Part shown: piece by piece, positions 1-64,000 of the stretch
Numbering within the stretch: position 1 is the first letter of the stretch
How the letters are laid out: each line of letters begins with the position of its first letter
NCBI GenBank assembly: GCA_002345725.1
Contig: DDWP01000020.1
Coordinates: forward strand, 1,433-65,432
Length of the DNA stretch: 64,000 nucleotides
Source: Candidatus Shapirobacteria bacterium UBA2283
GTDB lineage: Bacteria > Patescibacteriota > Microgenomatia > UBA12405
Direction: 5' to 3'
Translations under genes and position numbers: made by a program
The notes under the pieces: generated by a model
The model's input: only the letters and a program-made list of their open reading frames with translations
Databases searched by the model: none
Told to the model about the DNA's origin: nothing

Positions 1-399
1 AGCGTATGGTGTTTGGTGTCGGCCGTCACCCTCAATAGCAAATTTTGTACTGGATGCGGCGTAGACAAGTTTTTTTACTTTACGTTGTCGACAAAACTCA
101 ACTACATTGAAGGTTCCGATAATATTCATATCAAAAACTTTGTTTATATCATCAAAAGATGGAGTAATTCGAGCATATTCACCTAGGTGGAAGACAATGT
201 TGGGTGTTTCAGGGATTAACTTGTCAATGTCCTTGGTGTGGCCGTGGCGGTATTCTGCCCCACTAATATGGTTATTGGTACTACCATTAAAATAGTTATC
301 AAGAGAGATAACTCGATTGTCTGGGTCGGAGACTAGTTGTTCGATAATATGTGATCCAACGTGCCCGGCTCCGCCAGTTACCAGAATTACTTTTGACAT
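1..399 (-). CDS. NAD-dependent epimerase/dehydratase family protein (GalE/RfbB-like), N-terminal part; CDS runs off window start
   Basis: Minus-strand translation from ATG at 399: MSKVILVTGGAGHVGSHIIEQLVSDPDNRVISLDNYFNGS..., Rossmann GxxGxxG typical of extended SDR epimerases. Not in ORF track because it exits the window. Confidence 0.7.
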   Translation of the reverse strand, partial: MSKVILVTGGAGHVGSHIIEQLVSDPDNRVISLDNYFNGSTNNHISGAEYRHGHTKDIDKLIPETPNIVFHLGEYARITPSFDDINKVFDMNIIGTFNVVEFCRQRKVKKLVYAASSTKFAIEGDGRHQTPYA

Positions 400-1505
400 A
401 ATTGAGTATACACTGGCTGTAATTTTTCCATAAGTATCGAATAAAAACGTAAATTGTGAATGGTGGCTAGTCTGCCGGCGGTCATTTCTCCTATTTGGAA
501 AAGATGCCGAAGATAACTGCGGTCATAACGTTGACATAATAAACAGTCGCAAGCTGAGCTAACAGGAGAATGGTCGTGGTAGTATTTTTCTTTGTCGGGA
601 ACAAAATATTGGTAAAAGTCTTTTTGACGGAGGTCTATTTCGTTAATGGACTTGGCGGTGTATGTATACAGTCTTTTGTGTCGGGCATCTCTGGTGGGAA
701 GGACGCAATCAAATACGTTCCATCCCATTTTAACCATCTCGACAATTTCGTGGGGCTTACCAACACCTAGTCCGTAAAGGAGATAATCTGGTGGGGAATT
801 TTCTCCAATAACTCTGGGGATGTCGTAATTGAATTGGCCATCGTCTTTCATGGGCCATCCACCATAACCAAGACCATCAAATCCAATTTCAACTAATCTT
901 TCGGTACATTCTTTTCGTAGTTGTAAATTGTGACCACCCTGGACAACGCCAAGAAGGTAAGGCTTTTTTGTTGGATCTAATTTTCTTGATTCACAAGACT
1001 TTGTAAAGATTTTTTTACATTCTTTGGCCCATGAGATTGTTCTTTCTACGGTTTCTCTTTGACGAGATTCATTGGCATCAAGATCTGTAAAGTCATCGAG
1101 GACGACAATCATGTCTGTCTTTAAAAGCATTTGAAAATCGATGGACATTTTTGGTGTAAAGAGAATTTTTTTGCTTGTTCCGGGAATCTTGAACTTAACA
1201 CCAGCGTCAGAGACAGAATCTTTGCCGTTAAATTGTTTGGCTAGTGACATAACTTGAAATCCTCCAGAGTCGGAGATGACTCCTCCACTCCACGACATGA
1301 AATTTCTAACACCTTTGTGTTCTTTTATGACTGAGCCTCCAGGGAAGTTGTTAAGATGAAAAGTATTAACTAATATTCCGGCAGTTTTTGTACTTTCTAT
1401 GTCACTTGAGTCAAGCGTCTTAAGTACTGCTCTAGTAGCGTCAGGGAAAAAAACTGGTAAGGGTATCGATTTGCCAGTAATGGTTTTAAAGTCGGTAGGT
1501 TTCAT
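387..1505 (-). CDS. tgt: queuine tRNA-ribosyltransferase (tRNA-guanine transglycosylase)
   Basis: Protein MKPTDFKTITGKSIPLPVFFPDATRAV...GGFQVMSLA...LLGVVQGG...CDCLLCQRYDRSYLRHL (Zn site) matches Tgt. The internal Met at aa 132 of the 503-aa track ORF is the real start; the upstream part of that ORF is antisense to tRNA genes. Stop TAA at 387-389. Confidence 0.85.
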   Translation of the reverse strand: MKPTDFKTITGKSIPLPVFFPDATRAVLKTLDSSDIESTKTAGILVNTFHLNNFPGGSVIKEHKGVRNFMSWSGGVISDSGGFQVMSLAKQFNGKDSVSDAGVKFKIPGTSKKILFTPKMSIDFQMLLKTDMIVVLDDFTDLDANESRQRETVERTISWAKECKKIFTKSCESRKLDPTKKPYLLGVVQGGHNLQLRKECTERLVEIGFDGLGYGGWPMKDDGQFNYDIPRVIGENSPPDYLLYGLGVGKPHEIVEMVKMGWNVFDCVLPTRDARHKRLYTYTAKSINEIDLRQKDFYQYFVPDKEKYYHDHSPVSSACDCLLCQRYDRSYLRHLFQIGEMTAGRLATIHNLRFYSILMEKLQPVYTQLCQK

Positions 1506-1553
1506 AAGAAAATGGTCGCCTTTGTTATTTTTCTTAACTCCGGCGACCGACGT

Positions 1554-1628
1554 TGTCGGGGATACTGGATTCGAACCAGCAACCTCACGGTCCCAAACCG
1601 TGCGCGCTAGCCAATTGCGCCAATCCCC
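1554..1628 (-). tRNA. tRNA-Pro (anticodon TGG)
   Basis: Reverse complement GGGGATTGGCGCAATTGGCTAGCGCGCACGGTTTGGGACCGTGAGGTTGCTGGTTCGAATCC...; anticodon stem CACGG/CCGTG, loop TTTGGGA. Exact 3' end +/-3 nt. Confidence 0.8.
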
Positions 1629-1654
1629 GATAAAGTAAATGTATTTTACACTAC

Positions 1655-1742
1655 TGGTGCCGCCAGAGGGGATCGAACCCCCACGCTTGTTGAGAGCACA
1701 AGATTTTAAGTCTTGCGTGTATACCAGTTTCACCATGGCGGC
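1655..1742 (-). tRNA. tRNA-Leu (anticodon TAA), long variable arm, CCA encoded
   Basis: Reverse complement GCCGCCATGGTGAAACTGGTATACACGCAAGACTTAAAATCTTG...GGGGGTTCGATCCCCTCTGGCGGCACCA; anticodon loop CTTAAAA. Confidence 0.8.
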
Positions 1743-1785
1743 AACAAAGGTATTATAGCAATTTTTTTGATAAAATATGTTCATT

Positions 1786-1859
1786 GCGGGATTAGTTAAT
1801 CGGTATAACTTCAGTTTTCCAAACTGATATGAGGGGTTCGATTCCCCTATCCCGCTCCA
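1786..1859 (+). tRNA. tRNA-Gly (anticodon TCC), CCA encoded
   Basis: GCGGGATTAGTTAATCGGTATAACTTCAGTTTTCCAAACTGATATGAGGGGTTCGATTCCCCTATCCCGCTCCA; acceptor GCGGGAT/ATCCCGC, anticodon loop TTTCCAA. Confidence 0.85.
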
Positions 1860-3408
1860 GATGTGAATAATTTTCCGACAGAAGGGGTTTATCCCCATCT
1901 ATCGGGCTATTTACAGGTTCGAGCCGAGCAATTTCACCCTTTTGCAATTTATCTACCTGTTTGAGGAAGATAAACGTATTTAGAGCCTTGATTCGGACTA
2001 ATCCGTCTTTTAGCTCGAGGTTCGAGCCAAGAATCCTCAGTATCATCCTTCTGGCTTCTGGGTCCTCTTTAGCATCATCAAATAGTTGAATTATTTTTGA
2101 GGCAAAGGCTAAAACCTCTTCCATGGTTTTGGTCCATGAATCCAATCCATCCTGGGCAATAGCACCCTTAGTTTGCGTCTCCTCTTCGAGTATTCTGCTT
2201 TTCTCCTTTTGGTATTGGGCTTCATCAATCATGCCGTCAATTTTCATTCCATACAGGTTTTTCTTTTCGGTAAGGATGGCCTCAAGTCGTTTCGTTAATT
2301 TTCCTTTTTGATTCTTTTCAAATTCAAATTCTTTTTCGTTTCTTCTTTTGAGGTTACCCCTGATCCAAGTTATTAGATCGGGAGAGATTTGCAGGTTGGC
2401 AACGAACGCCAGAACCTGTTCTTCTAGCTTTATGGCATTAAGATACGGCTGACTACAGTGGCCACCTTTTTTGGTACAGCGAGCATAGATAAAGTTTTGT
2501 GACTTGCCAGTAGTTTTATAGTGCTTGGTTTTGTTTTCAGCTGTGATGGATGCACCACACTCTCCACATTTAAGTACTCTCATGAAGTAGAAATCATTAA
2601 AGTTTTTGAAAATTCTTTTCCGACCGTCGATGATATCCTGAACACGGTGAAATTCACTGAGAGTAATCATTGGTTTTTGCTTACCTTCATACCGTTCGCC
2701 ATTGTAGTCGAATTGGCCGGTATAGAACACACGTCGAAAGAACCGAAAGGCTTCGGTCTTGCTTATTGGTTTACCAGTCCGCTTACTCCGAAGTCCCAAG
2801 GCAGTGACTTTTGCTAGAGAGCTTATAACCGTCTCTGTCCCAGTGAGCATTAATTCCCACCACTTTCGGCATAGGTCGAAACGATCAGGATCAGGGTAAA
2901 CGTCCTTTTGACCCTTAGGCTTAGTTTGGTCGTTGAGATATCCAAGCGGCGCTTCTCCAGGCATCCAACCCATCGTGAGCTTGGTGTGCATGCCTCTCTT
3001 AACATTGTCAGACAAATCCTTACTAAACTTGGTGGCCATACCAAACTCAATGAAAAGGAAGGTTGAATTATTTCTATCATAATCCATGGTAGGCGTAACG
3101 ATTTGCATTCCCTCATAATCAACCTTATCAATGAGCGTACCTCCTTCTTTGGCATTTCGACATAATCGATCAGCCTTCCAGCAAAGGATGTGTTTTGCTT
3201 CATTTCGAAGCATTCTGGACAGTAAAGCAGTAAACTCTGGTCGCCTATCGGGTCTTTTGGCTGATTTGCTTTCTCTATAGACACCAAGAATTGTAAAGCC
3301 CTTATCTTCGGCTAATTCGGTACATGTTCTTTGTTGGTCATCTAGAGAAAGGATTTGGCGGTCTTTATCCTCAGAGGATTTTCTACAGTAAATAAAACAA
3401 GTATTCAT
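1792..3408 (-). CDS. large serine recombinase (phage-type serine integrase)
   Basis: N-terminus IYCRKSSEDKDRQILSLDDQQR (serine-recombinase catalytic motif), recombinase domain, zinc-ribbon CGECG...C...HC, C-terminal coiled-coil. The last ~23 codons are antisense to tRNA-Gly(TCC). Confidence 0.8.
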   Translation of the reverse strand: MNTCFIYCRKSSEDKDRQILSLDDQQRTCTELAEDKGFTILGVYRESKSAKRPDRRPEFTALLSRMLRNEAKHILCWKADRLCRNAKEGGTLIDKVDYEGMQIVTPTMDYDRNNSTFLFIEFGMATKFSKDLSDNVKRGMHTKLTMGWMPGEAPLGYLNDQTKPKGQKDVYPDPDRFDLCRKWWELMLTGTETVISSLAKVTALGLRSKRTGKPISKTEAFRFFRRVFYTGQFDYNGERYEGKQKPMITLSEFHRVQDIIDGRKRIFKNFNDFYFMRVLKCGECGASITAENKTKHYKTTGKSQNFIYARCTKKGGHCSQPYLNAIKLEEQVLAFVANLQISPDLITWIRGNLKRRNEKEFEFEKNQKGKLTKRLEAILTEKKNLYGMKIDGMIDEAQYQKEKSRILEEETQTKGAIAQDGLDSWTKTMEEVLAFASKIIQLFDDAKEDPEARRMILRILGSNLELKDGLVRIKALNTFIFLKQVDKLQKGEIARLEPVNSPIDGDKPLLSENYSHLERDRGIEPLISVWKTEVIPIN

Positions 3409-3686
3409 AGTTTAGTAGCCATATCGGGTAAATGGCTGTTGGTGTTGATGTTAACTCGTTGCCGTGTTTTATCAAGTTTATTTTCGATCAGATAGTCAAA
3501 GAGGTTGAGAAGAGCGGTAGCTTGCTCGAATGCTTGTTCGTCGGTTAATTTAACTCCGTAGTCTTTGAGAGCAATTTCTTTGAAGCGATCCAACTCTTCT
3601 CTGGTAACTAACGAATTTGTTAGTATTAATTGGTTTCCGTCCGCTACTGGTGGCTGTGCTACAGTTTCTGTCATTGTATATAACAA
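3405..3686 (-). CDS. hypothetical small protein upstream of the integrase (possible directionality factor, unproven)
   Basis: 93-aa ORF co-oriented and overlapping the integrase start by 4 bp; no recognisable motif. Confidence 0.4.
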   Translation of the reverse strand: MLYTMTETVAQPPVADGNQLILTNSLVTREELDRFKEIALKDYGVKLTDEQAFEQATALLNLFDYLIENKLDKTRQRVNINTNSHLPDMATKL

Positions 3687-3789
3687 ACGTACAGAAACTG
3701 GTGGTTTATCTCAATAAACTTTGTGGATTTTTATGTCCACACAAGTAGACTAATGTAAGTTTCTCTCCAATTTAGCCTGGGAGGTTTGA

Positions 3790-3819
3790 TTGACAGAAAG
3801 GGGTCAAATTTGGTATATT
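3790..3819 (+). promoter_or_regulatory. sigma70-like promoter TTGACA-N18-(TGg)TATATT with extended -10
   Basis: TTGACA at 3790-3795, TGGTATATT at 3811-3819, inside a ~230-bp ORF-free stretch; a T-run lies at 3911-3917. Confidence 0.3.
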
Positions 3820-3917
3820 ACTAGTACCGAATGATCTCGGTGGTGAAAGTACCTTTTAAGGGAGCGAATGTCGGCACAGAAATGTGATCCGTCTTGGCCA
3901 CAGAGATCGAACTTTTT

Positions 3918-4547
3918 TCAGTAAGGCTTCCACAAATCTTCTTCCCTCTTTTTGATCAGCTTATAGAACGAGTCGTCGTTACGGTTATATTTCCTGTAAA
4001 TTGCCCCACAAACCATATCCGCCAGCTGTAGTAGATTGTTACTTTTGGAGTCTTTGTGCCTGATCTGGCCCAAGAGCTTCTCCATATCGGTATTGAGCTT
4101 TTTTCTCAAGTACCCGTTAAACTCCCGGATAAAGTGTTTACTGGTCAAATCGACGAACAATGATGCGTGGTTAATCCGATTCTGAGCTCTCATAAAGAGC
4201 TGGTCGGCCACCAACATGTACAGGCTGTCGGTGGGATTGAGTGGCTCTCTTTTTAGAAGCTTGGTCTTATCGATAATCACGGAGCGATAATGGAAATCAA
4301 AGCGGGACAACTTTCGCAAAAACACTTCCTTCTCATGGCTTGAAGTACCGGTGCTGAATTTAAATTCTCTACCTGGATGAAACTTCAATTCCTTCTTCAG
4401 ATCGTTAATCGCCTCGTTTGCTTTCTCGGCCGCTTCTAGGTCATCGAAAATAACGATGGTCAAGACAAAATAGGAACTAGCGACTCTCTTAAAGTTAAAT
4501 CCGGTGTCACCCGACTCATCCATAAAGATGAGCATGGCTAGTGACAT
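3918..4547 (-). CDS. DUF3800 family protein
   Basis: N-terminus MLIFMDESGDTG is the DUF3800 hallmark; overlaps the downstream ImmA-like gene by 10 bp. Confidence 0.6.
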   Translation of the reverse strand: MSLAMLIFMDESGDTGFNFKRVASSYFVLTIVIFDDLEAAEKANEAINDLKKELKFHPGREFKFSTGTSSHEKEVFLRKLSRFDFHYRSVIIDKTKLLKREPLNPTDSLYMLVADQLFMRAQNRINHASLFVDLTSKHFIREFNGYLRKKLNTDMEKLLGQIRHKDSKSNNLLQLADMVCGAIYRKYNRNDDSFYKLIKKREEDLWKPY

Positions 4548-4990
4548 AGATCCCCCTTTTGAGTTGTTCCAAACCCCAATTTCAAAAAATTTTTAGTAAC
4601 CAGGAAATAGTCAGCTGCCGTTGAAAGAGGTAGTTGTTTTGTTTTATTGAGTAATTCTCGTGGCATTAGTAGTTCGGTGGCAAAACACTGCGCTTCATGT
4701 TCCTGTTTGAAAGTAACGAATTGATCACAACCCTCGAAATAGAATTGATTTCCAGTGTGGAGAAAATGGTGACCTAAGGCGTGGGCAATAAGCTCGCGTC
4801 TTTTTCGTTTATCGGTGTGTGAGCGAATAGCAATACTATCGCCGACATAGACTTCTTTTACTCGGCCGCGAAATGACCACTCGTCCAAGGTTATCCCTTC
4901 GGCGGTAACAATTTTATGTAAATCTATTGGGGCAGTAGAAAGATTGTACTTGCGTAAAATCTGTCTAGCCCTTTTTTGGGCCTTTATCAT
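4538..4990 (-). CDS. ImmA/IrrE family (DUF955) metallopeptidase-like protein, HExxH replaced by HAxxH
   Basis: RELIAHALGHHFLH aligns with the ImmA AHELGHxxLH motif with Glu->Ala; gene is translationally coupled to the upstream XRE repressor gene. Confidence 0.6.
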   Translation of the reverse strand: MIKAQKRARQILRKYNLSTAPIDLHKIVTAEGITLDEWSFRGRVKEVYVGDSIAIRSHTDKRKRRELIAHALGHHFLHTGNQFYFEGCDQFVTFKQEHEAQCFATELLMPRELLNKTKQLPLSTAADYFLVTKNFLKLGFGTTQKGDLCH

Positions 4991-5441
4991 ATTTTTTTCG
5001 GCGTCGAGTTTTTACATACCCGATGTAGTCCATGACCGACTCCTTCTCGCTATTGGTCATGTCCTGAACTTCTTTAAGCATTAACGTAAATGAAGAATCC
5101 TGCTTAAGCTTATTGCTGGTTTTGTCCAAATACCCGGCTTTGTTTAAAAGCATCTCGTTGGGAATTTGATAGACAAACGCCAGTGCTTTCAACTTTAATG
5201 GCGAGGGATGTAAATATTTTCCTGATTCAAGATTAGATAAATACCCTCGCGAAACAGCTGACTGGGGATCTAGTTTCCCATTTTTAATTGCCTCCTTGGT
5301 TGACTCAACCACCGAACGGAGAGTGAGATCTTTTGCTTCTCGTAACTTGCACAAATACTCACCAACGGTAGCAAAATCGTCAGGTCCTTTTAATGTGGTT
5401 TCTTTGTTTGTTCTTATCTTCATATAGGTCAATAAACTCAT
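4965..5441 (-). CDS. XRE-family HTH transcriptional regulator (ImmR/cI-like prophage repressor)
   Basis: HTH-like region LCKLREAKDLTLRSVVEST...SRGYLSNLESG; divergent from a Cro-like gene and upstream of the ImmA-like gene. Confidence 0.55.
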   Translation of the reverse strand: MSLLTYMKIRTNKETTLKGPDDFATVGEYLCKLREAKDLTLRSVVESTKEAIKNGKLDPQSAVSRGYLSNLESGKYLHPSPLKLKALAFVYQIPNEMLLNKAGYLDKTSNKLKQDSSFTLMLKEVQDMTNSEKESVMDYIGYVKTRRRKKYDKGPKKG

Positions 5442-5465
5442 CGATTTTTATTGTAACAGAAAAAG

Positions 5466-5479
5466 TAAGTAATTACTTA
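5466..5479. promoter_or_regulatory. 14-bp perfect palindrome TAAGTAATTACTTA in the divergent repressor/Cro intergenic region (candidate operator)
   Basis: Sequence is self-complementary and lies between divergent HTH genes (5441 and 5578). Confidence 0.4.
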
Positions 5480-5577
5480 TTATTCATATTATAATGATAG
5501 TTGTCTACATAAATGGACACAAACAATCATAAAGTTTATTGAAGTAAATTGCAAGAATTTGTACCTTTGTATATAAC

Positions 5578-5847
5578 ATGACAAAAACGAAATCTAAAAA
5601 AACAATATTCATCAATAAGGACAAGAGAGTTAATAACGAGTTGTTCGATGAAGTGAGACTCACCAAAGGACTATCTCGATTTCAATTGGCTGTCGAGGTT
5701 GAACTTTCTCCCCAAACCGTTAGACGAGTTTTAGTTTCTGATGAAGACCCACGACCATCAACTGTTAAAAAAGTTGGTGACTTTTTAGGAATACCAGCAA
5801 AAGAGTGGTACTTAAAAAGAGAAAACAAGGAGGTGAATCATGGATAA
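5578..5847 (+). CDS. Cro/XRE-like small HTH regulator
   Basis: LTKGLSRFQLAVEVELSPQTVRRVL helix-turn-helix; divergent from the repressor. TTGCAA-N17-TATAAC ends 3 nt before the ATG with no SD (possibly leaderless). Confidence 0.6.
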   Translation: MTKTKSKKTIFINKDKRVNNELFDEVRLTKGLSRFQLAVEVELSPQTVRRVLVSDEDPRPSTVKKVGDFLGIPAKEWYLKRENKEVNHG

Positions 5848-6053
5848 GGCAATGAAATCTAGGATCCGTGCCAGGAAGCGAAGATATTATCTCTACCGCC
5901 TAAAGATATTTATGTGGAAGTGGTTGGCGATATTACTTGGCATCTGGATTATTTACCAGCTTCTTGGGACATTTTTCCACCGATGCTGGTTGTGAATATA
6001 ACAACAATTAATACAGAACATGATTATGTCCAGCAAAAAGTTAAATCGAAACA

Positions 6054-6776
6054 ATGATGGCAAGAATCAACTACACCACAATCAATCACGAGGCTCGAGT
6101 CAGGTTGGGTTTAACCATTAATGAATATTGTGTGTACGATTTAATCCACAACTTGGCCAGTAACCCCAAAAATATTCAGATGGGCTGGTGTTATGCCAAA
6201 AAAGAAACGATAGCTGATTACTTAGATCTGAGTCGAGCAACAGTCTTTCGAGCCATTAAAAAGGGCTTGGAAATAAATCTCCTTGAAAAACATCCTGAGC
6301 AACCCGCGTTCTTAAAAGCCACTAGTGATTGGTACGACTCAGTGATGATTAAAGTCGAGTCTCAAAATGAGACGGCTAGTATCAATATGAGACGCACTCC
6401 GTCTCAAAGTGAGACAAAACCGCGTCTCAAAGTGAGATCAAACAAAGATATAGAGAACAATGAAAATGACAACACAGAAGTTGTCAATTTAAAAGGATCT
6501 TCAAAAGAGATCGTTTCTATTGGCCAAGTGATCGCTCATCACCAGCCCAGCTTATTAGAAGTAAATAACGAGTGGGAAGTGGAAGCCATTCGACTGTGGC
6601 GTGAGTTAAATTTGTCTGGCGATCCGAGCGAACCGTTTGTAAAACACATCCATCGATACATCAAAAAGAATTTACAGGTAAAGCTCTCTATTGCTCTTTC
6701 GTATTGCAAAGATGCAACTAAAGTTCGTGATCGAGAAAAGTTATTTTATTGGCGCTGTGCTAACGAGCCAGCATGA
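6054..6776 (+). CDS. phage replication-initiator-like protein (lambda O-like organisation) with iterons in its linker
   Basis: N-terminal winged-helix-like region (GWCYAKKETIADYLDLSRATVFRAIKKG); central low-complexity linker SQNETASINMRRTPSQSETKPRLKVRS encoded by repeated GTCTCAAARTGAGAC palindromes. Confidence 0.45.
   Translation: MMARINYTTINHEARVRLGLTINEYCVYDLIHNLASNPKNIQMGWCYAKKETIADYLDLSRATVFRAIKKGLEINLLEKHPEQPAFLKATSDWYDSVMIKVESQNETASINMRRTPSQSETKPRLKVRSNKDIENNENDNTEVVNLKGSSKEIVSIGQVIAHHQPSLLEVNNEWEVEAIRLWRELNLSGDPSEPFVKHIHRYIKKNLQVKLSIALSYCKDATKVRDREKLFYWRCANEPA
6359..6438. repeat. iteron array: three copies of 15-bp palindrome GTCTCAAA(A/G)TGAGA(C/T) plus a TGAGAC half-site (candidate ori)
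   Basis: Copies at 6359-6373, 6401-6415 and 6424-6438; half-site 6388-6393; all inside the 6054..6776 CDS. Confidence 0.6.
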
Positions 6777-6785
6777 GCAAACATT

Positions 6786-7886
6786 ATGAAATTTATAGAT
6801 TTATTTGCAGGAATTGGAGGATTTAGATATGGACTTGAAAAAACAAAAAATTACAAATGCGTCTGGTCCAATGAATGGGATAAATTTGCCAACCAAATCT
6901 ATACTAAGCACTTTGGAGAGTGCGACTCCAGAGACATCAGAACTGTCGATACAAAAGACATCCCAGATCACGATCTCCTCTGTGCTGGCTTTCCTTGTCA
7001 ATCATTTAGTATTGCAGGAAAAAGATTGGGATTTGAAGACACCAGAGGGACGATGTTTTTTGAAATCGCTCGGATTATCCGAGACAAAAGACCGAGATAT
7101 TTTCTACTTGAAAATGTTAAGGGGTTACTTAGTCATGACGAAGGAAAAACTTTCCAGACAATACTTGGGGTACTCTCCGACCTGGGGTATGAGTATCAAT
7201 GGCAAGTTCTTAACAGCAAGAATTTTGGAGTTCCACAAAACAGGGAAAGAATATTCATTGTCGGACATCTTAGAGAAACAAGTCGACCAGAAATATTTCC
7301 TATCGGCGAAAGCTACTCAGTTCTTAATAAGAAGAAGCATTCTGAACAAGAAGGAGGGTCGAGGGTTTCGAGCACGATTGATTCCCGTTATGGATCCCTC
7401 AGAAACTCTGGAGAAACCTACTTGCAATACATCGGAGGTATCAAAGGAAAACGAGATATGTGGATAAAAGACGATAAGCAAAACAGTCGAAACTTTAGCC
7501 AAGGTCAAAGGGTTTATTCGACCAATGGTATTGCCTCAACCTTAGCTGGCAATGCCGGTGGCTTAGGTGGAAAGACTGGGCTATATGCAATTCCGGTTCT
7601 AACACCTGACAGGCAAGAAAAACGACAGAATGGGCGTCGGTTTAAAAACGATGGTGAGCCAGCCTTTACTTTGACGAGTCAAGATCGTCATGGTGTTTAT
7701 GATGGCATTAATATTAGGCGCCTTACCCCTCTTGAGTGTGAGCGCTTGCAGGGATTTCCAGACAATTGGACTGAAGGGATTAGCGATACACAAAGATATA
7801 AATGTCTGGGGAACGCGGTGACAACAAACGTTATTGCTGAAATAGGAAAAAGATTAATTTTTATTAAAGGAGGTGAAAATATATGA
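6786..7886 (+). CDS. dcm: DNA (cytosine-5)-methyltransferase
   Basis: Motif I FAGIGGF, motif IV PCQ (GFPCQSFS), motif VI ENV, QNRERIF (motif VIII). Confidence 0.85.
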   Translation: MKFIDLFAGIGGFRYGLEKTKNYKCVWSNEWDKFANQIYTKHFGECDSRDIRTVDTKDIPDHDLLCAGFPCQSFSIAGKRLGFEDTRGTMFFEIARIIRDKRPRYFLLENVKGLLSHDEGKTFQTILGVLSDLGYEYQWQVLNSKNFGVPQNRERIFIVGHLRETSRPEIFPIGESYSVLNKKKHSEQEGGSRVSSTIDSRYGSLRNSGETYLQYIGGIKGKRDMWIKDDKQNSRNFSQGQRVYSTNGIASTLAGNAGGLGGKTGLYAIPVLTPDRQEKRQNGRRFKNDGEPAFTLTSQDRHGVYDGINIRRLTPLECERLQGFPDNWTEGISDTQRYKCLGNAVTTNVIAEIGKRLIFIKGGENI

Positions 7887-8029
7887 CAACCAAGAAATAC
7901 CATTTCGAGGGAAGCAAAAAAGATACTAAGGGCAACACGGTGTATGTCGTTAGTGATTTAAAAACCGGCGAACTTCTGGAGTGGGTCCAGAAAACCTACG
8001 ATGCCCATAAAGGAGAAATTGAATATTAA
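7883..8029 (+). CDS. small hypothetical protein (48 aa), ATGA-coupled to dcm stop
   Basis: ATG overlaps the dcm TGA; MTTKKYHFEGSKKDTKGNTVYVVSDLKTGELLEWVQKTYDAHKGEIEY; below the track length cutoff. Confidence 0.3.
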   Translation: MTTKKYHFEGSKKDTKGNTVYVVSDLKTGELLEWVQKTYDAHKGEIEY

Positions 8030-8034
8030 AACCT

Positions 8035-8298
8035 ATGACTAAAACACGTAATCAATTACTAGAAGAAATTTATAACTCTGTTCATGAGGAAAAACTTCGG
8101 ATGGAAGTTGCCATTGAAACACTGGCAGATGTTGCTGATGACAAAATCATTGAAACGGTGACTCATCGGTCCCCTTTGGGGGCTAGAGAAGAAAACCTCA
8201 CCAAAAAAGATGTGATTGCCAAATATATCCAGGATATCGAAAAGCGAGAAAAAGTATTGGTAATTATTGAAAGATTATTAAAACAAAATGAAAAATAA
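8035..8298 (+). CDS. hypothetical phage protein
   Basis: 87-aa ORF co-oriented within the early gene string, overlapping the next gene start. Confidence 0.4.
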   Translation: MTKTRNQLLEEIYNSVHEEKLRMEVAIETLADVADDKIIETVTHRSPLGAREENLTKKDVIAKYIQDIEKREKVLVIIERLLKQNEK

Positions 8299-9547
8299 AG
8301 ATTACCCAACCATCGCCATAAGCTCTCTGCGATTTGCAGAGTATAACCCACGAAAAGTTACTCGAAGTGTGGTCGACCAATTGAAGCAATCATTGACCGA
8401 GTTTGGTTGTCCGGTGCCGATTGTGGTGAATAGTTATAAAGGTCGAGAGAATGTGGTTGTGGGCGGTGAGAAGCGAGTCCGGGCAGCAACCGAGCTCGGA
8501 TGGACTGAAATTCCTTACAGTCTCGTTAATATTCCACTACAAAAAGAGAAGGCACTCAATCTGGCGCTCAATAAAATCGAGGATCAATGGGACGATGAAA
8601 AACTAGCTCAGGTAATAACTGAACTTACTAAATCCGACTTCGATTTATCGCTGACTGGATTTAATGAAGTAGAAATTAGCAATCTCCTGGATACCACCAT
8701 GCTTCTGCCAGAGAACGAATCAGAGGAGGAATGGGATACTCAAAAAGAACTCGACGAGATCTCTAAACCGATATCCAAATATGGCGAAGTGTACCAACTG
8801 GGTCCACACCGACTGATGTGTGGGGATGCTACCAAGCCAGAAGATATCCAAAAGTTGATGGACGGCAAAGTGGCAGACATAGTGTTCTCTGATCCACCCT
8901 ACAACGTCGCTCACAAAAGCATGGAGAAAGCGGGTAAATTTCATACCAAGGAAGGGATTATACTAAACGACGATATGAGTGATGAAGCTTTTATCAAGTT
9001 CACTCAGGGCTTCTTCACCAGCTTTAACAATGTCCTAAAACCGGGTGGAACTATTTATGTTTGTACCGGCTATTCCTCCTACCCTTTGTTTTATTACCAG
9101 ATGTTAAATAACGGTTTTGTTTTCAGTTCCACGATTGTTTGGGTGAAGCCTTCCTTTGCCATTGGCTGGGGTGACTATAAAAAACAGTACGAACAAGTAA
9201 TGAAAGGTAAACGTGGTCCAGGCAAATCAAAGGCAGAGCCAATCTTATATGGCTGGCGACAAGGAGAGAATCATAAGTTTGAAGGTGATGCTAACGAAAG
9301 TGATGTCTGGGAAATGCCTAGAAAAGCTGTTACTGAAATGGTCCATCCAACCGAGAAGCCTGAATGGTTAATTATGAAAGCAATAAAAGGTGGGAGCCGT
9401 GTCGGACAGTTGGCGGTGGATTTATTCGGTGGATCCGGTAGCACTTTGATGGCAGCGCACAAATTAGGGCGCATTTGTTACCTTATGGAACTTGACCCAA
9501 AATTCTGTGATTTGATCAGAAAACGGGCACAAAGGCTCAAAATTTAG
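8288..9547 (+). CDS. ParB-like nuclease domain fused to DNA N6-adenine/N4-cytosine methyltransferase
   Basis: N-terminal ParB-N-like region (IVVNSYKGRENVVVGGEKRVRAA), MTase motif IV FSDPPYNV; phage-typical ParB-MTase architecture. Confidence 0.75.
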   Translation: MKNKDYPTIAISSLRFAEYNPRKVTRSVVDQLKQSLTEFGCPVPIVVNSYKGRENVVVGGEKRVRAATELGWTEIPYSLVNIPLQKEKALNLALNKIEDQWDDEKLAQVITELTKSDFDLSLTGFNEVEISNLLDTTMLLPENESEEEWDTQKELDEISKPISKYGEVYQLGPHRLMCGDATKPEDIQKLMDGKVADIVFSDPPYNVAHKSMEKAGKFHTKEGIILNDDMSDEAFIKFTQGFFTSFNNVLKPGGTIYVCTGYSSYPLFYYQMLNNGFVFSSTIVWVKPSFAIGWGDYKKQYEQVMKGKRGPGKSKAEPILYGWRQGENHKFEGDANESDVWEMPRKAVTEMVHPTEKPEWLIMKAIKGGSRVGQLAVDLFGGSGSTLMAAHKLGRICYLMELDPKFCDLIRKRAQRLKI

Positions 9548-9562
9548 GCTTTAGCTCAAGTA

Positions 9563-10204
9563 ATGAGCCCGCGTAATGCCCTGTGTGGGCAGATTCAAAT
9601 CAAGGTGGACCAGTTACACCTGCTAAAACATATGATAAAACCTAAACCAAAAAAACTACTAACACTGACAGTTTCAAAGATGCAAGACGAGACAGAACAG
9701 CAATATGCGGCATGGCTTCTTTATTGTGAGGCGGGCAGTATTGATAAGACCCAATTGGTGTGGGATAAGGTTGGACAAAACCTGGATGAAAGTTGGATGG
9801 TTTTAGCCAATCGGCTGGGCAAAAAGCCTAGTCATACAACCCTTGGTCTGTGGTCGAAGAAATATCGTTGGCCGGAGCGTCGTGATCTGAGATTGGAAGA
9901 AGAAATTGTTGAATTAAAGGATAAAGCAGACCGCTTCCGCAAGAAAAGAAAGTACCTGGTGACAGAACTACTTATCCAATCAGTGGCGAAGGTGCAGAAA
10001 CAAATCAAACAAACTCCCATATCAATCCTAGAGCTGAAATACCTTTGGGAGATGCATAGAACTGAGTACGACGAATCAATTGGAAAGAACGAGATCTCAC
10101 ACCGGATAGATGAGAGTGAGCAGGTACCACCCACTGATGAGGAAAAAGAGCTTGGTGTGGAGATTGATACAGCCATAAAAAAATATTATGACAAACAAAG
10201 ATAA
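9563..10204 (+). CDS. putative terminase small subunit
   Basis: Position immediately upstream of and overlapping terL; basic/coiled-coil protein; true start probably an internal Met (MIKPKPKK or MQDETEQ). Assigned by position only. Confidence 0.4.
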   Translation: MSPRNALCGQIQIKVDQLHLLKHMIKPKPKKLLTLTVSKMQDETEQQYAAWLLYCEAGSIDKTQLVWDKVGQNLDESWMVLANRLGKKPSHTTLGLWSKKYRWPERRDLRLEEEIVELKDKADRFRKKRKYLVTELLIQSVAKVQKQIKQTPISILELKYLWEMHRTEYDESIGKNEISHRIDESEQVPPTDEEKELGVEIDTAIKKYYDKQR

Positions 10205-11735
10205 AAACAGTGTTCTACACTGGATACTAAACAATAAAATTAAGAATGAGAACGGTGAACCCATCGAATTCGAGGACCACCGCTTCATGTTGGACATATA
10301 TGCAGATAAGTCGTCAGTACAGGTTATAAGGAAAGCGTCTCAGGTAGGAGCCAGCACAATGGAGATCCTCAAGGTTATTCACGACTCACGCTTCTGGGGC
10401 ATTAACCAAATCTACACGCTACCCACCGGGGATGATGTCCAACAGTTCGTACAAAGCAAAGTAAACCGGATAATAAACATTAATCCCTGCATGCTGGATG
10501 GCATTAACCCCAAGAGTGTGGACTCCATAGAGCAGAAGCAGATAGGCAAGGCCTTCACTTACTTTAAGGGTACGTTTACCGAGCGTGAGGCCATCATGCT
10601 GTCCTCTGACCGGAATATCCATGACGAGCTGGATAAATCTAAGCCAGAGGTGGTCCGTGACTACACCTCGCGTATGGGTTATTCCAAAATAAGAAGCCAG
10701 CACTTCTTCTCTACTCCAACCATCCCTGATTTTGGAGTGGATAAGATATTTGAACAATCAGACCAGAAATACTGGCGATTCAACTGCCCAAGCTGTCAGT
10801 ACAGGCAACACATGGAGTGGGAGAAGAACGTCGACGAGGCTCGAGGCATTTATATCTGTCAGAACTGTCAGGCAGAGATAAGCCCCAAACAAATAAATGA
10901 TGGTGGCAGCTGGGAGGCCAAGTACCCAGGTAGAGCAACCTCTGGCTACTGGATAAGCCAGTTGCACTGCCCATGGAAGACAGCGGCCGACTTAATCAAA
11001 GAGAAGGCAGATGCTGATGATGATGCCTATTTTTATAATTTTGTCTTAGGCCTACCATACTTAGCTGCCGACCAGAAAATACCAGCCAGCTTATTCCTAC
11101 GCAACGTTGTGGATAAAGAGGTGGATAACTTTGATGAATATAACGTCATGGGCATAGATACAGGGAAAGGAACCGGTAAGGGCAACCACGCCATCGTAGG
11201 CAACCAGAAGGGCATCTTTTGGGTTGGGATACTGCAAGATCATGAAGGGCATGATCGCTGGCAACAAGCGGCCGAGTTAATTACATTTTTCAATGTCAGA
11301 GTCGTGGTTATTGATGGCCAACCTTATACCGAGGAAGCTTTCCTCCTAGCCAAGCAATTCCCCTACAGGGTGTACTTATCCTGGTTTAAAGACGACCCCA
11401 AGATGCTAGAGGTAATACGCTTCTTTGATGAGAAGGAAAATAAGGACGCTGATTTTGAAGATGAGGTCAAAGTTTATTCCTCCCGGACCCGAATCATGGA
11501 TGACACCATTTCTGCCCTGCGCCGAGGAGAGATTCGATTTGCCATGCCATCCGACAGCCCAACCTTCAAACTGCTTATCACCCACGCCCAGACCATGTAC
11601 GCCAGGACAGTCACCGACAAGCTGGGACAGGCGAAACGAGAGTGGGCCAACACCGGTCCAAATGATTTTTGGTTAGCACTTATATATTGGCACATTGCCC
11701 TACGCAAAAGACTTAAATATGAACCAAACAAATAA
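10188..11735 (+). CDS. phage terminase large subunit (GpA-like)
   Basis: Deviant Walker A KASQVGAST, zinc-ribbon CPSCQY...CQNCQ, 515 aa, nuclease-like C-terminal half. Confidence 0.7.
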   Translation: MTNKDKNSVLHWILNNKIKNENGEPIEFEDHRFMLDIYADKSSVQVIRKASQVGASTMEILKVIHDSRFWGINQIYTLPTGDDVQQFVQSKVNRIININPCMLDGINPKSVDSIEQKQIGKAFTYFKGTFTEREAIMLSSDRNIHDELDKSKPEVVRDYTSRMGYSKIRSQHFFSTPTIPDFGVDKIFEQSDQKYWRFNCPSCQYRQHMEWEKNVDEARGIYICQNCQAEISPKQINDGGSWEAKYPGRATSGYWISQLHCPWKTAADLIKEKADADDDAYFYNFVLGLPYLAADQKIPASLFLRNVVDKEVDNFDEYNVMGIDTGKGTGKGNHAIVGNQKGIFWVGILQDHEGHDRWQQAAELITFFNVRVVVIDGQPYTEEAFLLAKQFPYRVYLSWFKDDPKMLEVIRFFDEKENKDADFEDEVKVYSSRTRIMDDTISALRRGEIRFAMPSDSPTFKLLITHAQTMYARTVTDKLGQAKREWANTGPNDFWLALIYWHIALRKRLKYEPNK

Positions 11736-11943
11736 CACACCAAAAGTAATAACAACTCCAGTGACAGAGGCGGAAGCCAAGATCCTGGAGGACATCCGCC
11801 GGGTGAAGTACGGACGAGTGGATGTTTATATCCAGGATGGCAAACCTTACCGTAAGGAAATCATGGAGCAAGAACGTATAACACCAGAGGAAGGTGGTAG
11901 CGCGGGACAATTCCCACGGAAACAATCTGGTATAGAGATTTAA
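11695..11943 (+). CDS. small protein, DUF2292/YezD-like (tentative)
   Basis: YGRVDVYIQDGKPYRKEIMEQE resembles the YezD core (v.iqdGk...e); probable start at MNQTNN (11719). Confidence 0.3.
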   Translation: MPYAKDLNMNQTNNTPKVITTPVTEAEAKILEDIRRVKYGRVDVYIQDGKPYRKEIMEQERITPEEGGSAGQFPRKQSGIEI

Positions 11944-12054
11944 TTACTCTCCGGACATAGGGATAAATTCACATAACCCCCAGCAATTCTTATATACTTA
12001 GAGCAGGAGAAATGTTACTTTTCCCTAACTCAACCGTTTACTTTAATAGAAGCG

Positions 12055-12579
12055 GTGGAGAATGGATTTATTAGTATGACGAAACCACCGTTTGAAGAGG
12101 TAGTTAAAAACTATATAAAACTAGTTTATTTCTTTGCCAAGAAATCCTTGTCTGATCAGGCAGACGTAGATGACATGGTACAAGAAACCTTTTTGAAGTC
12201 TATGAAAACATACGATAAATTTAACTTTAAAAGCGAGGGTGAGTTGAAAAGCTGGTTATTAACCATCTGCCGACACCTAATCATTGATCACTTCCGGTCA
12301 CAGAAGCACACAGTGACGATGGATGACGAAAAAATTGATCTGTTTGGCAATGGTGAGACAGAAGAATTGCTGGAAGCCCAAATTGATAAAGAAGATAGTG
12401 TCAAGAAAATACAGAAGGCTCTTTCCTCGTTAAAGCCCACTGAAAAACAAATAGTGAACCTGCGGGTATGTGAGGAGATGGAGTTTAAAGAGATCGCCAC
12501 CGCCCTATGTTCCAAAGAAGCTGCCGTTAAAATGCGGTTTTATCGTACGTTAATTAAGCTTAAAGAATCACTCGTATGA
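12055..12579 (+). CDS. ECF-type RNA polymerase sigma-70 family factor
   Basis: Region 2 DVDDMVQETFLKSMK...SWLLTICRHLIIDHFR; region 4 EKQIVNLRVCEEMEFKEIATALCSKEAAVKMRFYRTLIKLK; ATGA-coupled to the following gene. Confidence 0.8.
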   Translation: MENGFISMTKPPFEEVVKNYIKLVYFFAKKSLSDQADVDDMVQETFLKSMKTYDKFNFKSEGELKSWLLTICRHLIIDHFRSQKHTVTMDDEKIDLFGNGETEELLEAQIDKEDSVKKIQKALSSLKPTEKQIVNLRVCEEMEFKEIATALCSKEAAVKMRFYRTLIKLKESLV

Positions 12580-13484
12580 AATTCAAAAGTGCTATCAAAC
12601 AAGCATTCGAACAAGAGGAGCTAAAAGAAGCTAGGCATATTGATGACCTGGAGAATCAGATATTAATGAAGGTCCGCATGGAGAAGGCAGAAGAAGCTGA
12701 ACTCAAGAAATATTTTAGGCCAATAGAATCATTTTGGAACTTTAAGATTCCTTATGCATTCGCGGTGGCAGTGCTGGCGGTTATATTTATCACCTTCACT
12801 ACCTCATCTGCTTTGGCAAAAGGTTCGGTTCTGGAAATGCTGATAAACCTAAGGAATGCCTTACAACAGGAATTATCACAACTATTGAATACTGATCCAA
12901 CTTATAAAGACAAAGGGACCCAAAAATACCAGCAAGCCCAAAAGGAGTGGTGCTTGGTCAGCGCACGACCAGCAGAGGCGCGTGAGCAGGCGGTAGAAGC
13001 CGTCAGAGACTTCCTGGACCGACCTGATGCTAACGTAGAATACGAATGTGTAAGGAATCCGAGCAATGACACTGGCGAGCTACCACAAACCGAAAGTTAT
13101 ATTGTAGATTTTGACCGCTTTACCGTTGATACAAAAACAAATCAAATCATTGAAATGGCTCCCACCGGCGGTCGATGGGGAGAAAATAAAGACGGAACTA
13201 GGTGGTTTAGCCCGCAGAAGGAATATGACTACACGCCTCGTTATAGCCAAGCAGAGGCAGAACAACTAGCCAGAAGCTTTGTCGCCGATCATGAAAAATC
13301 ATTAGGTAAGATTGACCTAAATAAACTGACGTTGGAGAGCGGAAAGAAAGACGATGGATCCGGCAAAGTAAACTACTTCTTTATCTGGAAAACTGATGGA
13401 CAAGGCGAGAACATACCCCAGCTAAATATCTCCTATACCCAAGGTGGACAGTTAATAAGCTATCTTAACGAATTGGGCAAATAA
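12576..13484 (+). CDS. putative membrane-anchored anti-sigma factor with extracytoplasmic domain
   Basis: Translationally coupled to the sigma gene; single TM helix (PYAFAVAVLAVIFITFTTSSALA); C-terminal domain paralogous to the secreted protein 14795..15598. Confidence 0.55.
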   Translation: MKFKSAIKQAFEQEELKEARHIDDLENQILMKVRMEKAEEAELKKYFRPIESFWNFKIPYAFAVAVLAVIFITFTTSSALAKGSVLEMLINLRNALQQELSQLLNTDPTYKDKGTQKYQQAQKEWCLVSARPAEAREQAVEAVRDFLDRPDANVEYECVRNPSNDTGELPQTESYIVDFDRFTVDTKTNQIIEMAPTGGRWGENKDGTRWFSPQKEYDYTPRYSQAEAEQLARSFVADHEKSLGKIDLNKLTLESGKKDDGSGKVNYFFIWKTDGQGENIPQLNISYTQGGQLISYLNELGK

Positions 13485-13551
13485 CCGTCTTTACGGGCAA
13501 AGATGAAGAAAATGTCAAAAAGGGTGGATATTACAGTGATTATGGGTATAC

Positions 13552-14556
13552 TTGGGGTACCAGATCATTAATGTAGCTAGCAAATATATGAAAAGTCCAA
13601 AAATAGTATTTATAACAATAACACTACTGACACTTCTAGCTTCATCATTTTTTGTAACAAGTGCACCCCAGAAAGAGTCGACAACCACAATTTTTACTGT
13701 TTCCAAGGCTAACCAAAAACAAACAACCGAGAGACTTGTCGAAAGTGGATATCTAAGATTTTCACTTTCTCTACCTATTGCCAGGATCATGATGTTCCGG
13801 TTTGGAACAATTGACCCAGGGGGATATAAAATTTCCAAGGGAATGAATGCTCGAGAGCTAATTGTTAAACTGACATCAGAACCTCAATTGAAGTGGATTA
13901 CTATACCCGAAGGTCTTCGTAAAGAAGAAATAGGTGAACGTCTAGCAAAAGAACTTCATTGGACCAGCGAAGAATTAGATAAATGGAATACTACCTATAC
14001 AGCCATGCAATACGATTATAGGGAGGGAGTGTACTTTCCCGATACTTATCTCATACCTGTGAATGAAAATGGACTTGATACTGCTAAGCGGATGATTAAT
14101 CGTTTTAACGAAAGATTCCTAGGATACCCAGAAAAATTCACAGCAAAAAACATTAAGTGGACCACGGCTCTCACCCTTGCCTCAATTGTCCAACGTGAGG
14201 CTGCAGGATCCCACGACATGCCACTAATTGCAGGAATATTGTGGAATAGGCTTGACCAAAATAAACAACTGGAAATTGATGCTACAGTGCAATACGCGAG
14301 AGGTAAAACAGATAAAGGCTGGTGGTCACCAATTAAAGGCAGTGACACTAGAACAATAGAGTCACCTTTTAACACATATCTTAACAAAGGTTTGCCGCCA
14401 CACCCAATTTCAAATCCTGGTATGGATGCTATTGATGCGGTATTAAATCCAGAAGAAACGGACTGTATCTACTATTTGCATGACAATGATAGGATAATTC
14501 ACTGTAGCGCCTCATTCGCAGAGCATCAACTGAATATTGACCAATACCTTCGCTGA
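13552..14556 (+). CDS. mltG: endolytic murein transglycosylase MltG (YceG family)
   Basis: YFPDTYLIP, ASIVQREA, LEIDATVQYA, SPFNTYLNKGLPPHPISNPG motifs; N-terminal TM helix. Likely start at MKSPKIV. Confidence 0.85.
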   Translation: MGYQIINVASKYMKSPKIVFITITLLTLLASSFFVTSAPQKESTTTIFTVSKANQKQTTERLVESGYLRFSLSLPIARIMMFRFGTIDPGGYKISKGMNARELIVKLTSEPQLKWITIPEGLRKEEIGERLAKELHWTSEELDKWNTTYTAMQYDYREGVYFPDTYLIPVNENGLDTAKRMINRFNERFLGYPEKFTAKNIKWTTALTLASIVQREAAGSHDMPLIAGILWNRLDQNKQLEIDATVQYARGKTDKGWWSPIKGSDTRTIESPFNTYLNKGLPPHPISNPGMDAIDAVLNPEETDCIYYLHDNDRIIHCSASFAEHQLNIDQYLR

Positions 14557-14738
14557 TTTCCTGACTGTAGAAGCTAATAGTCACCACTAACAAACAGCAC
14601 TTGACATTCTCAAACTAATTTGTAATAGTTGAAGTATGAGAAGTAAGAATAGTAAGTATTTACTTATACTACACACGCTTCGTTATCTCCCCCATAAGAC
14701 ATCCAATGATTGTTCTCAAAACTCCCTTCCTTCGACAA

Positions 14739-14773
14739 CCCAGGTTATTAGTAATAACTGGGTTTATTTATAA
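14739..14773 (+). terminator. imperfect inverted repeat CCCAGGTTATTA-G-TAATAACTGGG followed by a T-run (terminator or operator)
   Basis: 11/12-bp arms around 14751 followed by TTTATTTAT; sits ~45 bp upstream of the 14795 ATG. Confidence 0.3.
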
Positions 14774-14794
14774 ATTAGTGCTTATAGAAAGGAG

Positions 14795-15598
14795 GTGAAA
14801 AATAAAAAAGCTATGAAGTATCCAAAAAGAATGTTAGTAATTCTTCCCCTACTTGCTGTCTCCGCATTTGTCGGATTCGGTCTCGCAAAGACTGATACCG
14901 TCGGCGCACAACAAGACCCAAAACAGGAGAGGATAGAAACTCTGCAAAAGAAGTATCTAGACGCTGTCGAAAATGCTAAGACAAATGGTGAGTTCACCAC
15001 GAACCAATTCGGCGAAAAAGTCTACGCTGGTAAAACAGCTGACGACCTAAAGAGTTTAGAGAAAGAGGTTGGTACCGAGATACGAGAACTGACAGCGCGT
15101 CCCGCTGAGGATAGAGCTAAGGCAGTTGAAGCCGTCAATGGATGGAATGATAAATTCCTCTATACGATAGACAAACAGCCAAAGCAAACTCTCCAATATG
15201 CTGGTCGGTCAGGACAAGTTCAAGGCAGCAAACTCATTGGCGCAGAGCAGTACTTTTCGGAAGACTATCAATTTACGATCGACCCGCAAACCAATAAAGT
15301 CGTTGAGATGTATTTACGTCCCAAAGAAGTTGGCGAACCGGCAGCGTTCGAAGACATGACCCCACGCTTTACTGAAGCTCAGTTAGAGCAAAAAGCCCGA
15401 CAATTGATCGAGGCGCAGAACTTAGGCGTGGATCTAAACTCTTTGAAGTTCGAGAAAAACCATAAGGTAGGAACCTTTTTCTACACATGGGAAGGTGAAA
15501 AGATAGCAGACGGAGTACAACCCTCTCTTTACGTGGCATTCACGCAAGGTGGGCAACTGATCGGCTACATCAATGCAGGCTTTTTTGACAAACTATGA
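14795..15598 (+). CDS. secreted protein, paralog of the anti-sigma extracytoplasmic domain
   Basis: Signal peptide MKYPKRMLVILPLLAVSAFVGFGLA. ARPAEDRAKAVEAV and FTQGGQLIGYIN match ARPAEAREQAVEAV and YTQGGQLISYLN in 12576..13484. Confidence 0.6.
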   Translation: MKNKKAMKYPKRMLVILPLLAVSAFVGFGLAKTDTVGAQQDPKQERIETLQKKYLDAVENAKTNGEFTTNQFGEKVYAGKTADDLKSLEKEVGTEIRELTARPAEDRAKAVEAVNGWNDKFLYTIDKQPKQTLQYAGRSGQVQGSKLIGAEQYFSEDYQFTIDPQTNKVVEMYLRPKEVGEPAAFEDMTPRFTEAQLEQKARQLIEAQNLGVDLNSLKFEKNHKVGTFFYTWEGEKIADGVQPSLYVAFTQGGQLIGYINAGFFDKL

Positions 15599-16218
15599 AA
15601 AACATATTTTCAAAAACCTTAATAGCATTGGCGGTGGTAGCAGTCATGGGCTTTACCAGCGTGAGTAGTGCATTGGCCTATGGCGATGCATCTATTTACT
15701 GCACGGGTGGTGGCTACTTTGACAAGTTCGGTCCAAGTCAATATTGGACTGAATTTACGAGTATGGGATGGTGTAACGCCCCAGCTGGCAACAACTGGTG
15801 CGAGAATGGGCAATGTGCCCAAAACTCACCCTACAATACTGTGACTCGCAGTATGTGGAGAACCTACTCAGGGAGTCAACAGAGTAACTACGCCCGTTGG
15901 AATATGGGTAACGATGGTGGTTGGTATTACTGGTTTGCCTTTATACCCAGTAACTATGCGACTACCTCGAGGGCGCCGTATACGATTACCTACGCGGGAG
16001 GAAGCTCGTACAACTTCACTGTTAACCAGAACGCTTATTCAAACATCTGGGTAACTCCTGGTTCAAGAACTGAGAATTTCAATCAGATCATGAACACATG
16101 GTTATCTGATGCGACGAGTGAGAGTCCGTCACAACAAATCGGTTTTGACGAAGTTCAGAAATGTTCTGAATCTGGCCAGTACAGTGCGAATTGTCCAGGC
16201 AACCATACCAGAAGGTAA
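15595..16218 (+). CDS. secreted Cys/Trp/Tyr-rich hypothetical protein
   Basis: Signal peptide then CTGGGYFDKFGPSQYWTEFTSMGWCNAPAGNNWCENGQCAQ...; ATGA-coupled to the previous gene. Confidence 0.5.
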   Translation: MKNIFSKTLIALAVVAVMGFTSVSSALAYGDASIYCTGGGYFDKFGPSQYWTEFTSMGWCNAPAGNNWCENGQCAQNSPYNTVTRSMWRTYSGSQQSNYARWNMGNDGGWYYWFAFIPSNYATTSRAPYTITYAGGSSYNFTVNQNAYSNIWVTPGSRTENFNQIMNTWLSDATSESPSQQIGFDEVQKCSESGQYSANCPGNHTRR

Positions 16219-16224
16219 TGGAGG

Positions 16225-16262
16225 AAGGTCAAGGCCAGCCCGTCAAAAGGCTGGCCTGACCC
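16225..16262 (+). terminator. GC-rich hairpin downstream of 15595..16218 (putative terminator)
   Basis: GGTCAAGGCCAGCC-loop-GGCTGGCCTGACC immediately after the stop codon; weak T-tract. Confidence 0.35.
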
Positions 16263-16301
16263 AGCAGAGAAAGAATATTTAAACTAAAATAAAAAAGCAA
16301 T

Positions 16302-16844
16302 ATGAGAAACAAAGAGATAAACACTAAGGAGATCATCCTGATCACTCTTGCCTGCCTAGCAATGGCAGTCGGCTCATATACCTTCTTTACCCACAAAGAC
16401 ACTAGATTCGAAGCAGTCGACCTGACCAACCGAGCTGAAGGCAAGGAAGTTGAAGATTACTTTGTCGAGAAACTAGGTATGAACAGCACAGAAGCTAAGA
16501 AGATTGCTGATGAGGGTGTGTCGTTTTATATCACCGGGAACACCACACTTGATGCAATTGTAAGCAATTTACACTACTACGGCCTGGTAAAGGACGAGAA
16601 AGCTTTCAGAGAGGCATTGACGAAGACTGCCGACACGCTACCTGGTAAAGAGAATGCCATCAAGGTAGGGAATAACACTATCGACATCCACGCCTACTAC
16701 GGCCTAAAAAAAGGATTAACCGCTTGGCAAGTCGCAGATGTGCTACTTAATCACCCATCTTATCTGAGAGGTGAGGAATATAATTATATTTTTATGCCGG
16801 GAGAGTATTATTATGACGCTGCCCAGAAAACACCAGCACGATGA
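16302..16844 (+). CDS. membrane-anchored hypothetical protein
   Basis: N-terminal TM (IILITLACLAMAVGSYTFF), 180 aa; no diagnostic motif. Confidence 0.45.
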   Translation: MRNKEINTKEIILITLACLAMAVGSYTFFTHKDTRFEAVDLTNRAEGKEVEDYFVEKLGMNSTEAKKIADEGVSFYITGNTTLDAIVSNLHYYGLVKDEKAFREALTKTADTLPGKENAIKVGNNTIDIHAYYGLKKGLTAWQVADVLLNHPSYLRGEEYNYIFMPGEYYYDAAQKTPAR

Positions 16845-16869
16845 TGGCAAAATTTAGTAGAATACGCTT

Positions 16870-17442
16870 ATGAAGTTAAAAACATTATTAGTATTTATCG
16901 CAGTAATTATTGGCTTAGGATTTATTATCAAAAACTTCTCTAATGGCAATTCAAAACAGGTGGCCTCCCCCACGCCATTGGAGGCGGTTAAAACGACACC
17001 GGATCCGATCCTGAGCCCAACCAGAGCACTCAAGCCAAACGAGGAGTTTATCTCGCCCTTTGGTTTATATGTTATTGTCCCCCAGGATATGACTTTTAGA
17101 AAAGAGGTAGCAGACAATGATGGCATTATCCATAGTGTCGGGTTTTATATCGAAAATAGCAGTAAAGATAATCCCTATATGTTGTATGGCCTCTACGAAG
17201 CCAAAACTGTTGTCACTGATCAAACCATGACAAGTGCTAAAAAAGACATGGTCCCATCGACAATCAAAGACATTACGATTGGTGGGTATAAGGGAGTCGA
17301 GGGATTAATAACCGGCGACAAGACCAGGTACATGGCTGTCATTGTCAAAGATGGTAAAAAGATCACCTTCTCAACTATTCCCCCAACCGAAGCAAACAAA
17401 GTAATCACAGATCAGCTTCTCTCCACTTTTAGCTTTCAGTGA
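16870..17442 (+). CDS. membrane-anchored or secreted hypothetical protein
   Basis: N-terminal TM/signal (LLVFIAVIIGLGFII), 190 aa. Confidence 0.45.
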   Translation: MKLKTLLVFIAVIIGLGFIIKNFSNGNSKQVASPTPLEAVKTTPDPILSPTRALKPNEEFISPFGLYVIVPQDMTFRKEVADNDGIIHSVGFYIENSSKDNPYMLYGLYEAKTVVTDQTMTSAKKDMVPSTIKDITIGGYKGVEGLITGDKTRYMAVIVKDGKKITFSTIPPTEANKVITDQLLSTFSFQ

Positions 17443-17452
17443 GGTAGACAAA

Positions 17453-17992
17453 TCACTCTAATTGTCTAATCGACCACTTGCTACTATTTTCTGGTTGCCA
17501 GGTAATCCATATTTCCTGAAAATATCTATCAAAATAACCATCCATTTTGAATGGGGTGTATCTTGTAGAAAAGGATTCAACATCAGAGTTTGTTAGTAAG
17601 GGGCTATGAAGATTGCAAAGTAGAAGGATTTCTCCCGTAAAACCATCATAGCTTTTCTTATTTAACTTCTCTAATTTTTTTGCTATCTCAAGTTCTAAAT
17701 TTTCAAATGTTACTAGTTTAAACTCAGGTCTTTCATTATTTACTTTTCCTCGTGCATCATTCCACATTTTGCGAGCCTGGTATTGATTGTCGTAAGCACC
17801 AACTAATTCAATAGCGGTGTTGTCACTGCAAATACAATCAGGCTCTTTTTTACTAGGATCACCCAACCTTGTGAAGCATAGATCGCTTTTATTTAGATCG
17901 TTATATAAGGTCAAGAAGCGTATTGAAGCTGCTTCTTCATGAGCTGATTTGAGTTGTGTATTTATCATTACTCTATAAGCTAATTTATCCAT
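17453..17992 (-). CDS. hypothetical protein, last gene of the defence operon
   Basis: 179 aa, 3-bp gap to the upstream gene on the same strand; no recognisable domain. Confidence 0.45.
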   Translation of the reverse strand: MDKLAYRVMINTQLKSAHEEAASIRFLTLYNDLNKSDLCFTRLGDPSKKEPDCICSDNTAIELVGAYDNQYQARKMWNDARGKVNNERPEFKLVTFENLELEIAKKLEKLNKKSYDGFTGEILLLCNLHSPLLTNSDVESFSTRYTPFKMDGYFDRYFQEIWITWQPENSSKWSIRQLE

Positions 17993-17995
17993 ACT

Positions 17996-18277
17996 CTAAA
18001 ACTTCTTACTTAGCCAATATATGATTAATCCAACAATTGAAGCGGCAACAATCTCCTTAATGAATTTGCCGATCCACCCAATGACCACCCTGATTTTCTG
18101 AAAAAGGAACTGCTTGTGAATATATAGGATGTCCGCATATTGCATCCTTTGCCAGTTCGTCAAATAACTTCTTCTAGCTCTCAAAAATAAAACATCATGC
18201 TCGGGTAATTTTTCACCTGCATTTAGTCTTAACAGGATCTTATCAAAAATGGTTTGGGCTTCTGGATTCATTGTCAT
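17996..18277 (-). CDS. small protein with C-terminal transmembrane helix
   Basis: 93 aa, ...EIVAASIVGLIIYWLSKKF; 8-bp gap after the Cas4-like gene. Confidence 0.45.
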   Translation of the reverse strand: MTMNPEAQTIFDKILLRLNAGEKLPEHDVLFLRARRSYLTNWQRMQYADILYIHKQFLFQKIRVVIGWIGKFIKEIVAASIVGLIIYWLSKKF

Positions 18278-18284
18278 AATTGTT

Positions 18285-19046
18285 TCACTTATGTTGTCCT
18301 AAAGATTTGATCGCATTGTTATACAGGCAATAGTCACAGTCCTGTCCCTGCTCTGGGTATTCGTCTGATTGTAGGCACTTGTGAGCCTCTGTAATGACAC
18401 CTTCGACCCATGAATCATCACCAACGTAGGGAATTAAGGTAATATCAAATTCAAGCTTGCTGTCGAACGCTTTTCTGTCTAGCTGTCCATTACAATAAAC
18501 AAAATAGCCAGTAGAAGAAACCTTATAGCCATTTTTACGTAGTAGCCATTGATACACCTCCATTTGACGTTTATAGCCATCTTGCCACTCTTTATTTAAC
18601 TCAGTAATCTCTTCACTTTTTGAAGTCGACTTATAGTCAACAATAATATATTCGCCTTGAGAGTTTTGCCAAAGATCATCAATGGCTCCAAAAATCAGGA
18701 GGTTGGTGGGTTTATGTAAATACTGGATACCAGTAAAATTATGCCGCCATTTTTCTAGATCAGCATGAGCAACAGGTCTTGCATCAACTCCGTATTTTTC
18801 AATTAATGGGTGTTTAGTACCATTGGCACGGTGAATGTCGAACTCTAGCTTGAGTAAATGGTCCACTGCGGAGTTGAGAGCAAAAGGGAAGCCTGGTGGA
18901 CGTGCCACGCCTAAACGACGATCAAAATAAAAACAGCGTGGGCAATTTATAAAAAGATCAATTTTTGATCGGGACAGTTTAAACGGCTCGGATGAGTTTG
19001 GATCATATAGCCCTTTGGTTCGTTGTGAGTTATAGTATTGAGACAT
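18285..19046 (-). CDS. Cas4/RecB-like PD-(D/E)xK nuclease with Fe-S cysteine cluster
   Basis: GAIDD...EYIIVDYKSTSK (D...D/ExK core); Cys at CPRCFY and C-terminal C-x12-C-x2-C; directly follows the UvrD-like gene (15-bp gap). Confidence 0.65.
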   Translation of the reverse strand: MSQYYNSQRTKGLYDPNSSEPFKLSRSKIDLFINCPRCFYFDRRLGVARPPGFPFALNSAVDHLLKLEFDIHRANGTKHPLIEKYGVDARPVAHADLEKWRHNFTGIQYLHKPTNLLIFGAIDDLWQNSQGEYIIVDYKSTSKSEEITELNKEWQDGYKRQMEVYQWLLRKNGYKVSSTGYFVYCNGQLDRKAFDSKLEFDITLIPYVGDDSWVEGVITEAHKCLQSDEYPEQGQDCDYCLYNNAIKSLGQHK

Positions 19047-19060
19047 AATTAATCAATCAA

Positions 19061-21001
19061 TTATATTTTTAGGAACGGGTATTGTTTATTCTGATTCTTA
19101 ATTATATATAAATTCTTTCTAGGTCTCGTTATCATAACGTATAATTTATTCAGTTCCTGGATATAATCATAAATTTCACCTATGTTAGCCTGGTATGTTT
19201 TCCCCCAGAAAATTGCACTGTGTAGTCCATAATTCGATTTATGTGGCAAGTCTTCAATTTTTTGGACAATCACCTGTTCGTATTCTAACCCTTTAATTTT
19301 ATGTATATATTTGATCTCAAAAGTAAGTTTTTCTGTATTTGATCTGGTAATGTACTGCAGAAAGCCCTCGAGCTTTGGTTCTGTGATGCCAGTGAGCGAA
19401 TCCATTTTGTCTGATTCGGAAATTGAAACAAAAACAGATTGTTGATTTTGATTTAAACTCAAGTTTGATTTTAGACTTGACACTAACCGCTCACTGAATG
19501 AAACAAATTCGTCAAAAATAGGCTTGTCTACGTCCAACGAAATTGACAAATCCGTGGAGTCTACCGTGATGCGAAGCAAAGCATTATTGGATATTTCGTA
19601 GTTTAATTTATCGAATGTTAATGACTGGAGCGAATAAACATATTTCTCTAAGGCTTTGGGGTATTTTAAACGGTTGTTATAAAAGTCATATTTCAAGACT
19701 AGATATTTAATGAACAATGAAAAGTACTTAAACCCATATTTGTCTTCATAGTCTTTATAAATTTCTGAGTATAAGCTAAAGTTATTTCCACTATCAGTTG
19801 TGTCGTGTAGTTTATATTGTTTGTATACATCGATAGAATTGAACCTATTTATTCCGATACAGCATACCTCTTCGTTTAGTAGTTCATTAAATTTTAGATT
19901 AACAATTTCGCTGACTGAAGAAATTGTGGATTTGATAATGACCTTGCCATCACCACCACTTCCTTGTAAATCATCAGATATCTCTAGATCATCTAGATAT
20001 CCGACGATTTCCTGATTGTTCAGGTTTTGAATGGGTCCGGATCTTTTTATTTGGTTTAAAACTTCGTTATAGTTTTTTCTTGCGAAATTAAAAACTTCAT
20101 TTGAACATCTATGAGTTTTTTCTAACTTAATTTCACAGTCAGCATTTTTATGTAATTTGTTAAAGAATGCCTTCATATCATACATACTTCTCGGATTCGC
20201 TCCTGCGAAGCCATATATTGATTGATTTGGATCGCCAACCATGAACCACTTTACCTCATTTTTCTTTTCACCACGGCTTGCACTTAGTTCCTCAATTATC
20301 TTGCACTGTATCTCAGAAACGTCTTGAAACTCATCGATAAAAATCCAATCGATAGATCTATTAAGTGCCCTTCTGACAATACGGTTCTCTTGGATAATAA
20401 ACAGGGAGAGAAGGTTAATTAGGTTAAAATCAATTAGTTTTTGTGTGCTTAGGAAATTTAGATACGATGCGATAGTGGGTATTTCATGAGCATTGCTAAC
20501 TGGTTTCCAACTTCCATTAACCAATTTCAAGTTATAATAAATTTTTCCACTCTCAAGAATCTTATTAATTTCTGACTCCTCGATGTTGTGTTTTTTCAGG
20601 TGGTCAATCAATAATTGCCCATGCTCTTGAAAGTTAAAAATCGTTTTATAAGGTCTCAAACCTTTGCTACTTTTATACAAATAGGAAAATGGTTGTAAAA
20701 CGTATTGCAAACAGAAACTGTGAAACGTAAGAAACTCAACTTTAGTTAATAATTCAGGCTTAAGTATTTTAGAGCAACTATCTTCAAGATCCTCCACATT
20801 AACATTGGTATAAGAAATACAACAAATTTTATTAATATGGGGATTATCTAACAACAAATTCTTTATCTTTAAGGTGAGGATTGTAGTTTTTCCACTACCA
20901 GGTAGAGCTCTCACAAGAGTGTCTTGATCGCGTTCAATAATTTCGATTTGTTTTGGTGATAAATCAAAATCTATGCCAAGTTTTATTTTGTAATTAACCA
21001 T
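19061..21001 (-). CDS. UvrD/Rep-family SF1 helicase (GajB-like)
   Basis: Walker A LPGSGKTT, motif II IFIDEFQD, motif III GDPNQSIY, motif VI VMITRPRKNLYI. Confidence 0.8.
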   Translation of the reverse strand: MVNYKIKLGIDFDLSPKQIEIIERDQDTLVRALPGSGKTTILTLKIKNLLLDNPHINKICCISYTNVNVEDLEDSCSKILKPELLTKVEFLTFHSFCLQYVLQPFSYLYKSSKGLRPYKTIFNFQEHGQLLIDHLKKHNIEESEINKILESGKIYYNLKLVNGSWKPVSNAHEIPTIASYLNFLSTQKLIDFNLINLLSLFIIQENRIVRRALNRSIDWIFIDEFQDVSEIQCKIIEELSASRGEKKNEVKWFMVGDPNQSIYGFAGANPRSMYDMKAFFNKLHKNADCEIKLEKTHRCSNEVFNFARKNYNEVLNQIKRSGPIQNLNNQEIVGYLDDLEISDDLQGSGGDGKVIIKSTISSVSEIVNLKFNELLNEEVCCIGINRFNSIDVYKQYKLHDTTDSGNNFSLYSEIYKDYEDKYGFKYFSLFIKYLVLKYDFYNNRLKYPKALEKYVYSLQSLTFDKLNYEISNNALLRITVDSTDLSISLDVDKPIFDEFVSFSERLVSSLKSNLSLNQNQQSVFVSISESDKMDSLTGITEPKLEGFLQYITRSNTEKLTFEIKYIHKIKGLEYEQVIVQKIEDLPHKSNYGLHSAIFWGKTYQANIGEIYDYIQELNKLYVMITRPRKNLYIIKNQNKQYPFLKI

Positions 21002-23244
21002 GATAAACCATCTTCAATATACTTCGGAATAACAAAGTCCGGTAAATCATCGAAGGCAGTAACACTGCTGCTTTTATCCACAACAGAATCACCATTCCAG
21101 GTTTCGATTTCCGCCGGGTCTTGAAGTAATTTTGCTTTAAGTAAAGATGACAAATATAACGATATGGATGGTTTAGAGACTTCGTTGCCAAGGATAATGT
21201 CAAAAAAGCTGTCGAATTTGTCCTTGTCTATACTATTAGATTTGACTTCATCTGCAAACTTATTAATGGCGTCAATTCTTTTGGAGAAAGTTTCATCTTT
21301 CTTAAAATAATCACCGTCCCTCATAAACCTGTATAGGATTAACTTCAGATACTCGACGTTATTTGCATTTGGGTTGGTCGGATCTGGAATAAAAAAACAG
21401 TCAATTTCAAAGGTATAAATATTTCTTTTTGTTACTACTAATTCTTTTTCTTGATCGGCGATTTCCGCATTTAATTCTTCATATTTTGCTTTGTAATCAG
21501 GTATCTTTTGTTCCTCTAAGTGAGAGTCTCCGTCTCGAAGATTTAAACATTTGTTATTTAAGCCTCTGGTCAAATCATTATTGAACAAAGCATTGAATGG
21601 ATCAAATATCTTTCCTCCCACCTCCACTATCTCTATACCTTCACTATCAATATCAATATTTATATCTGGATTAATGCTCTTTAAATATGAGTTGACTAAT
21701 GTTCCTAGTGTATATTTCTCAGACAACCCTTCCACTAAGATAATTTTTCGAGCAAACAACAGAGAAGATCTGGTAGCGTCTAGATATTGTTTAAGGATTC
21801 TTCTGTTATGTCCATATGTTTCGGAATTTGCTTGTAACACACTATCGATGTTAATTGCTTTTGCTTGATGGATTCCTTTTTGTAACACCACTAAGTTTTT
21901 GAGATCTGATTTAGAAGCGAGATGTGTGGAATGAGAAGTTTGTATTACTTGAGTAAAAGCAAAAAATTGTTTATCTTCATCTTCGCTTTCTTCCCCATTC
22001 GACTTATTTAATTCCATTAATTTCTGTGTTTTGTTCTCTATTTGGGTGTGTAGGTATTTTTGATTTTGGACATCTAAGTGTGCCTCTGGCTCTTCTATCA
22101 AAAGCAAATTGTATACAATCTTAATTTTTTCATCTGAATCATTAAGAATTAATTCCTTTTTGAGTTCAAATAACGCGAATATTGCCGAGATGTACGCTAG
22201 ATTTTGGTAACCCAATCCGACAACATTCATATCTTGAGATGTCTTTAAATCTTCGTTTAAGTTAACAAGAAAGTTGAAGTATCTGCCAATATTTTCTAGG
22301 GTAACTTTTGGAGTTCCAATAACAAGGTCAGCTCTATTTGACAAAAGATTAATGTCTTTATCTTGAAGACGCTTTTCAATTTCATCCAATAAAATGCTTG
22401 CTTCTGGGATAGCGCCACTTGTTCGCAAATTTTTTAAGGCGGCAGAGACTTCTTTAGAAACACTGTTATTACTATTGTTCTTAGCGCACCCTCTAATTAA
22501 TTGTGAGACTAATGAGCGGTAACCAAAGTAAAAGTCATTTTTAACGTCTCGTAAAGCGTCAAGAGCCAGTAAATTTATGTGTTTTCTAACCTTATTGGCA
22601 TAGGATTGTTTTGATAATTGTTTTTCCAGAACGACTTTGGGATTCTCTCGGATTTTTTCAATATCTTCTTCACTAAGGTAAAAGTATTTATAAAAGTCTT
22701 TTTTATCTTTACATCCGTGCAATGTCGAAATGATCGTGTCGCCGTAGTCTTTTGTTGATCCATCAGGAAGGTAATAATAACCTGAAGGGTGATATCTACC
22801 TGCAACTAAAAATCCTATGTAGTCCTCTTCGATATCGTAGCCTCCTTCCTTGTTGATGGAAGAAGGAGCGAATACAAATGATATATTTGCCTCAAGATTA
22901 TCCTCCGAGGAGTCTAGATCAATTCCGTTATTTGTAGGCGCAATAGAATATAAAAGTGATTGAATTTCTTCTTTGTTCGAGACGCTGCTGAAGGTTATAG
23001 TTATAACTATTTCCTCACCAGCAACCCAGCAATTAGCTTCCTTACTCCAACAAAAATCGTCTTCCGATAGTCTCTTGTCCCAAGGCGGCATGCTTGAATC
23101 TAGAACTAGTCGAATTGCTTGTAAAAAATTAGTTTTACCGGAGTTGTTTCCTCCAATCAGCGTAAGTGGACTTCCATCAGGAATAAACAGATCAAACTCT
23201 TCAAAGTTACGGTAATTTTTTATGTAGACTCTAGAGATGTGCAT
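20983..23244 (-). CDS. OLD-family ATP-dependent endonuclease: ABC-type ATPase plus Toprim (GajA-like, extended C-terminus)
   Basis: IKNYRNFEEF...LIGGNNSGKTNFLQAIRLVL (Walker A), LLLIEEPEAHLD (Walker B/D-loop), Toprim ILVEGLSE...GIEIVEVGGK...RDGDS; 753 aa; 19-bp overlap with the helicase gene. Confidence 0.7.
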   Translation of the reverse strand: MHISRVYIKNYRNFEEFDLFIPDGSPLTLIGGNNSGKTNFLQAIRLVLDSSMPPWDKRLSEDDFCWSKEANCWVAGEEIVITITFSSVSNKEEIQSLLYSIAPTNNGIDLDSSEDNLEANISFVFAPSSINKEGGYDIEEDYIGFLVAGRYHPSGYYYLPDGSTKDYGDTIISTLHGCKDKKDFYKYFYLSEEDIEKIRENPKVVLEKQLSKQSYANKVRKHINLLALDALRDVKNDFYFGYRSLVSQLIRGCAKNNSNNSVSKEVSAALKNLRTSGAIPEASILLDEIEKRLQDKDINLLSNRADLVIGTPKVTLENIGRYFNFLVNLNEDLKTSQDMNVVGLGYQNLAYISAIFALFELKKELILNDSDEKIKIVYNLLLIEEPEAHLDVQNQKYLHTQIENKTQKLMELNKSNGEESEDEDKQFFAFTQVIQTSHSTHLASKSDLKNLVVLQKGIHQAKAINIDSVLQANSETYGHNRRILKQYLDATRSSLLFARKIILVEGLSEKYTLGTLVNSYLKSINPDINIDIDSEGIEIVEVGGKIFDPFNALFNNDLTRGLNNKCLNLRDGDSHLEEQKIPDYKAKYEELNAEIADQEKELVVTKRNIYTFEIDCFFIPDPTNPNANNVEYLKLILYRFMRDGDYFKKDETFSKRIDAINKFADEVKSNSIDKDKFDSFFDIILGNEVSKPSISLYLSSLLKAKLLQDPAEIETWNGDSVVDKSSSVTAFDDLPDFVIPKYIEDGLSWLITK

Positions 23245-23260
23245 AGTTTATTAATTCCAA

Positions 23261-26200
23261 TCATTCACCTGATATATTAAAAAATCTTTCAAAAAATCTT
23301 GTGAGTTTGTCAAGTACGCTTTCACGCTTTTTGGTACGCTCACCTGTAGGAGAGAATCGAGATACTGGTGGTAAGATTTTTGTAATTGCCGTACCAGTTG
23401 TGGCGACGTTACCGTTTCGGAAAGCGTTCTTAATAAACGTATATGTTGCGTCATGATCTAGACCTTCACTTGTAATGATTTGCTCAAGTTCTTCTACCTT
23501 CTTGCCCTCAATAAATTTTCTCCAATCATCGTCCACAATTGAATGGACATCAAGCGATTCAATAAATTGATTGATAAGGTCTTTCTTGTTTCGCAATTCA
23601 ACGCTCGAATCGATGGCTTTATTAATATCAAGTAGAATTTCACGATTTTTTGTGTGATCCTCGTGGTACTTTTTTATCAGTCCTAGAATGTAATCAATAT
23701 TGATATCTACCTGTTTAATAAGCTCCATCTCAAATACTACATCATCATTAACATTTTCCTTACTGTCTTCTGTGCCTTTGCGGAATTCGTTATAAATATC
23801 AATATAAGCACTGTGGTAATCTTGAACGTCGCGCTCAGATAAGATCTCATTGCCCACAAATTCATCGAAGGTAGTCAGAATATTGCGTACTCGCAAAATT
23901 GCCCCATATAGTTTGATAAAGTCTTTTTGGTTTTGCTCGCCGATAATTCTTTCACCGACAGGAAATCTCTCTTGCAATTCTTTTACTAAACTTTCGTATC
24001 CCCTAATTTCTTTGCTGCCGTCGTTGTAACCATGGTAATAATCAGCATATGCCTTCAAAAGAACAATGCCGCTGGCTTCTTTATCTCCAAATAGGGCAAT
24101 GGACTCATTTGTGGCTTTCTCAAGGTTGCGAAAACAGACGATGTTCCCAAACGTTTTTACGCTATTCAAAATACGATTTGTCCGAGAATACGCTTGTAAT
24201 AATCCATGCAATCTCAAATTTTTGTCTACCCATAAAGTATTGAGAGTTGTCGCGTCAAAACCAGTTAAAAACATATTGACCACAATTAAGATGTCAATTT
24301 CCCGATTTTTCACTCGTTCGCTTACATCCTTATAATAGTTTTGAAATTTATCAGAGGAAGTATCATAGGATGTACCAAACATTTTGTTGTAATCAACAAT
24401 GGCACTTTCCAAAAAATCTCGGGAGCTTACATCAAGACCACTAGTGTCCTCCGAGTTTTCATCTATCATTCCGTCTGCATCCTCATCATTTACACCAAAA
24501 CTATAAATAGTCGCTACTTTTAGTTGTTTGTCGCTTGGGAGATCAGACAATTGTTTTTTAAACTCAGCGTAATACTTTTTGGCGACATCAATAGAAGAGA
24601 CTGCGAAGATTGAGTTAAAGCCGGCTAGTCTTCGATCCTTTAATTTATAAAAGCTATTGCGTTTAGTTTTCTGATCGAAATGTTCACGGATGTATCGAAC
24701 AATATTCTCTAGGCGTTCAGACGCAGCTAGAATTGCCTCACGGTCAATATCACTAACTTTTTTGTCTTCTATGTTTTCCGCTTCACGAACTGTCGAAATA
24801 TAGTCAACTTTAAACGGTAAAACGTTTTTATCTGCAATTGCATCTACAATGGTATATGTATGTAGCTTTTCTCCGAACGCTTGTTCGGTCGTCTTCAAAT
24901 CTGGACGACCTCCTGATGAGGCATTGATTGCAAAAATCGGTGTACCAGTAAATCCGAAGATATGGTAATTCTTAAATGTTTTGGTAATGGCGGCATGCAT
25001 GTCGCCAAACTGCGAGCGGTGACATTCATCAAATATTAGGACTACATGGTCATCAAAAATGGTGTGACCGGTATTTCGACTGATAAAACGATCGAGTTTC
25101 TGGATTGTGGTAATAATAATACGAGCATTTGAATTCTCGAGCTGTCGTGTCAAAATCGCTGTACTTGTATTACTGTTAGCAGCACCTTTTTCGAATTTGT
25201 CGTACTCTCGCATCGTCTGATAGTCCAAATCCTTGCGATCAACAATAAAAATAACCTTATCAATATAAGACAATTTGCTCGCCAATTGAGCTGTCTTGAA
25301 GCTGGTCAGGGTCTTTCCTGATCCAGTAGTATGCCAAATGTATCCACCAGCTTCTGCTGTCCCTAGTTTCTTATAGTTTGTACTAACTTCAATTCTGTTA
25401 AGAATTCTCTCTGTGGCGACTATCTGATAGGGGCGCATCACTAGAAGTAATTTGTCAGTAGTAAATACACAGTACCGAGTAAGGATATTCAAAATCGTAT
25501 GTTTTGCAAAAAAAGTCTTTGCAAAATCCATTAAGTCTGTAATAGGTCGATTGGTGGCATCCGCCCACCAACTGGTGAATTCGTAACTATTACTGGTTCG
25601 TTTGCCATTTTTAACAGAGCCTTCGTTTGAATCCTTTACATGCTGGTATCTGGTAGTGTTACTGTAATACTTGGTATGTGTGCCATTTGAAATGATAAAT
25701 ATCTGGACATATTCAAAAAGACCAGACGAAGCCCAAAAACTTTCTCGGTTATATCGATTAATCTGGTTAAACGCTTCTTGAATCGCTACTCCACGACGTT
25801 TTAGCTCGATGTGGACTAAAGGCAGCCCATTAACAAGAACTGTGACGTCATAACGATTAGCACGCTGGCCGTCTTCTGTTGCGTATTGGTTAATAACTTG
25901 CAGGCTATTGTCGTGAATTGAGTCTTTTTTAATGAGATAGATATTTTTTACTGTGCCGTCGTCACGGGTGAGATTTTTAATATGATCTTCTTGAATCGTT
26001 GCTGTTTTTTCAGTAATACTCTGATTTGGATTTGCAAGTTCACTTACAAAAAATCGTTCCCATTCGAGGTCTGAAAATGTAAATGCGTTTAGCTTTTCTA
26101 ATTGCTTACGTAAGTTCGCTATCAAATTAGCCTCTGAGCTAATAGTCACATATTCATAAGCCTGCAATTCCAGTTGCTTAATAAAAGCTCGTTCGAGTTC

Positions 26201-26308
26201 TGCCTCACTTTGATAGTTTGTCGCGCGAACACTTTCCGGTGTGTACTCGGAAACAACAGTGCTCTGCGTATTCTTAGCGACTAGATTGTATTTGTTATTA
26301 ATTGGCAT
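23261..26308 (-). CDS. hsdR: type I restriction enzyme R subunit
   Basis: SF2 helicase motifs HTTGSGKTLTSF, LIFDECHRSQ; 1015 aa; adjacent to hsdS and hsdM. Confidence 0.85.
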   Translation of the reverse strand: MPINNKYNLVAKNTQSTVVSEYTPESVRATNYQSEAELERAFIKQLELQAYEYVTISSEANLIANLRKQLEKLNAFTFSDLEWERFFVSELANPNQSITEKTATIQEDHIKNLTRDDGTVKNIYLIKKDSIHDNSLQVINQYATEDGQRANRYDVTVLVNGLPLVHIELKRRGVAIQEAFNQINRYNRESFWASSGLFEYVQIFIISNGTHTKYYSNTTRYQHVKDSNEGSVKNGKRTSNSYEFTSWWADATNRPITDLMDFAKTFFAKHTILNILTRYCVFTTDKLLLVMRPYQIVATERILNRIEVSTNYKKLGTAEAGGYIWHTTGSGKTLTSFKTAQLASKLSYIDKVIFIVDRKDLDYQTMREYDKFEKGAANSNTSTAILTRQLENSNARIIITTIQKLDRFISRNTGHTIFDDHVVLIFDECHRSQFGDMHAAITKTFKNYHIFGFTGTPIFAINASSGGRPDLKTTEQAFGEKLHTYTIVDAIADKNVLPFKVDYISTVREAENIEDKKVSDIDREAILAASERLENIVRYIREHFDQKTKRNSFYKLKDRRLAGFNSIFAVSSIDVAKKYYAEFKKQLSDLPSDKQLKVATIYSFGVNDEDADGMIDENSEDTSGLDVSSRDFLESAIVDYNKMFGTSYDTSSDKFQNYYKDVSERVKNREIDILIVVNMFLTGFDATTLNTLWVDKNLRLHGLLQAYSRTNRILNSVKTFGNIVCFRNLEKATNESIALFGDKEASGIVLLKAYADYYHGYNDGSKEIRGYESLVKELQERFPVGERIIGEQNQKDFIKLYGAILRVRNILTTFDEFVGNEILSERDVQDYHSAYIDIYNEFRKGTEDSKENVNDDVVFEMELIKQVDINIDYILGLIKKYHEDHTKNREILLDINKAIDSSVELRNKKDLINQFIESLDVHSIVDDDWRKFIEGKKVEELEQIITSEGLDHDATYTFIKNAFRNGNVATTGTAITKILPPVSRFSPTGERTKKRESVLDKLTRFFERFFNISGE

Positions 26309-27482
26309 ATTCTTTGAAACTTAACAATTTATTTCGATAGTATTCATATTGAGATCTTCTAGCGGCAAGCTCAGCAGGTAAACCTATTGAGATGTCGTTC
26401 ACTAATTTTTCAAACTTATCAAGAATAATAACGATATTTTCCTGTTGGGTTATGGTAGGAATAGGAAGTAATAACGATTTAACTATCTCAGCATTTAAAT
26501 TTTGTACAGTTCCATTCGATGCTTTTTGCGTCATTGTTTGATAGACGGCGTCTGAGCTTAAAAGGTGGTATAAAAAATCTGATATATATGTTTTGTTGAA
26601 ATCACTTATGGATAACCAACCGTCATGTATGCACCCATCGATTTTTAAAATATATGGTCGACCAAAACTCATTGAGTTTGATAATACAAAATCACCTTTT
26701 TTAACAAATCTCGATTTCTGAGCACCTTCTGGTTTAATTTTTTGCAAAGTTTGCGTTATATATTTACTTCCCTTTTCAACATCACCAATTTTTATCCAGT
26801 TGATACCGTTTTCTTCCTTAGTAAAATAATTATTAATTGGCCGTGGAGAACCACCCCTGACAATCTTTGCACTTTCTCCAAACTTCGCCCACTTTATGTC
26901 TTTGCCAAACTCCAAGAACTTTGAACGATAGTGATTGTATTGCTTCTTCCTTGCTTCCAGCTCCGCTTCCAGCTCCGCTTCCAGCTCTGTGAAATTATTA
27001 AGAATTTTGACTATTTCATTTTGTATTGCAAGCGGTGGCAATGGGATTTTAAATTTGGAATACTGGGAAATCCAATGACGAGCATGGTCTGTTGGAGTGT
27101 AGTTAATACACTTCATTGCGTAATACAAAAATCTAAAATTCACACCAGCGTTTTGTTTCGGTCTTAACATTTTCATTGCTGAAGACTTAACTTTAAATTT
27201 AAAATCAACCCAATGAAATGAAGTAGTAAAATCATCAAAGATAATTACAGGCTTATCTTTACTTGCTTCGTATATTCCTTCTGTTTCGTCTGTGTAGCCG
27301 AGGACAAAGCTTTGTCCTGCAGTCAAAACTGGAGTTGCGAAATCATTGCTATATTCTATTGAATTAACTATGTAATCCCCAGGTTGCTCATAGTCCAAGA
27401 GATCATCCAATTCTTTGAAATCAACCCCTTTGGGGCACAACTGTGTAATTAATTTTTCTATTTTGCCTTGTTTGTTAGTCAT
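26298..27482 (-). CDS. hsdS: type I restriction-modification specificity subunit
   Basis: Two TRDs separated by a central conserved coiled-coil (ELEA)x3-RKKQYNHYRSKF, and C-terminal AELAARRSQYEYYRNKLLSF. Confidence 0.8.
   Translation of the reverse strand: MTNKQGKIEKLITQLCPKGVDFKELDDLLDYEQPGDYIVNSIEYSNDFATPVLTAGQSFVLGYTDETEGIYEASKDKPVIIFDDFTTSFHWVDFKFKVKSSAMKMLRPKQNAGVNFRFLYYAMKCINYTPTDHARHWISQYSKFKIPLPPLAIQNEIVKILNNFTELEAELEAELEARKKQYNHYRSKFLEFGKDIKWAKFGESAKIVRGGSPRPINNYFTKEENGINWIKIGDVEKGSKYITQTLQKIKPEGAQKSRFVKKGDFVLSNSMSFGRPYILKIDGCIHDGWLSISDFNKTYISDFLYHLLSSDAVYQTMTQKASNGTVQNLNAEIVKSLLLPIPTITQQENIVIILDKFEKLVNDISIGLPAELAARRSQYEYYRNKLLSFKEYAN
26953..26988. repeat. 12-bp tandem repeat x3 (GCTTCCAGCTCC) encoding (ELEA)3 in the hsdS central conserved region
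   Basis: Three consecutive copies at 26953-26964, 26965-26976 and 26977-26988 (last with 1 mismatch). Confidence 0.8.
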
Positions 27483-27486
27483 ACTT

Positions 27487-29070
27487 TTATGTTGAACCTT
27501 CGATATCGTTTACAATCTCGTCGATGGCTGTTCGGAGTTCGTTTTGTCTCGCCACAATCTGGGTTATCTTTGCATTAAGCTTAGTTATATCCACTGCCTC
27601 ACGAGTATCTTCTGCTACCACATAACTTGACACCGCAACGTTGTAATCGTTATCAGCAATGGTTTTGTTGTCTATAAGTTTGGCAAAATACTCAGAGTCT
27701 TGACGGTCACAAAATGCATTCAAAATTTTTAGACGATTGGCCTCGCTAAGTTTGTTTTTATTTCCACCCCTCACAAACTCTGCAGAAGCATCAATAAAGA
27801 GAGTCTTATTGTCCTTTTTGCTCTTTTTGAGAACAATGATGCATGTTGCTATACCTGTTCCAAAAAAAAGATCTGGGGGTAGCTGAATAACAGTGTCTAC
27901 GTAGTTGTTATCGATAAGGTATTTACGAATCTTTTGTTCTGCACCGTTACGATAGAGAACTCCTGGAAATTCAACAATCGCTGCCGTGCCGCTTGTTGAG
28001 AGCCATGAAAGCATGTGCATGGTAAAAGCAAGATCGGCTTTGCTTTTCGGGGCCAAAACACCCGCTGGAGAGTAGCGTGGATCGTTTATAAGAAGTGGAT
28101 TAGCGTCACCATCCCATTTTATTGAATAGGGTGGATTAGAAACTATCGCATCAAAGGGTTCTTCGTCCCAATGTTTTGGATCAGTGAGAGTATCGCCAAG
28201 GGCAATGTCAAAGTTGTTGTAGTTAATGTCGTGCAAAAACATATTGATACGGCAGAGGTTGTAGGTAGTTAGGTTGATTTCTTGTCCAAAAAAACCTTGA
28301 CGCACATTTTCTCTTCCAAGAACCTTGGCAAATTTGAGAAGAAGCGACCCAGAACCACAAGCCGGATCATATACTTTATTAACTTCTTTCTTGCCTACTG
28401 TAGTAATCTCAGCAAGCAGCTCACTAACTTCTTGTGGAGTATAAAATTCACCACCAGATTTGCCTGCATTCGAGGCATACATGGTCATCAGAAACTCATA
28501 TGCATCCCCGAAAGCATCAATGGTGTTGTCGGAATAATTTCCAAGGCCAAGATTACCAATTGCCTCCAAAAGTTTAACGAGTTTCTGATTCCTTTTTTCT
28601 ACAGTATTGCCTAATTTGTTGGAATTCACGTCAAGATCGTCAAACAGTCCCTTAAGATCATCCTCGCTGCTTGCGCCTTTTGCTGAGTTTTCTATCTTAT
28701 TAAAAACAGTTGATAAAGTCTCGTTGAGATTTGCATCATTGCGTGCATTTTTACAAACATTTGTAAAAAGCTCGCTCGGCAAAATATAGAACCCTTTTTC
28801 CTTAACAGTATCTGTCCGACCAAATTCTGCCTCTTTATCCGATAGATTTGCGTAATCAAAACCTTTTTTGTCTGCACGACGTTCATCATCGTTAATGTAG
28901 TTAGCTAAATTCTCGCTGATAAAACGATAAAAAAGCATTCCCAGTACATACGATTTAAAATCCCAGCCATCAACGCTTCCTCTTAAATCATTAGCAATTT
29001 GCCAAATAGCACGATGCAACTCTGTACGTTCTTGTTCTTTGGTTCTATCTTGAGAATCTGTTTTTTTCAT
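27487..29070 (-). CDS. hsdM: type I restriction-modification N6-adenine methyltransferase subunit
   Basis: HsdM N-domain (IWQIANDLRG...YVLGMLFYRFIS), motif I DPACGSGSLL, motif IV SNPPYS. Confidence 0.85.
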   Translation of the reverse strand: MKKTDSQDRTKEQERTELHRAIWQIANDLRGSVDGWDFKSYVLGMLFYRFISENLANYINDDERRADKKGFDYANLSDKEAEFGRTDTVKEKGFYILPSELFTNVCKNARNDANLNETLSTVFNKIENSAKGASSEDDLKGLFDDLDVNSNKLGNTVEKRNQKLVKLLEAIGNLGLGNYSDNTIDAFGDAYEFLMTMYASNAGKSGGEFYTPQEVSELLAEITTVGKKEVNKVYDPACGSGSLLLKFAKVLGRENVRQGFFGQEINLTTYNLCRINMFLHDINYNNFDIALGDTLTDPKHWDEEPFDAIVSNPPYSIKWDGDANPLLINDPRYSPAGVLAPKSKADLAFTMHMLSWLSTSGTAAIVEFPGVLYRNGAEQKIRKYLIDNNYVDTVIQLPPDLFFGTGIATCIIVLKKSKKDNKTLFIDASAEFVRGGNKNKLSEANRLKILNAFCDRQDSEYFAKLIDNKTIADNDYNVAVSSYVVAEDTREAVDITKLNAKITQIVARQNELRTAIDEIVNDIEGST

Positions 29071-29072
29071 AA

Positions 29073-29249
29073 TTATTTTCCATTTTTATGACTAATAAAT
29101 TTTTCGATATCTTCCTTTTTGTATCTGCGAACCTTTTTAATCCCAATTCGTATGGCTTTTAGTACACCTTTCTTGTCCCATAATCTAAGAGTGTTAGGGT
29201 GTACTTTTAGTATCTGAGCTGCTTCACTTAGTGTTAATAGTTCTTCCAT
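29073..29249 (-). CDS. small HTH_17 (excisionase/AlpA/MerR-like) DNA-binding protein, 58 aa
   Basis: Minus-strand translation MEELLTLSEAAQILKVHPNTLRLWDKKGVLKAIRIGIKKVRRYKKEDIEKFISHKNGK; stop is 2 bp before the hsdM start; below the track length cutoff. Confidence 0.55.
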   Translation of the reverse strand: MEELLTLSEAAQILKVHPNTLRLWDKKGVLKAIRIGIKKVRRYKKEDIEKFISHKNGK

Positions 29250-29370
29250 ATGATTTACCTACCAATTTATACTAATAGCATACAAAAAAAACTGATATTT
29301 TTCAACAGTTGTCACCAGAAACGAGCTAGCATTTGACACTTTAATTTTATAACCTGAGATTGTAACTAAT

Positions 29371-29440
29371 TTGCCTAACGAACCTGTCGGGGCTTAGGTT
29401 TGTCTATTTCAACCGAGTAGATGAACCTAAGCCCCTTTTT
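29371..29440 (+). promoter_or_regulatory. conserved box TTGCCTAACGAACCTGTCGGGG plus 12-bp-stem hairpin and T5 (copy A), 11 bp before the portal ATG
   Basis: Stem GGGGCTTAGGTT (29389-29400) pairs with AACCTAAGCCCC (29424-29435), then TTTTT; box is repeated at 34448. Confidence 0.55.
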
Positions 29441-29451
29441 GTTATCCACAT

Positions 29452-31296
29452 ATGTCAGAGATCAAAGAAGAAAAAATAACTCAGGATAGACACTACGAGC
29501 CCACGCCAGAAGAAGAAAAGCTTCTAACTAAGTGGAAAGCGAGATTCCGACGTGCTAAAGAATTTCGTGACCCGTATCAAGCGAAATGGCTCAGGATGTA
29601 TCAGCTCTATCGTGCCTATCAGAATAAGCAAAATTACGCTTACAACACGCGCTTAATGCCCCCCATTGCCTTTGAGATAGTGAAGACTGTAGTTTCCCGA
29701 CTGGCTACTGCCAAACGGAAAACACAAATCATTCCGCGCCACAGAGATGACGTTGAATCTCCGTCGCTGGGATCTTGGGATGACCTGGTTAACTATGACT
29801 TTGACATTATTGACCTGATCAAGAAGCTTCCAAGTTGGATCGAATCATCGGTCCTGTACGGTAACGGTGTGGTTAAGCTTGCTTGGAAAGTAATTACCAG
29901 GAAGAAGAAAACTGTATACGACGACCCAACCATGGGTCTGATTGACCTTTGGGAATTGCTCCCGGCGCCGGAAACTATTGATGACCTTCAGGACGGTTGC
30001 CCGTGGCTCATTCAACGCATTGTTAAAGGAAAAGAGAAAATAGAAAAGGAAGAAGAAAGCAGGGGTGATGATAAGATTTATAAGAATTTGGAGTTTTGTG
30101 AGCCAAAAATAGTTGAAGACTGGAAAAAGGAAAGATACGAGATTAACAGTAAGAAGATGTCTCAGGTAGATGGTGGAACTAAAAAGGAAGCTGATGGGGA
30201 AAAGGTTCTTCCGGCAAAACTCGATAAGGAAAAACAACTTGAACTCTGGGAGTGTTGGGATTATGAGGAAGATAAGCTGGTAGTGATCTGCAATGGTGAG
30301 GTGGTAATAAGAGATGACGATAATCCCTATCTTGAAGTCAACAATGGTCATATCTATGTTGATTTACCAGATATGCCCCTGCTATGGGAATTCTGGGCGA
30401 CCGGTCATATCGAACCCGTAGAAACGACAATCCATGAAATTGCGGATCTGAGAAATCAGCGTATGGATGATGTCATCCTGATGTTGGACCCGGTAGTCAA
30501 AATTCGTAAGGATTCTGGAATTACCAAAAACGATATTATCTTTTCTCCAGGTGCGACTTGGGAGTTGAGAAAGATGGATGATGTGGTTATCGAACGGCCA
30601 CCAGAAATAAGCCTCATGGGTGTTAATGAAGATAAATTAATGAGGGATGAAATTTCTCGCACTCTTGCCCTTGGCGAATATATGAGTGGCCAACCACAAT
30701 CTCCCGATGAACCCCTTGGAAAAGTGGCAACACTTATTGGCCAAAGTAATCTACGGCTTAGCATGAATGCTCAAAATATCGCTGTTGCCTTGACCCAGGT
30801 GGCCAACATTCTCATTCAACTTAATCAAGAGTTTATAAGCGAGGACAAGCTATATCGATTAATAGGTAAGGATGTAGATTTCAAAGAATTCAAGAAGGAA
30901 GATAAAAAAGTAGTAGTTGATGCGATTGTTGAAATTGAGCCGATAATCCCCCCAGATAAAACTACAAAACTAAATCAGGTCCTACTCATGTATGACAAGT
31001 TCATTGCTCAGGACAAGCCGGATCCAAATAATCCCGAGGAGGTAAGGCGATGGTTGAAACGTAAGCGAGAATTGCAAAAGATGATTTTGGAAGAGTTAGA
31101 TAAAGAAGAATACATAGAGCTTTTGTTGGGTCCCGATTCAGAAGCCAAGGAGCTACCACAAAATAATGATGCACAAGCCCCCATAACACCCGCTGAGGGG
31201 CAAACTCCACCAGCAGAGCCAACTACACCCGGTCCAAACAAAATTCAACAACTTATGGGTAAGATACCAATTTTAGGGAAGATGTTGGGAGGTTAA
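29452..31296 (+). CDS. putative phage portal protein
   Basis: 614 aa, first gene of the structural string, acidic C-terminus; assignment by size and position. Confidence 0.4.
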   Translation: MSEIKEEKITQDRHYEPTPEEEKLLTKWKARFRRAKEFRDPYQAKWLRMYQLYRAYQNKQNYAYNTRLMPPIAFEIVKTVVSRLATAKRKTQIIPRHRDDVESPSLGSWDDLVNYDFDIIDLIKKLPSWIESSVLYGNGVVKLAWKVITRKKKTVYDDPTMGLIDLWELLPAPETIDDLQDGCPWLIQRIVKGKEKIEKEEESRGDDKIYKNLEFCEPKIVEDWKKERYEINSKKMSQVDGGTKKEADGEKVLPAKLDKEKQLELWECWDYEEDKLVVICNGEVVIRDDDNPYLEVNNGHIYVDLPDMPLLWEFWATGHIEPVETTIHEIADLRNQRMDDVILMLDPVVKIRKDSGITKNDIIFSPGATWELRKMDDVVIERPPEISLMGVNEDKLMRDEISRTLALGEYMSGQPQSPDEPLGKVATLIGQSNLRLSMNAQNIAVALTQVANILIQLNQEFISEDKLYRLIGKDVDFKEFKKEDKKVVVDAIVEIEPIIPPDKTTKLNQVLLMYDKFIAQDKPDPNNPEEVRRWLKRKRELQKMILEELDKEEYIELLLGPDSEAKELPQNNDAQAPITPAEGQTPPAEPTTPGPNKIQQLMGKIPILGKMLGG

Positions 31297-31904
31297 TTTG
31301 CTCCCTTGAGGAAAAGAATTATTGGACGTGAGAAAACTGTTAATGCTGCCCCAATACTAAGCATGTGTTCAGGAGTCGGCACTTTTGTATTTAATGCCCC
31401 TTGTAAAATGGTTGTCTCAGAAGGGACGAGCTCGTCCCCAAACATTGGGCGGACAGTCATTACCTTTTTCAAATCTACCTCTGATAATGAATTAAGTCTT
31501 CTCTCGCAAAGTCTCACCGAATCGGCAAAAGCCATGCTCGAACGTGTCTTTGATGCGAAAGAACGGAACCCGGAAATGGGGCCAACTCTTAATCGTCCAC
31601 ATATATTGATGACTTTATTTATAGAACCCTTACGTTCAATAAAAGCATTAAGTACGGCACTTCCACCAGCACTTGTTCCAACTAAAGAAACTGAGTCTCC
31701 ATTTTCCGTAAACCCATCAATCATCTCAATAAGTCTATGTAGTTTTGGTTCAAATGAATTTTCTCCATCACGCCACCCAACGGAATAAACTACTGGTTTC
31801 AGGCCGTAGTTCTTCCAGCTTCTTATTGCCCATTCAAGTTTTTTAGTATCATCACCTAGACCTGGAATAACAATGACTTTATGTTCTTTTGGCATAGATG
31901 ACAA
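31293..31904 (-). CDS. alpha/beta-hydrolase fold protein
   Basis: GxSxG nucleophile elbow VSLVGTSAGGSAVL; convergent with the portal gene. Confidence 0.55.
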   Translation of the reverse strand: MSSMPKEHKVIVIPGLGDDTKKLEWAIRSWKNYGLKPVVYSVGWRDGENSFEPKLHRLIEMIDGFTENGDSVSLVGTSAGGSAVLNAFIERKGSINKVINICGRLRVGPISGFRSFASKTRSSMAFADSVRLCERRLNSLSEVDLKKVMTVRPMFGDELVPSETTILQGALNTKVPTPEHMLSIGAALTVFSRPIILFLKGAN

Positions 31905-31939
31905 AAATTAGTTTACTGGCTTATATATCTAAATTATTT

Positions 31940-32866
31940 TTATCCGCTAATTTGTTTAGCATATTCTTCATCAAATACATTACTGACCTGGTCAATTCGG
32001 AATCCCTGCCCTGTTTTATCCCAATCAATTGGTAACGTTTTGTATCCAGGTGGGATAAAGTCGTTTAACTTTTGGATATCACTTGGATCCAATTTGTGTC
32101 CAATTGCTGCCAGGTGTTCGTCGATATGTGCTTTATTTTCAGACTTGGTAAGAGGTAATAAGCCTTTAGATATAATCCAACTGAGGACCACTTGGTTTTG
32201 AGTTATTCCGTACTTTTTGGAAAGCTCGACTAAAATTGGCCAATTCCTGTTTGCGGTTCGGTTCCTTCTTAAAGGCTGATAAATGGCAGTCACGATTCCA
32301 TTATTCTGGGCGTACTCAATGGTTCCTTCCGCCTCATTAGCACGAACTTCAAAGTTGAAACACACTTCATGGGAGAATAATTTGTCGCCAAATCTTTGAT
32401 GATATTTTTTGAGTAGTTCTAAGTTTTCATTGGTAATACTTGTATATCTGGATTTACCGGCAGTTACAACCTTATCGGCCATACTGCAAACCTCATCAAA
32501 TTCATAATCTAGGAAAGCACTTTGAGTGTACTGAAGGGTATCAATATAGTCAGTATCGAATATTTTTAATAATCTATCGATTTCTGCTTCGGTATCTTGG
32601 AGTTTGTTATCCTTCAGATAAACTGCCTGAACAATAAATATCTCCTCACGGTTTTTACCTGACTTTCTGAAAGCTTCGGCAAGAATCTCAGCAGAGTAAC
32701 CCTGAGAATACCAAAGATTGGCTTCGACATAATTCATGCCTTTTTGAAACATGTAGGCAATAGCGTCAACTTGTTTATTCTTATCTAGGGTCTGATCTTT
32801 TTCTGCAAATCCACCAACACCCCAGGTTCCTATACCAATTGGAAATAAATCATTTTTGGTTATCAT
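31940..32866 (-). CDS. aldo/keto reductase family oxidoreductase
   Basis: N-terminal GIGTWGVGG, YVEANLWYSQGYSAE (AKR active-site region), 308 aa. Confidence 0.65.
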   Translation of the reverse strand: MITKNDLFPIGIGTWGVGGFAEKDQTLDKNKQVDAIAYMFQKGMNYVEANLWYSQGYSAEILAEAFRKSGKNREEIFIVQAVYLKDNKLQDTEAEIDRLLKIFDTDYIDTLQYTQSAFLDYEFDEVCSMADKVVTAGKSRYTSITNENLELLKKYHQRFGDKLFSHEVCFNFEVRANEAEGTIEYAQNNGIVTAIYQPLRRNRTANRNWPILVELSKKYGITQNQVVLSWIISKGLLPLTKSENKAHIDEHLAAIGHKLDPSDIQKLNDFIPPGYKTLPIDWDKTGQGFRIDQVSNVFDEEYAKQISG

Positions 32867-32871
32867 AATTT

Positions 32872-33840
32872 CTATACCACCACGTTTTGTGGAGCTCCAT
32901 TTATAAATGCCTTAACATTGGCAATAGCTAAAGTGTACGACTTAGTATTGGCGTCTTCGGTGTTGAAGGCATTGTGTGGAGTAACCACAATACGGTGATG
33001 TTTCAAATAAGGACTATCCGTAGGAACTGGCTTCATAATTTCAGTCTCAATTCCAAAACCAAAGATTTTGCCACTCTCAAGTCCCTTCAGAACAGCCTCT
33101 TTATTTGTAATTGGCTCCATTGCAGGATTAATCAAGATGACACCATCTTTCATGAGAGTTACTTCTTTTTCAGAGATCATATCTGTGGTTTCTTCTGTTA
33201 GTGGAACTGTGGTGACAATAACGTCGCTTTCTTTGAGAAGTGTTTCCAAATCGACTTGCTTGATGCCTTCGATTGTCTTTTGGCTACGGTTATAACCAAG
33301 AATTCGCATGTCAAAGCCAGAGGCAATTCGTGCCACTTTGGTTCCAATATCACCTAGACCAATGATTCCGATCGTTTTTCCATATACCTCTTTACCCACA
33401 TAGTCAGCAAACTTAAATGCTCCTTTATTTCGAACGTCGCGATCGAACTCAGTAATCCGCTTTGCAATGTCTAGGATTAAACCCCAAGCATGCTCTGCAA
33501 CTGATTCAGCATTAGCACCCTTGATGTTGCAAATCGTAATGCCTAGTTCTTTAGCTGCTTCAATGTCTACCCAAGCAACACCGACTGTTAGAGTGGCTAT
33601 CATTTTCAAGTGCTTCATTCCAGACAACAACTCTCTTGATATTTTTTCAATACCAGAGGAACCGGCAATCAAAATCTCTGCATCTCCTGCCCTGGATATA
33701 ACCTCATCTGCGGTCATTTTTTGAGCGTTTATGACAATCAATTCACCTAAACTCTTTAACTCACCCTCCATTGCCCCAGAAATTATTGGATTAGATGTGA
33801 TTAAGTAAATTTTCATATTAAACGCCTCGTCTTTGATCAA
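32872..33840 (-). CDS. D-isomer-specific 2-hydroxyacid dehydrogenase (glyoxylate/hydroxypyruvate reductase-like)
   Basis: NAD-binding GKTIGIIGLGDIGTKVARI, catalytic region VVTPHNAFNTED. Confidence 0.8.
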   Translation of the reverse strand: MIKDEAFNMKIYLITSNPIISGAMEGELKSLGELIVINAQKMTADEVISRAGDAEILIAGSSGIEKISRELLSGMKHLKMIATLTVGVAWVDIEAAKELGITICNIKGANAESVAEHAWGLILDIAKRITEFDRDVRNKGAFKFADYVGKEVYGKTIGIIGLGDIGTKVARIASGFDMRILGYNRSQKTIEGIKQVDLETLLKESDVIVTTVPLTEETTDMISEKEVTLMKDGVILINPAMEPITNKEAVLKGLESGKIFGFGIETEIMKPVPTDSPYLKHHRIVVTPHNAFNTEDANTKSYTLAIANVKAFINGAPQNVVV

Positions 33841-34288
33841 CTAGACCACCCATATAATTAGCTTTGTATATCAACTTTTCACCTTGGGTAATTTGTTCTT
33901 CTCCTGAATATCTTTCAACGTCTCCTGTCCAAGAATTGCGATATGTAAGTTCACCAACAACTAGCTCTTTTGGTCCACGGAAAGGAGCCTCTTCTGGCAT
34001 AGCTTTTAAAGCACCTCTCAAAGTGGCGTAGACTGGATCAGTCTCCACACCTTCGGCTACCCACCCGTAGTAAACCATCATCCAAATTGGTTTATCTTCA
34101 TTAAAGACGACGACTCTACCACCATAAGGTTCACCACCAAAGAAGTTATCATGAGATCGCCATTTGCCTTGAGTATAAGGAATTGTGGTAGATCCATCTG
34201 GCTCTTTTATCCACTTTTTCTCTTCACCACCAGCGTAACCGGCTTTATTTGAATCGATTAAAAACTGTCTTAAAGTTTCTTTATTCAT
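33818..34288 (-). CDS. hypothetical protein (156 aa), first gene of the reverse-strand cassette
   Basis: Overlaps the dehydrogenase start by 23 bp; no diagnostic motif. Confidence 0.45.
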   Translation of the reverse strand: MNKETLRQFLIDSNKAGYAGGEEKKWIKEPDGSTTIPYTQGKWRSHDNFFGGEPYGGRVVVFNEDKPIWMMVYYGWVAEGVETDPVYATLRGALKAMPEEAPFRGPKELVVGELTYRNSWTGDVERYSGEEQITQGEKLIYKANYMGGLVDQRRGV

Positions 34289-34447
34289 AGGTGCTCCTGA
34301 TTACAATTGTACATTTCTTTAATTTCTTACATTGTAGCAAAACTCCCACCTCTTTACCAACCATTTTCTCGGTATAAACACCAGAAACGGACAGAAAGAT
34401 TATTGAAGATATCCGCCATCTTTGTTTACTATTAAACCATTAGGAAG

Positions 34448-34526
34448 TTAGCCTAACGAAACTATCGGGGCTGTGGCTTCTGAATATACGCAAATAGCGT
34501 GTGTTTAGAAGTTACAGCCCCTTTTT
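34448..34526 (+). promoter_or_regulatory. conserved box TTAGCCTAACGAAACTATCGGGG plus interrupted hairpin and T5 (copy B), 12 bp before the 34539 ATG
   Basis: GGGGCTGTGGCTTCT...AGAAGTTACAGCCCC then TTTTT; box shares ~19/22 nt with copy A. Confidence 0.55.
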
Positions 34527-34538
34527 ATTTACAAAGCT

Positions 34539-34859
34539 ATGCAAAAAACTGAACCCGAATTAAATAATAAAAATCAGAGCGTGCCATCCCTCGATGCAAA
34601 TAACGACCAGAATTCGACCACTCAAGATCAAGACCAAAAGCAAATTGTCTGGGGAAAAGTCGATGTGGTGTACAACGTGGCTAAAGAAGCGTTTCTTCAG
34701 GGAACTTCATCCATTGACGATGTGTTGTCCAGTCTAATTGCCACATTACAGGAGATAAAGAATGACGAGATTCAAAACTTAGGGGGTTTGGGAACAGTTC
34801 CAGCAAACGGTAATTTATTAGGTAATGAGTTAGATCAACAACCACCAGAACAACCATGA
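34539..34859 (+). CDS. hypothetical phage protein
   Basis: 106 aa, first gene after regulatory copy B. Confidence 0.45.
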   Translation: MQKTEPELNNKNQSVPSLDANNDQNSTTQDQDQKQIVWGKVDVVYNVAKEAFLQGTSSIDDVLSSLIATLQEIKNDEIQNLGGLGTVPANGNLLGNELDQQPPEQP

Positions 34860-35110
34860 CAAACACACCAGAGGAAAATTTTGAACCAGGACGAGAAATA
34901 TGGGAAATGACCCAGACAGCAGGTTGGCAAATTCTTTGTCAGCAAATAGCGCAAGAAATTGAGCTAGAGACCAATGAATTGCTTGATTGTCCACTGTCTG
35001 AGGATGTTGAACACAAACAAATGATTAAAGCATATAAAAAAGTTCTAAGCATTGTTGAAAGTTCTTTGAATAAACGTAACGAAAATACTCAGGTTAATAC
35101 AAAAATTTAA
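34856..35110 (+). CDS. hypothetical phage protein
   Basis: 84 aa, ATGA-coupled to the previous gene. Confidence 0.45.
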   Translation: MTNTPEENFEPGREIWEMTQTAGWQILCQQIAQEIELETNELLDCPLSEDVEHKQMIKAYKKVLSIVESSLNKRNENTQVNTKI

Positions 35111-35119
35111 AGGAAAAAT

Positions 35120-35911
35120 ATGGACGAAAATAAACTAAAAGAACAAGAAGAGCTTAAAAACCTACTTAATTCAGACGATACTGCTGATACTCCAGATGGG
35201 GGTGGTGATGAGGATAAAAACAAACCGGACGATTCAAACAATGATAACGAGGATGATAAGAACGATCCCGATAAGAAAACTTTGAAAGATGATCCTGATA
35301 AGGATGCTACGAGCACTGACAACAAAAAGGAAAATAAACCCGCTGATCGGTGGAGTGGTAAAAGTCGAGAGGAAGTAATTAAAGAATTTGAGACTCTCGA
35401 GACTAAAACGACTATTCCAAATAATGACAAAAAAGATGATGACCTGAAACTTCCCCCTCAGGAAGAACTTCAAAAAATGACCCCAACTGATTTTGCTAAG
35501 TGGGTATTAACCAGAATAAATGAAGGTGTCAAACAGACTCTTGAAACTCAAGAAAAAGTACGAGGTGCTGTCCGTCGGGAAATCGATGAAGCAAAAAAGA
35601 ATCATCCATTGGACGATCCTGACTATAGAAAAATGGTATTAGCCATTATTGATGCGGCGAGTGCAAAAGGGTCAAACGTACCTTTGAAAGAAGCGTGTGA
35701 ACAGGTGGATGCATTTTTGGGAAAACATACTGGGCAATCTGAAGATATATCAGATGACGAGCGTAGCCGACTTAAAAAGGCTAAGGCTCAAGTCGAGAGT
35801 GGAGCGGGCGCTCCGACTCAACCCGAGAACTCGGATGCTGAAACTCAACGCATCCAGAAAGCTCTTGGACATGGTGGGTCAAAAGGCTCCTTAGGAGGGT
35901 TGGGATTATGA
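35120..35911 (+). CDS. putative scaffolding protein (acidic, coiled-coil)
   Basis: Highly acidic D/E/K-rich N-terminal half; sits immediately upstream of the putative major capsid gene. Confidence 0.45.
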   Translation: MDENKLKEQEELKNLLNSDDTADTPDGGGDEDKNKPDDSNNDNEDDKNDPDKKTLKDDPDKDATSTDNKKENKPADRWSGKSREEVIKEFETLETKTTIPNNDKKDDDLKLPPQEELQKMTPTDFAKWVLTRINEGVKQTLETQEKVRGAVRREIDEAKKNHPLDDPDYRKMVLAIIDAASAKGSNVPLKEACEQVDAFLGKHTGQSEDISDDERSRLKKAKAQVESGAGAPTQPENSDAETQRIQKALGHGGSKGSLGGLGL

Positions 35912-35960
35912 CCTTCCTGTCTAATTATCATTTTATAAGGAAAGGGGGTGAATAAAAATT

Positions 35961-37127
35961 ATGCCATCAACAACAGGAATTAGAGGAACAGGAAATCAAG
36001 GAGTTACCAGAAAGTATGATGTCGCTGACGTTGTTTCGCTTTTGGATGTTAATAGATATCCATTGTTGGCGATTTTAACTAATGCTGGGAAAGATCCCGT
36101 TACTGGTGAGGGTAAGGCGATGAAGAAAAAAGAGTCGATGGACCCAGAATTTAAATGGTTTGAAGATGAATTCGGACGAAGACAGCTTACGGGAACGTCA
36201 ACAATTGACCCTGACGGTGGAAATCTAACGCTTACGAGCCAAGCTCAATACCTCCAGGTTGGAGATATAGTATTGGTCGCGAAGCAAAAGTGGGTTTTCC
36301 AAGTTAGTGCAATTGTCGATGCAAACACTATTTCGGTGGGACCGGAACTTGGAGGTGCGACTGGCGCCGCGGCTGATGCTTCAGGAGATGTTTGGCTTAT
36401 TGGTAACGCCAATGAAGAAGGATCTGGATTGAGAGAAATTAGATCTACAGTCATTCAAGAAATAGCTAACTACTGTCAAATTTTCAGAACTCCAGTTGGT
36501 ATCACTGAATCAGCAAAGAATACTAAGGGATGGACCAAAGAAAGCGATTTTGACTACCAGAGACGGAAAAAAGGAATTGAACACATGGTCGATATTGAAC
36601 GTTCATTTCTCTTCGGTAAAAAAGGAATTATTACTACTGGCTCACATCCAAAACGGTTTACTGGCGGTATCTTAGCTAGAATTGCAACATACGCTTCGGC
36701 GAGTGTTGATACTGAATCTGAATTCGAAGCATGGTTGGAAAGTCTATTTGCTTTTGGAAACACCGAGAAGTATCTTTTTGCGTCCGCATCTGTGGTCTCA
36801 ATGATCAACAGCTGGGCAAAAGGGAAAGTCCAGATAGTTAATCCGACAAAAACATATGGTCTTCGTATCGTAACTTATGATTCTCCGCACGGAACTTTGC
36901 ATATTATCAAGCACCCACTCTTAGCGGGTGTGACTTATGGTAACTATGCGGTCGGATTGGATATGGAAGCGTTGACTTACCGTTACTTAAGTAATCGTGA
37001 TACGAAACTATTAACTAACAGACAGGACCCTGGCGAAGATAGTCAGGTAGATGAGTATTTAACTGAATGTGGTCTGCAAATGGAGCAAGAAAAACGCCAT
37101 GCCATCATGAGCATCGGTGCTCTCTAA
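35961..37127 (+). CDS. putative major capsid protein
   Basis: 388 aa with SD AAGGGGGTGAA; position after the scaffold-like gene; assignment by size and synteny. Confidence 0.45.
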   Translation: MPSTTGIRGTGNQGVTRKYDVADVVSLLDVNRYPLLAILTNAGKDPVTGEGKAMKKKESMDPEFKWFEDEFGRRQLTGTSTIDPDGGNLTLTSQAQYLQVGDIVLVAKQKWVFQVSAIVDANTISVGPELGGATGAAADASGDVWLIGNANEEGSGLREIRSTVIQEIANYCQIFRTPVGITESAKNTKGWTKESDFDYQRRKKGIEHMVDIERSFLFGKKGIITTGSHPKRFTGGILARIATYASASVDTESEFEAWLESLFAFGNTEKYLFASASVVSMINSWAKGKVQIVNPTKTYGLRIVTYDSPHGTLHIIKHPLLAGVTYGNYAVGLDMEALTYRYLSNRDTKLLTNRQDPGEDSQVDEYLTECGLQMEQEKRHAIMSIGAL

Positions 37128-37222
37128 AAATACAGAAACGATATGAAACAGATTAGTAAATTGAAAAAAATGAAGTCACTGCACACTTTGTTACTCAGTG
37201 CAGTCGTTTAAGCCAAGGGTGA

Positions 37223-37855
37223 ATGTTATCACCCTTGCAAACTTTATTAAAGATAGGAGGTGAAAAACAAATGACAGAAATAAACGATAAAACATTAGAA
37301 GAAATGTCCATGGCAGAGCTATGGGGTGAAGCAAAACGCTTAGGAATATCGAAAGAAGGGAAAAAGGAAGACCTGATTGCTCGTATTAGAGAGGCGAAAG
37401 TAGGTGGCGCATCATCAGACAGTAACGATGATCAAGATCAGGAAAGAAAGGTAAGCAAGGAGGTTATCTATATCTCGAGATATCACGAACTTAAATTGGT
37501 CGTTGATCCATCTTACTTGAAAGAGGTTGGTGTCCGAGTGTTGACAATTAAGGGCAAGTGCATTCAGTTCCATGAGGGAATTTACAGAACCTCAGATCCT
37601 GAAGAAATTGCTTTTCTTAATAACCATCCTAATTATGGCAATGTTTTCCGCAAAATCGAACAGGTTGAAATTAAAGGAAAAAATCTTGAGCAAGTTTATA
37701 AGGATAAATTTAAAACGCTTGAAGAAAGAGAGCGGGACATTGCTATTAGAGAAGAATCCATAAAACGCAAAGAGATGGTGTCAAAAGGTCACCAAGAAGG
37801 TGCGTCTTCAGTTACTAGTGGAATTGAAGACACAACCAATCAGCCTAAATTTTAA
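37223..37855 (+). CDS. phage protein with Rho-N/SAP-like motif
   Basis: LEEMSMAELWGEAKRLGISKEGKKEDLIARIREA resembles a Rho_N/SAP motif; likely start MTEINDK (37271) after SD AGGAGGTGAAAAAC. Confidence 0.4.
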   Translation: MLSPLQTLLKIGGEKQMTEINDKTLEEMSMAELWGEAKRLGISKEGKKEDLIARIREAKVGGASSDSNDDQDQERKVSKEVIYISRYHELKLVVDPSYLKEVGVRVLTIKGKCIQFHEGIYRTSDPEEIAFLNNHPNYGNVFRKIEQVEIKGKNLEQVYKDKFKTLEERERDIAIREESIKRKEMVSKGHQEGASSVTSGIEDTTNQPKF

Positions 37856-37868
37856 AAGCTAAAAAAAT

Positions 37869-38159
37869 ATGGAAAGCAGACCTAAATTTACAACGGCCAA
37901 TGTCACATTGACCAACGCCGACACTTGGTATCCCCTGCCAGATATTGCGGTCGGCGAAGGATGTGACGTGGTGATTAAGTCGAAGACTGGGAATACTGGT
38001 GCAATAAAGGTCGCCCATGATGATGCTACCAGCAAAGCATCGCCGTTTTTACTGGATAATCCTGGAGACAGTGTGAGCTTGAGAATTAAGGGAACGACTC
38101 AAATCGTTCTCTCTTCCAGTGTCGTTGGACAAGTTGTGGAGGTTGTTGCTGAACAATAA
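37869..38159 (+). CDS. hypothetical phage structural protein
   Basis: 96 aa ORF within the structural string. Confidence 0.4.
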   Translation: MESRPKFTTANVTLTNADTWYPLPDIAVGEGCDVVIKSKTGNTGAIKVAHDDATSKASPFLLDNPGDSVSLRIKGTTQIVLSSSVVGQVVEVVAEQ

Positions 38160-38161
38160 AT

Positions 38162-38749
38162 ATGGCCAAATTTAAACCATCATTAGTAAATATTCGAAGA
38201 ATGTTCTCGAAGATGAGAATCATCGTCAATACTGATGATGGCGAAGAAGATTACGACACAACCTTCTATCCCAACGGTTTTACCGCTAACCAAATTTCAA
38301 TCGGTAACGACAACACTGGCAGTAATGATGCTGGATTGAGATTCTTAAGACCACTACTGCCTAACAACGTCAAAATAACTAAAGCCATTCTGCGAGTCAA
38401 GTCGGCCGTTAATTCCACTAAGCGCCCCATCTGGGTAATTAAGGGGATTAAGCAAGCCAGTACCTTGAGCTTTGATTCCACTCACCGACCATCACAGCAA
38501 CCTAAAACGACTACCACAGTTGCCTGGGTCCCTGGAGCGGATTGGGTAATTAATAACTGGTATGAAAGTCCAGATATCAAAACGATTATCCAAGAAATCA
38601 TTGACCAAACAGAATTTACCAATAAAGCGATTGGCTTGGTGATTGAAGACAATGCCAGTCCAGCCAATAACTACGAGAACATCTGGGACTTTAACAGTGG
38701 AGCGGCTAACGCTGCTCAGCTTGTATTAACACTTGAACCAGATTTGTAA
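38162..38749 (+). CDS. single-copy paralog of the ~170-aa repeat domain found in 39000..40685
   Basis: DDGEEDYDTTFYPNGFTANQISIGNDNTGSNDAGLRF...PSQQPKTTTTVAW...YESPDIKTIIQEIIDQ parallels both repeats of the next large gene. Confidence 0.55.
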   Translation: MAKFKPSLVNIRRMFSKMRIIVNTDDGEEDYDTTFYPNGFTANQISIGNDNTGSNDAGLRFLRPLLPNNVKITKAILRVKSAVNSTKRPIWVIKGIKQASTLSFDSTHRPSQQPKTTTTVAWVPGADWVINNWYESPDIKTIIQEIIDQTEFTNKAIGLVIEDNASPANNYENIWDFNSGAANAAQLVLTLEPDL

Positions 38750-38764
38750 GGAGGTGAAAAAAAT

Positions 38765-39079
38765 ATGCAAACAAATGATGCTGCGCTATTACAAACGATT
38801 TTAGAAGCCATAGTTGTCAGTCCCGACAAAGTGGCAGTTGAGCGAACAGTCGACGAGATGGGAGTTTTACTTAAAGTCAAAGTCGATGAAAAAGATGCTG
38901 GAGCAGTGATTGGAAAAGAAGGTGCCACTATTGCTGCGATCCGAAAATTGATGGGCGTTTTCGGAAGAAAAAATAACGCTCGAATAAACATCAAGTTAGA
39001 TGTTCCGCCCAGAAAGAAATTACAAAAGTATGAAAAACCAAGTATTGAAGATCAAAACCACGATACAGGAAAACTCTGA
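38765..39079 (+). CDS. KH-domain protein (KhpA/UPF0109-like)
   Basis: GAVIGKEGATIAAIRKLMG (GxxG KH motif); SD AGGAGGTGAAAAAAAT; 3' end overlaps the next ORF. Confidence 0.5.
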   Translation: MQTNDAALLQTILEAIVVSPDKVAVERTVDEMGVLLKVKVDEKDAGAVIGKEGATIAAIRKLMGVFGRKNNARINIKLDVPPRKKLQKYEKPSIEDQNHDTGKL

Positions 39080-40685
39080 TGATGGCCGAGAGGTGGGCGT
39101 TTCGACTTGGTATGCAGATGGTAATGCCGGTAAGGTAATCACCTTCGGCAATTTTGACGGATTAAACCAAGCAGCAGCTCTTCGTTTTCGCGGAGTTAAC
39201 ATCCCCAAATTCGCCAAAGTCTTATTTGCCAGACTTAGACTAAAAGTGGCTTCGACTGATGATGTTGACTTTCCGGTGTTATTAAAAATCAAAGGTATTA
39301 AGGAAGCTGATCCTCAACCATTTAAACAAGTAAGTAGACCGTCAACACGCACTGCGACAATCAATGGTGTCGACTGGGATATTCTCAAAAAATGGAACGC
39401 CAATGAGTGGGTTCAAACTCCAAATTTGAAACTAATCATTGACGAGCTTGTCCAACAAGCTGACTGGAAACCAGGCAACGCTATGGCGTTTGTAATCAGC
39501 GATGACGGCAGCACAACCGGGAATGCTAAAACCTGCTGGGATTCAAGTAAAGGTAAAGGTTACGAAGCGGAGCTGGAAGTTTATTACATTACTCCAGGTA
39601 TCCATGAAGAAATCTCAATCATTAGTTTATCCGGTAACGACCGTGATGGTGAAGAAGATTATGACACCACCTGGTTTTCTAGTGGCTATGCCAGTAATCG
39701 TATAAGCATTGGCAATGACAGTACAGGTAGCTGTGATGCTGGGCTGATATTCAGTCCGGTCAACATTCCTCAAGGCGCTGAAATACTTTCGGCTCGATTA
39801 CTCCTAACGAGCGAAGCCCAATGGAATGCGATGCTGAACCTGCTGATTAAAGGCTTTGCCGAAGACAATGCTCCAGTATTTGCCTCAAATGGCTCAAACC
39901 GCCCCTCTACTCGAACTAAAACAACAACCCAAGCCCAATGGACATTGGGATTTGGTCAGGGTGGAGTTTTGGTGGGTGAACATTGGGCTGCCCAAAGTGT
40001 CTATGAATCGCCAGAGTTAAAAGAAATAATTCAAGAAATTCTTGATCGACCAGATTGGGCAAAAAATAGATTAGGGTTGGTGATTGAGGATTATGACTCC
40101 CAAGCTGGAGCGGTTAAAAACATTTTCGATTCAAATCAAGATGGTGGTAAATATGGAGCAAAACTTGTTATTGCTTGGACTTGTGAGCGACGAGTGACAT
40201 CAAGAGATAAAGACACTAAGGGTTATGACAAAGCAAATTACCCAGAATATATTGTGGTCCACCACTCTGCAACTCCTCGGGATAATACCCACTTTGCCAC
40301 CATAAAAAAATCACATATTGGTTATGGCTGGGATGACATCGGCTATCACAAATGGATTGCAGGAGGACTTGATGGTCTAGGGACTTTGATTCCTGGCCGA
40401 CCAGAAAACAAAATCGGCTCCCATAACGACAGCAACAAAATGAACTACCGTTCCATTGGTATTTGTGTCTGTGGTAGCTTCCACTCGACCGGTGGTAACG
40501 AGCAACCATCAGCCGAGCAGTTGGCCACCTTACAGACACTTCTGGATGATATCCGGATGAAGCGCAGGATTCCCAAAGAACGAGTCATGGGACACGGTGA
40601 GACACCGGAATCGACGACTGATTGCCCTGGTGATCACTTACTGGCTTATATCAAAAATTACCGGAAAACCGGGTCATTAACTTAA
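39000..40685 (+). CDS. N-acetylmuramoyl-L-alanine amidase (Amidase_2/PGRP) with two N-terminal copies of a novel repeat domain
   Basis: C-terminus YIVVHHSATPRD...GYHKWI...IGSHNDSNKMNYRSIGICVCG...TDCPGDH (amidase_2 zinc site); two ~170-aa repeats with S/GIGNDxTGSxDAGL and PSTRTxT motifs. Probable start MKNQVL (39030). Confidence 0.7.
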   Translation: MFRPERNYKSMKNQVLKIKTTIQENSDDGREVGVSTWYADGNAGKVITFGNFDGLNQAAALRFRGVNIPKFAKVLFARLRLKVASTDDVDFPVLLKIKGIKEADPQPFKQVSRPSTRTATINGVDWDILKKWNANEWVQTPNLKLIIDELVQQADWKPGNAMAFVISDDGSTTGNAKTCWDSSKGKGYEAELEVYYITPGIHEEISIISLSGNDRDGEEDYDTTWFSSGYASNRISIGNDSTGSCDAGLIFSPVNIPQGAEILSARLLLTSEAQWNAMLNLLIKGFAEDNAPVFASNGSNRPSTRTKTTTQAQWTLGFGQGGVLVGEHWAAQSVYESPELKEIIQEILDRPDWAKNRLGLVIEDYDSQAGAVKNIFDSNQDGGKYGAKLVIAWTCERRVTSRDKDTKGYDKANYPEYIVVHHSATPRDNTHFATIKKSHIGYGWDDIGYHKWIAGGLDGLGTLIPGRPENKIGSHNDSNKMNYRSIGICVCGSFHSTGGNEQPSAEQLATLQTLLDDIRMKRRIPKERVMGHGETPESTTDCPGDHLLAYIKNYRKTGSLT

Positions 40686-40689
40686 AAAT

Positions 40690-41334
40690 ATGCAATTACA
40701 AGAATTTAGACAAGATCTCGATGCCAGAATGTCGGCCGCTAAAATAAACGGATTCTGGAAGCAGCCGGACAAAGATCGCTGGATTAACAAAGGTATTGTC
40801 CGGGCGTGTAACTATGCCCGTTGGAAATTCTTGAGTAAACATGCCACTCAACTGGTTGAGAAAAACCCTAACGGAACTCTCAAAGAGAATTATTTTCTAC
40901 CGTTTGACTTCAAACCAGGTGGATTCATAACAATCAAAGTTGGTGGAATTCCCCATCATAAAATCAGTGAAGACGAATATACCCAACAGACCTATTCCTA
41001 TGAGCGAGTGGTGGCCATTATTGGTGACGAGTATCACCTTAATTTAAGTGAACTCACGGATGTTGCTGAAGGAGCGATCATCGACATTTATTACAAACGA
41101 CGTCCAGTGAGATTGGTCGAGGATGATGACGAGCCAATTACTCCTGAAGAAATGGATGAACCGGTCGTCAAGTTAGCACTTTCCGTTTGTTTAACCAAAA
41201 CCCCTGGTAAACAATCTGACTCCCAAAAAGAAGTAGTAGAGGCTCATACCATCCTGCAACAAATTAAAGATAGAGAGGATGAGGAACCAACCAGTGTCTA
41301 TAAAGGACAAGCTGGTAGTTCCCGGTGGGAATAA
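40690..41334 (+). CDS. hypothetical phage structural protein
   Basis: 214 aa, co-linear in the structural string. Confidence 0.4.
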   Translation: MQLQEFRQDLDARMSAAKINGFWKQPDKDRWINKGIVRACNYARWKFLSKHATQLVEKNPNGTLKENYFLPFDFKPGGFITIKVGGIPHHKISEDEYTQQTYSYERVVAIIGDEYHLNLSELTDVAEGAIIDIYYKRRPVRLVEDDDEPITPEEMDEPVVKLALSVCLTKTPGKQSDSQKEVVEAHTILQQIKDREDEEPTSVYKGQAGSSRWE

Positions 41335-42800
41335 AAACTATGGCATTAAACGCATATAAAATACAAGGTTTTCGAGGAGGGATCGCCGACGACCCCTATC
41401 AAGGAGTGCGTGAAGCATTCCGATTTGGCTATGGCTTAAATATCCGTGATGACGGCAACACCCTTAAATGCAACCAAGCTCTCAAAGAAGATCTAGGTAG
41501 TTTGGAAGTAATAACGGATTTGATTCTGTTTTATGTCCCGGCATCCAACGGCAAACTCTATGGCTTTGGCGACTCTGGAAATATTTATTGTAAAGACACG
41601 GTCGATGATGCCTGGGCCCTGGTTTATCACGATGCTAATGGAAAAATAACCGGAGCTGCTGAGTACACCAATAATGATGGTTCTGATAACTACATTCCCT
41701 ACCTCTACTGGGCAACAGAAACCAAAGTCAGTCGAATCAAACTCTCTGGCACTTGGACTACTGATGTTGAGCATGACTGGGGTGCCTTAAACGGTGATCC
41801 CGCTTGGCACACGATGGTCGAAGCTCTAGGAGTGCTTCTTATTTGCGATGCTAAAGATCTGGCCATGGTTGATTACGAAGGAGCCTTTGCCGGTGGTATC
41901 TCTCCAGCACTTGATCTGCCTAAAGGACATCGTAATAAATGTTTGCTTGGACAAGATCAGTTGGTGATTTTTGGCTCAACTAAAGGTGACAAAGTCGAAG
42001 AAGGCTGGCTCTGGACTTGGGACAAAATTCAACCCTCTTGGATTCAACGCCGAATGGTGGCAGAACGCGGTATCAACGCCATGATTCAAGGCGAATATCT
42101 TCTAATACAAGCTGGGGTCTATGGTGGGCTCTATTTCTGGGATACCGCCACCTTGATGCGAATCAAAAAGTTCCCCGGAGAAAATGGCTGGGTTAATCCG
42201 GGAGCCGTTTGTAACATGCATGGGCTCCCCTTATTCGGGCTGAATGGCTCAGATAAATGTGGCGTCTATTCATACGGTCGACTGAGTAAAAACGATCCCT
42301 ATGCTCTCAATCTAGAATACGTTCCTTCGCATGGCAAGTTGGCAGATGTCTCGATCGGTGCCTTGACTATGTACACCGACCAATTGTTTGTTTCCTGGAA
42401 AGATGGAGCTACGTTTGGCGTCGATACCATCGATGTAACTAAAAAAGCTGAAGGTCGGTATGAAGGCTTGGTATTTGATGCCAATGAGATCTTTACTCAA
42501 AAAGGTTTTCGTCACATTAAGCTCGTCACTAAATCGCTTCCCAAAGATTCAAGTATCGAAGTGTTTTATAAAGTAAACGAACAAACTGACTGGCAAAAAG
42601 CCACCATGGAAAACGGCAATGAAGCCTTTGATCAGGAAGGTAAAACCAAAGCCATATTTACGATTGAAACCGGTGGAGACGAAGACGAACCAGATCGAGG
42701 TGAGGAATATGAAGTGGCACTCAACATTCACCCCGCTGATAACGAAACACCCGACATCAAATCAATTATTACCTATTTTGAACCGATGGGAATTTTATAA
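41325..42800 (+). CDS. hypothetical phage structural protein (491 aa)
   Basis: Overlaps the upstream gene; no diagnostic motif. Confidence 0.4.
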   Translation: MGIKTMALNAYKIQGFRGGIADDPYQGVREAFRFGYGLNIRDDGNTLKCNQALKEDLGSLEVITDLILFYVPASNGKLYGFGDSGNIYCKDTVDDAWALVYHDANGKITGAAEYTNNDGSDNYIPYLYWATETKVSRIKLSGTWTTDVEHDWGALNGDPAWHTMVEALGVLLICDAKDLAMVDYEGAFAGGISPALDLPKGHRNKCLLGQDQLVIFGSTKGDKVEEGWLWTWDKIQPSWIQRRMVAERGINAMIQGEYLLIQAGVYGGLYFWDTATLMRIKKFPGENGWVNPGAVCNMHGLPLFGLNGSDKCGVYSYGRLSKNDPYALNLEYVPSHGKLADVSIGALTMYTDQLFVSWKDGATFGVDTIDVTKKAEGRYEGLVFDANEIFTQKGFRHIKLVTKSLPKDSSIEVFYKVNEQTDWQKATMENGNEAFDQEGKTKAIFTIETGGDEDEPDRGEEYEVALNIHPADNETPDIKSIITYFEPMGIL

Positions 42801-42802
42801 CT

Positions 42803-44104
42803 ATGTTGACTGATTTAATACAAAAAGTATTTGGAAATAAGGAGGTTACCGATACTCCGTTTCCAGTCGTGCCAACTCACACTCATAACAGCATTGACTC
42901 ACCAGCCCTAGCTCCTGGATCTGTTAGTACAGTCAATATTAAACCTAATGCAGTTGATGAAAGTAAGCTCATGGATTTATCGGTAACTGAGGAAAAGTTG
43001 GCTGAAGCAGCTGTCGCCACCCAAAAAATAAAAGATGATGCGATTACTGCCGCCAAAGTCTGGAAAGGAGGGTCAGTAATTACCCTCTCTGCCCAAATTG
43101 CAGAAGCGATTATCTTAACGGCACATATTCAAGACTTAGCGGTGAAATGGGCCAAGATTGGAAATCTTGAGGTTGGCAATAGCAAAATTATGGATGCAGC
43201 AATAAGCAATGCCAAGATTCAGGACTTATCAGTCACCAATGGCAAAATCGGACTTTTGGAAGTTGGTAACTCTCGAATAATGAATGCTGCCATCAGTACC
43301 GCAAAAATACAAGAATTGGCCGTTGAGTGGGCTCAGATTGCAACGCTCGCAGTTGGCAACTCAAAAATTATGGATGCCGCTATTAGTACGGCCAAGATTC
43401 AAAACTTAGCTGTCACTGATGCTGAAGTAAATGATTTGAATGCAGCCAAAATATCGGCAGGACTGATGACCGCTGACAGGATTTGGGGTGGTGCTGGGTA
43501 TTTTGATTACATCCAAGTTCGTGAATGTGGTACTCAAGCGGTTAATGTTGCTGGAAATATTAATAAAACAGGAACCTGCAACTTTGCTATCCCTCACCCA
43601 CTGAAACCTGGCAAGCAGTTAGTTTATACCGGAATTGAATCGGCCGAGGTAATGCTCGTCGAGCGCGGGAGTAGCCAACTCCAAAACGGTCAAAAACGAA
43701 TTGATTTCTCTGATCACTACAAAGCAGTCAGTGATCCCAGAAAAGCGACAGCCTATCTCACCCCTCGAGAAGATTGCAAAGGATTACTACTCCTAGAAAC
43801 CGCTGAAGACCACATCACTGTTAAAGAAATGAGTAATGGTAGATCAAACGCCAAATTTGATTACATTATTTTTACGGTCCGTAAAGGTTTCTATGGATTT
43901 GATTTTGAACCAGAGGATCTCTCACTTCTCCAAAATGACGGTGAAGATGAAGAATCGTTCAAACAACGCTATCACGATCACCGGATCAAATTAATTCGTA
44001 AAAAAGGCGGTCCAGATATTGATACCAAAGTCGCTGAATTTCACCAAGCGTGGATCTCAACTCAAGGAAATAAAAAAGTTAATCAAAAGGAGGTGAACAC
44101 ATAA
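42803..44104 (+). CDS. tail-fibre-like protein with 22-aa tandem repeats
   Basis: Four consecutive ~22-aa units AKIQ(D/E/N)LAVxWAxIxxLEVGNSKIMDAAIS(N/T); 66-bp DNA periodicity. Confidence 0.5.
   Translation: MLTDLIQKVFGNKEVTDTPFPVVPTHTHNSIDSPALAPGSVSTVNIKPNAVDESKLMDLSVTEEKLAEAAVATQKIKDDAITAAKVWKGGSVITLSAQIAEAIILTAHIQDLAVKWAKIGNLEVGNSKIMDAAISNAKIQDLSVTNGKIGLLEVGNSRIMNAAISTAKIQELAVEWAQIATLAVGNSKIMDAAISTAKIQNLAVTDAEVNDLNAAKISAGLMTADRIWGGAGYFDYIQVRECGTQAVNVAGNINKTGTCNFAIPHPLKPGKQLVYTGIESAEVMLVERGSSQLQNGQKRIDFSDHYKAVSDPRKATAYLTPREDCKGLLLLETAEDHITVKEMSNGRSNAKFDYIIFTVRKGFYGFDFEPEDLSLLQNDGEDEESFKQRYHDHRIKLIRKKGGPDIDTKVAEFHQAWISTQGNKKVNQKEVNT
43125..43450. repeat. ~66-bp tandem coding repeats (about 4 units) inside the tail-fibre-like gene
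   Basis: Repeated GCCAAGATTCA(G/A)GA(C/A)TTA...GTTGGCAA(T/C)(AGC/TCA)AAAATTATGGATGC(A/C)GC units. Confidence 0.6.
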
Positions 44105-45168
44105 TGGCAACAAAACAATTAGGCGGTTGGTATTGGCAACCAGAACAAAATAAAGCTCTCCGGTGGTGGGGTACTGACTCTGCTGGAAAAGATATTTATA
44201 CCGAAGGCGACGAACCAAGTAAGCCCCAAACTGTATCCAATTTAAGCACGGGGTTAAGTACAATCGGATCCGGAAACGTTTTGGGCTTTGACATGGGAAC
44301 TCTCAACACTAAATTTCAAGATACCTATGGCCAGATTCAAGGGCTATCGACCGAACTAGAAGACTACTCAACCCGTCGATATGATGAGGAATACAGCAAG
44401 GCAGGCTTGAGTAAAACTAAAGATGAAATTGCAGCATTAGACGCTAGTATCGCCAGTGAGAAAAATGTCCGAGATGAATCAGTAAGCAAGGTTAGGAAAA
44501 ATCCTGGCTACTCAGCTGCAACCATTACGGGCGAAACTGGAGAGGTCCAAAAACTGGCTGGCTCTAAAATTGGTAATTTAATTGAAGAGCGAAACGCCAA
44601 AGCCCAAACCTACAATGCGACACTGGGTGAAATCACCCAAAAAGTAGCGACGGAAACTCAAGGTAAACAAAGTAAGCTCAACAACTTGCGTTCTGATTTG
44701 CAGCTTATAAGCGGACTGGTTGATTCCTACAACAAAACCAGATCGACCGAGCTTTCGAGTCAAACCGATGAAACACATTGGGAAAAAGAGTTTGAACTCA
44801 AACTCTATGGTGCCCAAACCGATCGAATGAAAACTGGTGATGGTGGTGGCACGTACGCTAAACAACAGGTTAAGGATGCCTTTGGTAATGTGACTGGTTT
44901 TTTTGATCCAGTATCAGGCCAAACAACACCTTATCAAACTGATTCTCAAAAACAACAAACCACGACCGTAAACGAAGGCGAACTGCGAAATGAAATTCGA
45001 TCAGCCTGGAAAACTGGGCTATCAGCCGATCAACTAAAAACGAATCTGGCCAACGTCACGACCGATAAAGGCAAAAACGCCTCACAGGTCATTGATGAAG
45101 AATGGCAGTTAAAAACACAACCGGGAGTTATGGGCTTTCTAAGAAGGCTCTTTACTCCGGGGGTTTAA
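44104..45168 (+). CDS. hypothetical phage structural protein (354 aa)
   Basis: SD AAGGAGGTGAACACATA; Ser/Thr/Gln-rich with a coiled-coil-like region. Confidence 0.4.
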   Translation: MATKQLGGWYWQPEQNKALRWWGTDSAGKDIYTEGDEPSKPQTVSNLSTGLSTIGSGNVLGFDMGTLNTKFQDTYGQIQGLSTELEDYSTRRYDEEYSKAGLSKTKDEIAALDASIASEKNVRDESVSKVRKNPGYSAATITGETGEVQKLAGSKIGNLIEERNAKAQTYNATLGEITQKVATETQGKQSKLNNLRSDLQLISGLVDSYNKTRSTELSSQTDETHWEKEFELKLYGAQTDRMKTGDGGGTYAKQQVKDAFGNVTGFFDPVSGQTTPYQTDSQKQQTTTVNEGELRNEIRSAWKTGLSADQLKTNLANVTTDKGKNASQVIDEEWQLKTQPGVMGFLRRLFTPGV

Positions 45169-45172
45169 ATTT

Positions 45173-48100
45173 ATGGACAACTTTTTAGAACAACTAAAGA
45201 AAAACATTACCTCGTCGTTTGCCAATACCAAACAGTCAGTGGGTGATATTTTTGGTAAGGCTCAAACAAGTCTGACTAGTCTGGTGCGTGGTGGTCAACA
45301 AAAAGTTGATGAGGTTATTAAACCACTGCAATACGATATCGCAATCTCTGGCCCAACAAGTGGAAGCTACAAACCGTTCAAGAATTTATATTTGGAGACG
45401 GCAGCCCAAGCGTTAGGAGTTGGAGCTCGGGACACTGATGTTTTGGAGAGATTGCCCAGTGCAACTTTTGGTGCACTTAAGGGTGCTGGCAATGGATTAG
45501 GTGAAGCGTTGTCGTTTGGTTGGTGGAAACCAGAAATAAAGTATGCCGATGATATAGAAAAACAAGCTGGTGACATGACTGAGATTGAGTTCAACGTCTT
45601 GGGAACCATTGGAACGTTTTTGGTTGGTGGCGAATTGGTCCAAGGAGCTTTGCGCGGTGTGCCCCTTCTGGCACGGGTAGCAACTGTCGCTCCTAGAACT
45701 TTCAATGTGTTATCTACTGGGCTGACGTTTGCTGGACTCACTCAAATTCAAAAAGATGAAGCGCAAAAGAATGCATTACAGCGAGCAAAAGATTTTATGG
45801 GTGATTTTGCTCTCGGTGGAGCCTTCTCAATTGCCGGAATGAAAACATCATTTCTGAAGTCATCAGCCATTATCGGTCCAGCAACTTATGTCACCTCACT
45901 TCTAAAAGGAGAGTCAAACGGTGATGCGCTTAAAGATACAGCAGCCATGATGGGGCTCCACTCCCTTAATTTCGCGGTGGCTAAGTTTCTACCTAATGGA
46001 TCAGAAATAGAAAATCGAATAGAAAAAGCGGCCAGTGAGCAGCTCAAAATAACAAAGGCTGAAGCCATGGAGTATCTGGGCATTAGTGACAAAGCTACTG
46101 CTCAGGAGATGAAACAAGCCTGGAAGAATAAGGTGGTTGATATTACTAAGCGCTTCCCAGCTCAGGCCAATCAAACACCACAAGAAATGGGAGTATTTAA
46201 TCAAGCTTGGAATACTGCCAACAGAGCCTATGAGTTTTTAGCTAAAGTCAGTAACCCAGAGGGTTATACAGGGAAATCATTCGCTCAAGAGTTTCAAGAT
46301 CTATATTACCAACTCTGGAGAGATGTTCCCGATAAGCGTTCTGCGATTGTCAAAGCCGTCCGTAGTTTACCTGCGGGACTGTCAGTTCGGGCTACTCTTA
46401 ATGATGGCCAGCGTAATGAAATTGTTTCGGCGCTTGGTGGTGAAGGGGCACAAACGAGACTGGGGAAAGTGGCGGAACTGACTGATGCAGATTTGGTGTC
46501 AGTGGCCATGGAAAACAAAATAAAAGTGACTCCTTCAAAACCCGCAGTCACTGAAGAGTTGGATATAAGCACTGAAACATATAAGCATGGCACACCTGTG
46601 CCAGATAAAATTTTGAAGGAAGGTTTTAGTTTAGTAAAAACAGGTGAAACGAGCGGTTATGGAGGTGTTATGGGTAGAGGTATTTACCTTGATCTCACTC
46701 CCGAAGGCGAAGGGGCAAAACTGTACGGTACAGTTGTTGATGCAAAGATTAAAAAGGGGCTGAATTTATTCGAGTGGTCAGGAAAACTTGATGAATTGTA
46801 CACAGAAGCTACAAAGTATGGAGATCCAGAAACAATAACCGATGTTTTACTTAAGAAGGGATATGACGGAGTAAAGGGATTGAATCAAATGGTGATTTTT
46901 GACCCAAAAAATGTCGTACCAGTTGTAGACGGAAAACCTACTGTCACCTCAAAAATATCTTTGTCACCACAAGAACAAAAAGCTGTCAAAGCGGCCGAGA
47001 TCCGAGATAAATATATAACACCAGAAGAAAAAGAATTGGCAGATGCGGAAAAGATTCCTAGTATCGGGGACATTCTCCAGTCATCAAGCTTTCAGGACAG
47101 ATTACAAGGAAAAGTAATTGCGCCGACCACCCCGAGAGCTGATCAATTGAGAGAACCACCTTCCGGTAAACCGCCTCGTTCACCTCAGGAGATCTCCTTA
47201 AACGACGCCCCACCTTCACCTGAAGGCAGTGCCTTGGATGAGATCGATAAAATGGTTGGCAAGATCTCAACCGCAAAGTCGATTCTGGGAAATGTAAAGG
47301 ATGCAATTCAATCTTTCCCACGAATGTTTACTGACCGCTTTGCTCCCATTAAACAATTTGAGGATCAAATTACCAAACTTCAAGGACAGCCAATTGATAT
47401 TGATTCCAGTCCATATGTGGCAGCCAGAATGTATGCTGGTCGCTTTGGAATTGTTGAGGGAAGCTTCAAAGATTTATATAACATCATACAGCCGGTTCGA
47501 AAGCTTCGAGCTGACTTTACTCGATTTGTTTTGTCCGAACGCGCTATTGAACGAGGAGAGCGAGGGTTTGATAACCCAAATGGAGTTACAAAGGAAACTG
47601 CAGAGCAAGCACTCGTCGAGCTAAAAGATAAAGTAGGTGACAAGGCCTTCAAAGCCTTCGAGCAGGTCGGCCAGGGAATTCAAAATTGGTCCATTAAATC
47701 AATTCTCCAGCCGATGAAAGATGCCGGAATCCTGGGTAAAGAAGCTTTTACTTCAATTATTGAGAACAATAAAAAATGGATGCCATTCCATGTTTTGGAA
47801 TATATGCCCTCAATTGAGCAAGCCGATCACATGGCGGTAGGAAGCGAAACGTTTTCAGTAAGTAAACAAGGCATCGTTAAATCTCTAGAAGGAACTGAGA
47901 AAATCATCCGTGATCCATTTATGTCGATCGTGGATAACCTGACAAAGTCGGTAAGTCTGATAGAACGTAATAAAGTAGCCCAGAAACTCATTGAACTGAG
48001 AAATAGCCATCCAGATACAGCTAAAGAGTTTATAAAGTTTTTACCGGATGGTCTGCGACCACCACCAGAATGGGAAGCGATTAGTGTCTTTATTGATGGC

Positions 48101-49798
48101 AAAGTAACCAAGTGGGCGGTTCCCAAAGATCTCTCAGAAGCCATGCATGCCCTGTCACCGGCTGAAACCGGTTTAATGGGTAAAATGATCCTAGCTTCTT
48201 CGAAAGTCTTCAAAGCCGGAACCACCTCACTCTATTTCCCTTTTACTCTTTCAAACGCCATTCGGGATTACCAAACTGCCACAATCGTTTCCAAATGGGG
48301 TTTCAATCCGGCCAACTGGCTGTCGGGATTTAAGGATGGTCTAAAAGCTGCCTTTAAGTTTGACTCCAAAGCCTACGACGAATTTATGACTAACAAAGGT
48401 GGTTATGGTGGTTACATCGAATCAGCCAAGGGGCTAGCTGTTGCCTCTGAACAACTTTTCACCCCTGAGTGGATGAATCGAGCAAAAATTGTCGTCAATC
48501 CATTTCAACTGATTAGTACCTTCTCGGAAGCGATCGAGCTGGCTCCACGACTCGGAGTTTATAAAAAAGGAATCGCTCAGGGTGCAACCCAACTAGAAGC
48601 TGCCTATGAAGCTCGGAATGTGACGGTAGATTTTGCTAAAGCCGGAATTGAGGGTCGACTCATCAATATGTGGATTCCTTTCGTGAATGCCCGTTGGCAA
48701 GGGCTTCTCACCATCGGCCGAGTAATGAAAGAGAATCCAATCAGAACGACGGCTCGTGCTTTGGCATTGACGGTCCTACCTGGTGTGGCTACTTACTTTT
48801 ATAACGTCATGACCCATGAAGATCTTTGGGACGATATTCCTCAATGGGCTAAAGATACTTATTTTATTATGATCGTAGGTGAAGGCCAGGATAGTCAGGG
48901 CAATCGGGTACCAAAAGTGGTTCAGATTCCCAAGGGCGATATGGGAACGATTTTCTTCAACCCGTTAATGTATGCGTTGGAGTATGTCCGAAAACAAGAG
49001 CCAACCAACCTCTTCAAACTAGGTCTGGAGTGGATGAGCCAATTATCGCCGGTTGCGTTTACCAGAGATGGAGAATTGTCGGCTCAGTCCTTCCTTGGTA
49101 GCGCCCTGCCTCCAGCATTAAAGGTGCCGTTGGAACTAGCGACAAACACTAATCTTTTCACCGGATTCCCAATTGTCCCACAACGTCTCGAGAAAGTGGC
49201 TCCAACGGAACAATATGACGAAAAAACGCCACAAGTCGCCGTTACGGTTGGACGAGCTTTGGGCATCAGCCCGATGAAGCTGACCCATGCTATTTCCGGA
49301 CTTGCCGGAAGCTTCTCTCGCCAAGTGATGAACCCGGCCGATATCATCAACCTCACCACTCAGCGCTTCTATCGGCTTCAGGGTGGGCAAAAACAACAAG
49401 CTGCCTGGGATATTAAGTACGATGCCGAAGTCGGTTATAACACCACACGGCTACAGATGAAACGATTGATCGAGCAAGGCAAGCTGCAGGAAGCTCAACA
49501 GATGGCCCTCAAATGGAACCAGGAGGCAGGAAAGCTCATTCCCGAGGTTGTACCACTCTTAATGAAAGATGACCCCAAGGAAGCGGCGTTATTCCAAAGT
49601 AGCATCACCTTTGATGCTGCAGATTTACAGCGACTCTTAAAAACAACTCTCCCTGGTGGAGTTCCGGAAAATACTGGAACTGATCAAACACTAATCCCGC
49701 TTCAACCTGGACTTAATACTAATTCGACCATGGGACAACTATTCCAGGGTGGTCAACAAAATAGTGGTGACACTATAAGGAGGTTAATTTACAAATGA
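45173..49798 (+). CDS. giant (1541 aa) virion/ejection-type polyvalent protein with embedded ADP-ribosyltransferase-like domain
   Basis: Hydrophobic Gly/Ala-rich N-terminal segments; internal KHGTPVP...GYGGVMGRGIYLDL...GLNQMVIFDPKNV resembles the H-Y-[EDQ] ART motif triad. Confidence 0.45.
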   Translation: MDNFLEQLKKNITSSFANTKQSVGDIFGKAQTSLTSLVRGGQQKVDEVIKPLQYDIAISGPTSGSYKPFKNLYLETAAQALGVGARDTDVLERLPSATFGALKGAGNGLGEALSFGWWKPEIKYADDIEKQAGDMTEIEFNVLGTIGTFLVGGELVQGALRGVPLLARVATVAPRTFNVLSTGLTFAGLTQIQKDEAQKNALQRAKDFMGDFALGGAFSIAGMKTSFLKSSAIIGPATYVTSLLKGESNGDALKDTAAMMGLHSLNFAVAKFLPNGSEIENRIEKAASEQLKITKAEAMEYLGISDKATAQEMKQAWKNKVVDITKRFPAQANQTPQEMGVFNQAWNTANRAYEFLAKVSNPEGYTGKSFAQEFQDLYYQLWRDVPDKRSAIVKAVRSLPAGLSVRATLNDGQRNEIVSALGGEGAQTRLGKVAELTDADLVSVAMENKIKVTPSKPAVTEELDISTETYKHGTPVPDKILKEGFSLVKTGETSGYGGVMGRGIYLDLTPEGEGAKLYGTVVDAKIKKGLNLFEWSGKLDELYTEATKYGDPETITDVLLKKGYDGVKGLNQMVIFDPKNVVPVVDGKPTVTSKISLSPQEQKAVKAAEIRDKYITPEEKELADAEKIPSIGDILQSSSFQDRLQGKVIAPTTPRADQLREPPSGKPPRSPQEISLNDAPPSPEGSALDEIDKMVGKISTAKSILGNVKDAIQSFPRMFTDRFAPIKQFEDQITKLQGQPIDIDSSPYVAARMYAGRFGIVEGSFKDLYNIIQPVRKLRADFTRFVLSERAIERGERGFDNPNGVTKETAEQALVELKDKVGDKAFKAFEQVGQGIQNWSIKSILQPMKDAGILGKEAFTSIIENNKKWMPFHVLEYMPSIEQADHMAVGSETFSVSKQGIVKSLEGTEKIIRDPFMSIVDNLTKSVSLIERNKVAQKLIELRNSHPDTAKEFIKFLPDGLRPPPEWEAISVFIDGKVTKWAVPKDLSEAMHALSPAETGLMGKMILASSKVFKAGTTSLYFPFTLSNAIRDYQTATIVSKWGFNPANWLSGFKDGLKAAFKFDSKAYDEFMTNKGGYGGYIESAKGLAVASEQLFTPEWMNRAKIVVNPFQLISTFSEAIELAPRLGVYKKGIAQGATQLEAAYEARNVTVDFAKAGIEGRLINMWIPFVNARWQGLLTIGRVMKENPIRTTARALALTVLPGVATYFYNVMTHEDLWDDIPQWAKDTYFIMIVGEGQDSQGNRVPKVVQIPKGDMGTIFFNPLMYALEYVRKQEPTNLFKLGLEWMSQLSPVAFTRDGELSAQSFLGSALPPALKVPLELATNTNLFTGFPIVPQRLEKVAPTEQYDEKTPQVAVTVGRALGISPMKLTHAISGLAGSFSRQVMNPADIINLTTQRFYRLQGGQKQQAAWDIKYDAEVGYNTTRLQMKRLIEQGKLQEAQQMALKWNQEAGKLIPEVVPLLMKDDPKEAALFQSSITFDAADLQRLLKTTLPGGVPENTGTDQTLIPLQPGLNTNSTMGQLFQGGQQNSGDTIRRLIYK

Positions 49799-50898
49799 AA
49801 CAACTAACACTGCCCGTAACTTTTAGTCAAAACGACAGTCGATGGAAAACTAGTCCTTTAGGAACCAGAGGCACGATTGGCTCATATGGTTGCTTGGAGA
49901 ACGATGCAACTATGGTAGCCAATTATTATGGCTTTCAAGAGACTCCACTTACCTTAAACGAGAAACTGACCAACAATGCCGGATATCAGGATGGCAATAA
50001 ATTCGTCTGGAGTGTATTTGCTCGATTATTTGGTCTGAAGTATTCTGGTCAATGGTCCAATGCGGGAGCACTAACTCAAACCCAGATGGATCAAATCAGA
50101 AAAGCCATTGATAATGGATATCCCGTTTTTCTACAGATCGACACAATTCCTTTAACATCTGCCCTTGATGAACACTGGATCCTAGCAATTGGCTATGAGG
50201 GTGACGACTTTCTGGTTCAGGATCCTTGGGATGGAGCGACTAAACGAATCACCAGCTGGGGTGTCACTCCTCAAAAACTGATCTATGCCTGGTGTTGGTT
50301 TGAAGGGAAACCAGCTCAGGTCGATGTGGCCGTAGGATGTCTGGTCCCAAATACTCCGGAGTGGCGTACCAAGTATGAGCAAATTGTGGCTTTAGCTACC
50401 AAGTGGGCTGATACCCTTAAGGTTTTGGAGATTACCGACGACCCTAACACTACCCCTACCGACAAAATTAAGAGCATCCTGGCAGGGTATAAAAGTCGTG
50501 AAACTGACCTATCTAACAAGCTAAATGATAAACAGGGCTTGCTCGACAATGCCAATAAGGAGATTGAGAACAGAACCGAACAGGTAAGCAGACTCGAGGG
50601 TGATCTGCTAGAGAAGGATAAATACTATAAATCCCTAGTTGACGCACTAAATAAGCAGGTCAAAAACGGCTCAGATGCCCTACCCTTGGCTCAGGCTAGA
50701 GTTGGGGTGCTTGAGGGGGAACTGGATGAAGCCAATAAAGCCAAGGGCCGTGCCTTGTTGGATGCCCAGCAAAACAAAAGCCAGCTGGAAGCCTGTCAAA
50801 AGGGAATCATTACGCCCACTCCTCAACTAATTATGAAGATGACCATTCAATACATTACAAATTTAGTAACCAAAAAAGGAGGTGAGAATAATGGATAA
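49795..50898 (+). CDS. peptidase C39-like (papain-fold) cell-wall hydrolase, putative endolysin
   Basis: FSQNDSRW...GSYGCLENDATMVANYYG (Cys motif), DEHWILAIGYEGDDFLVQDPWDG (His/Asp); followed by holin genes; C-terminal coiled-coil. Confidence 0.5.
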   Translation: MKQLTLPVTFSQNDSRWKTSPLGTRGTIGSYGCLENDATMVANYYGFQETPLTLNEKLTNNAGYQDGNKFVWSVFARLFGLKYSGQWSNAGALTQTQMDQIRKAIDNGYPVFLQIDTIPLTSALDEHWILAIGYEGDDFLVQDPWDGATKRITSWGVTPQKLIYAWCWFEGKPAQVDVAVGCLVPNTPEWRTKYEQIVALATKWADTLKVLEITDDPNTTPTDKIKSILAGYKSRETDLSNKLNDKQGLLDNANKEIENRTEQVSRLEGDLLEKDKYYKSLVDALNKQVKNGSDALPLAQARVGVLEGELDEANKAKGRALLDAQQNKSQLEACQKGIITPTPQLIMKMTIQYITNLVTKKGGENNG

Positions 50899-51154
50899 CA
50901 TATATCCCGAATGGAAGAAAGTCGCTTGGAGGTTTCTCCGAGTGTTTATATCAGCCTTTTTATTCACCGGATCGATGGTGTTGATAAACGCCCAGCCAGT
51001 AGCACTGAGTAGTTGGGACAAATTTCTCAATACTCTGATATTGCCATTTTTATTGGCAGGTGGGGTGGCTGGCTTAAATGCAGTAGGAAAACTTTTGAGA
51101 GATTTGTTTGGCACTGAGGATCAAACAGGCCTCGTCGACAAATTACCATTCTAA
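50882..51154 (+). CDS. holin (two TM helices)
   Basis: TM1 FLRVFISAFLFTGSMVLI, TM2 FLNTLILPFLLAGGVAGLNAV; SD AAAGGAGGTGAGAATA; overlaps the endolysin gene end. Confidence 0.6.
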   Translation: MRIMDNIYPEWKKVAWRFLRVFISAFLFTGSMVLINAQPVALSSWDKFLNTLILPFLLAGGVAGLNAVGKLLRDLFGTEDQTGLVDKLPF

Positions 51155-51159
51155 GCACT

Positions 51160-51411
51160 ATGAATAACAATAGCCAATCCACTGACACAAATATGAGAGA
51201 AAGAATTGCCAAGCTCGAGGAACGAGTGGACGGTGGATTGGGTTATATCAATAAAGAGCTGGTGGAAATTAAAGAGAACCATCTCTATCACCTACAAGCC
51301 GATGTAACGGATTTGAAAATGAAGGTTAATACTCTAGCGGTGAAAGTAAGTGTGGGAGTAGCAATTGCGACAATTCTAATCGATTTAGTTTTTCGCTTCC
51401 TACTGAAGTAG
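51160..51411 (+). CDS. XhlA-like lysis-associated protein
   Basis: N-terminal coiled-coil RIAKLEERVDG plus C-terminal TM VSVGVAIATILIDLVF. Confidence 0.45.
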   Translation: MNNNSQSTDTNMRERIAKLEERVDGGLGYINKELVEIKENHLYHLQADVTDLKMKVNTLAVKVSVGVAIATILIDLVFRFLLK

Positions 51412-51412
51412 T

Positions 51413-51715
51413 TTATTGGCCTTTTTTCTCTTTCTTGGTATCTGGCTCAAGTAAATTGTGGAGATCCTTAGTGAAGCCATCAAAGGCATTGGCATTTAAA
51501 ACGGTGAAATAGGTGGATCCAGGAACACCAGTAAAGACTAAAGTATCACCAGGCTGAATGTTCTGGGCTTTTCTTAGTTTGGCAGGTATAACGAGCTGAC
51601 CGCGTGAACTTACCGGCGACGTACCGAATACAACGGTCTTAGCTGACTTTTTATCTTTTGGCTTACTTTTATCGTTCATATTTGAAATCAACTTGCTTTG
51701 AGACAGGTAAAGCAA
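51413..51715 (-). CDS. AbrB/MazE/SpoVT-type DNA-binding domain protein
   Basis: SSRGQLVIPAKLRKAQNIQPGDTLVF swapped-hairpin motif; probable start MNDKSKP. Confidence 0.55.
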   Translation of the reverse strand: MLYLSQSKLISNMNDKSKPKDKKSAKTVVFGTSPVSSRGQLVIPAKLRKAQNIQPGDTLVFTGVPGSTYFTVLNANAFDGFTKDLHNLLEPDTKKEKKGQ

Positions 51716-52015
51716 TTCCCTATAATTAAGAATATTCTTTAATTACAGTAGTCGTATTATACAATAAATCAGTGTCGAGAAGCACGAAGACTGGAAAATG
51801 ACAGAAAGATACAGTAACAACCTTGTACAGACAGGGGTTAAGAAGTAGAATATACACAGGGTCGACGGTATGTAATGAAAGAATCGATACCCATTCGTTC
51901 TTTAAGCACATTAAGTTTGAGTTCCAAATCAGGAGTGATTAAGGAACGGAGGTTCGAGCTGAGTACCGTCCCCAGCTCACTTATGAGAAGCGACTTATTC
52001 TTTGTGAATTTCTAA

Positions 52016-52453
52016 GTGGTAGAAAATGTGTTAATTAAAGTAATGAAAAATGAGTCTAGTGTCAGTTCTGGAGGAGTGGTAATAAATAGTCTTGGCCAGA
52101 TCCTGGTTGTTAAACAACTGGGTGATACGTGGTCTTTACCCAAAGGACATGTGAACGAGGATGAAGACATTTTGGTGGCTGCTCAGAGAGAGGTATCTGA
52201 AGAGTCAGGTGTTTCTGACTTGGAGTTGGTTAAGGGTTTGGGTTTTTACTATAGACCAAGAATTGATAAGCCGGAAGAAATAAAAAAGATCTATATGTTT
52301 TTGTTTATAACCTATTGCAGTGAGTTGTTGCCTAAAGATGATGACAACAAAGAAGCAGTGTGGTTGAATATGGCTGAGGCTGTGGATAGGTTGTCAGCAA
52401 AAAAAGATAAAGAGTTTTTGATGAAGGTGGCTAGAGAGAACAATTTAGGTTAA
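52016..52453 (+). CDS. NUDIX hydrolase
   Basis: Nudix box [23 protein letters not shown]. Confidence 0.8.
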
Positions 52454-52467
52454 AATAAGAGGAAATT

Positions 52468-52549
52468 GTCGCTGTGGTGAAATTGGTATACACGTACGTC
52501 TCAGAAGCGTATGGAGCAATCCGTGGAGGTTCGATTCCTCTCAGCGACA
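52468..52549 (+). tRNA. tRNA-Leu (anticodon CAG)
   Basis: GTCGCTGTGGTGAAATTGGTATACACGTACGTCTCAGAAGCGTA...GGTTCGATTCCTCTCAGCGACA; loop CTCAGAA; long variable arm. Confidence 0.75.
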
Positions 52550-52610
52550 CATTTAGTTAATAACTACGAATTAACAATTATAAATTAATTGGTATAATAA
52601 CTTTACTTCC

Positions 52611-52682
52611 GCCGAAGTAGCCAAGATGGTCACGGCACTGGTCTGAAAAACCTGGGATGTTGGTCCGAGTCCAACCTTCGGC
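52611..52682 (+). tRNA. tRNA-Phe (anticodon GAA), imperfect anticodon stem
   Basis: GCCGAAGTAGCCAAGATGGTCACGGCACTGGTCTGAAAACCTGG...GTTGGTCCGAGTCCAACCTTCGGCA; loop CTGAAAA is the canonical Phe loop; the anticodon stem has one mismatch and two wobbles. Confidence 0.55.
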
Positions 52683-52708
52683 ACATTGTATTGAAATATT
52701 AATAATTT

Positions 52709-52781
52709 GCGAGAGTAGCTCAATTGGTTGAGCATCTCCTTGCCAAGGAGAAGGTTGCGGGTTCGAGTCCCGTCTCTCGCT
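52709..52781 (+). tRNA. tRNA-Gly (anticodon GCC)
   Basis: GCGAGAGTAGCTCAATTGGTTGAGCATCTCCTTGCCAAGGAGAAGGTTGCGGGTTCGAGTCCCGTCTCTCGCT. Confidence 0.8.
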
Positions 52782-52844
52782 CAAAATAATCCTCCTTTTG
52801 ATATGTTTAGGGGGATTTTTGTTGGTATAATAGCCTTAGCTTAA

Positions 52845-52917
52845 GGCTGTTTAGCTCAGTTGGTAGAGCATCCCGTTTACATCGGGGCGGTCGGGAGTTC
52901 GAGTCTCTCAACAGCCA
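52845..52917 (+). tRNA. tRNA-Val (anticodon TAC)
   Basis: GGCTGTTTAGCTCAGTTGGTAGAGCATCCCGTTTACATCGGGGCGGTCGGGAGTTCGAGTCTCTCAACAGCCA. Confidence 0.8.
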
Positions 52918-52954
52918 CTTGGCTTGATATAATAAGCCTGTCCTTTGACAATCT

Positions 52955-53039
52955 GCCGTCGTGGTGAAATTGGTATACACGTACGCTTGAGGTGCGTATG
53001 CCGCAAGGTGTGGAGGTTCAAGTCCTCTCGACGGCACCA
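52955..53039 (+). tRNA. tRNA-Leu (anticodon GAG), CCA encoded
   Basis: GCCGTCGTGGTGAAATTGGTATACACGTACGCTTGAGGTGCGTATGCCGCAAGGTGTGGAGGTTCAAGTCCTCTCGACGGCACCA. Confidence 0.8.
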
Positions 53040-53089
53040 GTATCTACTGAACAGAAATTTTATTCATAATAATGTTTTTGTTTATCTTT

Positions 53090-53158
53090 GCCCCGTCGTC
53101 TAATGGTAGGACAGCAGCCTTTGGAGCTGTTTATTGTGGTTCAAATCCATGCGGGGCA
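53090..53158 (+). tRNA. tRNA-Gln (anticodon TTG), compact
   Basis: GCCCCGTCGTCTAATGGTAGGACAGCAGCCTTTGGAGCTGTTTATTGTGGTTCAAATCCATGCGGGGCA; acceptor GCCCCGT/GCGGGGC. Confidence 0.7.
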
Positions 53159-53281
53159 ACAAAATAGAACACTGAGGTTTTGATGATGAATAATAATTGG
53201 ATATTTCCGATAGACTGTGCAGTTCGAAAGTCTTGTCCTTATTTTTGATTAGTTTTAGTTGTGTTGAGTTATAATTGAATA

Positions 53282-53881
53282 ATGACTCGATTTTCTAAAT
53301 ATAGGAATAGAATAATAGTGGTAATAATGTGCTTTTTGGTTGCTCCTTTTATTTATTGGTATTTTGGACCTAGAGTTTGCTCTATTAGCCGTCTTGGAGT
53401 GCAGTTCTTGTGTTCTAGGGGTACAGTTATCCAATATTGGCCAAATATATTTGAAAATGAATTTGTTCTAGTAAATCCTTCCACAGCTATTATTGATGAG
53501 TATCAGAATTCTGATGAGAACATGTATAAGACTGGAGTGGTTATTTCTCGCTATCACCTTTTGGATGACCAACTAAGTATAAAAACAGCAAGAGATTTGG
53601 TTGAATATGAATTGCTTCAGCAGACAATGGTGGAAAAGAATGGCCAACCGCCGGTTGTGCCTGGTTCAGGGAAGTTGTTGTTGAACGTATCTCCATCTTT
53701 GTCCCAATGGGATGGTGTGGTTGTTCAGGAAATTGTTGGTGGAGGTAACGTTTATATTAATGTTAAAGATGGTTATGTTTATAAGCTTCAAGTGAATCAA
53801 GGAAAATCTTTTTCAGATTTGGAACTGAATCAAATATTATCATCATTTAGATGGAGCATAAAAAATGAAAGAAAAGAATAA
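53282..53881 (+). CDS. membrane-anchored hypothetical protein
   Basis: N-terminal TM IIVVIMCFLVAPFIYWYF; 199 aa. Confidence 0.45.
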   Translation: MTRFSKYRNRIIVVIMCFLVAPFIYWYFGPRVCSISRLGVQFLCSRGTVIQYWPNIFENEFVLVNPSTAIIDEYQNSDENMYKTGVVISRYHLLDDQLSIKTARDLVEYELLQQTMVEKNGQPPVVPGSGKLLLNVSPSLSQWDGVVVQEIVGGGNVYINVKDGYVYKLQVNQGKSFSDLELNQILSSFRWSIKNERKE

Positions 53882-54188
53882 GATGAATAATCATCGTCTA
53901 GTTGCTGGAATTATCGGGTGTATTCCGATTGTGGGTGTGGTTGGTTTTTTTACTCTTCTTATGTCTGCTTTTTCGACTGATGCCCCAGGACAAGATAATA
54001 GCTCTGCTGTTGCGATTTTATTTAGTATTTATCTATCTTTGAGTGCAGTTTATGTTTTTGTTTTTGGAATATCACCTGAAATACTTTGGTCTAAAAGTCA
54101 TAAGAATTGGGCACGATTGTTGTGGGTAATATCTTTACTTGTAAATTTGTGGTTAGTGTTATTTTTTAAAAATGGTTTTTATAATTGA
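53865..54188 (+). CDS. small integral membrane protein
   Basis: Three predicted hydrophobic helices; 107 aa. Confidence 0.45.
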   Translation: MKEKNKMNNHRLVAGIIGCIPIVGVVGFFTLLMSAFSTDAPGQDNSSAVAILFSIYLSLSAVYVFVFGISPEILWSKSHKNWARLLWVISLLVNLWLVLFFKNGFYN

Positions 54189-54224
54189 TTTAATGTTTAT
54201 GAAGAGACTGGAATAACATAGACT

Positions 54225-54557
54225 ATGTACGTAGTGTATATATTAAGAACTAATGGAAATACCTTATATACCGGACAGACAAATAATTTGGAAAAGAGAC
54301 TGATACAACATCGAGAAGGTAAGGGTGCTAAGTATATGAGAAAGTTTAAGTATTTTATACTTGTTTACACTGAAGAGGTTAGTTCTCTGTCGTTGGCGCT
54401 GAAGAGGGAGTGGGAGATAAAGAAGATGGTGAAGGTGAAGAAGGAGGATCTGGTAAGACAAGGGGCTGTGATTCGAGACGATCAAGGACAGTCCAGTCTA
54501 TACTTTGATGGGCTAAATAGCCAGCGTAAGAAAGAAGTGTTAAAAAAACAAAAATAA
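54225..54557 (+). CDS. GIY-YIG nuclease domain protein (UPF0213-like)
   Basis: YVVYILRTNGNTLYTGQTNNLEKRLIQHREG matches the GIY...YIG core. Confidence 0.7.
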   Translation: MYVVYILRTNGNTLYTGQTNNLEKRLIQHREGKGAKYMRKFKYFILVYTEEVSSLSLALKREWEIKKMVKVKKEDLVRQGAVIRDDQGQSSLYFDGLNSQRKKEVLKKQK

Positions 54558-54597
54558 TTAGGTACCCAAAAAAATCTAATTTTTCAATAGTCATTGT

Positions 54598-55935
54598 TTA
54601 TTTTAAACGAGAAATTGTATAAGTGGTAGGGAACTCTAAGAAAACAACCGGTGATTCTTCTAGTAAGAACCTTTGGAAATCATAATATATATTTTTTCGT
54701 TCTTGTTGATCAAATGATAATCTACCATCTTCAAGTAACTTATCTATTCTGGAGTTGTCGAAGTGGGTTATGTTGGTATTTTTTTGAGTTGAATGCCAGA
54801 AAATGTATTGGTCAGGGTCGACTGGTATCTGTCCAAATGCAAGTATCGTTTGATAATCTAGAAGGTTGGCTTGTTGATGTCGAAGCGTAATTTTGACGGA
54901 GATGTTGAATGTTTCTGACCAGCTTTTTTTTATTTCTTCTGCCATCCCCATTAATTGTCTGTCGGCAACCATTAACTCTAGTTGTTCGATTTCGTTTTTT
55001 TCAAACAACTCTTTTGCTCGAGTGACGTTAAATCTGTATTCTTTTACTTGGGGATTATATGCCCAAGAGTTGGGTGATATTGGACTTAGACACCTGGTGT
55101 TTTTGTCGGTAGTTTTAGGAGTGGCGTAAGCGATGGCTTGTCGTAGCTGCTTATTGTCTATCTTATCTGTATTTATAAATAAAGCAATGTATTGGTCGGT
55201 TGGGATCGAAGATGATAACTTGGTGTTTGGCCATTTTGAGAGTTCCTCGTTTAGTTGGTCGGTAGAAATCTGGTGCACTTCACCTAACTTAAAGGCATTA
55301 ATTAAATCGGTAGAATTGTTATAAAAATAATAAGTTAATCGGTCTTCCTTGGTGTCGATCGGTACGAGACTCAGAATTTTAATGTACCCATCTCGGTAGC
55401 TAATTTTGTCTACTTTGTATGACCCGAGACCGACATTTGTTTTTTTAAAAAATATGGGTTCATTAAGTTTTGATAGTAAGGGTGAAAAAACTTCAGGTGC
55501 TTTTATTTCTAATTGATGGGGGGAGATGGCTTTAGAGGTAGTCCCGGGGATATTGATCTCTATATCGTCTGCCTCCAGTTCTTTCTGATTGTGCCACAAT
55601 ATTCCTTTCTTAAGAGTGAACAAATAAGTCTTGTTATCATCTTTCATTTCTAGACTATCAACAATGGGAGAGATACTAGATCTTTCGTTTTCAGAGGTAA
55701 TAGACAGGCCATAGCTAATTTTGTGGCTAATGTCTTCAGGTAGTGTTTGAATGGTATAAAGACCTTCAATGCCAATTTTTTGTGTCCTTGGTTGAATTAT
55801 TGAGTAAATTTCGGACAGATTTTGTCTTTGGGTAAATATAATCGACCCAAATAGAATTCCACCAATAATGGCAAAGGCGTAGCTTTTTAGATAGTGAAAA
55901 CTGTATTCGAGAAAGAAACGAATTTTCTTGGGCAA
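54598..55935 (-). CDS. ABC transporter substrate-binding protein (family 5, peptide/nickel type), membrane-anchored
   Basis: N-terminal TM, SBP_bac_5-like segments (YRDGYIKILSLVP..., PVVFLEFPTTY). Confidence 0.6.
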   Translation of the reverse strand: MPKKIRFFLEYSFHYLKSYAFAIIGGILFGSIIFTQRQNLSEIYSIIQPRTQKIGIEGLYTIQTLPEDISHKISYGLSITSENERSSISPIVDSLEMKDDNKTYLFTLKKGILWHNQKELEADDIEINIPGTTSKAISPHQLEIKAPEVFSPLLSKLNEPIFFKKTNVGLGSYKVDKISYRDGYIKILSLVPIDTKEDRLTYYFYNNSTDLINAFKLGEVHQISTDQLNEELSKWPNTKLSSSIPTDQYIALFINTDKIDNKQLRQAIAYATPKTTDKNTRCLSPISPNSWAYNPQVKEYRFNVTRAKELFEKNEIEQLELMVADRQLMGMAEEIKKSWSETFNISVKITLRHQQANLLDYQTILAFGQIPVDPDQYIFWHSTQKNTNITHFDNSRIDKLLEDGRLSFDQQERKNIYYDFQRFLLEESPVVFLEFPTTYTISRLK

Positions 55936-55945
55936 GATGGTAGTT

Positions 55946-56155
55946 TTAAATAGTAGTTTGAATTATTGATGAGACTAGGAACAATATTAAGATAATTATA
56001 GTTATGTAAAACATAATTTTTTCCCAACCTCTTTTTTGAAAAGAGACGGAAGACATAATGTTTCCCCTGGAGTTGTCGTCACTAGCTTGTAAGAATATTA
56101 AAACACTTAAGCTGACAGAGAGTATGATTTGGAAAATGGTGAGAGCTGTTTTCAT
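55946..56155 (-). CDS. small membrane protein
   Basis: 69 aa with two hydrophobic helices. Confidence 0.35.
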   Translation of the reverse strand: MKTALTIFQIILSVSLSVLIFLQASDDNSRGNIMSSVSFQKRGWEKIMFYITIIILILFLVSSIIQTTI

Positions 56156-56613
56156 TTTTTTTCTTTTTTAGGTTTAATAATTGATTGAAAAAAGTATAGT
56201 AGGAAATTGGTAGAAGCGGAACTGATTACATACGTCCAGAATCCATAGAAACTAAGTTCTGGTATTGAAAACCCTTGCCAACTGGTGGCTGGTAAGTGGA
56301 TATTTTTGACAACAAAATCTGATAATAGAAAAACAGATAAATAGAATCCGACAGTATTAATAACTATCCTGAAAAAACCGAGGGTTAAGATGTTAATCGG
56401 AATTAGGAGGAGTTTGATAATGGGTTTAAGTAGGAGTTCAAACAGGGTTAGTACAAAAGCAACTTTAACAATAGTCCAGACACCATTTTCAAAAGTTAAA
56501 TTTTGCCAAAATTGGTTTTGGAGAGATAAGGCAAATGATATTAATAAGATAAATTTAAGAATTTTTTTCATGTTTTTTTGATATTTACTGTTAGTATTAT
56601 ACCGCTTATGCAA
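56152..56613 (-). CDS. integral membrane protein (4 TM)
   Basis: 153 aa, multiple hydrophobic helices. Confidence 0.45.
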   Translation of the reverse strand: MHKRYNTNSKYQKNMKKILKFILLISFALSLQNQFWQNLTFENGVWTIVKVAFVLTLFELLLKPIIKLLLIPINILTLGFFRIVINTVGFYLSVFLLSDFVVKNIHLPATSWQGFSIPELSFYGFWTYVISSASTNFLLYFFQSIIKPKKEKK

Positions 56614-58298
56614 AGTAAGAGTATGGTTGTGCCGACAAAAATACTCAGATTAAGATAATGATTTTTGTTTTCCAGGGTGAACTCCGTGTAAGGAACGGAA
56701 CCTTCTGAAGTAAGATAGATTTTTTTTGAAGACGGTAGAATTGACTGTAAGAATGATTGCTTGGGTATTTCTGTTTCAGTTGAACCGAAGGGTGGTAGCT
56801 GGATAACTGGTGACTGCCAACTGTTATCTTTGAGTTTTAGGGTGAAGTTATCGAGGCTGGTGGAATTTTGGTTATAAATATTTAAGGTCTGACCGTTTAA
56901 TTTTATTTTAGGAGGTACAATTTCAGATGTTAGATTTTTTGTGGCAAAATCTATAAAAACGGATTTGTTTGAATTACCATTTTTGTATGAGCCTGGTGGT
57001 GGTGGCAATTGGCTGTTTAAACCATGGATGACAAAGGTGACGTGGTTTAAGTCAAGCTCATTAAAGTAATCAATACCATTGGTAGTTTTTTCCCAAGTTG
57101 GGTCAATTGGTATCCATTGTTGAGTTTTGTTGTCGTAGTATTCTGGCCATGCATGCAAAACGTCAGAGTTTTGGTTAATAGGTTTTATTTTTAAGTCGTT
57201 GCTGTAGGCAAAACCCTCGATTTCTCGAGCAGGTATACCTTTGTTTCTGGCTAGTGTTATAAAAAGATCTGTGAACTCGGTACAGAGTGAGCTCGATGGA
57301 TTGTCTAGTGCACCAAGGGCGCCAACTCTCTTGGCATAGTTAATCCTGTTGTAGTCGTACTCTAAGTGATTTATGACGTAATTGTGAATGTCTTTGGGTC
57401 CAGACAAGCTTTGGCTGATAGAAGTTATCTTGGGGTGGTTCACGGGCCAGTAGGTTTGGTCAATTAAATATTCGGCAGGGTTTATGGAGTGCTGTCTTTT
57501 TATCGGTAAGTGAGTTTTTACCTGACCAGTGGCGGTAACGTCAATTTTTTCACCTGGGCTTAGGTTATAAGTGGCCAGCCAATTACCGTCCCCGTCGATA
57601 ATGACGTTTTGTGGTGCTGGCTCGATATTTCTATAAGTGACACTTTGGTTGTCTGTATTTGGTGGTATAGGAATTTGTCGAATAATTACCTTTGAGGTGT
57701 CGTTACCTAAATGGTAGTGTAGCTTGAAATCGAATAGTTGATGATCACCAAAAATTAAAAGTATTTTTTTTTCAAGTTGAGTTTGGTCAAATTTTATTTG
57801 AGTAGACTGGTTAAGTTGGTGTGTGCTATTGACTGGTGTTGAAGAAAAAGACAGATTGCCGAAATAAGAAGGTACCTCAACTGTTACTTGGATGATACTG
57901 TCGTTAAATGAATGTTTGTAAACTGGGAGCTGGACTTCCCAAGTATTACCCTTTTTCTTGGCAAATTCTGAAATGGTATATGTAAGGAAAAACTGGTTTG
58001 TCTGGTCTTTACCTATTATGGGTTTGTCAAACTTAACTAAAATTTTACTTAGGTTTTCTGCAGAAGAAGTAAGTTGTCCGCCAGCGATATTGTCTATCTT
58101 TGATCCGGATATGCTGAATTCATATTCTTTGGCGTATATTTGCGAAATGTTGTTTGTTAGATTGATTTCTTGTTTAACGCTGGCATTTCCACTTTGGTCA
58201 ACAAGATAATGAACTTTTTGATTAACTCTAAATTCTTCGAGTGCTCTTGCGGGAGAGATAAAGAGAAGGAATAAAGTTAAGAAAAAGAAAATAAACAT
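56568..58298 (-). CDS. transglutaminase-like domain protein (secreted, C-terminal TM anchor)
   Basis: Cys-His-Asp core SLCTEFTDLFITLARNKGIPAREIEGFAY...VLHAWPEYYD; signal peptide and C-terminal TM. Confidence 0.65.
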   Translation of the reverse strand: MFIFFFLTLFLLFISPARALEEFRVNQKVHYLVDQSGNASVKQEINLTNNISQIYAKEYEFSISGSKIDNIAGGQLTSSAENLSKILVKFDKPIIGKDQTNQFFLTYTISEFAKKKGNTWEVQLPVYKHSFNDSIIQVTVEVPSYFGNLSFSSTPVNSTHQLNQSTQIKFDQTQLEKKILLIFGDHQLFDFKLHYHLGNDTSKVIIRQIPIPPNTDNQSVTYRNIEPAPQNVIIDGDGNWLATYNLSPGEKIDVTATGQVKTHLPIKRQHSINPAEYLIDQTYWPVNHPKITSISQSLSGPKDIHNYVINHLEYDYNRINYAKRVGALGALDNPSSSLCTEFTDLFITLARNKGIPAREIEGFAYSNDLKIKPINQNSDVLHAWPEYYDNKTQQWIPIDPTWEKTTNGIDYFNELDLNHVTFVIHGLNSQLPPPPGSYKNGNSNKSVFIDFATKNLTSEIVPPKIKLNGQTLNIYNQNSTSLDNFTLKLKDNSWQSPVIQLPPFGSTETEIPKQSFLQSILPSSKKIYLTSEGSVPYTEFTLENKNHYLNLSIFVGTTILLLCISGIILTVNIKKT

Positions 58299-58986
58299 GA
58301 TAGTACTACTATATCAAATAGACAAATATCTTGACTTCGGGTATTGTTCGTGTCATGCTACTAACATGACAGCAACTTTATATAAACGACAAAAGCAGAT
58401 ACTTGAATATATTAATAATAATATTGATAAATTTGGATGTGCTCCGACATTAACTGAGATTGCTTCTCATTTGGGATTGTCGTCTCTGGCAACTGTGCAT
58501 GAACACTTGGGGGTATTGGAGAAAAAAGGTTTGATAAGACGTTATCGAGGTGCAGTGAGGGGTATCGAAGTGTTGGGGCAGAAAATAAAAAGTAAGGTGT
58601 CTCAACTTGTAGAGTTGCCGGTATTAGGTTTTATTGCTTGCGGAGCTCCTTTGGAGCCATATACTGATCCAAATGCAACTTTGGCGGTTAATTCTAGTTT
58701 TGTTAAAGAGGGTGATGATTCTTATGTTCTACAAGCAAAGGGTGATTCGATGATGGACGACGGTATTTTGAGCGGTGACTATCTAGTTATTAAAAAACAA
58801 AAAAGTGCTAATAATGGAGATATCGTGGTAGCAGTGTTGTCAAATGGGTTTGCTACTTTAAAGAGATTTTATCGAGAAGCAGATAGAGTCAGGTTGCAGC
58901 CAGCCAATTCAACGATGTCCCCTATTTATGTTAAAAACGTAGAGATACAGGGTAAGGTTGTGGCGGTTATTAGACAATTTAATTAA
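58297..58986 (+). CDS. lexA: LexA repressor (S24 peptidase)
   Basis: N-terminal LexA DNA-binding wHTH (KRQKQILEYI...LTEIASHLGLSS...VHEHLGVLEKKGLIRR), C-terminal S24 domain with GDSM and Lys (VVAVLSNGFATLKRF). Probable start MTATLYK (58366). Confidence 0.8.
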   Translation: MIVLLYQIDKYLDFGYCSCHATNMTATLYKRQKQILEYINNNIDKFGCAPTLTEIASHLGLSSLATVHEHLGVLEKKGLIRRYRGAVRGIEVLGQKIKSKVSQLVELPVLGFIACGAPLEPYTDPNATLAVNSSFVKEGDDSYVLQAKGDSMMDDGILSGDYLVIKKQKSANNGDIVVAVLSNGFATLKRFYREADRVRLQPANSTMSPIYVKNVEIQGKVVAVIRQFN

Positions 58987-58994
58987 AAACTAGA

Positions 58995-59624
58995 ATGTTG
59001 TATATAATTGCGACACCTATTGGAAATTTGAAAGATATTACTTTGAGGGCAGTGGAAACATTGGAGCAGATTGATGTGTTGTTGTGTGAGGACACTAGAA
59101 AGACTGGTTTGTTGTTGCAGAATTTGAAGATTGGTAACAAGCCAAAGTTATTGTCTTTTTATGATGAGGTTGAACAACAAAAAATACCTCAGATTATAGA
59201 AATGTTAAAAGAAGGGTTGGAAATTGGGCTGGTGACAGATGCAGGTACCCCTTTGATTTCAGATCCTGGATGGCTTCTAGTCAAAAAGTGCCAAGAACTA
59301 GGTTTAAGTTACACGGCTTTGCCTGGAGCTTGTGCTGTGGTTAATGCTGCTGTTTTGTCTGGGTTACCAATACAGAGGTTCTGTTTTCTTGGCTTTATGC
59401 CAAAGAAAGAAGGTGATATTAGAAAAGTCTTGGAAAAATACAAAGGTTTTGATGGTGCAAAAATAATTTACGAATCCCCTCTTCGAACTGAGAAAACTGT
59501 CAAAATAGTACAAGAAATGGGTGGAGAAGTTCGAATAATTCGAGAAATGACAAAAAAATTTGAAGAGGTAAAGACGAATCTTGATGGTGATACTAGAGGT
59601 GAGGTGGTGATTGTTTTTACTTAG
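58995..59624 (+). CDS. rsmI: 16S rRNA (cytidine1402-2'-O)-methyltransferase
   Basis: MLYIIATPIGNLKDITLRAVETLEQIDVLLCEDTRKTGLLL, tetrapyrrole-methylase-like RsmI signature. Confidence 0.8.
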   Translation: MLYIIATPIGNLKDITLRAVETLEQIDVLLCEDTRKTGLLLQNLKIGNKPKLLSFYDEVEQQKIPQIIEMLKEGLEIGLVTDAGTPLISDPGWLLVKKCQELGLSYTALPGACAVVNAAVLSGLPIQRFCFLGFMPKKEGDIRKVLEKYKGFDGAKIIYESPLRTEKTVKIVQEMGGEVRIIREMTKKFEEVKTNLDGDTRGEVVIVFT

Positions 59625-61887
59625 ATACCTTCCTTTTTTCTGCCCAGGAGACAACTTCCCGAGTTCGATCGATAGCATCGGGACTAACAGATATACTGGT
59701 GACTCCCCAACGAACAAGTTTTTCGACAAGGTCAGGATGATTGCTGGGTGCTTGTCCGCAAATTGAAGAAGTTATTCCACGCTTTTTTGCCTTAGTAACG
59801 GCTCTTTTAAGACTCCAAAGTACTGCTGGATCCATTTCGTTGAAATCTTTAGCTACTTCACCATTGTCACGATCTAGGCCAAGCGTGAGCATGGTTAAGT
59901 CGTTGCTGCCGATACTGATACCATCAATTCCGACATCAATGAATTTATCGAGCAGGATAACGTTGCTGGGAATCTCGACCATCATAAATAATTTGAAGGT
60001 AGGTGATCGGAGTAGCCCATGGTCAGTGATGATTTGTTTCACCCGGGCCATTTCTTGCGGTGTTCTGACAAAAGGAATCATTAACCAGAGGTTTTTTAAA
60101 TTAAATTTGTTACGAACCATTTTGATAGCCTCAAGTTCCATACTAAAAACATCTGGAGAGTTGATATAACGTGTAGCACCGCGAAAACCTAGAAGTGGAT
60201 TTGGTTCTTCAGGCTCATAGAGTTTGCCCCATTTCAGAAAGCGATACTCGTTTGTTTTGAAGTCAGTGGCCCGGTAAATTACTGGACGGGGGTTGAAGTT
60301 TTTACAAAACTGAGATAGTCCGAGTGCTAGTTTTTCTATATATTCTTTTTGTTTACCGTCAGCAATCATTTTTTTTGGGTGGATGCCGATATTAGCAATC
60401 ATAAATTCGGCTCGGAGGAGACCGACACCGTCGACATGACGCTTACTGACGGTCTTTGCTAGTTCTGGCTCGCCAAGGTTGACATATATTTTAGTAGCAG
60501 TCTTGGTTGGAGTTTTAGAGCCGTGGTGTTTTGGAACGTTAGTGGAAGGGAGGCTTGACATAACGTTTCCGTGCCAGATTTCTCCGGTAGTACCATTTAT
60601 GGTGACGACTTCTCCTTCTTTAAAATTCTTGGTGGCAGTCTTAGCCCCAACAACACAAGGAACACCTAATTCGCGACTAACGATAGCAGCATGGGAGGTC
60701 TGTCCGCCTTTATCGGTGATTATGCCATTAACACGTTTCATAGCAGGGACAAAGTCTGGTGATGTCATTGAAGTGACAAGGATGTGTCCTTTTTTAACTT
60801 TGTTAATTTCTTTGGGGGATTTAATGAGAACAGCTATACCTGTGGCTGTACCTGGACTGGCGGGCTCTCCTTTAAGGTCTGCCTCTTTGCTGATGTCTAC
60901 TTGTTTGTCAATTGTTTTTTGATTGCTGGTGATGGTGGTGATTGGTCGGGTCTGGACAATATAAAGTTGATCTTTGTAAATAGCAAATTCTATGTCTTGT
61001 GGTTTGCCGTAATGATTGTGGAGTTTTTGACCTATTTTGGCAATTTTTTTGGCCATTTCGTCACTAATCTTAGCTTTTTTTTGCTTGGATTTAGGGACTG
61101 AAACCTCTCTTGTTTCTTGGTTTGATTTTACTAATTGAACATCTTGAGTTACGTGATTTTTAGAGATGATGCTCCAATTGCTTTTATCGAGAATTATCTG
61201 GTCAGGGGTCACTTGGCCTTGGACAATATATTCCCCGAGCCCCCAAATTGTCTCGACAATTATTTCATTTTTGTTGTTGTTTACTGGATTGACTGTAAAC
61301 ATTATTCCGGATACTTCGCTTTGAATTTGTTTTTGAACTGGGACGGCTACGCCAACTTTAAAATGGTTGTATCTTTTCTTAACTCGATAAAATATTGAAC
61401 GAGGGGTAAATAGGCTGGCCCAACAATCTCTAACTCTTTGAACAACGTTTGCTTCACCGATGACGTTAAGAAAGGTTTCTTGTTGTCCAGCAAAGGAGGC
61501 ATCGGCGGAATCTTCGGCAGTAGCAGATGAACGGACAGCTACTGGCATGTCTTGTAAACTGGCAAAACCAGAGAGTTTTTTATAGCCTTTCATAATATCG
61601 ATGGCAATATCGTTGGGCATTGGGCTAGTTTTAATAAGTTGTTTTATTTTGCGTGAAGCGGCAAGTAGTTGATCTGGCTGATCAACGTCGGTGGTTTCGA
61701 GTATGTCACTGATTTTTGGTTTTAGATTGTTTTCTTTGACGAAACGAAAATACGAGTTAGAAGTAACCACAAAGCCGTTGGGTACCGGAATACCCAGATT
61801 GTACATTTCTCCTAGATTTGCTCCTTTCCCCCCGACGAGAGGAACATCTTCAAAACTAATTTCTTTGAACCATAAGATGTTTGTCAT
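59617..61887 (-). CDS. ppsA: phosphoenolpyruvate synthase (pyruvate, water dikinase)
   Basis: N-terminal PPDK_N (VGGKGANLGEM), phospho-His domain GGQTSHAAIVSRELGVPCVVG, C-terminal PEP-utilising TIM barrel; 756 aa. Confidence 0.8.
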   Translation of the reverse strand: MTNILWFKEISFEDVPLVGGKGANLGEMYNLGIPVPNGFVVTSNSYFRFVKENNLKPKISDILETTDVDQPDQLLAASRKIKQLIKTSPMPNDIAIDIMKGYKKLSGFASLQDMPVAVRSSATAEDSADASFAGQQETFLNVIGEANVVQRVRDCWASLFTPRSIFYRVKKRYNHFKVGVAVPVQKQIQSEVSGIMFTVNPVNNNKNEIIVETIWGLGEYIVQGQVTPDQIILDKSNWSIISKNHVTQDVQLVKSNQETREVSVPKSKQKKAKISDEMAKKIAKIGQKLHNHYGKPQDIEFAIYKDQLYIVQTRPITTITSNQKTIDKQVDISKEADLKGEPASPGTATGIAVLIKSPKEINKVKKGHILVTSMTSPDFVPAMKRVNGIITDKGGQTSHAAIVSRELGVPCVVGAKTATKNFKEGEVVTINGTTGEIWHGNVMSSLPSTNVPKHHGSKTPTKTATKIYVNLGEPELAKTVSKRHVDGVGLLRAEFMIANIGIHPKKMIADGKQKEYIEKLALGLSQFCKNFNPRPVIYRATDFKTNEYRFLKWGKLYEPEEPNPLLGFRGATRYINSPDVFSMELEAIKMVRNKFNLKNLWLMIPFVRTPQEMARVKQIITDHGLLRSPTFKLFMMVEIPSNVILLDKFIDVGIDGISIGSNDLTMLTLGLDRDNGEVAKDFNEMDPAVLWSLKRAVTKAKKRGITSSICGQAPSNHPDLVEKLVRWGVTSISVSPDAIDRTREVVSWAEKRKVSK

Positions 61888-62264
61888 TGTTGGTAACCTC
61901 GATTGGGTGAATTTCTAATTGATTCGGTTTCTGTGGGGCGGGAGTAGTCGTCTTCGATTCTGATAGTGTTACCCACTTCTGGAGTTGAGGCTTCGATAGT
62001 GACACAGTCAGTGATGGCTTCAAAACGATGAATGGTATTGGTGGTAATTGTATAGCCAGTGTTGGGGATCATGTCAAAAATTGAATCTCCTATTCTGAAC
62101 TTGGCTTGACCAGAGAGGAGGGTGATGGTTTCAGTTTTTTGGTCGTGGCTTTGGAGAGACCAGCGTTGACCTGCTTTGGTAAAAGCAATCTTACTGGTAT
62201 ATGGCAGATTATCTTCGGTTAGTTTTATTTCAAAGCCCCAGGGCTTATTTATTTTTATAGACAC
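61884..62264 (-). CDS. cupin domain protein
   Basis: KPWGFE...WSLQSHDQKTETITLLSGQAKF cupin motifs. Confidence 0.6.
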   Translation of the reverse strand: MSIKINKPWGFEIKLTEDNLPYTSKIAFTKAGQRWSLQSHDQKTETITLLSGQAKFRIGDSIFDMIPNTGYTITTNTIHRFEAITDCVTIEASTPEVGNTIRIEDDYSRPTETESIRNSPNRGYQQ

Positions 62265-62286
62265 TATAAAAATAATAGCAGATTTA

Positions 62287-62904
62287 CTACTTTACTAGTG
62301 GGGTTAGTACACGAATTAAGGCTGTTTCTCGGGGTAAGGACAGTTGTCCTGTTTTGTATTGGAACTCCAATTCAATTACTTGGAGGTAAGCCTTTTTGAG
62401 TAGATTCTGATCAAATTTGGAACTAGTTTGGATTTGTTTGCGAAAACTACCTTTAAGTAAATAAACAAACAGATCAAATAAACCTGAAGAGACAACTTGT
62501 TCAAATAGTGGGGCAAAACTATTTAACTGATGAGGCCTAATGCTGTTGAGGCAAGCAAATAATTTGTTATCAAGTTTGAAGGAAAGTATTTTTGGTTGAG
62601 AAAATACTTTTTGTTGGGTAGGTGTAATTGTTTTGTCCTGCCAGATGAGTAGATCGGTTGAATTACTATTTATAATAGTGACTAATTTGTCTAGAATTGG
62701 TTTGGAGATAGAGAAGAGGTTATCGATAGCTAAAGTTTTTGAATCCTCAAATAAAGAGCCGCTACTGAGAAAGTTGTTGACTTGGTTGAGGTCGATGCCT
62801 TTGGCGTTAATCTGGAGGACAGAGCCGTTCTTTGCTTGAGAGATAGCCTCTAGATAAGCGCTACGTGATTGAGCAGTGTTGTCACCGTGAAATATTGTTA
62901 TCAC
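62287..62904 (-). CDS. putative DNA polymerase III delta subunit (HolA-like, short)
   Basis: MITIFHGDN...YLEAISQ N-terminus and overall layout resemble small HolA proteins; weak call. Confidence 0.35.
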   Translation of the reverse strand: MITIFHGDNTAQSRSAYLEAISQAKNGSVLQINAKGIDLNQVNNFLSSGSLFEDSKTLAIDNLFSISKPILDKLVTIINSNSTDLLIWQDKTITPTQQKVFSQPKILSFKLDNKLFACLNSIRPHQLNSFAPLFEQVVSSGLFDLFVYLLKGSFRKQIQTSSKFDQNLLKKAYLQVIELEFQYKTGQLSLPRETALIRVLTPLVK

Positions 62905-62908
62905 AAGG

Positions 62909-62982
62909 TGACTCCGGAGGGAGTCGAACCCTCGATTGCCTGGATGAAAGCCAGGAGTCCTAGGCCACTAGACGACGGAGCC
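62909..62982 (-). tRNA. tRNA-Glu (anticodon TTC)
   Basis: Reverse complement GGCTCCGTCGTCTAGTGGCCTAGGACTCCTGGCTTTCATCCAGGCAATCGAGGGTTCGACTCCCTCCGGAGTCA. Confidence 0.8.
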
Positions 62983-63017
62983 GTTTAATAATGGAGTATT
63001 TTAACATCTGTAAAGTG

Positions 63018-64000
63018 CTAATTATAGCCTTTAGCCTGAAGAAGAAAAGATTTGGCGTAAAGACCATTAGCTTTAATTAAATCATCATGGCTCCCCTGCT
63101 CGACAATGCTGCCTTTATCGATCACGATAATTCTTTGGGCGTTTCTGACGGTAGAGAAGCGGTGAGACACGATAATTAAGGTGTTACCATGGATGTCTTG
63201 GTAAAGTTGATTAAAAATTTTGCTTTCAGAAACAGCATCGATACTGGCTGTGGGTTCGTCAAGAATAATTATAGGGCTGTTTCGATAAAAAATCCTTGCG
63301 ATAGCAATTTTTTGCATTTGACCCCATGAAGGTTCTTCACCGTCGTATCTCTGGCTAAGCATGGTATCTAGACCTTTAGAATATTTGTCTACAAAACTAG
63401 CATCGGCTTTTTTCAGGGCTGATAACACTTGTTTATCGTTGGGTTTGCCTAGTTTACCGATAGTGACATTGTCGCGTAAGCTTAAATTGCCATAGCGGTT
63501 GAATTCTTGGGATAGATATGACAACTGTGTGTGCCAAGATTCTATGTTGATATCTTTTAAGTTGATGTCATTTATAAATATATTACCGGAGGTTGGGTCA
63601 TAAAAACGACAGATTAACTTTACTAAAGTACTTTTGCCGGCGCCATTTTCACCGACAATGGCGATTTCTTCACTGGTGTTGATAGTTAAATTTAGGTTTT
63701 TGTAAACGTAACGTTTGCTGTTGGGATATTTAAAGCTGACATTGTCAAAACGGATAGTGGGAGGGACAGAGATGTTGATTTCTTGGGATCCACTAACAAC
63801 GACATTTTTTAAGTTCATAACTTGGCGAAAATTGCCGATGTGGTAGCTATTTTCGGTGATGCTAACCGAGTTGTAGACTAGACTGCTAAAAAAATCGCCA
63901 GCTTGGGTGATTGTTTGAAAATAGAAAGTAAACAGACCAATAGTAAGAAGACCATCATGGGTCTGTCCAACAAGCGTATAAAGGCAATAGGCTGTGATGG
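63018..64000 (-). CDS. ABC transporter permease/ATP-binding fusion protein (exporter type), 5' part beyond window end
   Basis: NBD motifs GENGAGKSTLVKL, LSGGQ-like QMQKIAIARI, ILDEPTASID. The same frame stays open upstream of the Met at 63818 and reads ...LVGQTHDGLLTIGLFTFYFQTITQAGDFFSSLVYNSVSITEN (TM helix), so the CDS continues past 64000. Confidence 0.75.
   Translation of the reverse strand, partial: ITAYCLYTLVGQTHDGLLTIGLFTFYFQTITQAGDFFSSLVYNSVSITENSYHIGNFRQVMNLKNVVVSGSQEINISVPPTIRFDNVSFKYPNSKRYVYKNLNLTINTSEEIAIVGENGAGKSTLVKLICRFYDPTSGNIFINDINLKDINIESWHTQLSYLSQEFNRYGNLSLRDNVTIGKLGKPNDKQVLSALKKADASFVDKYSKGLDTMLSQRYDGEEPSWGQMQKIAIARIFYRNSPIIILDEPTASIDAVSESKIFNQLYQDIHGNTLIIVSHRFSTVRNAQRIIVIDKGSIVEQGSHDDLIKANGLYAKSFLLQAKGYN

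Follow-up and report, generated by a model that had tools for sequence, protein, structure and literature searches.

A portal-side defence-gene block as probable hotspot cargo of an SU10-like prophage in a CPR bacterium

A block of nine genes in a phage-like region

Between positions 17453 and 29249 of the window, by which we mean the whole 64,000-nucleotide stretch of DNA that was analysed, ORF calling places nine co-oriented minus-strand genes with a spacing of -19 to +16 bp. Independent JGI gene calls give the same nine boundaries, and the two sets together confirm the tiny gaps and overlaps described in the initial annotation, with one correction: the gap between hsdR and the OLD-family gene is 16 bp rather than 17. 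The gene labels proposed there agree with the Pfam and PADLOC domain calls. In the direction of reading, the block and the region ahead of it comprise:

29250-29320, minus strand: promoter-like region upstream of the HTH_17 gene, with -35 TTGAAA, a 17-nt spacer and -10 TATGCT at 29305-29277
29073-29249, minus strand: HTH_17 gene, 58 aa; Pfam HTH_17 4.7e-12, PADLOC mad1 1.6e-12
27487-29070, minus strand: hsdM, 527 aa; N6_Mtase 1.1e-112, HsdM_N 2.7e-21, PADLOC MTase_I 1.2e-131
26298-27482, minus strand: hsdS, 394 aa; Methylase_S in two stretches, PADLOC Specificity_I 3e-105 over the full length
23261-26308, minus strand: hsdR, 1015 aa; HSDR_N, SWI2_SNF2/ResIII, T1R_D3-like and EcoR124_C, PADLOC REase_I 1183 bits
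20983-23244, minus strand: gajA (OLD family), 753 aa; AAA_15 and OLD-like_TOPRIM, PADLOC GajA 8e-63
19061-21001, minus strand: gajB (UvrD/Rep-like SF1 family), 646 aa; UvrD-helicase 1.2e-37, PADLOC GajB 3e-50
18285-19046, minus strand: Cas4-like (RecB-family) PD-(D/E)XK nuclease gene, 253 aa; PDDEXK_1 3e-14
17996-18277, minus strand: u93, 93 aa, with a C-terminal hydrophobic helix
17453-17992, minus strand: u179, 179 aa

By these coordinates, 2 bp lie between the HTH_17 gene and hsdM and 4 bp between hsdM and hsdS; hsdS and hsdR overlap by 11 bp and gajA and gajB by 19 bp; and gaps of 14, 7 and 3 bp follow gajB, the nuclease gene and u93, respectively. GC content is 32-35% over the Gabija genes versus 40-47% in the phage backbone.

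The surrounding DNA is an SU10-like prophage of roughly 50 kb (about 1.8-52 kb of the window). A large serine recombinase gene (1792-3408) overlaps tRNA-Gly, and the prophage also has an IrrE-like peptidase and HTH pair, TerL, and an SU10-type capsid protein and adaptor. Host genes begin at ~54.6 kb, where a PEP synthase is 73-81% identical to Shapirobacteria/Microgenomates proteins, and by its genes the host appears to be a Microgenomates/Shapirobacteria-like CPR bacterium. The following features outside the block bear on what follows:

6786-7886: orphan methyltransferase gene
8288-9547: second orphan methyltransferase gene
10188-11735: TerL gene
12055-17442, plus strand: seven genes between TerL and the island (a sigma factor, a YceG-like protein and five without assigned function)
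16870-17442, plus strand: left flank gene, a phage gene without assigned function, convergent with u179 and 10 bp from it
29321-29451, plus strand: right flank leader, lying shortly before the portal ATG and containing a promoter-like sequence, AACGAGCTAGC..N14..ATTTTATAACCT, as well as a strong hairpin that has a T-run (29389-29435)
29452-31296, plus strand: portal gene, with a weak SU10_portal match below the Pfam cut-off

Both junctions of the block recur in separate assemblies, the one between the HTH_17 and portal genes in L002-L004 and the one between u179 and the left flank gene in L128 and L131, which rules out a chimera.

A variable slot beside the portal gene

Every close relative has the left flank gene (41-54% identity), and in each of them the cargo, or else the empty site, follows directly to its right. 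On the other side, the leader and its hairpin, a terminator-like structure of 20 pairs (fold -41.6 kcal/mol, z = -5.4), are kept in every relative, empty sites included. The portal protein is 59-77% identical in most viral contigs recovered and 49-50% identical in the two most distant, and the order of its gene and those for the adaptor and the SU10-type major capsid protein is conserved. A slot bounded by these two flanks is present in at least 12 related contigs. It is empty in L011, L013 and L022/L029, in which 138 bp separate the left flank gene from the portal gene, and it holds different defence cargo in at least six other relatives. One cargo set consists of a PLD-SNF2 helicase and an Eco57I/TaqI_C methyltransferase with Ppl, a PD-(D/E)XK nuclease and a trypsin-like protease; another has the same restriction-modification-like PLD-SNF2/Eco57I pair with GajA/GajB, DUF2779, a protease and DUF4209 (PDC-S39); a third combines type III Mod/Res with u179 and an Mrr-STAND protein; and a fourth joins an HTH_17-HNH fusion to a type III-like system. 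The defence types represented across cargo sets are type I, type III and type IIG-like restriction-modification (RM), Gabija, Ppl, PDC-S39 and Mrr-STAND. The distance from terL to the portal gene ranges from 0.2-0.7 kb in distant relatives, where the two genes directly adjoin, up to 28 kb.

The initial annotation had called for comparison with related phages and had suggested a prophage-carried defence hotspot at a terL-portal junction. Because relatives have an empty site or other cargo at this position, the block is an insertion, and the hotspot itself is borne out. Its placement between terminase and portal held in part: the island abuts the portal gene, but seven plus-strand genes separate it from TerL. 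The junction that forms the hotspot has the left flank gene, not terL as such, on one side and the portal gene on the other.

We think it quite probable that this slot is an accessory-gene hotspot of a temperate SU10-like phage, integrated as a prophage in a CPR bacterium, and that the block is what it carries at present. The explanation takes in what was observed here of gene content, motif integrity, prophage setting, empty and otherwise filled sites and modularity and, as predictions, the expression, co-transcription and anti-phage activity of the block. Such an arrangement resembles the hotspots of P2-like prophages and P4-like satellites (Rousset et al. 2022, PMC9122126) in its fixed slot between conserved phage genes, its variable and defence-rich content, its empty and alternative states, and its compact cargo oriented as a unit of its own. 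Unlike those hotspots, this slot belongs to an SU10-like phage with a serine integrase and a CPR host, adjoins the portal gene, and takes cargo of up to ~23 kb with at least four systems, in which HTH_17 recurs as leader gene and, in several cases, a Cas4-like nuclease recurs too.

Composition of the cargo

The cargo divides into four successive modules that can be told apart and that all run opposite to the late genes on either side. The first, which recurs across relatives, would be a small regulator of the HTH_17 type together with a promoter-like region of its own. The protein is MerR-like, and its gene, the first of the island, is the conserved anchor of the hotspot: homologues 82-89% identical occur in L006-L010 and L014 at the same site beside the portal gene, with different cargo behind them. 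Its best PHROG matches are excisionase families (phrog_66 1.7e-08, phrog_2907), the phage uses a serine integrase, and serine integrases need a directionality factor; the gene might thus encode a phage excisionase or recombination directionality factor rather than a cargo regulator. We consider this very unlikely, given that the fetched parts of empty-site relatives contain no HTH_17 homologue, that a homologue (76% identical) stands directly before hsdM in MAG locus L053, where no gene of this phage family was detected, and that the protein resembles mad1, the dispensable regulator gene heading the MADS operon (bioRxiv 10.1101/2023.03.30.534895). In that system a small regulator gene likewise heads a methylase-containing operon, and the mad1, mad2 and mad5 models of PADLOC are matched by the HTH_17, HsdM and HsdS proteins. 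MADS itself was rejected as the identity of these genes: mad6, mad7 and mad8, mandatory in the detection model of its authors (bioRxiv 10.1101/2023.03.30.534895), have no PADLOC match among the nine island proteins, and the mad models are far outscored by the type I models.

By its domains, the second module, hsdM/hsdS/hsdR, is predicted to be a complete EcoR124-like (family IC-like) type I system, in which HsdM has a methyltransferase and an N-terminal domain, HsdS has two target-recognition domains, and HsdR combines a nuclease domain at its N-terminus with an SF2 motor and an assembly domain at its C-terminus. It shares with known systems of this kind the three subunits with expected domains, the order M-S-R, overlapping or near-overlapping genes, and variation of HsdS among otherwise near-identical systems; it differs in being headed by an HTH_17 gene and prophage-borne. 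HsdM is 88-89% identical to HsdM of MAG loci L053 and L089, and across HsdM and HsdR the identity is 87-89%, whereas HsdS is only 34-36% identical, which points to a target specificity different from those systems. A head HTH gene with a conserved promoter-like region also recalls controller (C-protein) RM systems, in which such a gene, with its operator, times restriction after methylation; the island's HTH_17 protein belongs to a family other than the classical C-protein (XRE-type) one, and its upstream region yielded no definable operator.

Near-identical HsdM and HsdR with different HsdS in other MAGs would also suit a block that mainly serves the phage, its RM system being an addiction module that also protects progeny DNA by methylating it, and its nucleases being weapons against competing phages in lytic growth instead of lysogen immunity. 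That the prophage already has two orphan methyltransferases suggests that methylation-based evasion matters to it. We nonetheless find this account unlikely: the island opposes the late genes and has its own promoter-like region, the usual layout of lysogen-expressed cargo, and both accounts could hold together, since a protected lysogen means a protected prophage.

The third module is GajA/GajB. GajA has intact OLD ATPase/TOPRIM motifs (Walker A GGNNSGKT at 31-38, EEPEAH at 384-389, TOPRIM E505 and DGD at 571-573) and its gene adjoins and overlaps a UvrD/PcrA/Rep-like gene, whose product has Walker A, DEFQD, motif III and motif VI and matches, among solved structures, GajB chains (2e-12) and Rep (2e-13). 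With a UvrD-like helicase gene adjacent, GajA is assigned to the predicted class 2 OLD nucleases. It is 74% identical to the gajA product of L009 and L010, where other genes stand ahead of gajA. Like characterised Gabija (PMC10568477, PMC10781630), the island pairs an OLD-family ABC-ATPase and TOPRIM protein directly with a UvrD/Rep-like SF1 protein, both with intact catalytic motifs and both strongly matched by the PADLOC models. The island proteins are, however, much longer (753 and 646 aa vs ~578 and 494 aa) and embedded in a larger co-oriented block; a class-2-specific TOPRIM helical insert and a 4:4 GajA:GajB complex are features of the known system. A phmmer search with island GajA gave no match to the solved B. 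cereus GajA and only weak matches to other OLD proteins, and its sequence match to the class 2 TOPRIM region is likewise weak (6njv, 1.3e-4). Since island GajA is this distant from the characterised B. cereus protein and ~175 aa longer, the Gabija mechanism is carried over to it by analogy.

The fourth module comprises the Cas4-like Fe-S nuclease gene, u93 and u179. The nuclease has four conserved cysteines (CxxC at 35-38 and 236-239) and the RecB motifs DD (123-124), DxK (137-139) and QxxxY (161-165). Homologues with 72-86% identity were found in no fewer than 310 species genomes, almost all of which carry a CPR label, and around them defence genes lie upstream and housekeeping or mobile-element backbone genes downstream. 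Its identity as a CRISPR-associated Cas4 was rejected, as the gene has no cas1/cas2 or CRISPR-cas neighbourhood; cas domains were found neither in the window proteins scanned nor among the most frequent neighbour domains in MAG loci. Solo-Cas4 genes are common in CPR genomes and may act in defence or repair, and pfam12705 proteins have been linked to UvrD helicases and restriction systems (Hudaiberdiev et al. 2017, PMC5704561). The island gene resembles these in encoding a Cas4/RecB-type nuclease with a four-cysteine cluster away from CRISPR-cas, and differs in encoding a separate 250-aa protein with no UvrD fusion, unusually highly conserved and polar in context, a combination for which the literature searched held no earlier description. 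Neither u93 nor u179 has a Pfam, PADLOC or PHROG match. The u179 family has 55 homologue clusters, with Patescibacteria as the only named match, and conserved residues that include E19, P51-D52 and E62; its AlphaFold model (mean pLDDT 83) has an alpha-beta-beta-beta-alpha topology and no significant PDB match in Foldseek, and may have a PD-(D/E)XK-like fold.

The initial annotation had taken the last five genes together as a Gabija-like module. Tight packing, the recurrence of the same five genes in L133, and the nuclease-type gene (DUF2779, 502 aa) that also comes after GajB in L027/L010 would fit one extended Gabija variant whose GajA and GajB could not do without the nuclease, u93 and u179. 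This is improbable. The close relative L132 encodes a 723-aa protein, a 903-aa non-Gabija AAA_21 ATPase, and then the nuclease (94% identical), u93 and u171, and for this reason the trio is best read as a module separate from Gabija; u93 thus accompanies the nuclease gene in both L132 and L133. The nuclease gene follows a Ppl-like gene in L008/L031; over 63 distinct MAG contexts, only 3 of 118 proteins encoded one or two genes upstream of it have a UvrD-type helicase domain; and u179 occurs apart from Gabija behind a type III RM system in L007 (62% identical) and after a trypsin-like protease in L136. The label Gabija thus stands for gajA and gajB, and not for the three genes behind them.

Transcription and proposed roles

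The only conserved non-coding DNA in the island is the region upstream of the HTH_17 gene, where a TTGAAA-N17-TATTCT element is conserved in all seven HTH_17-bearing relatives, and we infer that this region acts as a promoter. Together with the tight packing and the lack of any internal terminator-like site above chance (10 found vs 8.3 expected), this makes co-transcription from the HTH_17 promoter plausible. Strong AGGAGG ribosome-binding sites are absent from the island genes and present on phage structural genes.

Alternatively, hsdMSR, gajAB and the nuclease module might be transcribed independently, each from a promoter in the 3' end of the gene before it, and be neighbours only because defence genes accumulate in hotspots. 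Their histories are clearly separate, and the minus strand has promoter-like hexamers within hsdR (24297-24270) and, as TAAACA-17-TATAAT, 14 nt upstream of the PD-(D/E)XK start (19088-19060). Such hexamers are no commoner than in shuffled sequence (41 found vs 45 expected, with a sigma-70-like consensus, CPR promoters being poorly known). DNA homology to relatives ends 0-7 nt from the gajA and PD-(D/E)XK start codons, so no upstream element travels with either module; no shared motif was found upstream of the 75 PD-(D/E)XK genes compared; and no gap exceeds 16 bp, with two junctions overlapping. Independent units thus appear somewhat unlikely, though the likeliest of the alternatives weighed here.

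Under the hotspot-cargo explanation, the HTH_17 promoter would probably drive transcription of the block in the lysogen, for the most part as a single unit. The type I system would methylate lysogen and prophage DNA and cut unmodified incoming DNA. Gabija would form a second layer in which, by analogy with the Bacillus cereus system, GajA would nick DNA as nucleotide pools fall in phage replication and GajB would drive the nucleotide depletion. The lysogen, and hence the prophage, would be protected from other phages and mobile elements, and cargo would be exchanged between related phages and host islands via recombination in or at the conserved flanks.

The Cas4-like nuclease invites a broader, speculative proposal, which we hold to be rather doubtful: that across Patescibacteria mobile elements it is the conserved gene at the edge of exchangeable arrays of defence cargo. 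It might be a shared downstream processor of DNA ends from whichever restriction or ATPase system precedes it, a role that would stand in for RecBCD/AddAB on the assumption that these reduced genomes lack them. Alternatively, it might be a homology handle for cargo swaps among phages, small integrative elements and chromosomes. If the proposal is true, the nuclease gene would mark the place where hypervariable, co-oriented defence operons upstream of it give way to the element backbone or the chromosome downstream. The hotspot as a whole is of a known kind, found here in a little-studied group of hosts, the ultra-small bacteria of the CPR/Patescibacteria.

The prophage and its defence island

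The window holds a prophage inside a Candidate Phyla Radiation (CPR) genome, and its principal features, in window coordinates, are as follows.

Principal features of the prophage and the adjoining host DNA
1792-3408, minus strand: large serine recombinase gene at the left end, overlapping a tRNA-Gly gene
Right of the recombinase: phage genes for DUF3800, then an IrrE-like peptidase and HTH pair
6786-7886 and 8288-9547, plus strand: orphan C5-cytosine methyltransferase and ParB-N6/N4 fusion methyltransferase, upstream of the terminase
10188-11735: TerL
Between TerL and the island, plus strand: seven genes, namely a sigma factor (12055-12579), a YceG-like protein and five unknowns
16870-17442, plus strand: left flank gene, the last of these seven, a phage gene of no assigned function
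17453-29249, minus strand: defence island of nine genes
29452-31296, plus strand: portal gene
31293-34288, minus strand: second cargo block, right of the portal gene (hydrolase-like gene, aldo-keto reductase, 2-hydroxyacid dehydrogenase, DUF5680)
Further right: SU10-type capsid protein, adaptor and a 1541-aa protein
From ~54.6 kb: cellular genes (solute-binding protein, transglutaminase-like protein, PEP synthase)

The GC skew changes at ~51 kb. The host is assigned to the CPR through its PEP synthase, which shares 73-81% identity with proteins under the names Candidatus Shapirobacteria or Microgenomates. The 3' end of the serine integrase (stop at 1792) overlaps tRNA-Gly(tcc) at 1786-1859 (+), with tRNA-Pro and tRNA-Leu adjoining (region 1555-3408), and this is probably where the prophage ends on the left, having integrated in or at a tRNA gene. 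Attachment-site direct repeats flanking the prophage were sought and none was found, as is expected with a serine integrase. Near the right prophage end lies an array of six tRNA genes (52468-53160, plus strand; Leu, Phe, Gly, Val, Leu, Gln) that may be phage or host genes; an Rfam scan of the window returned tRNAs only. Both orphan methyltransferases are kept across relatives and probably protect the phage itself against restriction. A megablast of positions 9000-33000 against GenBank phages and PLSDB plasmids returned nothing.

The initial annotation described the island as a run of nine co-oriented minus-strand genes with tiny gaps or overlaps, which is borne out both by the ORF coordinates, descending from 29249 to 17453, and by independent JGI gene calls on the identical sequence that agree on every gene boundary. 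The sole change concerns the gap between hsdR and the OLD-family gene, which had been given as 17 bp.

Junctions within the island, from 29249 downwards
HTH_17 and hsdM: 2 bp gap
hsdM and hsdS: 4 bp gap
hsdS and hsdR: 11 bp overlap
hsdR and OLD gene: 16 bp gap
OLD gene and helicase gene: 19 bp overlap
helicase gene and PD-(D/E)XK nuclease gene: 14 bp gap
PD-(D/E)XK nuclease gene and u93: 7 bp gap
u93 and u179: 3 bp gap

An assembly artefact is rejected, as the junctions at the two ends of the island recur in separately assembled contigs, the portal side in L002-L004 and the left-flank side in L128 and L131. Pfam and PADLOC also agree with the domain labels first proposed. The leading gene encodes a 58-aa HTH_17/MerR-like protein, and the type I restriction system that follows is complete, with HsdM (N6_Mtase match at 1e-112), an HsdS with two recognition domains, and an HsdR comprising HSDR_N, an SF2 motor and EcoR124_C. 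The OLD-family protein combines AAA_15 and TOPRIM domains and matches GajA in PADLOC (8e-63), while the UvrD-like protein matches GajB (3e-50). Motifs are intact in both proteins (Walker A, the EEPEAH Walker B region, TOPRIM E505 and DGD in GajA; Walker A, DEFQD and motifs III and VI in GajB). The two are much longer than the Bacillus cereus pair, and a comparison of the window GajA with the solved GajA gave no direct match. The nuclease gene product carries a PDDEXK_1 domain; u93 (93 aa) and u179 (179 aa) have no match in Pfam, PADLOC or PHROGs. Membership of MADS, raised by matches to mad1, mad2 and mad5, was dropped because mad6-8, which its authors consider mandatory, had no match; mad1 is described as a dispensable, widespread regulator (bioRxiv 10.1101/2023.03.30.534895). 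Whereas plus-strand genes of the phage have the strong ribosome-binding motif AGGAGGTGAAAAA (14782-14808, 37247-37273 and 38749-38767), none of the nine island genes has a comparable Shine-Dalgarno sequence, a contrast that fits a foreign origin of the cargo.

A hotspot between the left flank gene and the portal gene

To place the island in its phage family, ~38 related viral loci were recovered by an IMG/VR search with the portal and TerL proteins as queries, the window proteins were mapped onto them and their ORFs were listed. The initial annotation had considered the island's position between terminase and portal genes compatible with a prophage-carried defence hotspot and had suggested a comparison with related genomes or phages; empty and alternative sites in related phages show that the island is indeed an insertion in a genuine hotspot, but the true slot lies between the left flank gene and the portal gene rather than at the terL-portal junction. 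In the distant relatives L025 and L036-L040 terL and portal are separated by 0.2-0.7 kb. In close relatives (L011, L013 and L022/L029) the site is empty: all the plus-strand genes are there, beginning with the sigma factor and ending with the homologue of the 16870-17442 gene, and the portal gene comes just 138 bp later. Occupied sites in L006-L010 and L014 carry an HTH_17 homologue (82-89% identical) at the equivalent place beside the portal gene, with different genes behind it.

Alternative cargo at the hotspot in related phages
L008/L031 and L014/L032: PLD-SNF2 helicase, Eco57I/TaqI_C methyltransferase, Ppl-like protein, PD-(D/E)XK nuclease (84% identical), trypsin-like protease
L010/L027: PLD-SNF2 helicase-methylase pair, GajA/GajB (74% and 73%), DUF2779, protease, unknown, DUF4209/PDC-S39 protein
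L007/L033: type III Mod/Res, u179 homologue (62%), 1365-aa HTH-Mrr-STAND protein, unknown
L005/L026: HTH_17-HNH fusion, type III-like methylase and Res protein, on the opposite strand

The borders of the slot are sharp. On the left, all cargo variants stop within 10 bp of the flank-gene stop codon. On the right, a box resembling AACGAACTAGC-N14-ATTTTATAGCCT (written also as AACGAGCTAGC..N14..ATTTTATAACCT) lies just before the portal ATG (29321-29451, plus strand), followed by a 20-bp hairpin with a T-run (29389-29435; fold of -41.6 kcal/mol, z = -5.4). Since box and hairpin are kept in all relatives, empty sites included, with apparent compensatory changes in the stem, the inserted segment extends from ~17443 to ~29320. 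The box could be a late promoter for the phage sigma factor (12055-12579) and the hairpin a leader or attenuator.

A prophage of the same family in an 886-kb chromosome (L074, OZ246416.1; portal 58% identical) has the Cas4-like nuclease gene and a 96-aa gene immediately before portal and on its strand, with large genes of like orientation before them, and therefore the hotspot exists in the opposite orientation too. A second variable slot directly follows the portal gene; it is occupied in the window by the minus-strand block at 31293-34288 and, at the equivalent position in L005, L007, L008, L009, L014 and L022, by a P-type cation ATPase, HerA-like, HEPN, VWA plus AAA_5 or signal-peptidase-domain proteins, or a 1407-aa unknown. 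Membrane-anchored Trypsin_2 proteases occur repeatedly in the hotspot cargo (L031 18078-19364, L030 10679-11965 and L027 18779-19870) and also at 6964-8004 of the MAG locus L136.

Modules, transcription and proposed action of the island

Most of the initial interpretation holds, with corrections to the exact junction, to the extent of Gabija and to the status of the nuclease. The block consists of four modules: HTH_17 with a promoter-like region, hsdMSR, gajAB, and nuclease-u93-u179. This structure follows from gene contexts, homology ends and GC differences. L133 is arranged as in the window; in the very close relative L132, a 723-aa protein and a 903-aa AAA_21 protein replace hsdMSR-gajAB, and the locus continues with the PD-(D/E)XK nuclease (94% identical), u93 and a u179 homologue. 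Elsewhere the nuclease gene stands directly behind the Ppl-like gene (L008/L031) and a u179 homologue behind a type III system (L007). DNA homology of gajA or the nuclease gene to other occurrences stops 0-7 nt from the start codons, and GC content is 32-35% in gajAB, 36-40% in hsdMSR and 40-47% in the phage backbone. The 'Gabija-like module' had been thought to span five genes; only gajA and gajB are Gabija, the nuclease module being separate by context, and a five-gene Gabija variant is mostly rejected on the same grounds.

Whether the modules share one transcript is a closer call, and we lean slightly towards co-transcription of most of the block, perhaps as a single transcription unit. No gap at a junction exceeds 16 bp and two junctions overlap, the number of terminator-like sites is no higher than in shuffles (10 vs 8.3) with none between modules, and gajA and the nuclease gene carry no upstream DNA along. 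The sole non-coding DNA shared with relatives is the ~70 bp upstream of HTH_17, which holds TTGAAA-N17-TATGCT (TATTCT in the relatives). Two points reduce certainty: sigma-70-like hexamers, one of them 14 nt ahead of the nuclease gene, occur at chance level (41 vs 45.3), and the promoters of CPR bacteria are poorly defined. The stops of the left plus-strand genes and of the convergent island are 10 bp apart, so these genes have no terminator ahead of the island, and no plus-strand hairpin comes before that of the portal leader. As a speculation, then, late transcription may cross the island antisense in lytic growth.

HTH_17 most likely acts as a regulator, given that it directly precedes hsdM in L053, a MAG locus in which genes of this phage family were not detected, and that in the phages it always stands ahead of a methylase-containing module. 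An excisionase, to which its PHROG matches would point, is a minor alternative. As a universal 5' anchor of PD-(D/E)XK islands in MAGs HTH_17 was rejected, for a local HMM placed it near the nuclease gene in only 3 distinct loci, so that its anchoring role is confined to this phage family.

In the lysogen, the HTH_17 promoter would drive the block, HsdM2S would methylate a bipartite site on chromosome and prophage, and HsdR-containing complexes would cut incoming unmodified DNA. HsdS is 34-36% identical to its counterparts in the MAG loci L053 and L089, where HsdM and HsdR are 87-89% identical, and such divergence beside near-identical partners is the usual sign of specificity switching. Gabija would form a second, methylation-independent layer: nicking by B. 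cereus GajA is held off by nucleotides and released once phage replication depletes them, and B. cereus GajB, when it senses DNA ends, hydrolyses (d)ATP/(d)GTP (PMC10568477).

The Cas4-like nuclease and defence in the Candidate Phyla Radiation

The 253-aa nuclease (18285-19046, minus strand), a Cas4-like PD-(D/E)XK protein with a predicted Fe-S cluster, has CxxC at both ends and the RecB/Cas4 motifs DD, DxK and QxxxY. A protein search returned at least 8000 relatives, the best 120 of them 77-99% identical, and a one-genome-per-species scan found at least 310 loci, nearly all labelled as Patescibacteria lineages, the best 80 of the 310 at 72-86% identity. DNA identity is just 70-77% and ends at the gene borders, so the gene is old and strongly constrained, and recent spread was rejected. 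Neighbours differ in nearly every locus, with 1263 protein families in all among 84 MAG loci (L043-L126) and the related phage contigs. The adjacent gene lies on the same strand upstream in 67 and downstream in 70 of 79 loci, with median gaps of ~5-7 bp. The context is also polar, with defence-type genes upstream and housekeeping or mobile-element backbone genes downstream. Among the 118 proteins at positions -1/-2 the commonest domains, along with those of type I and Eco57I restriction-modification, are ResIII (11), HerA (8), SMC_N (7), AAA_21 (6) and reverse transcriptase (5); the 136 proteins at +1/+2 include tRNA synthetases, RuvB, GTPases and TspO, and almost no defence domains. Six or seven loci (L062, L066, L071, L076, L077, L079 and L086) share one conserved small integrative element downstream (~+0 to +4.5 kb), whose backbone comprises a 57-aa protein, reverse-strand 96-aa and 188-aa genes, an XRE protein, a LexA-like repressor and a large serine recombinase (~+2.9 kb); the upstream defence cargo is different in each. 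A conserved promoter or site upstream of the nuclease gene was sought in 75 distinct loci and none was found. Solo-Cas4 has been described as common in CPR, with a possible defence or repair role, and pfam12705 proteins have been linked to UvrD helicases and restriction systems (Hudaiberdiev et al.; PMC5704561); we found no description of the polar, boundary-like context in the literature.

The u179 family comprises ~55 clusters, the sole named member found being from Patescibacteria, and its conserved residues include E19, P51-D52 and E62. The core of its AlphaFold model (pLDDT 83) is alpha-beta-beta-beta-alpha, which is compatible with a restriction-endonuclease-like fold; a Foldseek search against the PDB gave no significant match. 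In L136 a trypsin-like protease gene runs with its end into the start of a u179-family gene, a hint of another module without annotation, and in L134 the family member lies within a four-gene unannotated set.

CPR/Patescibacteria make up a large share of bacterial diversity and mostly lack CRISPR, and to our knowledge almost nothing has been established about the biology of their phages. Our analysis indicates that CPR temperate phages carry multi-system defence hotspots laid out like those of P2/P4 in Escherichia coli. The kind of system is already known (PMC9122126), here with restriction-modification and Gabija behind a common leader gene; new are the host group, the particular slot, the HTH_17 leader that recurs and the Cas4-like gene at the boundary. 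One defined site offers natural cargo variants in at least seven states, together with empty sites and both flanks, and, several cargo genes being unannotated, the set is a practical route to new defence genes from uncultured lineages. The polarity between the very conserved nuclease and varied defence operons could show how tiny genomes finish off restricted DNA or shuffle defence cargo.

Follow-up and report, generated by a model that had tools for sequence, protein, structure and literature searches.

Candidate transcription attenuators before the late genes of a predicted temperate phage

Two copies of a leader element, each made up of a conserved box, a long hairpin and a run of T residues, lie directly upstream of late genes on the plus strand of the window (the whole stretch of 64,000 nucleotides analysed). 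We would give a probability of about 0.6 to the reading, drawn from sequence comparison and predicted folds, that each copy is a promoter-proximal transcription attenuator by which a temperate phage gates one of its late (head-morphogenesis) operons. As an apparent on/off switch of late genes, the element falls outside the catalogued RNA families; no Rfam family, mini-ykkC included, matched it at E values up to 10.

The box, CCTAACGAA-N-CT-N-TCGGGG, occurs twice in the window (from 29374 and from 34452; chance expectation 0.05). Matches to CCTAACGAANCTNTCGGGG in the 64,000 nt, with up to 3 mismatches tolerated, are limited to 29374-29392 and 34452-34470, both on the plus strand; shuffled sequences gave a mean of 0.05 matches, and two or more matches were found in 0 of 100 shuffles. 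Both sites were recovered by a covariance model made from relatives (plus strand, 82 and 81 bits; minus strand, 25 and 19 bits), which found no third copy in the window. In copies A and B alike the box is followed by the long hairpin and TTTTT; the T-run ends at 29440 (A) and 34526 (B), 11 and 12 nt before the ATGs at 29452 and 34539. Genes 5' of the copies (29073-29249; 33818-34288) are on the minus strand and read away from the elements, so the hairpins are not 3' terminators of these genes. An earlier reading made without database searches (the sequence-only reading) had described the two copies of box, hairpin and T5, their distances to the start codons and the opposite strand of the upstream genes, and had set them apart from ordinary 3' terminators; all of this holds here.

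The comparison covered about 70 distinct related leaders; their sources were viral contigs, metagenomes and genome bins, the bins mostly labelled Patescibacteria. Box, hairpin and T-run were present together in 10 of 10 viral-contig matches and in 13 of 20 genome matches; the remaining 7, which had no hairpin, were chance matches. By these searches the element is confined to two sites in the window and to relatives of the phage. In the relatives the box is invariably directly 5' of a late gene and never free-standing; most box-bearing leaders stand before a portal-type start (MPKPEVKE...), those of the B type before the starts of other late genes, and A-type and B-type hairpins form separate sequence groups. 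Distance from box to hairpin ranges from 7 to 29 nt across families.

Within the window the copy-A unit consists of a single gene, a putative portal gene (29452-31296, plus strand; 614 aa). Its assignment comes from weak profile matches (SU10_portal, E = 1.4e-4, below the Pfam cut-off; phrog_1216) and is backed by nearby genes for an SU10-type major capsid protein (35961-37127, plus strand; E = 4.9e-44) and an adaptor (40690-41334, plus strand); relatives of the portal gene are preceded by the same leader. Capsid and adaptor genes belong to the rightward late block under copy B (34539-51154, plus strand; first ORF 106 aa), together with an unassigned 263-aa ORF (35120-35911, plus strand; a scaffold role would be a guess from position only), an amidase-domain protein, a 1541-aa protein and a C39-like peptidase. 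The element belongs to a prophage that carries a serine recombinase and a repressor/IrrE-type pair and has host genes on its flanks; the closest relatives of this prophage are in Patescibacteria (CPR) genome bins.

Motif matching places a sigma-70-type promoter upstream of the box. Matches of at least 9/12 were found in 35 of 70 distinct leaders, compared with about 3% of control windows, and many are near consensus (e.g., TTGACA-17/18-TAAAAT or TACAAT); the distance from the end of the -10 to the hairpin is 18-23 nt (mode 19), so the box would be transcribed and would not be the promoter itself. The predicted copy-B promoter (34403-34432, plus strand; score 8/12) has -35 TTGAAG (34403-08), an 18-nt spacer and -10 TACTAT (34427-32), which ends 18 nt before the hairpin, with a start at about 34439; its counterpart in relatives is TTGACA-18-TACAAT. 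For copy A (plus strand), -10 TAACCT (29350-29355) with a weak -35 and a start at about 29362 is predicted; it aligns in position with TAGCCT, TAGCAT and TAGAAT of relatives, hexamers that leave 17-20 nt to the box hairpin. In the close family the -35 hexamers of copy-A promoters are poor, and some of the regulation may therefore be exerted at the promoter. Between U-run and ATG there is no room for a promoter. An 11-nt exact repeat, CACCAGAAACG, is located 5' of the copy-A promoter (29313-29323) and of the copy-B promoter (34379-34389) on the plus strand, with no other exact match in the window; it may serve as a site for an activator or as a UP-like site.

The predicted intrinsic terminator of copy A (29389-29440, plus strand) has a 21-bp stem, G-U pairs included (29389-29409/29415-29435), loop 29410-29414 and U-run 29436-29440; that of copy B (34467-34526, plus strand) has a 25-bp stem (34467-34491/34497-34521), loop 34492-34496 and U-run 34522-34526. 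The stems of 12 and 13 bp given in the sequence-only reading were therefore understated. Minimum free energies are -34.9 kcal/mol for copy A (86 nt; z = -6.4) and -47.3 kcal/mol for copy B (91 nt; z = -8.6). In the RNAalifold consensus, both-side changes occur at 10 of 19 terminator pairs; stem cells hold 95 G-U against 14 A-C combinations, with many compensatory changes, and covariation at the terminator base scores 0.378 (0.187 in shuffles). This bias in the alignment marks the long hairpin as selected as plus-strand RNA. Its 5' arm carries a conserved (C/U)UUCU(G/C)U stretch, and stems across the leaders measure 21-35 bp, far beyond the length needed for termination. Termination at copies A and B would presumably be efficient.

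For the box itself the predicted fold is a small hairpin with a bulge (GCCU / AA bulge / CGA-loop-UCG / GGGC), the proposed antiterminator, whose 3' strand is the bottom of the terminator 5' arm. In copy A (29373-29393, plus strand) it consists of GCCU 29373-76, AA bulge 29377-78, CGA 29379-81, loop 29382-86, UCG 29387-89 and GGGC 29390-93; in copy B (34451-34471, plus strand) of GCCU 34451-54, AA 34455-56, CGA 34457-59, loop 34460-64, UCG 34465-67 and GGGC 34468-71. Folded by itself, the 5' domain adopts this hairpin as its minimum-free-energy structure in both copies (A, -6.1 kcal/mol; B, -7.7 kcal/mol) and in every family tested. The loop of the small hairpin corresponds to the N positions of the box; in its place distant relatives have an additional hairpin that covaries. 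Helix cells are paired without exception (300 of 300), and two pairs show both-side changes (0.2 such pairs in shuffles), figures to be read with the motif anchoring of pseudo-alignment A3, which favours the small-hairpin structure. G-C is changed to A-U in L009B, L041 and L044, and C-G to U-A in L112, with L049 as the U-G intermediate; in this highly conserved box the support amounts to about 4-5 independent consistent substitutions. More distant leaders (L138, L139, L051) have small hairpins built differently, with YACG loops, the overlap in L139 not being at the terminator base; L147, a distant relative, has GUCU/GGAC. Bases of the shared strand covary also with the terminator 3' arm (three-way covariation), and small hairpin and terminator share bases in 50 of 50 leaders. 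By this pattern the two helices are mutually exclusive, with covariation on both sides. The terminator conformer is predicted at -33.4 (A) and -47.4 (B) kcal/mol, and the fold with the antiterminator enforced at -23.2 (A) and -34.6 (B) kcal/mol.

As an attenuator, each copy would work as follows. RNA would start from the sigma-70-type promoter about 12 nt 5' of the box; the box would fold into 4 bp (GCCU/GGGC) and a purine-A bulge, topped by an apical part that varies and is closed by CG/CG. UCGGGGC, the 3' strand of this small hairpin, would double as the lowest segment of the 5' arm in the long G+C-based hairpin, with the U-run directly after the latter. By default the long hairpin would zip to its base and transcription would end 11-12 nt before the start codon, giving an RNA of about 80-90 nt and silencing the portal and head genes in the lysogen; with strong host-type promoters before structural genes, a block would be needed there. 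In lytic growth a trans-acting factor, most likely a phage-encoded RNA-binding protein, may hold the small hairpin; the five bases GCCCC would then be left unpaired between residual stem and U-run, the terminator would fail and RNA polymerase would enter the late genes. Read-through would thus be regulated, probably by a protein and not by a metabolite or a kinetic effect. Among the products encoded in the window, no Q, N, CAT/PRD, ANTAR, NusG-like or other recognisable antiterminator protein was found.

Processive antitermination (lambda N/nut, Q/qut, HK022 put), with the box hairpin as loading site and its terminator overlap incidental, seems to us unlikely, even though promoter, conserved leader element and terminator before late genes are the lambda PR'-tR' paradigm, and two sites per genome, one 3' of each promoter, are reminiscent of nutL/nutR and putL/putR. 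A small bulged hairpin would also suit binding of an arginine-rich peptide; such hairpins are typical targets of these peptides (N-boxB). A remote loading site needs, however, neither the sharing of bases in all 50 leaders nor bases that covary with both partners; no conserved -10-like pause element was found between predicted start and box, no put-like two-stem structure in the folds, no further strong terminators within the late block and no Q or N homologue in the window, N-like proteins being hard to detect. The antitermination or attenuator control proposed in the sequence-only reading is supported by promoter, RNA terminator and exclusive box hairpin. The anatomy agrees more closely with an antiterminator/terminator attenuator than with processive control of the qut or put kind, and searches for Q, N and put features were negative. 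Less probable again is the absence of any switch, i.e., a constitutive, partly leaky terminator, RNase III site, mRNA 5' stabiliser or small RNA gene with its own function, with late genes expressed by basal read-through. Stems of 21-35 bp are of RNase III substrate size and much above terminator needs, the promoter-to-terminator unit would give a discrete RNA of about 80-90 nt, and the equivalent 6S RNA of lambda is not known to have a function; yet the conserved terminator-competing small hairpin and its covariation would be left unexplained, the box always adjoins a late gene, and constitutive portal and capsid expression from near-consensus promoters is unlikely in a lysogen.

A small-molecule riboswitch, with the box hairpin (larger in distant relatives) as aptamer and the terminator as expression platform, is improbable. 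A sensor overlapping a terminator is the architecture of transcriptional riboswitches, the domain of distant relatives reaches about 55 nt with its extra hairpin and a conserved CUAA(A/G)nG, and the universal core, ACGR, is reminiscent of the ACGR loops in guanidine-II riboswitches; but the close-family domain is only 21 nt, its ACGA is outside any tetraloop, the Rfam search was negative, and a metabolite signal is not obvious for virion structural genes. Very improbable is a late promoter for the ECF-type sigma factor of the phage (12055-12579; regions 2 and 4; Pfam Sigma70_r2, r4_2 and ECF; phrog_1740; conserved in at least 2 related contigs), with the box as -35 (..AAC), a -10 17 nt downstream in the 5' arm and starts inside the hairpin escaping termination. 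Although xxAAC/GAC-N17-CGAC/GGCT/GGTT is readable in several leaders and the (C/U)UUCU(G/C)U stretch is conserved, a fixed-spacing promoter cannot tolerate box-hairpin spacings of 7 to 29 nt; in insert families the supposed -35 coincides with the 3' arm of an RNA hairpin that shows covariation, and this -35 does not always read ..AC (CAGGC in L125, CGGGC in L131), covariation of the box 5' edge with the hairpin base is meaningless for a promoter, and a host-type promoter lies at a fixed distance upstream. An origin of the two copies as target-site duplication or as terminal repeats from insertion of the reverse-strand cassette (31293-34288), the alternative offered in the sequence-only reading, is contradicted and hardly credible: the copies do bracket portal gene and cassette, but cassette-free relatives carry both copies (in L038, L106 and L109 copy B follows the portal stop by about 60 nt), the cassette site is taken up in L004 by another cassette, the A and B hairpins differ and group separately, the repeat includes structured RNA with strand-specific G-U pairs, and the portal, a core gene, sits between the copies.

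The attenuator reading shares features with several known systems. As in transcriptional riboswitches and T-box leaders, sensor and terminator helices are exclusive and the shared strand shows three-way covariation; unlike in these, the close-family sensor is tiny (21 nt), matches no Rfam model and precedes virion genes. Lambda N/nut (boxA plus boxB) and HK022 putL/putR also have two copies per genome just 3' of two promoters, and a conserved linear-plus-hairpin RNA that affects the transcribing polymerase in cis; nut and put sites, though, lie clear of terminators and work processively over kilobases, and neither boxB (5-bp stem and pentaloop) nor put (two stem-loops, about 70 nt) was found here. 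Lambda PR'/tR' (6S RNA)/Q is matched in the host-type promoter directly before late structural genes, in the intrinsic terminator shortly downstream giving a short default RNA, in the need of all late expression for read-through, and in the temperate (here predicted) phage; it differs in that Q binds promoter DNA, engages a paused complex that depends on sigma and has a processive effect, whereas here an RNA hairpin shares terminator bases, with neither a Q homologue nor a conserved pause-inducing -10-like element found, and in having one unit per genome against two in the present phage. BglG/SacY/LicT-RAT, ANTAR (AmiR/NasR/EutV) and HutP systems govern bacterial catabolic operons and not phage late genes; RAT (about 29 nt, two internal loops) differs in sequence and shape, ANTAR targets are two hairpins with hexaloops, and the window encodes no CAT/PRD, ANTAR or HutP domain. 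In these systems, as proposed here, a short imperfect leader hairpin overlaps the terminator 5' arm and, when held, presumably by a protein, keeps the terminator from completing.

The 19-nt box pattern CCTAACGAANCTNTCGGGG was found at two places only in the 64-kb window with up to three mismatches allowed, 29374-29392 and 34452-34470, both on the plus strand; 0.05 matches are expected by chance, as judged from shuffles of the window. Each box is followed by a long hairpin and TTTTT: in copy A (29371-29440) a 21-bp stem pairs 29389-29409 with 29415-29435, and in copy B (34448-34526) a 25-bp stem pairs 34467-34491 with 34497-34521. The minimum free energies are -34.9 kcal/mol for an 86-nt stretch at copy A and -47.3 kcal/mol for a 91-nt stretch at copy B, with z-scores against shuffled controls of -6.4 and -8.6, respectively. 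The sequence-only reading had given stems of 12 and 13 bp, which is too short, as only the perfect Watson-Crick part had been counted. Its spacing is confirmed, the T-runs ending 11 nt upstream of the ATG at 29452 (putative portal gene, 29452-31296) and 12 nt upstream of the ATG at 34539 (late block), as is its observation that the genes to the left of the copies (29073-29249 and 33818-34288) lie on the minus strand and point away. The long hairpins are therefore not terminators of those genes, and the portal gene and the 34539 block must be transcribed through, or from within, the intergenic regions of 200-250 nt. The absence of a Shine-Dalgarno sequence before the portal gene was dismissed as a clue, since some genes of the window have one and others do not.

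The RNAalifold consensus of 29 elements contains changes on both sides at 10 of 19 pairs of the long hairpin, whose cells hold 95 G-U against 14 A-C combinations; G-U pairs of the plus strand are mismatches on the opposite strand. A covariance model scores the plus strand ~57-62 bits above the minus strand. By these comparisons the long hairpin is a plus-strand RNA structure. A G+C-rich stem base with an immediate U-run is the textbook signature of an intrinsic terminator, and the element has a GGGGC/GCCCC base, then directly five U, and plus-strand-specific selection; termination itself is predicted. The 5' arm of the long hairpin also carries a conserved (C/U)UUCU(G/C)U stretch.

Promoters of the sigma-70 type are predicted immediately upstream (L-numbers denote related leaders or contigs from viral contigs, metagenomes and genome bins; A-type and B-type are the counterparts of copies A and B). 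When 70 distinct leaders were all scanned alike, 35 reached a consensus score of at least 9 of 12, against ~3% of control windows. TTGACA-18-TACAAT lies upstream of the B-type copies of L038, L106 and L109; TTGACA followed after 16-18 nt by TAAAAT (L041, L044, L112, L120) and TTGCCA-17-TATAAT (L119, L122) lie just upstream of the box. In the window, the predicted promoter is TTGAAG-18-TACTAT for copy B (34403-34432, plus strand), and copy A has a predicted -10 hexamer TAACCT (29350-29355, plus strand), with a weak -35 as in other A copies of the close family; close-family A promoters share a conserved ACATTAACGAACTAG near -35, which is absent from B promoters. The gap between the end of the -10 hexamer and the start of the box hairpin is 18-23 nt (mode 19), and from the position of the hexamer the predicted RNAs begin ~12 nt before this hairpin; if terminated, they would be ~79 nt (copy A) and ~88 nt (copy B) long. 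By this layout the box is predicted to be transcribed and is not itself a promoter. Among leaders with 45-50% portal identity, L138, L141, L142, L139, L145, L051 and L150 have consensus TTGACA...TAAAAT promoters.

Upstream of both leader promoters, the exact 11-mer CACCAGAAACG occurs at 29313-29323 and 34379-34389 (plus strand) and nowhere else within the window. Relative to the predicted leader starts its two copies are centred ~44 and ~55 nt upstream, a difference of one helical turn, and it could be a protein-binding site or the product of gene conversion between the two promoter regions. An operator common to the immunity region and the leaders was ruled out, CACCAGAAACG being absent from the immunity region.

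Folded alone, the 5' domain forms the same small hairpin in every family: GCCU/GGGC, a two-base purine-A bulge, and CG/CG closing a variable apical part. The apical part is a 5-nt loop holding both N positions of the box in the close family, a GC-triloop-GC stem in L044, L049 and L112, and a covarying extra hairpin with CUAA(A/G)nG in the largest distant family. The strand UCGGGGC (29387-29393, 34465-34471) is at once the 3' strand of the box hairpin and the bottom of the 5' arm of the terminator; it can pair with GCCU..CGA or with the terminator 3' arm, and covaries with both. In A3, a pseudo-alignment of equivalent positions from 50 distinct leaders that is motif-anchored and so favours the structure, each of the 300 cells of the six core pairs holds a standard pair, the figure for registers shifted by 1-3 columns being at most 66%. 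Two core pairs change on both sides (G-C to A-U in L009B, L041 and L044; C-G to U-A in L112, with the U-G intermediate in L049), against 0.2 such pairs in shuffles, and L147 (45% portal identity) has GUCU/GGAC independently. Support for the box hairpin is real but modest: within a highly conserved motif there are ~4-5 independent substitutions, all of them consistent with the pairing. Enforcing it costs 10-13 kcal/mol relative to the full terminator and deprives GCCCC, which lies between the remaining stem and the U-run, of its pairing partners; an unpaired GCCCC ahead of the U-run should abolish termination, from what is established of intrinsic terminators.

The bulged hairpin is replaced in the most distant leader classes by small hairpins whose loops are YACG (UNCG-type), for example GGGUU-CACG-AACCC, GCU-UACG-AGC (twice) and CCU-UACG-AGG, and which adjoin or overlap the long terminator; a three-way covariation is again seen between L138 and L142.

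The best-supported reading is a promoter-proximal attenuator in which antiterminator and terminator would be mutually exclusive. Termination would be the default, so that virion genes stay off in the lysogen despite host-type promoters, and holding of the small hairpin would permit read-through into the late genes. The holder would be a phage-encoded RNA-binding protein, since a conserved bulged helix with a variable apex resembles a protein site and the regulated genes are late. Pfam and PHROGs searches of the scanned ORFs detected no Q, N, CAT/PRD, ANTAR or NusG-like protein; the early and middle ORFs matched only an HTH_3 Cro-like protein, DUF2292, the sigma factor, methylases and both terminase subunits, small and large. 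The stretch 5578-17442 also encodes proteins of 302, 267, 207, 180 and 190 aa without assignment. The gene next to the leader on its upstream side was considered as the source of the antiterminator. It varies by lineage (a 190-aa protein without assignment, a protein of >435 aa or, in distant relatives, a 62-68-aa zinc-ribbon ORF), and none of the three could be tied to the element. The zinc-ribbon ORF lies between the large terminase gene and the leader in L139, L141 and L145.

The sequence-only reading had proposed antitermination (qut/put-like) or attenuation at the 5' ends of late units. Its attenuator logic was essentially right, given the upstream promoter, the plus-strand terminator and the competing hairpin; no Q, N or put features were found. 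Structure prediction and covariation, which it had suggested as a check, bear it out: both hairpins fold, covary and share UCGGGGC. Processive antitermination is the rival nearest to its qut/put part; the box hairpin would then be a loading site, and the strand shared with the terminator is the feature that points instead to direct competition. A long hairpin acting as a non-regulatory terminator, a processing site or a small RNA gene would agree with stems of 21-35 bp, far exceeding what termination needs; the covariation of UCGGGGC with two alternative partners argues for a switch. The alternative offered by the sequence-only reading, that the copies are a target-site duplication or ends left by insertion of the reverse-strand cassette between them, is contradicted by L038, L106 and L109, where copy B, together with a promoter of its own, starts ~60 nt past the stop codon of the portal gene and no cassette is present; the two copies are thus separate leaders of adjacent operons and not cassette scars.

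A metabolite riboswitch would share the expression platform. Rfam searches at E up to 10 with copies A and B and L045, L139, L051, L138, L141, L142 and L147 returned chance miRNA and snoRNA matches only, and at gathering thresholds the whole window returned tRNAs only. The guanidine-II riboswitch (mini-ykkC, RF01068) has two hairpins with ACGR tetraloops; it was rejected, as the conserved ACGR of the close family spans bulge and stem and forms no tetraloop, and the model gave no match. A nested promoter for the phage ECF-type sigma factor (gene 12055-12579) was considered seriously. Promoters of this type have a -35 (..AAC) and a CGT-like -10 at a fixed spacing of 16-17 bp; the proposal fails because the distance between box and arm ranges from 7 to 29 nt and because one arm of a covarying RNA helix makes up the alternative -35.

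The box with long hairpin and T-run was present in all 10 viral-contig matches to the box and in 13 of 20 genome matches; the other seven were rejected as chance matches, in high-G+C genomes and without the hairpin. Most true matches precede a portal-type start (MPKPEVKE...), and the B-type copies of L009, L011 and L017 stand before the starts of other late genes. In the window, the covariance model, trained on 29 close-family elements, recovers both copies (82 and 81 bits) and no further site. The search for further copies in the genome and related phages that had been suggested agrees with a late-gene element: none more in the window, and the true copies of relatives before late genes. A box-independent search with the portal and capsid proteins gave ~70 distinct portal-upstream regions; the capsid gene was used as query because the 106-aa ORF that follows copy B gave no relatives. 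Such a leader was present in nearly all relatives with at least 45% portal identity and was not found in the four most distant ones (L144, L151, L154, L157); in distant families there is one leader only, ahead of the portal gene. True copies lie in 13 public genome records, eight of them Patescibacteria-labelled metagenome-assembled genomes (Daviesbacteria, Woesebacteria, Gottesmanbacteria, Roizmanbacteria, Nomurabacteria) and five labelled Gammaproteobacteria or Pseudomonadales, possibly from mis-binning. Megablast of 28500-36000 against a phage collection gave no near-identical DNA, and protein searches gave distant capsid relatives only (at most 30% identity) and one weak portal match. In L133 (~1400-1490), the terminator 3' arm and T-run alone remain before the portal gene, box and 5' arm being replaced by unrelated sequence; if not an assembly artefact, this deletion would be a constitutively read-through allele. 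Taken together, the comparisons indicate that the element is real and is probably an attenuator variant.

The window contains a ~52-kb prophage in a bacterial chromosome. At its left end a serine recombinase (1792-3408) adjoins three tRNA genes (1556-1856), likely the attachment region; an ORF at 387-1898 (TGT domain) overlaps these tRNAs, so that its true start must be further downstream. A DUF3800 protein (3918-4547, minus strand), which also matches the PADLOC candidate defence family PDC-M04A, lies between the recombinase and a repressor module consisting of an IrrE-type peptidase and an HTH repressor (4538-5441). The rightward block encodes a replication initiator, methylases, small and large terminase subunits, the ECF-type sigma factor and a YceG-like protein; the sigma factor (12055-12579, plus strand; Sigma70_r2, r4_2; phrog_1740) is encoded downstream of the large terminase subunit, two related viral contigs have it at 61% identity, and the gene after it encodes a 302-aa protein without matches. 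The head/tail block after copy B includes an SU10-type major capsid protein and adaptor, and six tRNA genes (52468-53159, plus strand) lie near the right prophage end. Apparent host chromosome (54598-63818) encodes a solute-binding protein, a transglutaminase-like protein, LexA (58297-58986), a TP_methylase-family methyltransferase, pyruvate phosphate dikinase and the ATPase of an ABC transporter, with a further tRNA region at 62909-62982; a holin-like gene (56152-56613) lies among these genes. The closest genome-bin relative, L021 (Woesebacteria), is 90-94% identical to parts of the window; L080, L081 and L021 derive from groundwater, sediment and digester samples. In L021 (4056-7168) only ~3 kb separate leader A from the immunity region (window 4560-5392), a distance that is 24 kb in the window, so the prophage architecture is mosaic or rearranged between close relatives.

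Both leaders are bordered by cargo. A leftward defence island (17453-29249, minus strand) encodes a Cas4-like PD-(D/E)XK nuclease (18285-19046), Gabija GajB (19061-21001) and GajA (20983-23244), type I restriction-modification (HsdR, 23261-26308; HsdS, 26298-27482; HsdM, 27487-29070), a 58-aa HTH_17/MerR-like protein (29073-29249) and two small ORFs without assignment. In L081 the homologue of window gene 16870-17442 abuts leader A, from which window 17453-29362, defence island included, is an insertion before the leader-A promoter. The minus-strand cassette (31293-34288) encodes a 203-aa protein without assignment, an aldo/keto reductase, a D-2-hydroxyacid dehydrogenase and a DUF5680 protein; at the corresponding site, between its portal gene and copy B, L004 (5917-10176) carries an opposite-strand cassette of different content, one product of which is an 841-aa protein. 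By these comparisons, the stretches just upstream of both leader promoters are cargo uptake sites of this lineage.

Beyond the attenuator reading, we tentatively propose, at roughly one chance in three, a new class of late-gene switch in prophages and viral contigs linked to Patescibacteria (CPR), in which a short conserved bulged RNA hairpin, held by a phage factor of a new family of RNA-binding antiterminators, would compete directly with the terminator stem. To our knowledge, the characterised phage late antiterminators all reprogramme RNA polymerase processively, this would be the first cis-regulatory RNA described for phages of Patescibacteria, and essentially no work has been published on gene regulation in these phages; a full-text literature search found no description of the element. 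If right, the attenuator model would provide a specific cis element, and a mechanism open to testing, for the transition from lysogeny to late-gene expression. CPR phages appear to use sigma-70-type promoters and intrinsic terminators, as in well-studied bacteria. The signature of box and long hairpin marks late-operon starts and flags prophages in CPR genome bins; the element points to an antiterminator that could be sought by co-variation or pull-down; and the cargo sites at the leaders (Gabija and type I restriction-modification; redox-enzyme cassette) inform where prophages carry defence genes.

Among known systems, HK022 put is an RNA of ~65-70 nt with two stem-loops, protein-independent and without terminator overlap, whereas the 5' domain here is a single bulged hairpin (21 nt in the close family) that overlaps the terminator. 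Lambda N/nut has a boxA consensus, a boxB with a 5-bp stem and GNRA-like pentaloop, and N protein; no boxA-like sequence was found here, the bulge of the hairpin is 2 nt and its 5-nt loop is variable, and Pfam and PHROGs gave no N homologue, N-like proteins being hard to detect. ANTAR leaders carry a tandem pair of hairpins, whose hexanucleotide loops have A at position 1 and G at position 4, and work with an ANTAR protein; in the close family the element has one hairpin only, its loop being 5 nt long, and no ANTAR domain was found in the scanned ORFs. Lambda Q/qut is nearer, as both have a promoter directly upstream of late genes, then a promoter-proximal intrinsic terminator. It also has a -10-like pause element in the initially transcribed region and a Q-binding DNA element in the promoter; across relatives no conserved TAnnnT was found between predicted start and box, and no Q protein (Q-lambda, Q21 and Q82 families) was matched by Pfam or PHROGs in the scanned ORFs, which cover most of the window, although a divergent Q could escape. 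As in BglG/LicT-RAT, the 3' part of the antiterminator hairpin overlaps the 5' arm of the terminator; no scanned ORF matched a CAT_RBD or PRD domain, and the box does not appear similar to the RAT consensus. The element is placed outside these families because their defining features were looked for and not found; its layout works like that of lambda PR'-tR', and its structural logic like that of BglG/LicT-RAT or of a riboswitch expression platform.

Follow-up and report, generated by a model that had tools for sequence, protein, structure and literature searches.

A CBM96-like module amidase encoded among the structural genes of a Patescibacteria prophage: a possible virion-carried entry lysin

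We found that an SU10/Bruynoghevirus-like prophage of Patescibacteria, located in the 64,000-nucleotide stretch of DNA analysed here (the window), encodes among its structural genes an amidase fused to two tandem CBM96-like modules (ORF B), together with a stand-alone relative of these modules (ORF A). The domain identities, the intact catalytic residues, the paralogy, the conserved gene position and a separate lysis cassette are directly established. From these we infer glycan binding, presence in the virion and action at entry, and we propose, with about an even chance of being right, that B is a virion-carried entry lysin aimed by its glycan-binding modules, and A a virion-displayed adhesin. 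In a lineage of SU10/Bruynoghevirus-like podophages and prophages that infect Patescibacteria (CPR), B belongs to the core genes of the operon for virion morphogenesis, and its product would most likely sit on the virion and act at entry. The two modules may dock onto a cell-wall glycopolymer or onto glycan strands, while the amidase would strip stem peptides from MurNAc and thereby give the short tail a local opening in the wall. A different, exchangeable hydrolase encoded beside holin-like genes would carry out lysis from within, and A would most likely be a fibre- or decoration-type adhesin, displayed on the virion and exchangeable.

ORF A (38162..38749, + strand, 195 aa) consists of a short conserved N-terminal segment (MAKFKP..., with a predicted helix at aa 8-17) followed by one A-type DNRLRE/CBM96-like beta-sandwich module. 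ORF B (39030..40685, + strand, 551 aa) comprises repeat 1, repeat 2, a linker and an Amidase_2 domain; its start is probably at 39030 (MKNQV...), as judged from homologues, which start at this point and span 98% of the query; a start at 39000 would give 561 aa. The initial annotation had described three copies of a repeat domain at these positions, and this is borne out: in the 39000-40685 form of B, A aligns over its full length with aa 200-391 (39% identity, E 1e-35) and with aa 19-192 (33% identity, E 4e-24; both BLASTP), and a profile of A homologues run on the six-frame translation of the window retrieves exactly three copies, each about 170-190 aa long, and nothing more. The ordered motifs that had been ascribed to all copies are shared less evenly. 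DGEEDYDTT, SIGND-TGS-DAGL-F, RPS-R-KTTT-W, YESP-IK-IIQEI-D and GLVIED recur almost literally in A and in repeat 2 (39606..40181, + strand), a rep2-type module that is closest to A and carries DGEEDY, SIGND, RPSTRT, YESPELKEIIQEI and GLVIED, whereas the rep1-type repeat 1 (39045..39590, + strand) has them only in the degenerate forms DDGREV, TFGNFDG..AAALRF, RPSTRT (extended to RPSTRTAT), VQTPNLKLIIDELV and AFVISD. Because the paralogues are 30-41% identical, compared with 51-88% between orthologues across phages, we reject a recent duplication at the DNA level; judged by their sequences, the two tandem modules of B are anciently diverged, and A is a stand-alone paralogue of them behind a short conserved, putative N-terminal anchor. 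In long variants of B, the N-terminus is extended by one more A-type module and by about nine strand-like repeats of 13 aa.

The C-terminal part of B (40236..40670, + strand) is an Amidase_2 / PGRP / T7-lysozyme-type N-acetylmuramoyl-L-alanine amidase domain. Its match to PF01510 (66.3 bits against a cut-off of 26; aa 413-545, profile positions 3-131 of 131) upholds the earlier description of an Amidase_2 fused to tandem repeats. H411, Y439, H522, T530 and C532 (551-aa numbering) are invariant in 42 homologues. H411 and Y439 align with H17 and Y46 of T7 lysozyme, whose zinc ligands and catalytic tyrosine we take to be H17, Y46, H122 and C130, and H522 and C532 lie within a GH....TDCPG motif aligned to PGRPs. 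Foldseek matches of the domain are AmiD/AmpDh2. B is therefore predicted, from its intact catalytic residues, to be a catalytically competent zinc amidase, and the invariance of these residues argues for catalysis rather than mere binding. The AlphaFold2 (AF2) model of B (pLDDT 85.8, pTM 0.72) contains a low-confidence, presumably flexible linker between repeat 2 and the amidase (40182..40235, + strand; pLDDT < 50 at aa 390-402 of the 551-aa form).

The repeat had been called novel, a label that we withdraw: it is a diverged, distant member of the DNRLRE/CBM96 beta-sandwich superfamily and no new fold. A matches NCBIfam NF033679 (DNRLRE) over profile positions 8-164 of 164 with 28 bits (E 1.9e-6), short of the curated cut-off of 34 bits; repeat 2 reaches 18-22 bits and repeat 1 gives no match to this profile. 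Among 30 A homologues, 24 match NF033679 at E <= 0.01 (best 7.5e-8) and three match Pfam CBM96 (PF24517), sub-threshold, with a best E of 1.4e-4. The window copies themselves, A and both repeats, have no match in Pfam or PHROGs, and their scores stay below the curated level for DNRLRE/CBM96 membership. The AF2 model of A (pLDDT 87, pTM 0.84) matches, by Foldseek, 8WAB (E 3.5e-7, TM 0.59/0.64), a chondroitin-sulfate-binding CBM, 7VBO (E 3.6e-6, TM 0.54/0.58), the alginate-binding CBM96 TM6-N4 of Dp0100, and the BMP9 prodomain (E 2.6e-6), the DNRLRE/CBM96 fold being common to TGF-beta/BMP prodomains. The repeats in the B model match the same targets, and the modelled modules thus have the beta-sandwich fold of solved CBM96-type structures. 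The best BFVD match of A is a CBM96 protein of Brevibacillus phage SecTim467, and CBM96 or pectate-lyase/tail proteins from phages of Bacillus and Brevibacillus lead the viral structure matches. When PDB sequences were searched with the A-family profile, the sole match was ClpX at E 0.57, which we judged spurious; it is therefore NCBIfam and the fold that tie the module to CBM96. Tandem-jelly-roll matches of full-length B (CBM22 tandem, birnavirus VP2, phi812 baseplate) had TM scores of 0.10-0.17 and are meaningless.

Like DNRLRE/CBM96 domains (NF033679, PF24517), the module is a beta-sandwich of about 160-190 aa with a full-length, sub-threshold HMM match, and both are found as tandem copies in surface proteins and joined to polysaccharide-active enzymes, among them phage tail/depolymerase proteins. 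It differs in its own motifs (DDGEED, RPSxRxKT, YESPxxKxIIQEI), in its sub-cut-off scores and in its partner, which is a peptidoglycan amidase and not a lyase or glycosidase. Characterised DNRLRE/CBM96 members bind polysaccharide (alginate or glycosaminoglycan) and have a Ca2+ site; we infer carbohydrate binding for the modules of A and B, and their invariant acidic DDGEED motif may be a metal site. The family profile retrieves 10,422 protein clusters (at 50% identity), mostly giant multi-repeat surface proteins that lack Pfam annotation of the repeat and combine it with Fn3, PKD, Big_9, polysaccharide-deacetylase and chitobiase-C domains. That the modules form a large un-annotated sister family of DNRLRE/CBM96 (~10,000 clusters), recruited in CPR phages for a virion-borne amidase and an exchangeable adhesin, is a broader reading that we regard as doubtful.

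The position of B among the structural genes, and not in the lysis cassette, had already been pointed out and holds well beyond the window. Upstream lie the genes for an SU10-type major capsid protein (MCP; 35961..37127, PF17236 E 5e-44), a SAP-domain protein (37223-37855) and a 96-aa protein (p96; 37869-38159), the latter two being kept between the MCP gene and the slot of A; directly 3' of B follows an SU10-type head-to-tail adaptor (40690..41334; PF24175 E 1e-6, and synteny), all on the + strand. Between A and B stands an ORF absent from the initial annotation, which encodes a KhpA/B-like KH-domain protein of 104 aa (38765..39079, + strand, PF13083 E 5e-16), has a strong RBS and overlaps the start of B by 50 nt. 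This ORF is an optional insert outside the repeat family and occurs only in Daviesbacteria-type loci; the closest relatives of the element are in Daviesbacteria. No att-type direct repeats were detected at the bounds of the prophage. The order scaffold-MCP-SAP-p96-[A slot]-[KH]-B-adaptor-nozzle-fibre-p354-LPD38 is kept in 21 of 21 loci and in L023, so that each of the 22 related loci examined has B placed after the capsid gene block and before the adaptor gene, and in none does B adjoin holin-like genes. The virion-associated-lysin idea is strengthened by this constancy. Across loci, B is 51-71% identical, on par with portal, adaptor and nozzle and above fibre and p354.

The lysis cassette spans 49795..51411 (+ strand), with its holin-like ORFs about 10 kb downstream of B. 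As the initial annotation had stated, it includes a second, C39-like hydrolase: a C39_2-like peptidase (49795-50898, PF13529 E 8e-11) is followed by a 90-aa two-TM holin-like ORF (50882-51154) and an 83-aa ORF with a C-terminal TM (51160-51411). A separate lysin after the gene of the LPD38 ejection-type protein is found in the window and in about 10 loci, and its type is exchanged between phages. C39 is the cassette enzyme in L005, L007 and L014, while L001 and five other loci have a 193-aa Amidase_2 flanked by ORFs of 75 and 60 aa; a match resembling the B amidase lies at the edge of L010. No lysin domain was seen in the giant LPD38 ejection-type protein of the window. The stop codon of the LPD38 gene is overlapped by the C39 gene, so that in principle it might be the C39 peptidase, and not B, that serves as the virion enzyme.

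In the slot of A, the N-terminus is kept as MA[KDE][FY], and the body behind it is exchanged between phages, being an A module, a DUF2793 domain followed by an A module (L006, L007, L014 and L023) or an unrelated body of about 175 aa, which is also present in L004, whose MCP is 92% identical to that of the window. In L001, homology of the 195-aa A-slot ORF to the A profile was rejected (HHalign probability 0.4%); this body has a similar-looking LR-F..P....I..A.IR motif despite the null result, and we treat it as unrelated. DUF2793 has been described as a virion-attaching N-terminal domain of tail-fibre and receptor-binding proteins, which were detected in particles by mass spectrometry (bioRxiv 10.1101/150227; PMC5026251). 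The A-slot proteins of L006, L007, L014 and L023 resemble DUF2793 receptor-binding proteins such as DMS3 gp49, JBD26 gp59 and RcGTA Rcc00171 in combining this anchor with a variable host-binding C-terminus, whereas A of the window has no DUF2793 and only a conserved N-terminal segment of about 17 aa.

Counting against the proposed role of B, known virion-associated lysins mostly form part of tail-tip, tape-measure or ejected proteins. B lies in the structural module, apart from the holin-linked endolysin, as do the virion-associated hydrolases phi29 gp13, T7 gp16 (N-terminal transglycosylase) and SU10 gp20, an ejection protein proposed to degrade peptidoglycan at entry (PMC9509320). It differs from them in being an amidase with CBM-like modules, in being encoded between capsid and adaptor genes and in not being a domain of a tail-tip or ejected core protein. 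With modular Amidase_2/PGRP endolysins, B shares the intact H/Y/H/T/C set and the non-catalytic targeting modules; in contrast to these, its domain order is reversed, its binding module is CBM96-like, its gene has no holin neighbour and it is conserved like a core gene. Our search of the literature on CBM96, DNRLRE and CPR phage lysins found neither a description of the A/B architecture nor, among the papers containing either term, one tying DNRLRE/CBM96 to lysins. In a tblastn search of 50,697 deposited phage genomes, no sequenced, named phage with this architecture was detected; the repeats gave one weak match, in Methanosarcinales virus vir530 (27% identity, E 8e-6).

Against the proposed entry role, B could be a second, late-expressed endolysin, whose CBM96-like modules serve as a cell-wall-binding domain N-terminal to the catalytic domain. 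The C39 peptidase or the small amidase would be its partner in lysis from within, and A would be an unattached binding module or the remnant of a duplication. A binding module joined to a catalytic one is the standard layout of lysins for monoderm hosts, the catalytic residues of B are intact, its best PHROG matches are amidase and endolysin families, no virion-anchoring domain was recognised in it, and late co-expression with the structural genes would have the right timing for an endolysin too. We nevertheless consider this explanation rather unlikely. A canonical holin-linked endolysin gene stands beside a holin gene, whereas B has the A or KH gene on one side and the adaptor gene on the other; next to the holin-like ORFs there is a distinct hydrolase, both in the window and at about 10 loci; that enzyme is exchanged while B is conserved like a core structural gene; and the paralogous A slot behaves like a receptor-binding protein. 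The initial annotation would have given up its virion-lysin idea for a well-known binding module in an ordinary endolysin architecture: a known binding module can indeed be assigned, but the modules are N-terminal, a holin link is missing and a separate lysin is present.

A and B could also decorate the capsid or neck, with modules that protrude from the head for reversible, Hoc-like adhesion to host glycans and an amidase that acts as a peptidoglycan-binding or wall-loosening head appendage. Their genes directly follow those of MCP, SAP and p96 ahead of the adaptor, the slot that in SU10 holds gp10, a putative minor capsid protein and no tail lysin (PMC9509320), which is also a counterpoint to the virion-lysin reading. 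The related Bruynoghevirus Pa223 has a capsid-decorating spike, and modelled A combines a short N-terminal arm with a globular beta-sandwich. We find a decoration role improbable: the position resembles that of the SU10 gp10 / phi29 gp8.5 class, but the modelled modules are CBM96-like jelly rolls and not Ig-like; the fusion of A modules with DUF2793 points to the tail rather than the head; and a catalytically intact amidase on the capsid would have no obvious benefit. Far less probable still is a domesticated or defective, tailocin- or GTA-like prophage, by which a CPR cell would turn B on the wall of the bacterium that carries it. An episymbiotic life is common among CPR bacteria, the TerL and portal genes lie 17.7 kb apart with cargo and defence genes in between, and host-like genes interrupt the structural block. 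However, IMG/VR viral contigs of 20-62 kb show a near-identical gene order, TerL is upstream of the portal gene in L010, the element has a recombinase, a terminase and a lysis cassette, and no sign of decay was seen in any structural ORF.

As an amidase-module protein, B is an interesting variant of known things, since modular lysins, virion-associated hydrolases and CBM96 are already known, and it overturns no existing concept. Our data also flag a very large repeat family, of 10,422 clusters, which goes undetected by current Pfam models and for which a link to DNRLRE/CBM96 can be drawn. Few CPR bacteria have been cultured, and little is known of their envelopes and phages. B is a concrete, expressible reagent in this setting, as its repeats could probe the CPR wall polymer and its amidase could be a lytic tool, and the proposed entry lysin supplies a testable model for how short-tailed phages breach CPR cells. 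If the sister-family reading were true, the wall-cutting enzyme carried by the phage would be self-targeting and lie outside the customary setting of tail tips or ejection proteins, and the modules would be the first specific probes for cell-wall glycopolymers of Patescibacteria.

We found that the CBM96-like module of this prophage is present in three paralogous copies, in the stand-alone and tandem arrangement that the initial annotation had described. ORF A (38162-38749, +, 195 aa) aligns over its full length by BLASTP with both repeats of ORF B (39000-40685, +, 561 aa as first called), at 33% identity with repeat 1 (aa 19-192, E 4e-24) and 39% with repeat 2 (aa 200-391, E 1e-35), and a profile of A homologues detected exactly these three copies, and no further one, when the whole window was translated in six frames. 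Homologues of B (98% query coverage) begin at the equivalent of M11 (MKNQV...), so that the true start is probably 39030, which would shorten the protein to 551 aa and make it overlap the preceding KH-domain ORF by 50 nt. Orthologues of A, repeat 1 and repeat 2 are 51-88% identical and paralogues 30-41%; they form three old paralogue classes, a divergence that implies separate and maintained roles. Some B homologues are longer (862-866 aa) and have, N-terminal to repeat 1, one more A-type module together with about nine tandem repeats of some 13 aa of the (I/V)TKSL(R/K)YxV type (P0071 aa 177-300, P0080 aa 1-120), which resemble the module's first beta-strand (QVLKIKT) and may form an oligomerisation or attachment stalk.

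The domain had been called novel; it belongs instead, as a diverged member, to the known carbohydrate-binding superfamily DNRLRE/CBM96 and is not a new fold, as sequence and structure matches together indicate. The repeat has no match in Pfam or PHROGs. NCBIfam DNRLRE_dom (NF033679) aligns with A over model positions 8-164 of 164 (E 1.9e-6; 28 bits, under the 34-bit cut-off) and more weakly with repeat 2; it was matched at E <= 0.01 by 24 of 30 A-family homologues (best 7.5e-8), and three of the 30 matched Pfam CBM96 (PF24517; best 1.4e-4). The AlphaFold2 model of A, computed from a 30-sequence alignment (pLDDT 87.1, pTM 0.84), shows a beta-sandwich and a single short helix, and Foldseek matched it in the PDB to the chondroitin-sulfate-binding CBM 8WAB (E 3.5e-7, TM 0.59-0.65), BMP9 prodomains (E 2.6e-6) and the alginate-binding CBM 7VBO (E 3.6e-6), the founding CBM96 structure, which its authors related, at about 30% identity, to the DNRLRE domain (PMC9971899). 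Among viral predicted structures, the top match of A was a 'CBM96 domain-containing protein' of Brevibacillus phage SecTim467, and other top matches were a pectate lyase of Bacillus phage SP-15, gp367 of phage G and several tail proteins; both repeats in the model of B (pLDDT 85.8) match the same targets. Acidic polysaccharides are the ligands of the module's characterised relatives. Among deposited viral genomes, a relative of the repeat was detectable in vir530 alone (BK063674.1, a dsDNA virus of Methanosarcinales; 80-577, 27% identity, E 8e-6); this is of note, given that surface proteins of Methanosarcina are where the DNRLRE domain was originally described.

Curated models cover the repeat poorly. 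The A profile matched 10,422 cluster representatives at a threshold of E <= 1e-3, and 3,149 when this was tightened to E <= 1e-10; most are proteins of 1,000-5,900 aa with three to eight copies, and the named members belong to Gammaproteobacteria and Planctomycetota MAGs. In ten of these matches, Pfam labels only the adjacent Fn3, PKD, Big_9, polysaccharide-deacetylase, chitobiase-C and LamG-type domains, and DNRLRE_dom stays below threshold in five of them.

The fusion to an amidase was likewise borne out: an intact Amidase_2/PGRP domain (+) occupies the C-terminus of B, where PF01510 scores 66.3 bits against a cut-off of 26. The ligands of T7 lysozyme are H17, H122 and C130, and its catalytic residue is Y46; its VH-SAT and GYH motifs align with H411 and Y439 of B (551-aa numbering), and the GH....TDCPG motif of B, aligned to PGRPs, contains H522, T530 and C532. 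Because these five positions, the H/Y/H/T/C signature of catalytic PGRPs, are invariant in 42 B homologues (54-94% identical), the amidase is predicted to be active.

This prophage region lies in a Patescibacteria (CPR) genome; the closest homologues lie on Candidatus Daviesbacteria contigs of 0.95-1.1 Mb, and the family reaches Woesebacteria, Nomurabacteria, Moranbacteria and the Parcubacteria group. Its structural genes are of the SU10 type, including portal (29452-31296), major capsid protein (MCP; 35961-37127, PF17236, E 5e-44) and adaptor (40690-41334). Capsid proteins similar to this MCP also occur in the Pseudomonas 119X/PaMx41 group (Bruynoghevirus), in Caulobacter phage Kuura and in Roseobacter phage CRP-810. 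The gene order, which runs from scaffold, MCP, SAP-domain protein and 96-aa protein through the A slot, an optional KH ORF, B and adaptor to a 491-aa nozzle-like protein, fibre, 354-aa protein and giant LPD38 protein, recurs in two loci from MAGs, on one Logan contig, on 18 viral contigs of IMG/VR and in the related locus L023. The position of B in this morphogenesis block is invariant, and at 51-71% identity to the window copy B is conserved about as well as portal, adaptor and nozzle and better than fibre and 354-aa protein; by these comparisons it behaves as a core gene.

Several neighbours deserve mention. The 210-aa SAP-domain (DNA-binding motif) and 96-aa proteins (37223-38159, +), directly 3' of the MCP gene, are kept in all loci and received no structural assignment from PHROG or Pfam. 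The KH ORF (38765-39079, +, 104 aa; PF13083, E 5e-16) encodes a KhpA/B-type RNA-binding domain in the virion block between A and B, has a strong GGAGGTG ribosome-binding site, and is found in Daviesbacteria-type relatives (L002-L009, L014, L023) and missing from the Parcubacteria-type; its product may regulate translation of B. The tail-fibre gene (42803-44104, +) contains a 124-nt direct repeat (43118-43241 and 43298-43421; 73% identity, 180-nt spacing) corresponding to 'AISxAKIQxLAV' peptide units that recur in the encoded protein.

Between portal and scaffold genes, four host-like genes are inserted (31293-34288, -), encoding a 203-aa protein with no Pfam match, an aldo/keto reductase, a D-2-hydroxyacid dehydrogenase and a DUF5680 protein; L023 carries MarR and efflux-pump genes at the same spot, which looks like a cargo insertion hot spot within the structural operon. 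The gap between terminase (10188-11735) and portal genes (29452) holds a defence island (17453-29070, -) with a Cas4-like nuclease (18285-19046, -), Gabija GajB (19061-21001, -) and GajA (20983-23244, -) and type I R-M genes hsdR, hsdS and hsdM (23261-29070, -), as well as a YceG/MltG-like endolytic transglycosylase gene (13552-14556, +), which, should it be phage cargo, would add a third enzyme active on the wall; in L001, YceG lies a few kb upstream of the portal gene. Six tRNA genes (Leu, Phe, Gly, Val, Leu, Gln; 52468-53160, +) follow the lysis cassette and a NUDIX gene, and three more (1555-1859 region) flank a large serine recombinase (1792-3408, -). These regions probably represent borders of the prophage or a site of integration; a search for an att direct repeat at the borders found none.

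The ORF after the 96-aa gene, the A slot, always begins with MA[KDE][FY] or MS[KD]F, and its body varies by modular exchange. The body consists of an A-type module in the window and in L002, L003, L005, L008, L009, L011 and L012; of DUF2793 with an A-type module behind it in L006, L007, L014 and L023 (P0038); and of an unrelated stretch of about 175 aa in L001, L004, L010, L013 and L015-L021. Since L004 has the unrelated body yet an MCP 92% identical to that of the window, the body is swapped horizontally. DUF2793 has been reported as a conserved N-terminal particle-attaching domain of tail-fibre and receptor-binding proteins with variable C-termini, detected in particles by mass spectrometry (bioRxiv 10.1101/150227), and is implicated in host recognition by RcGTA (PMC5026251). 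The A slot behaves like a receptor-binding protein.

With confidence evenly balanced, we favour a model in which B would be carried on the virion and cut the host wall at entry, with the two modules giving it affinity for a glycopolymer of the wall, and A would be a virion-displayed adhesin. That B is a second endolysin with N-terminal binding modules is unlikely, as a separate, variable lysin adjoins holin-like genes. The C39-like peptidoglycan hydrolase that the initial annotation placed in the lysis cassette is indeed there (C39_2-like peptidase, 49795-50898), followed by two ORFs, one of 90 aa with two hydrophobic segments and one of 83 aa that has such a segment at its C-terminus. It lies 3' of the LPD38 gene (45173-49798, +), whose stop codon overlaps its start; the 1541-aa LPD38 protein, with LPD38 (aa 1217-1395) as its sole recognised domain, is kept after the fibre genes in all related loci and is likely to be an internal protein that is ejected. 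The C39 peptidase reappears in L005, L007 and L014; L001 has at this place a single-domain Amidase_2 of 193 aa between ORFs of 75 and 60 aa, then an integrase, the small Amidase_2 is also found in L013, L016, L018, L019 and L021, and L010 has a B-amidase-like match close to its right end. The holin-linked enzyme is thus exchangeable and B constant, the pattern expected if B were not the endolysin.

A role in capsid or neck decoration, suggested by analogy with the SU10 gp10 slot (PMC9509320) and with the Pa223 capsid spike, is slightly more doubtful still, and a domesticated element turned against the CPR's own host is very improbable. All components are of already known kinds. The architecture was found in none of the deposited phage genomes searched, and our literature search found no paper tying DNRLRE/CBM96 to lysins. 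What is new is the combination of two DNRLRE/CBM96-like modules with an Amidase_2 domain in a core gene of the structural module of CPR phages, together with a free module paralogue in a receptor-binding-protein-like slot and the recognition of this module within a very large family that Pfam leaves unannotated.
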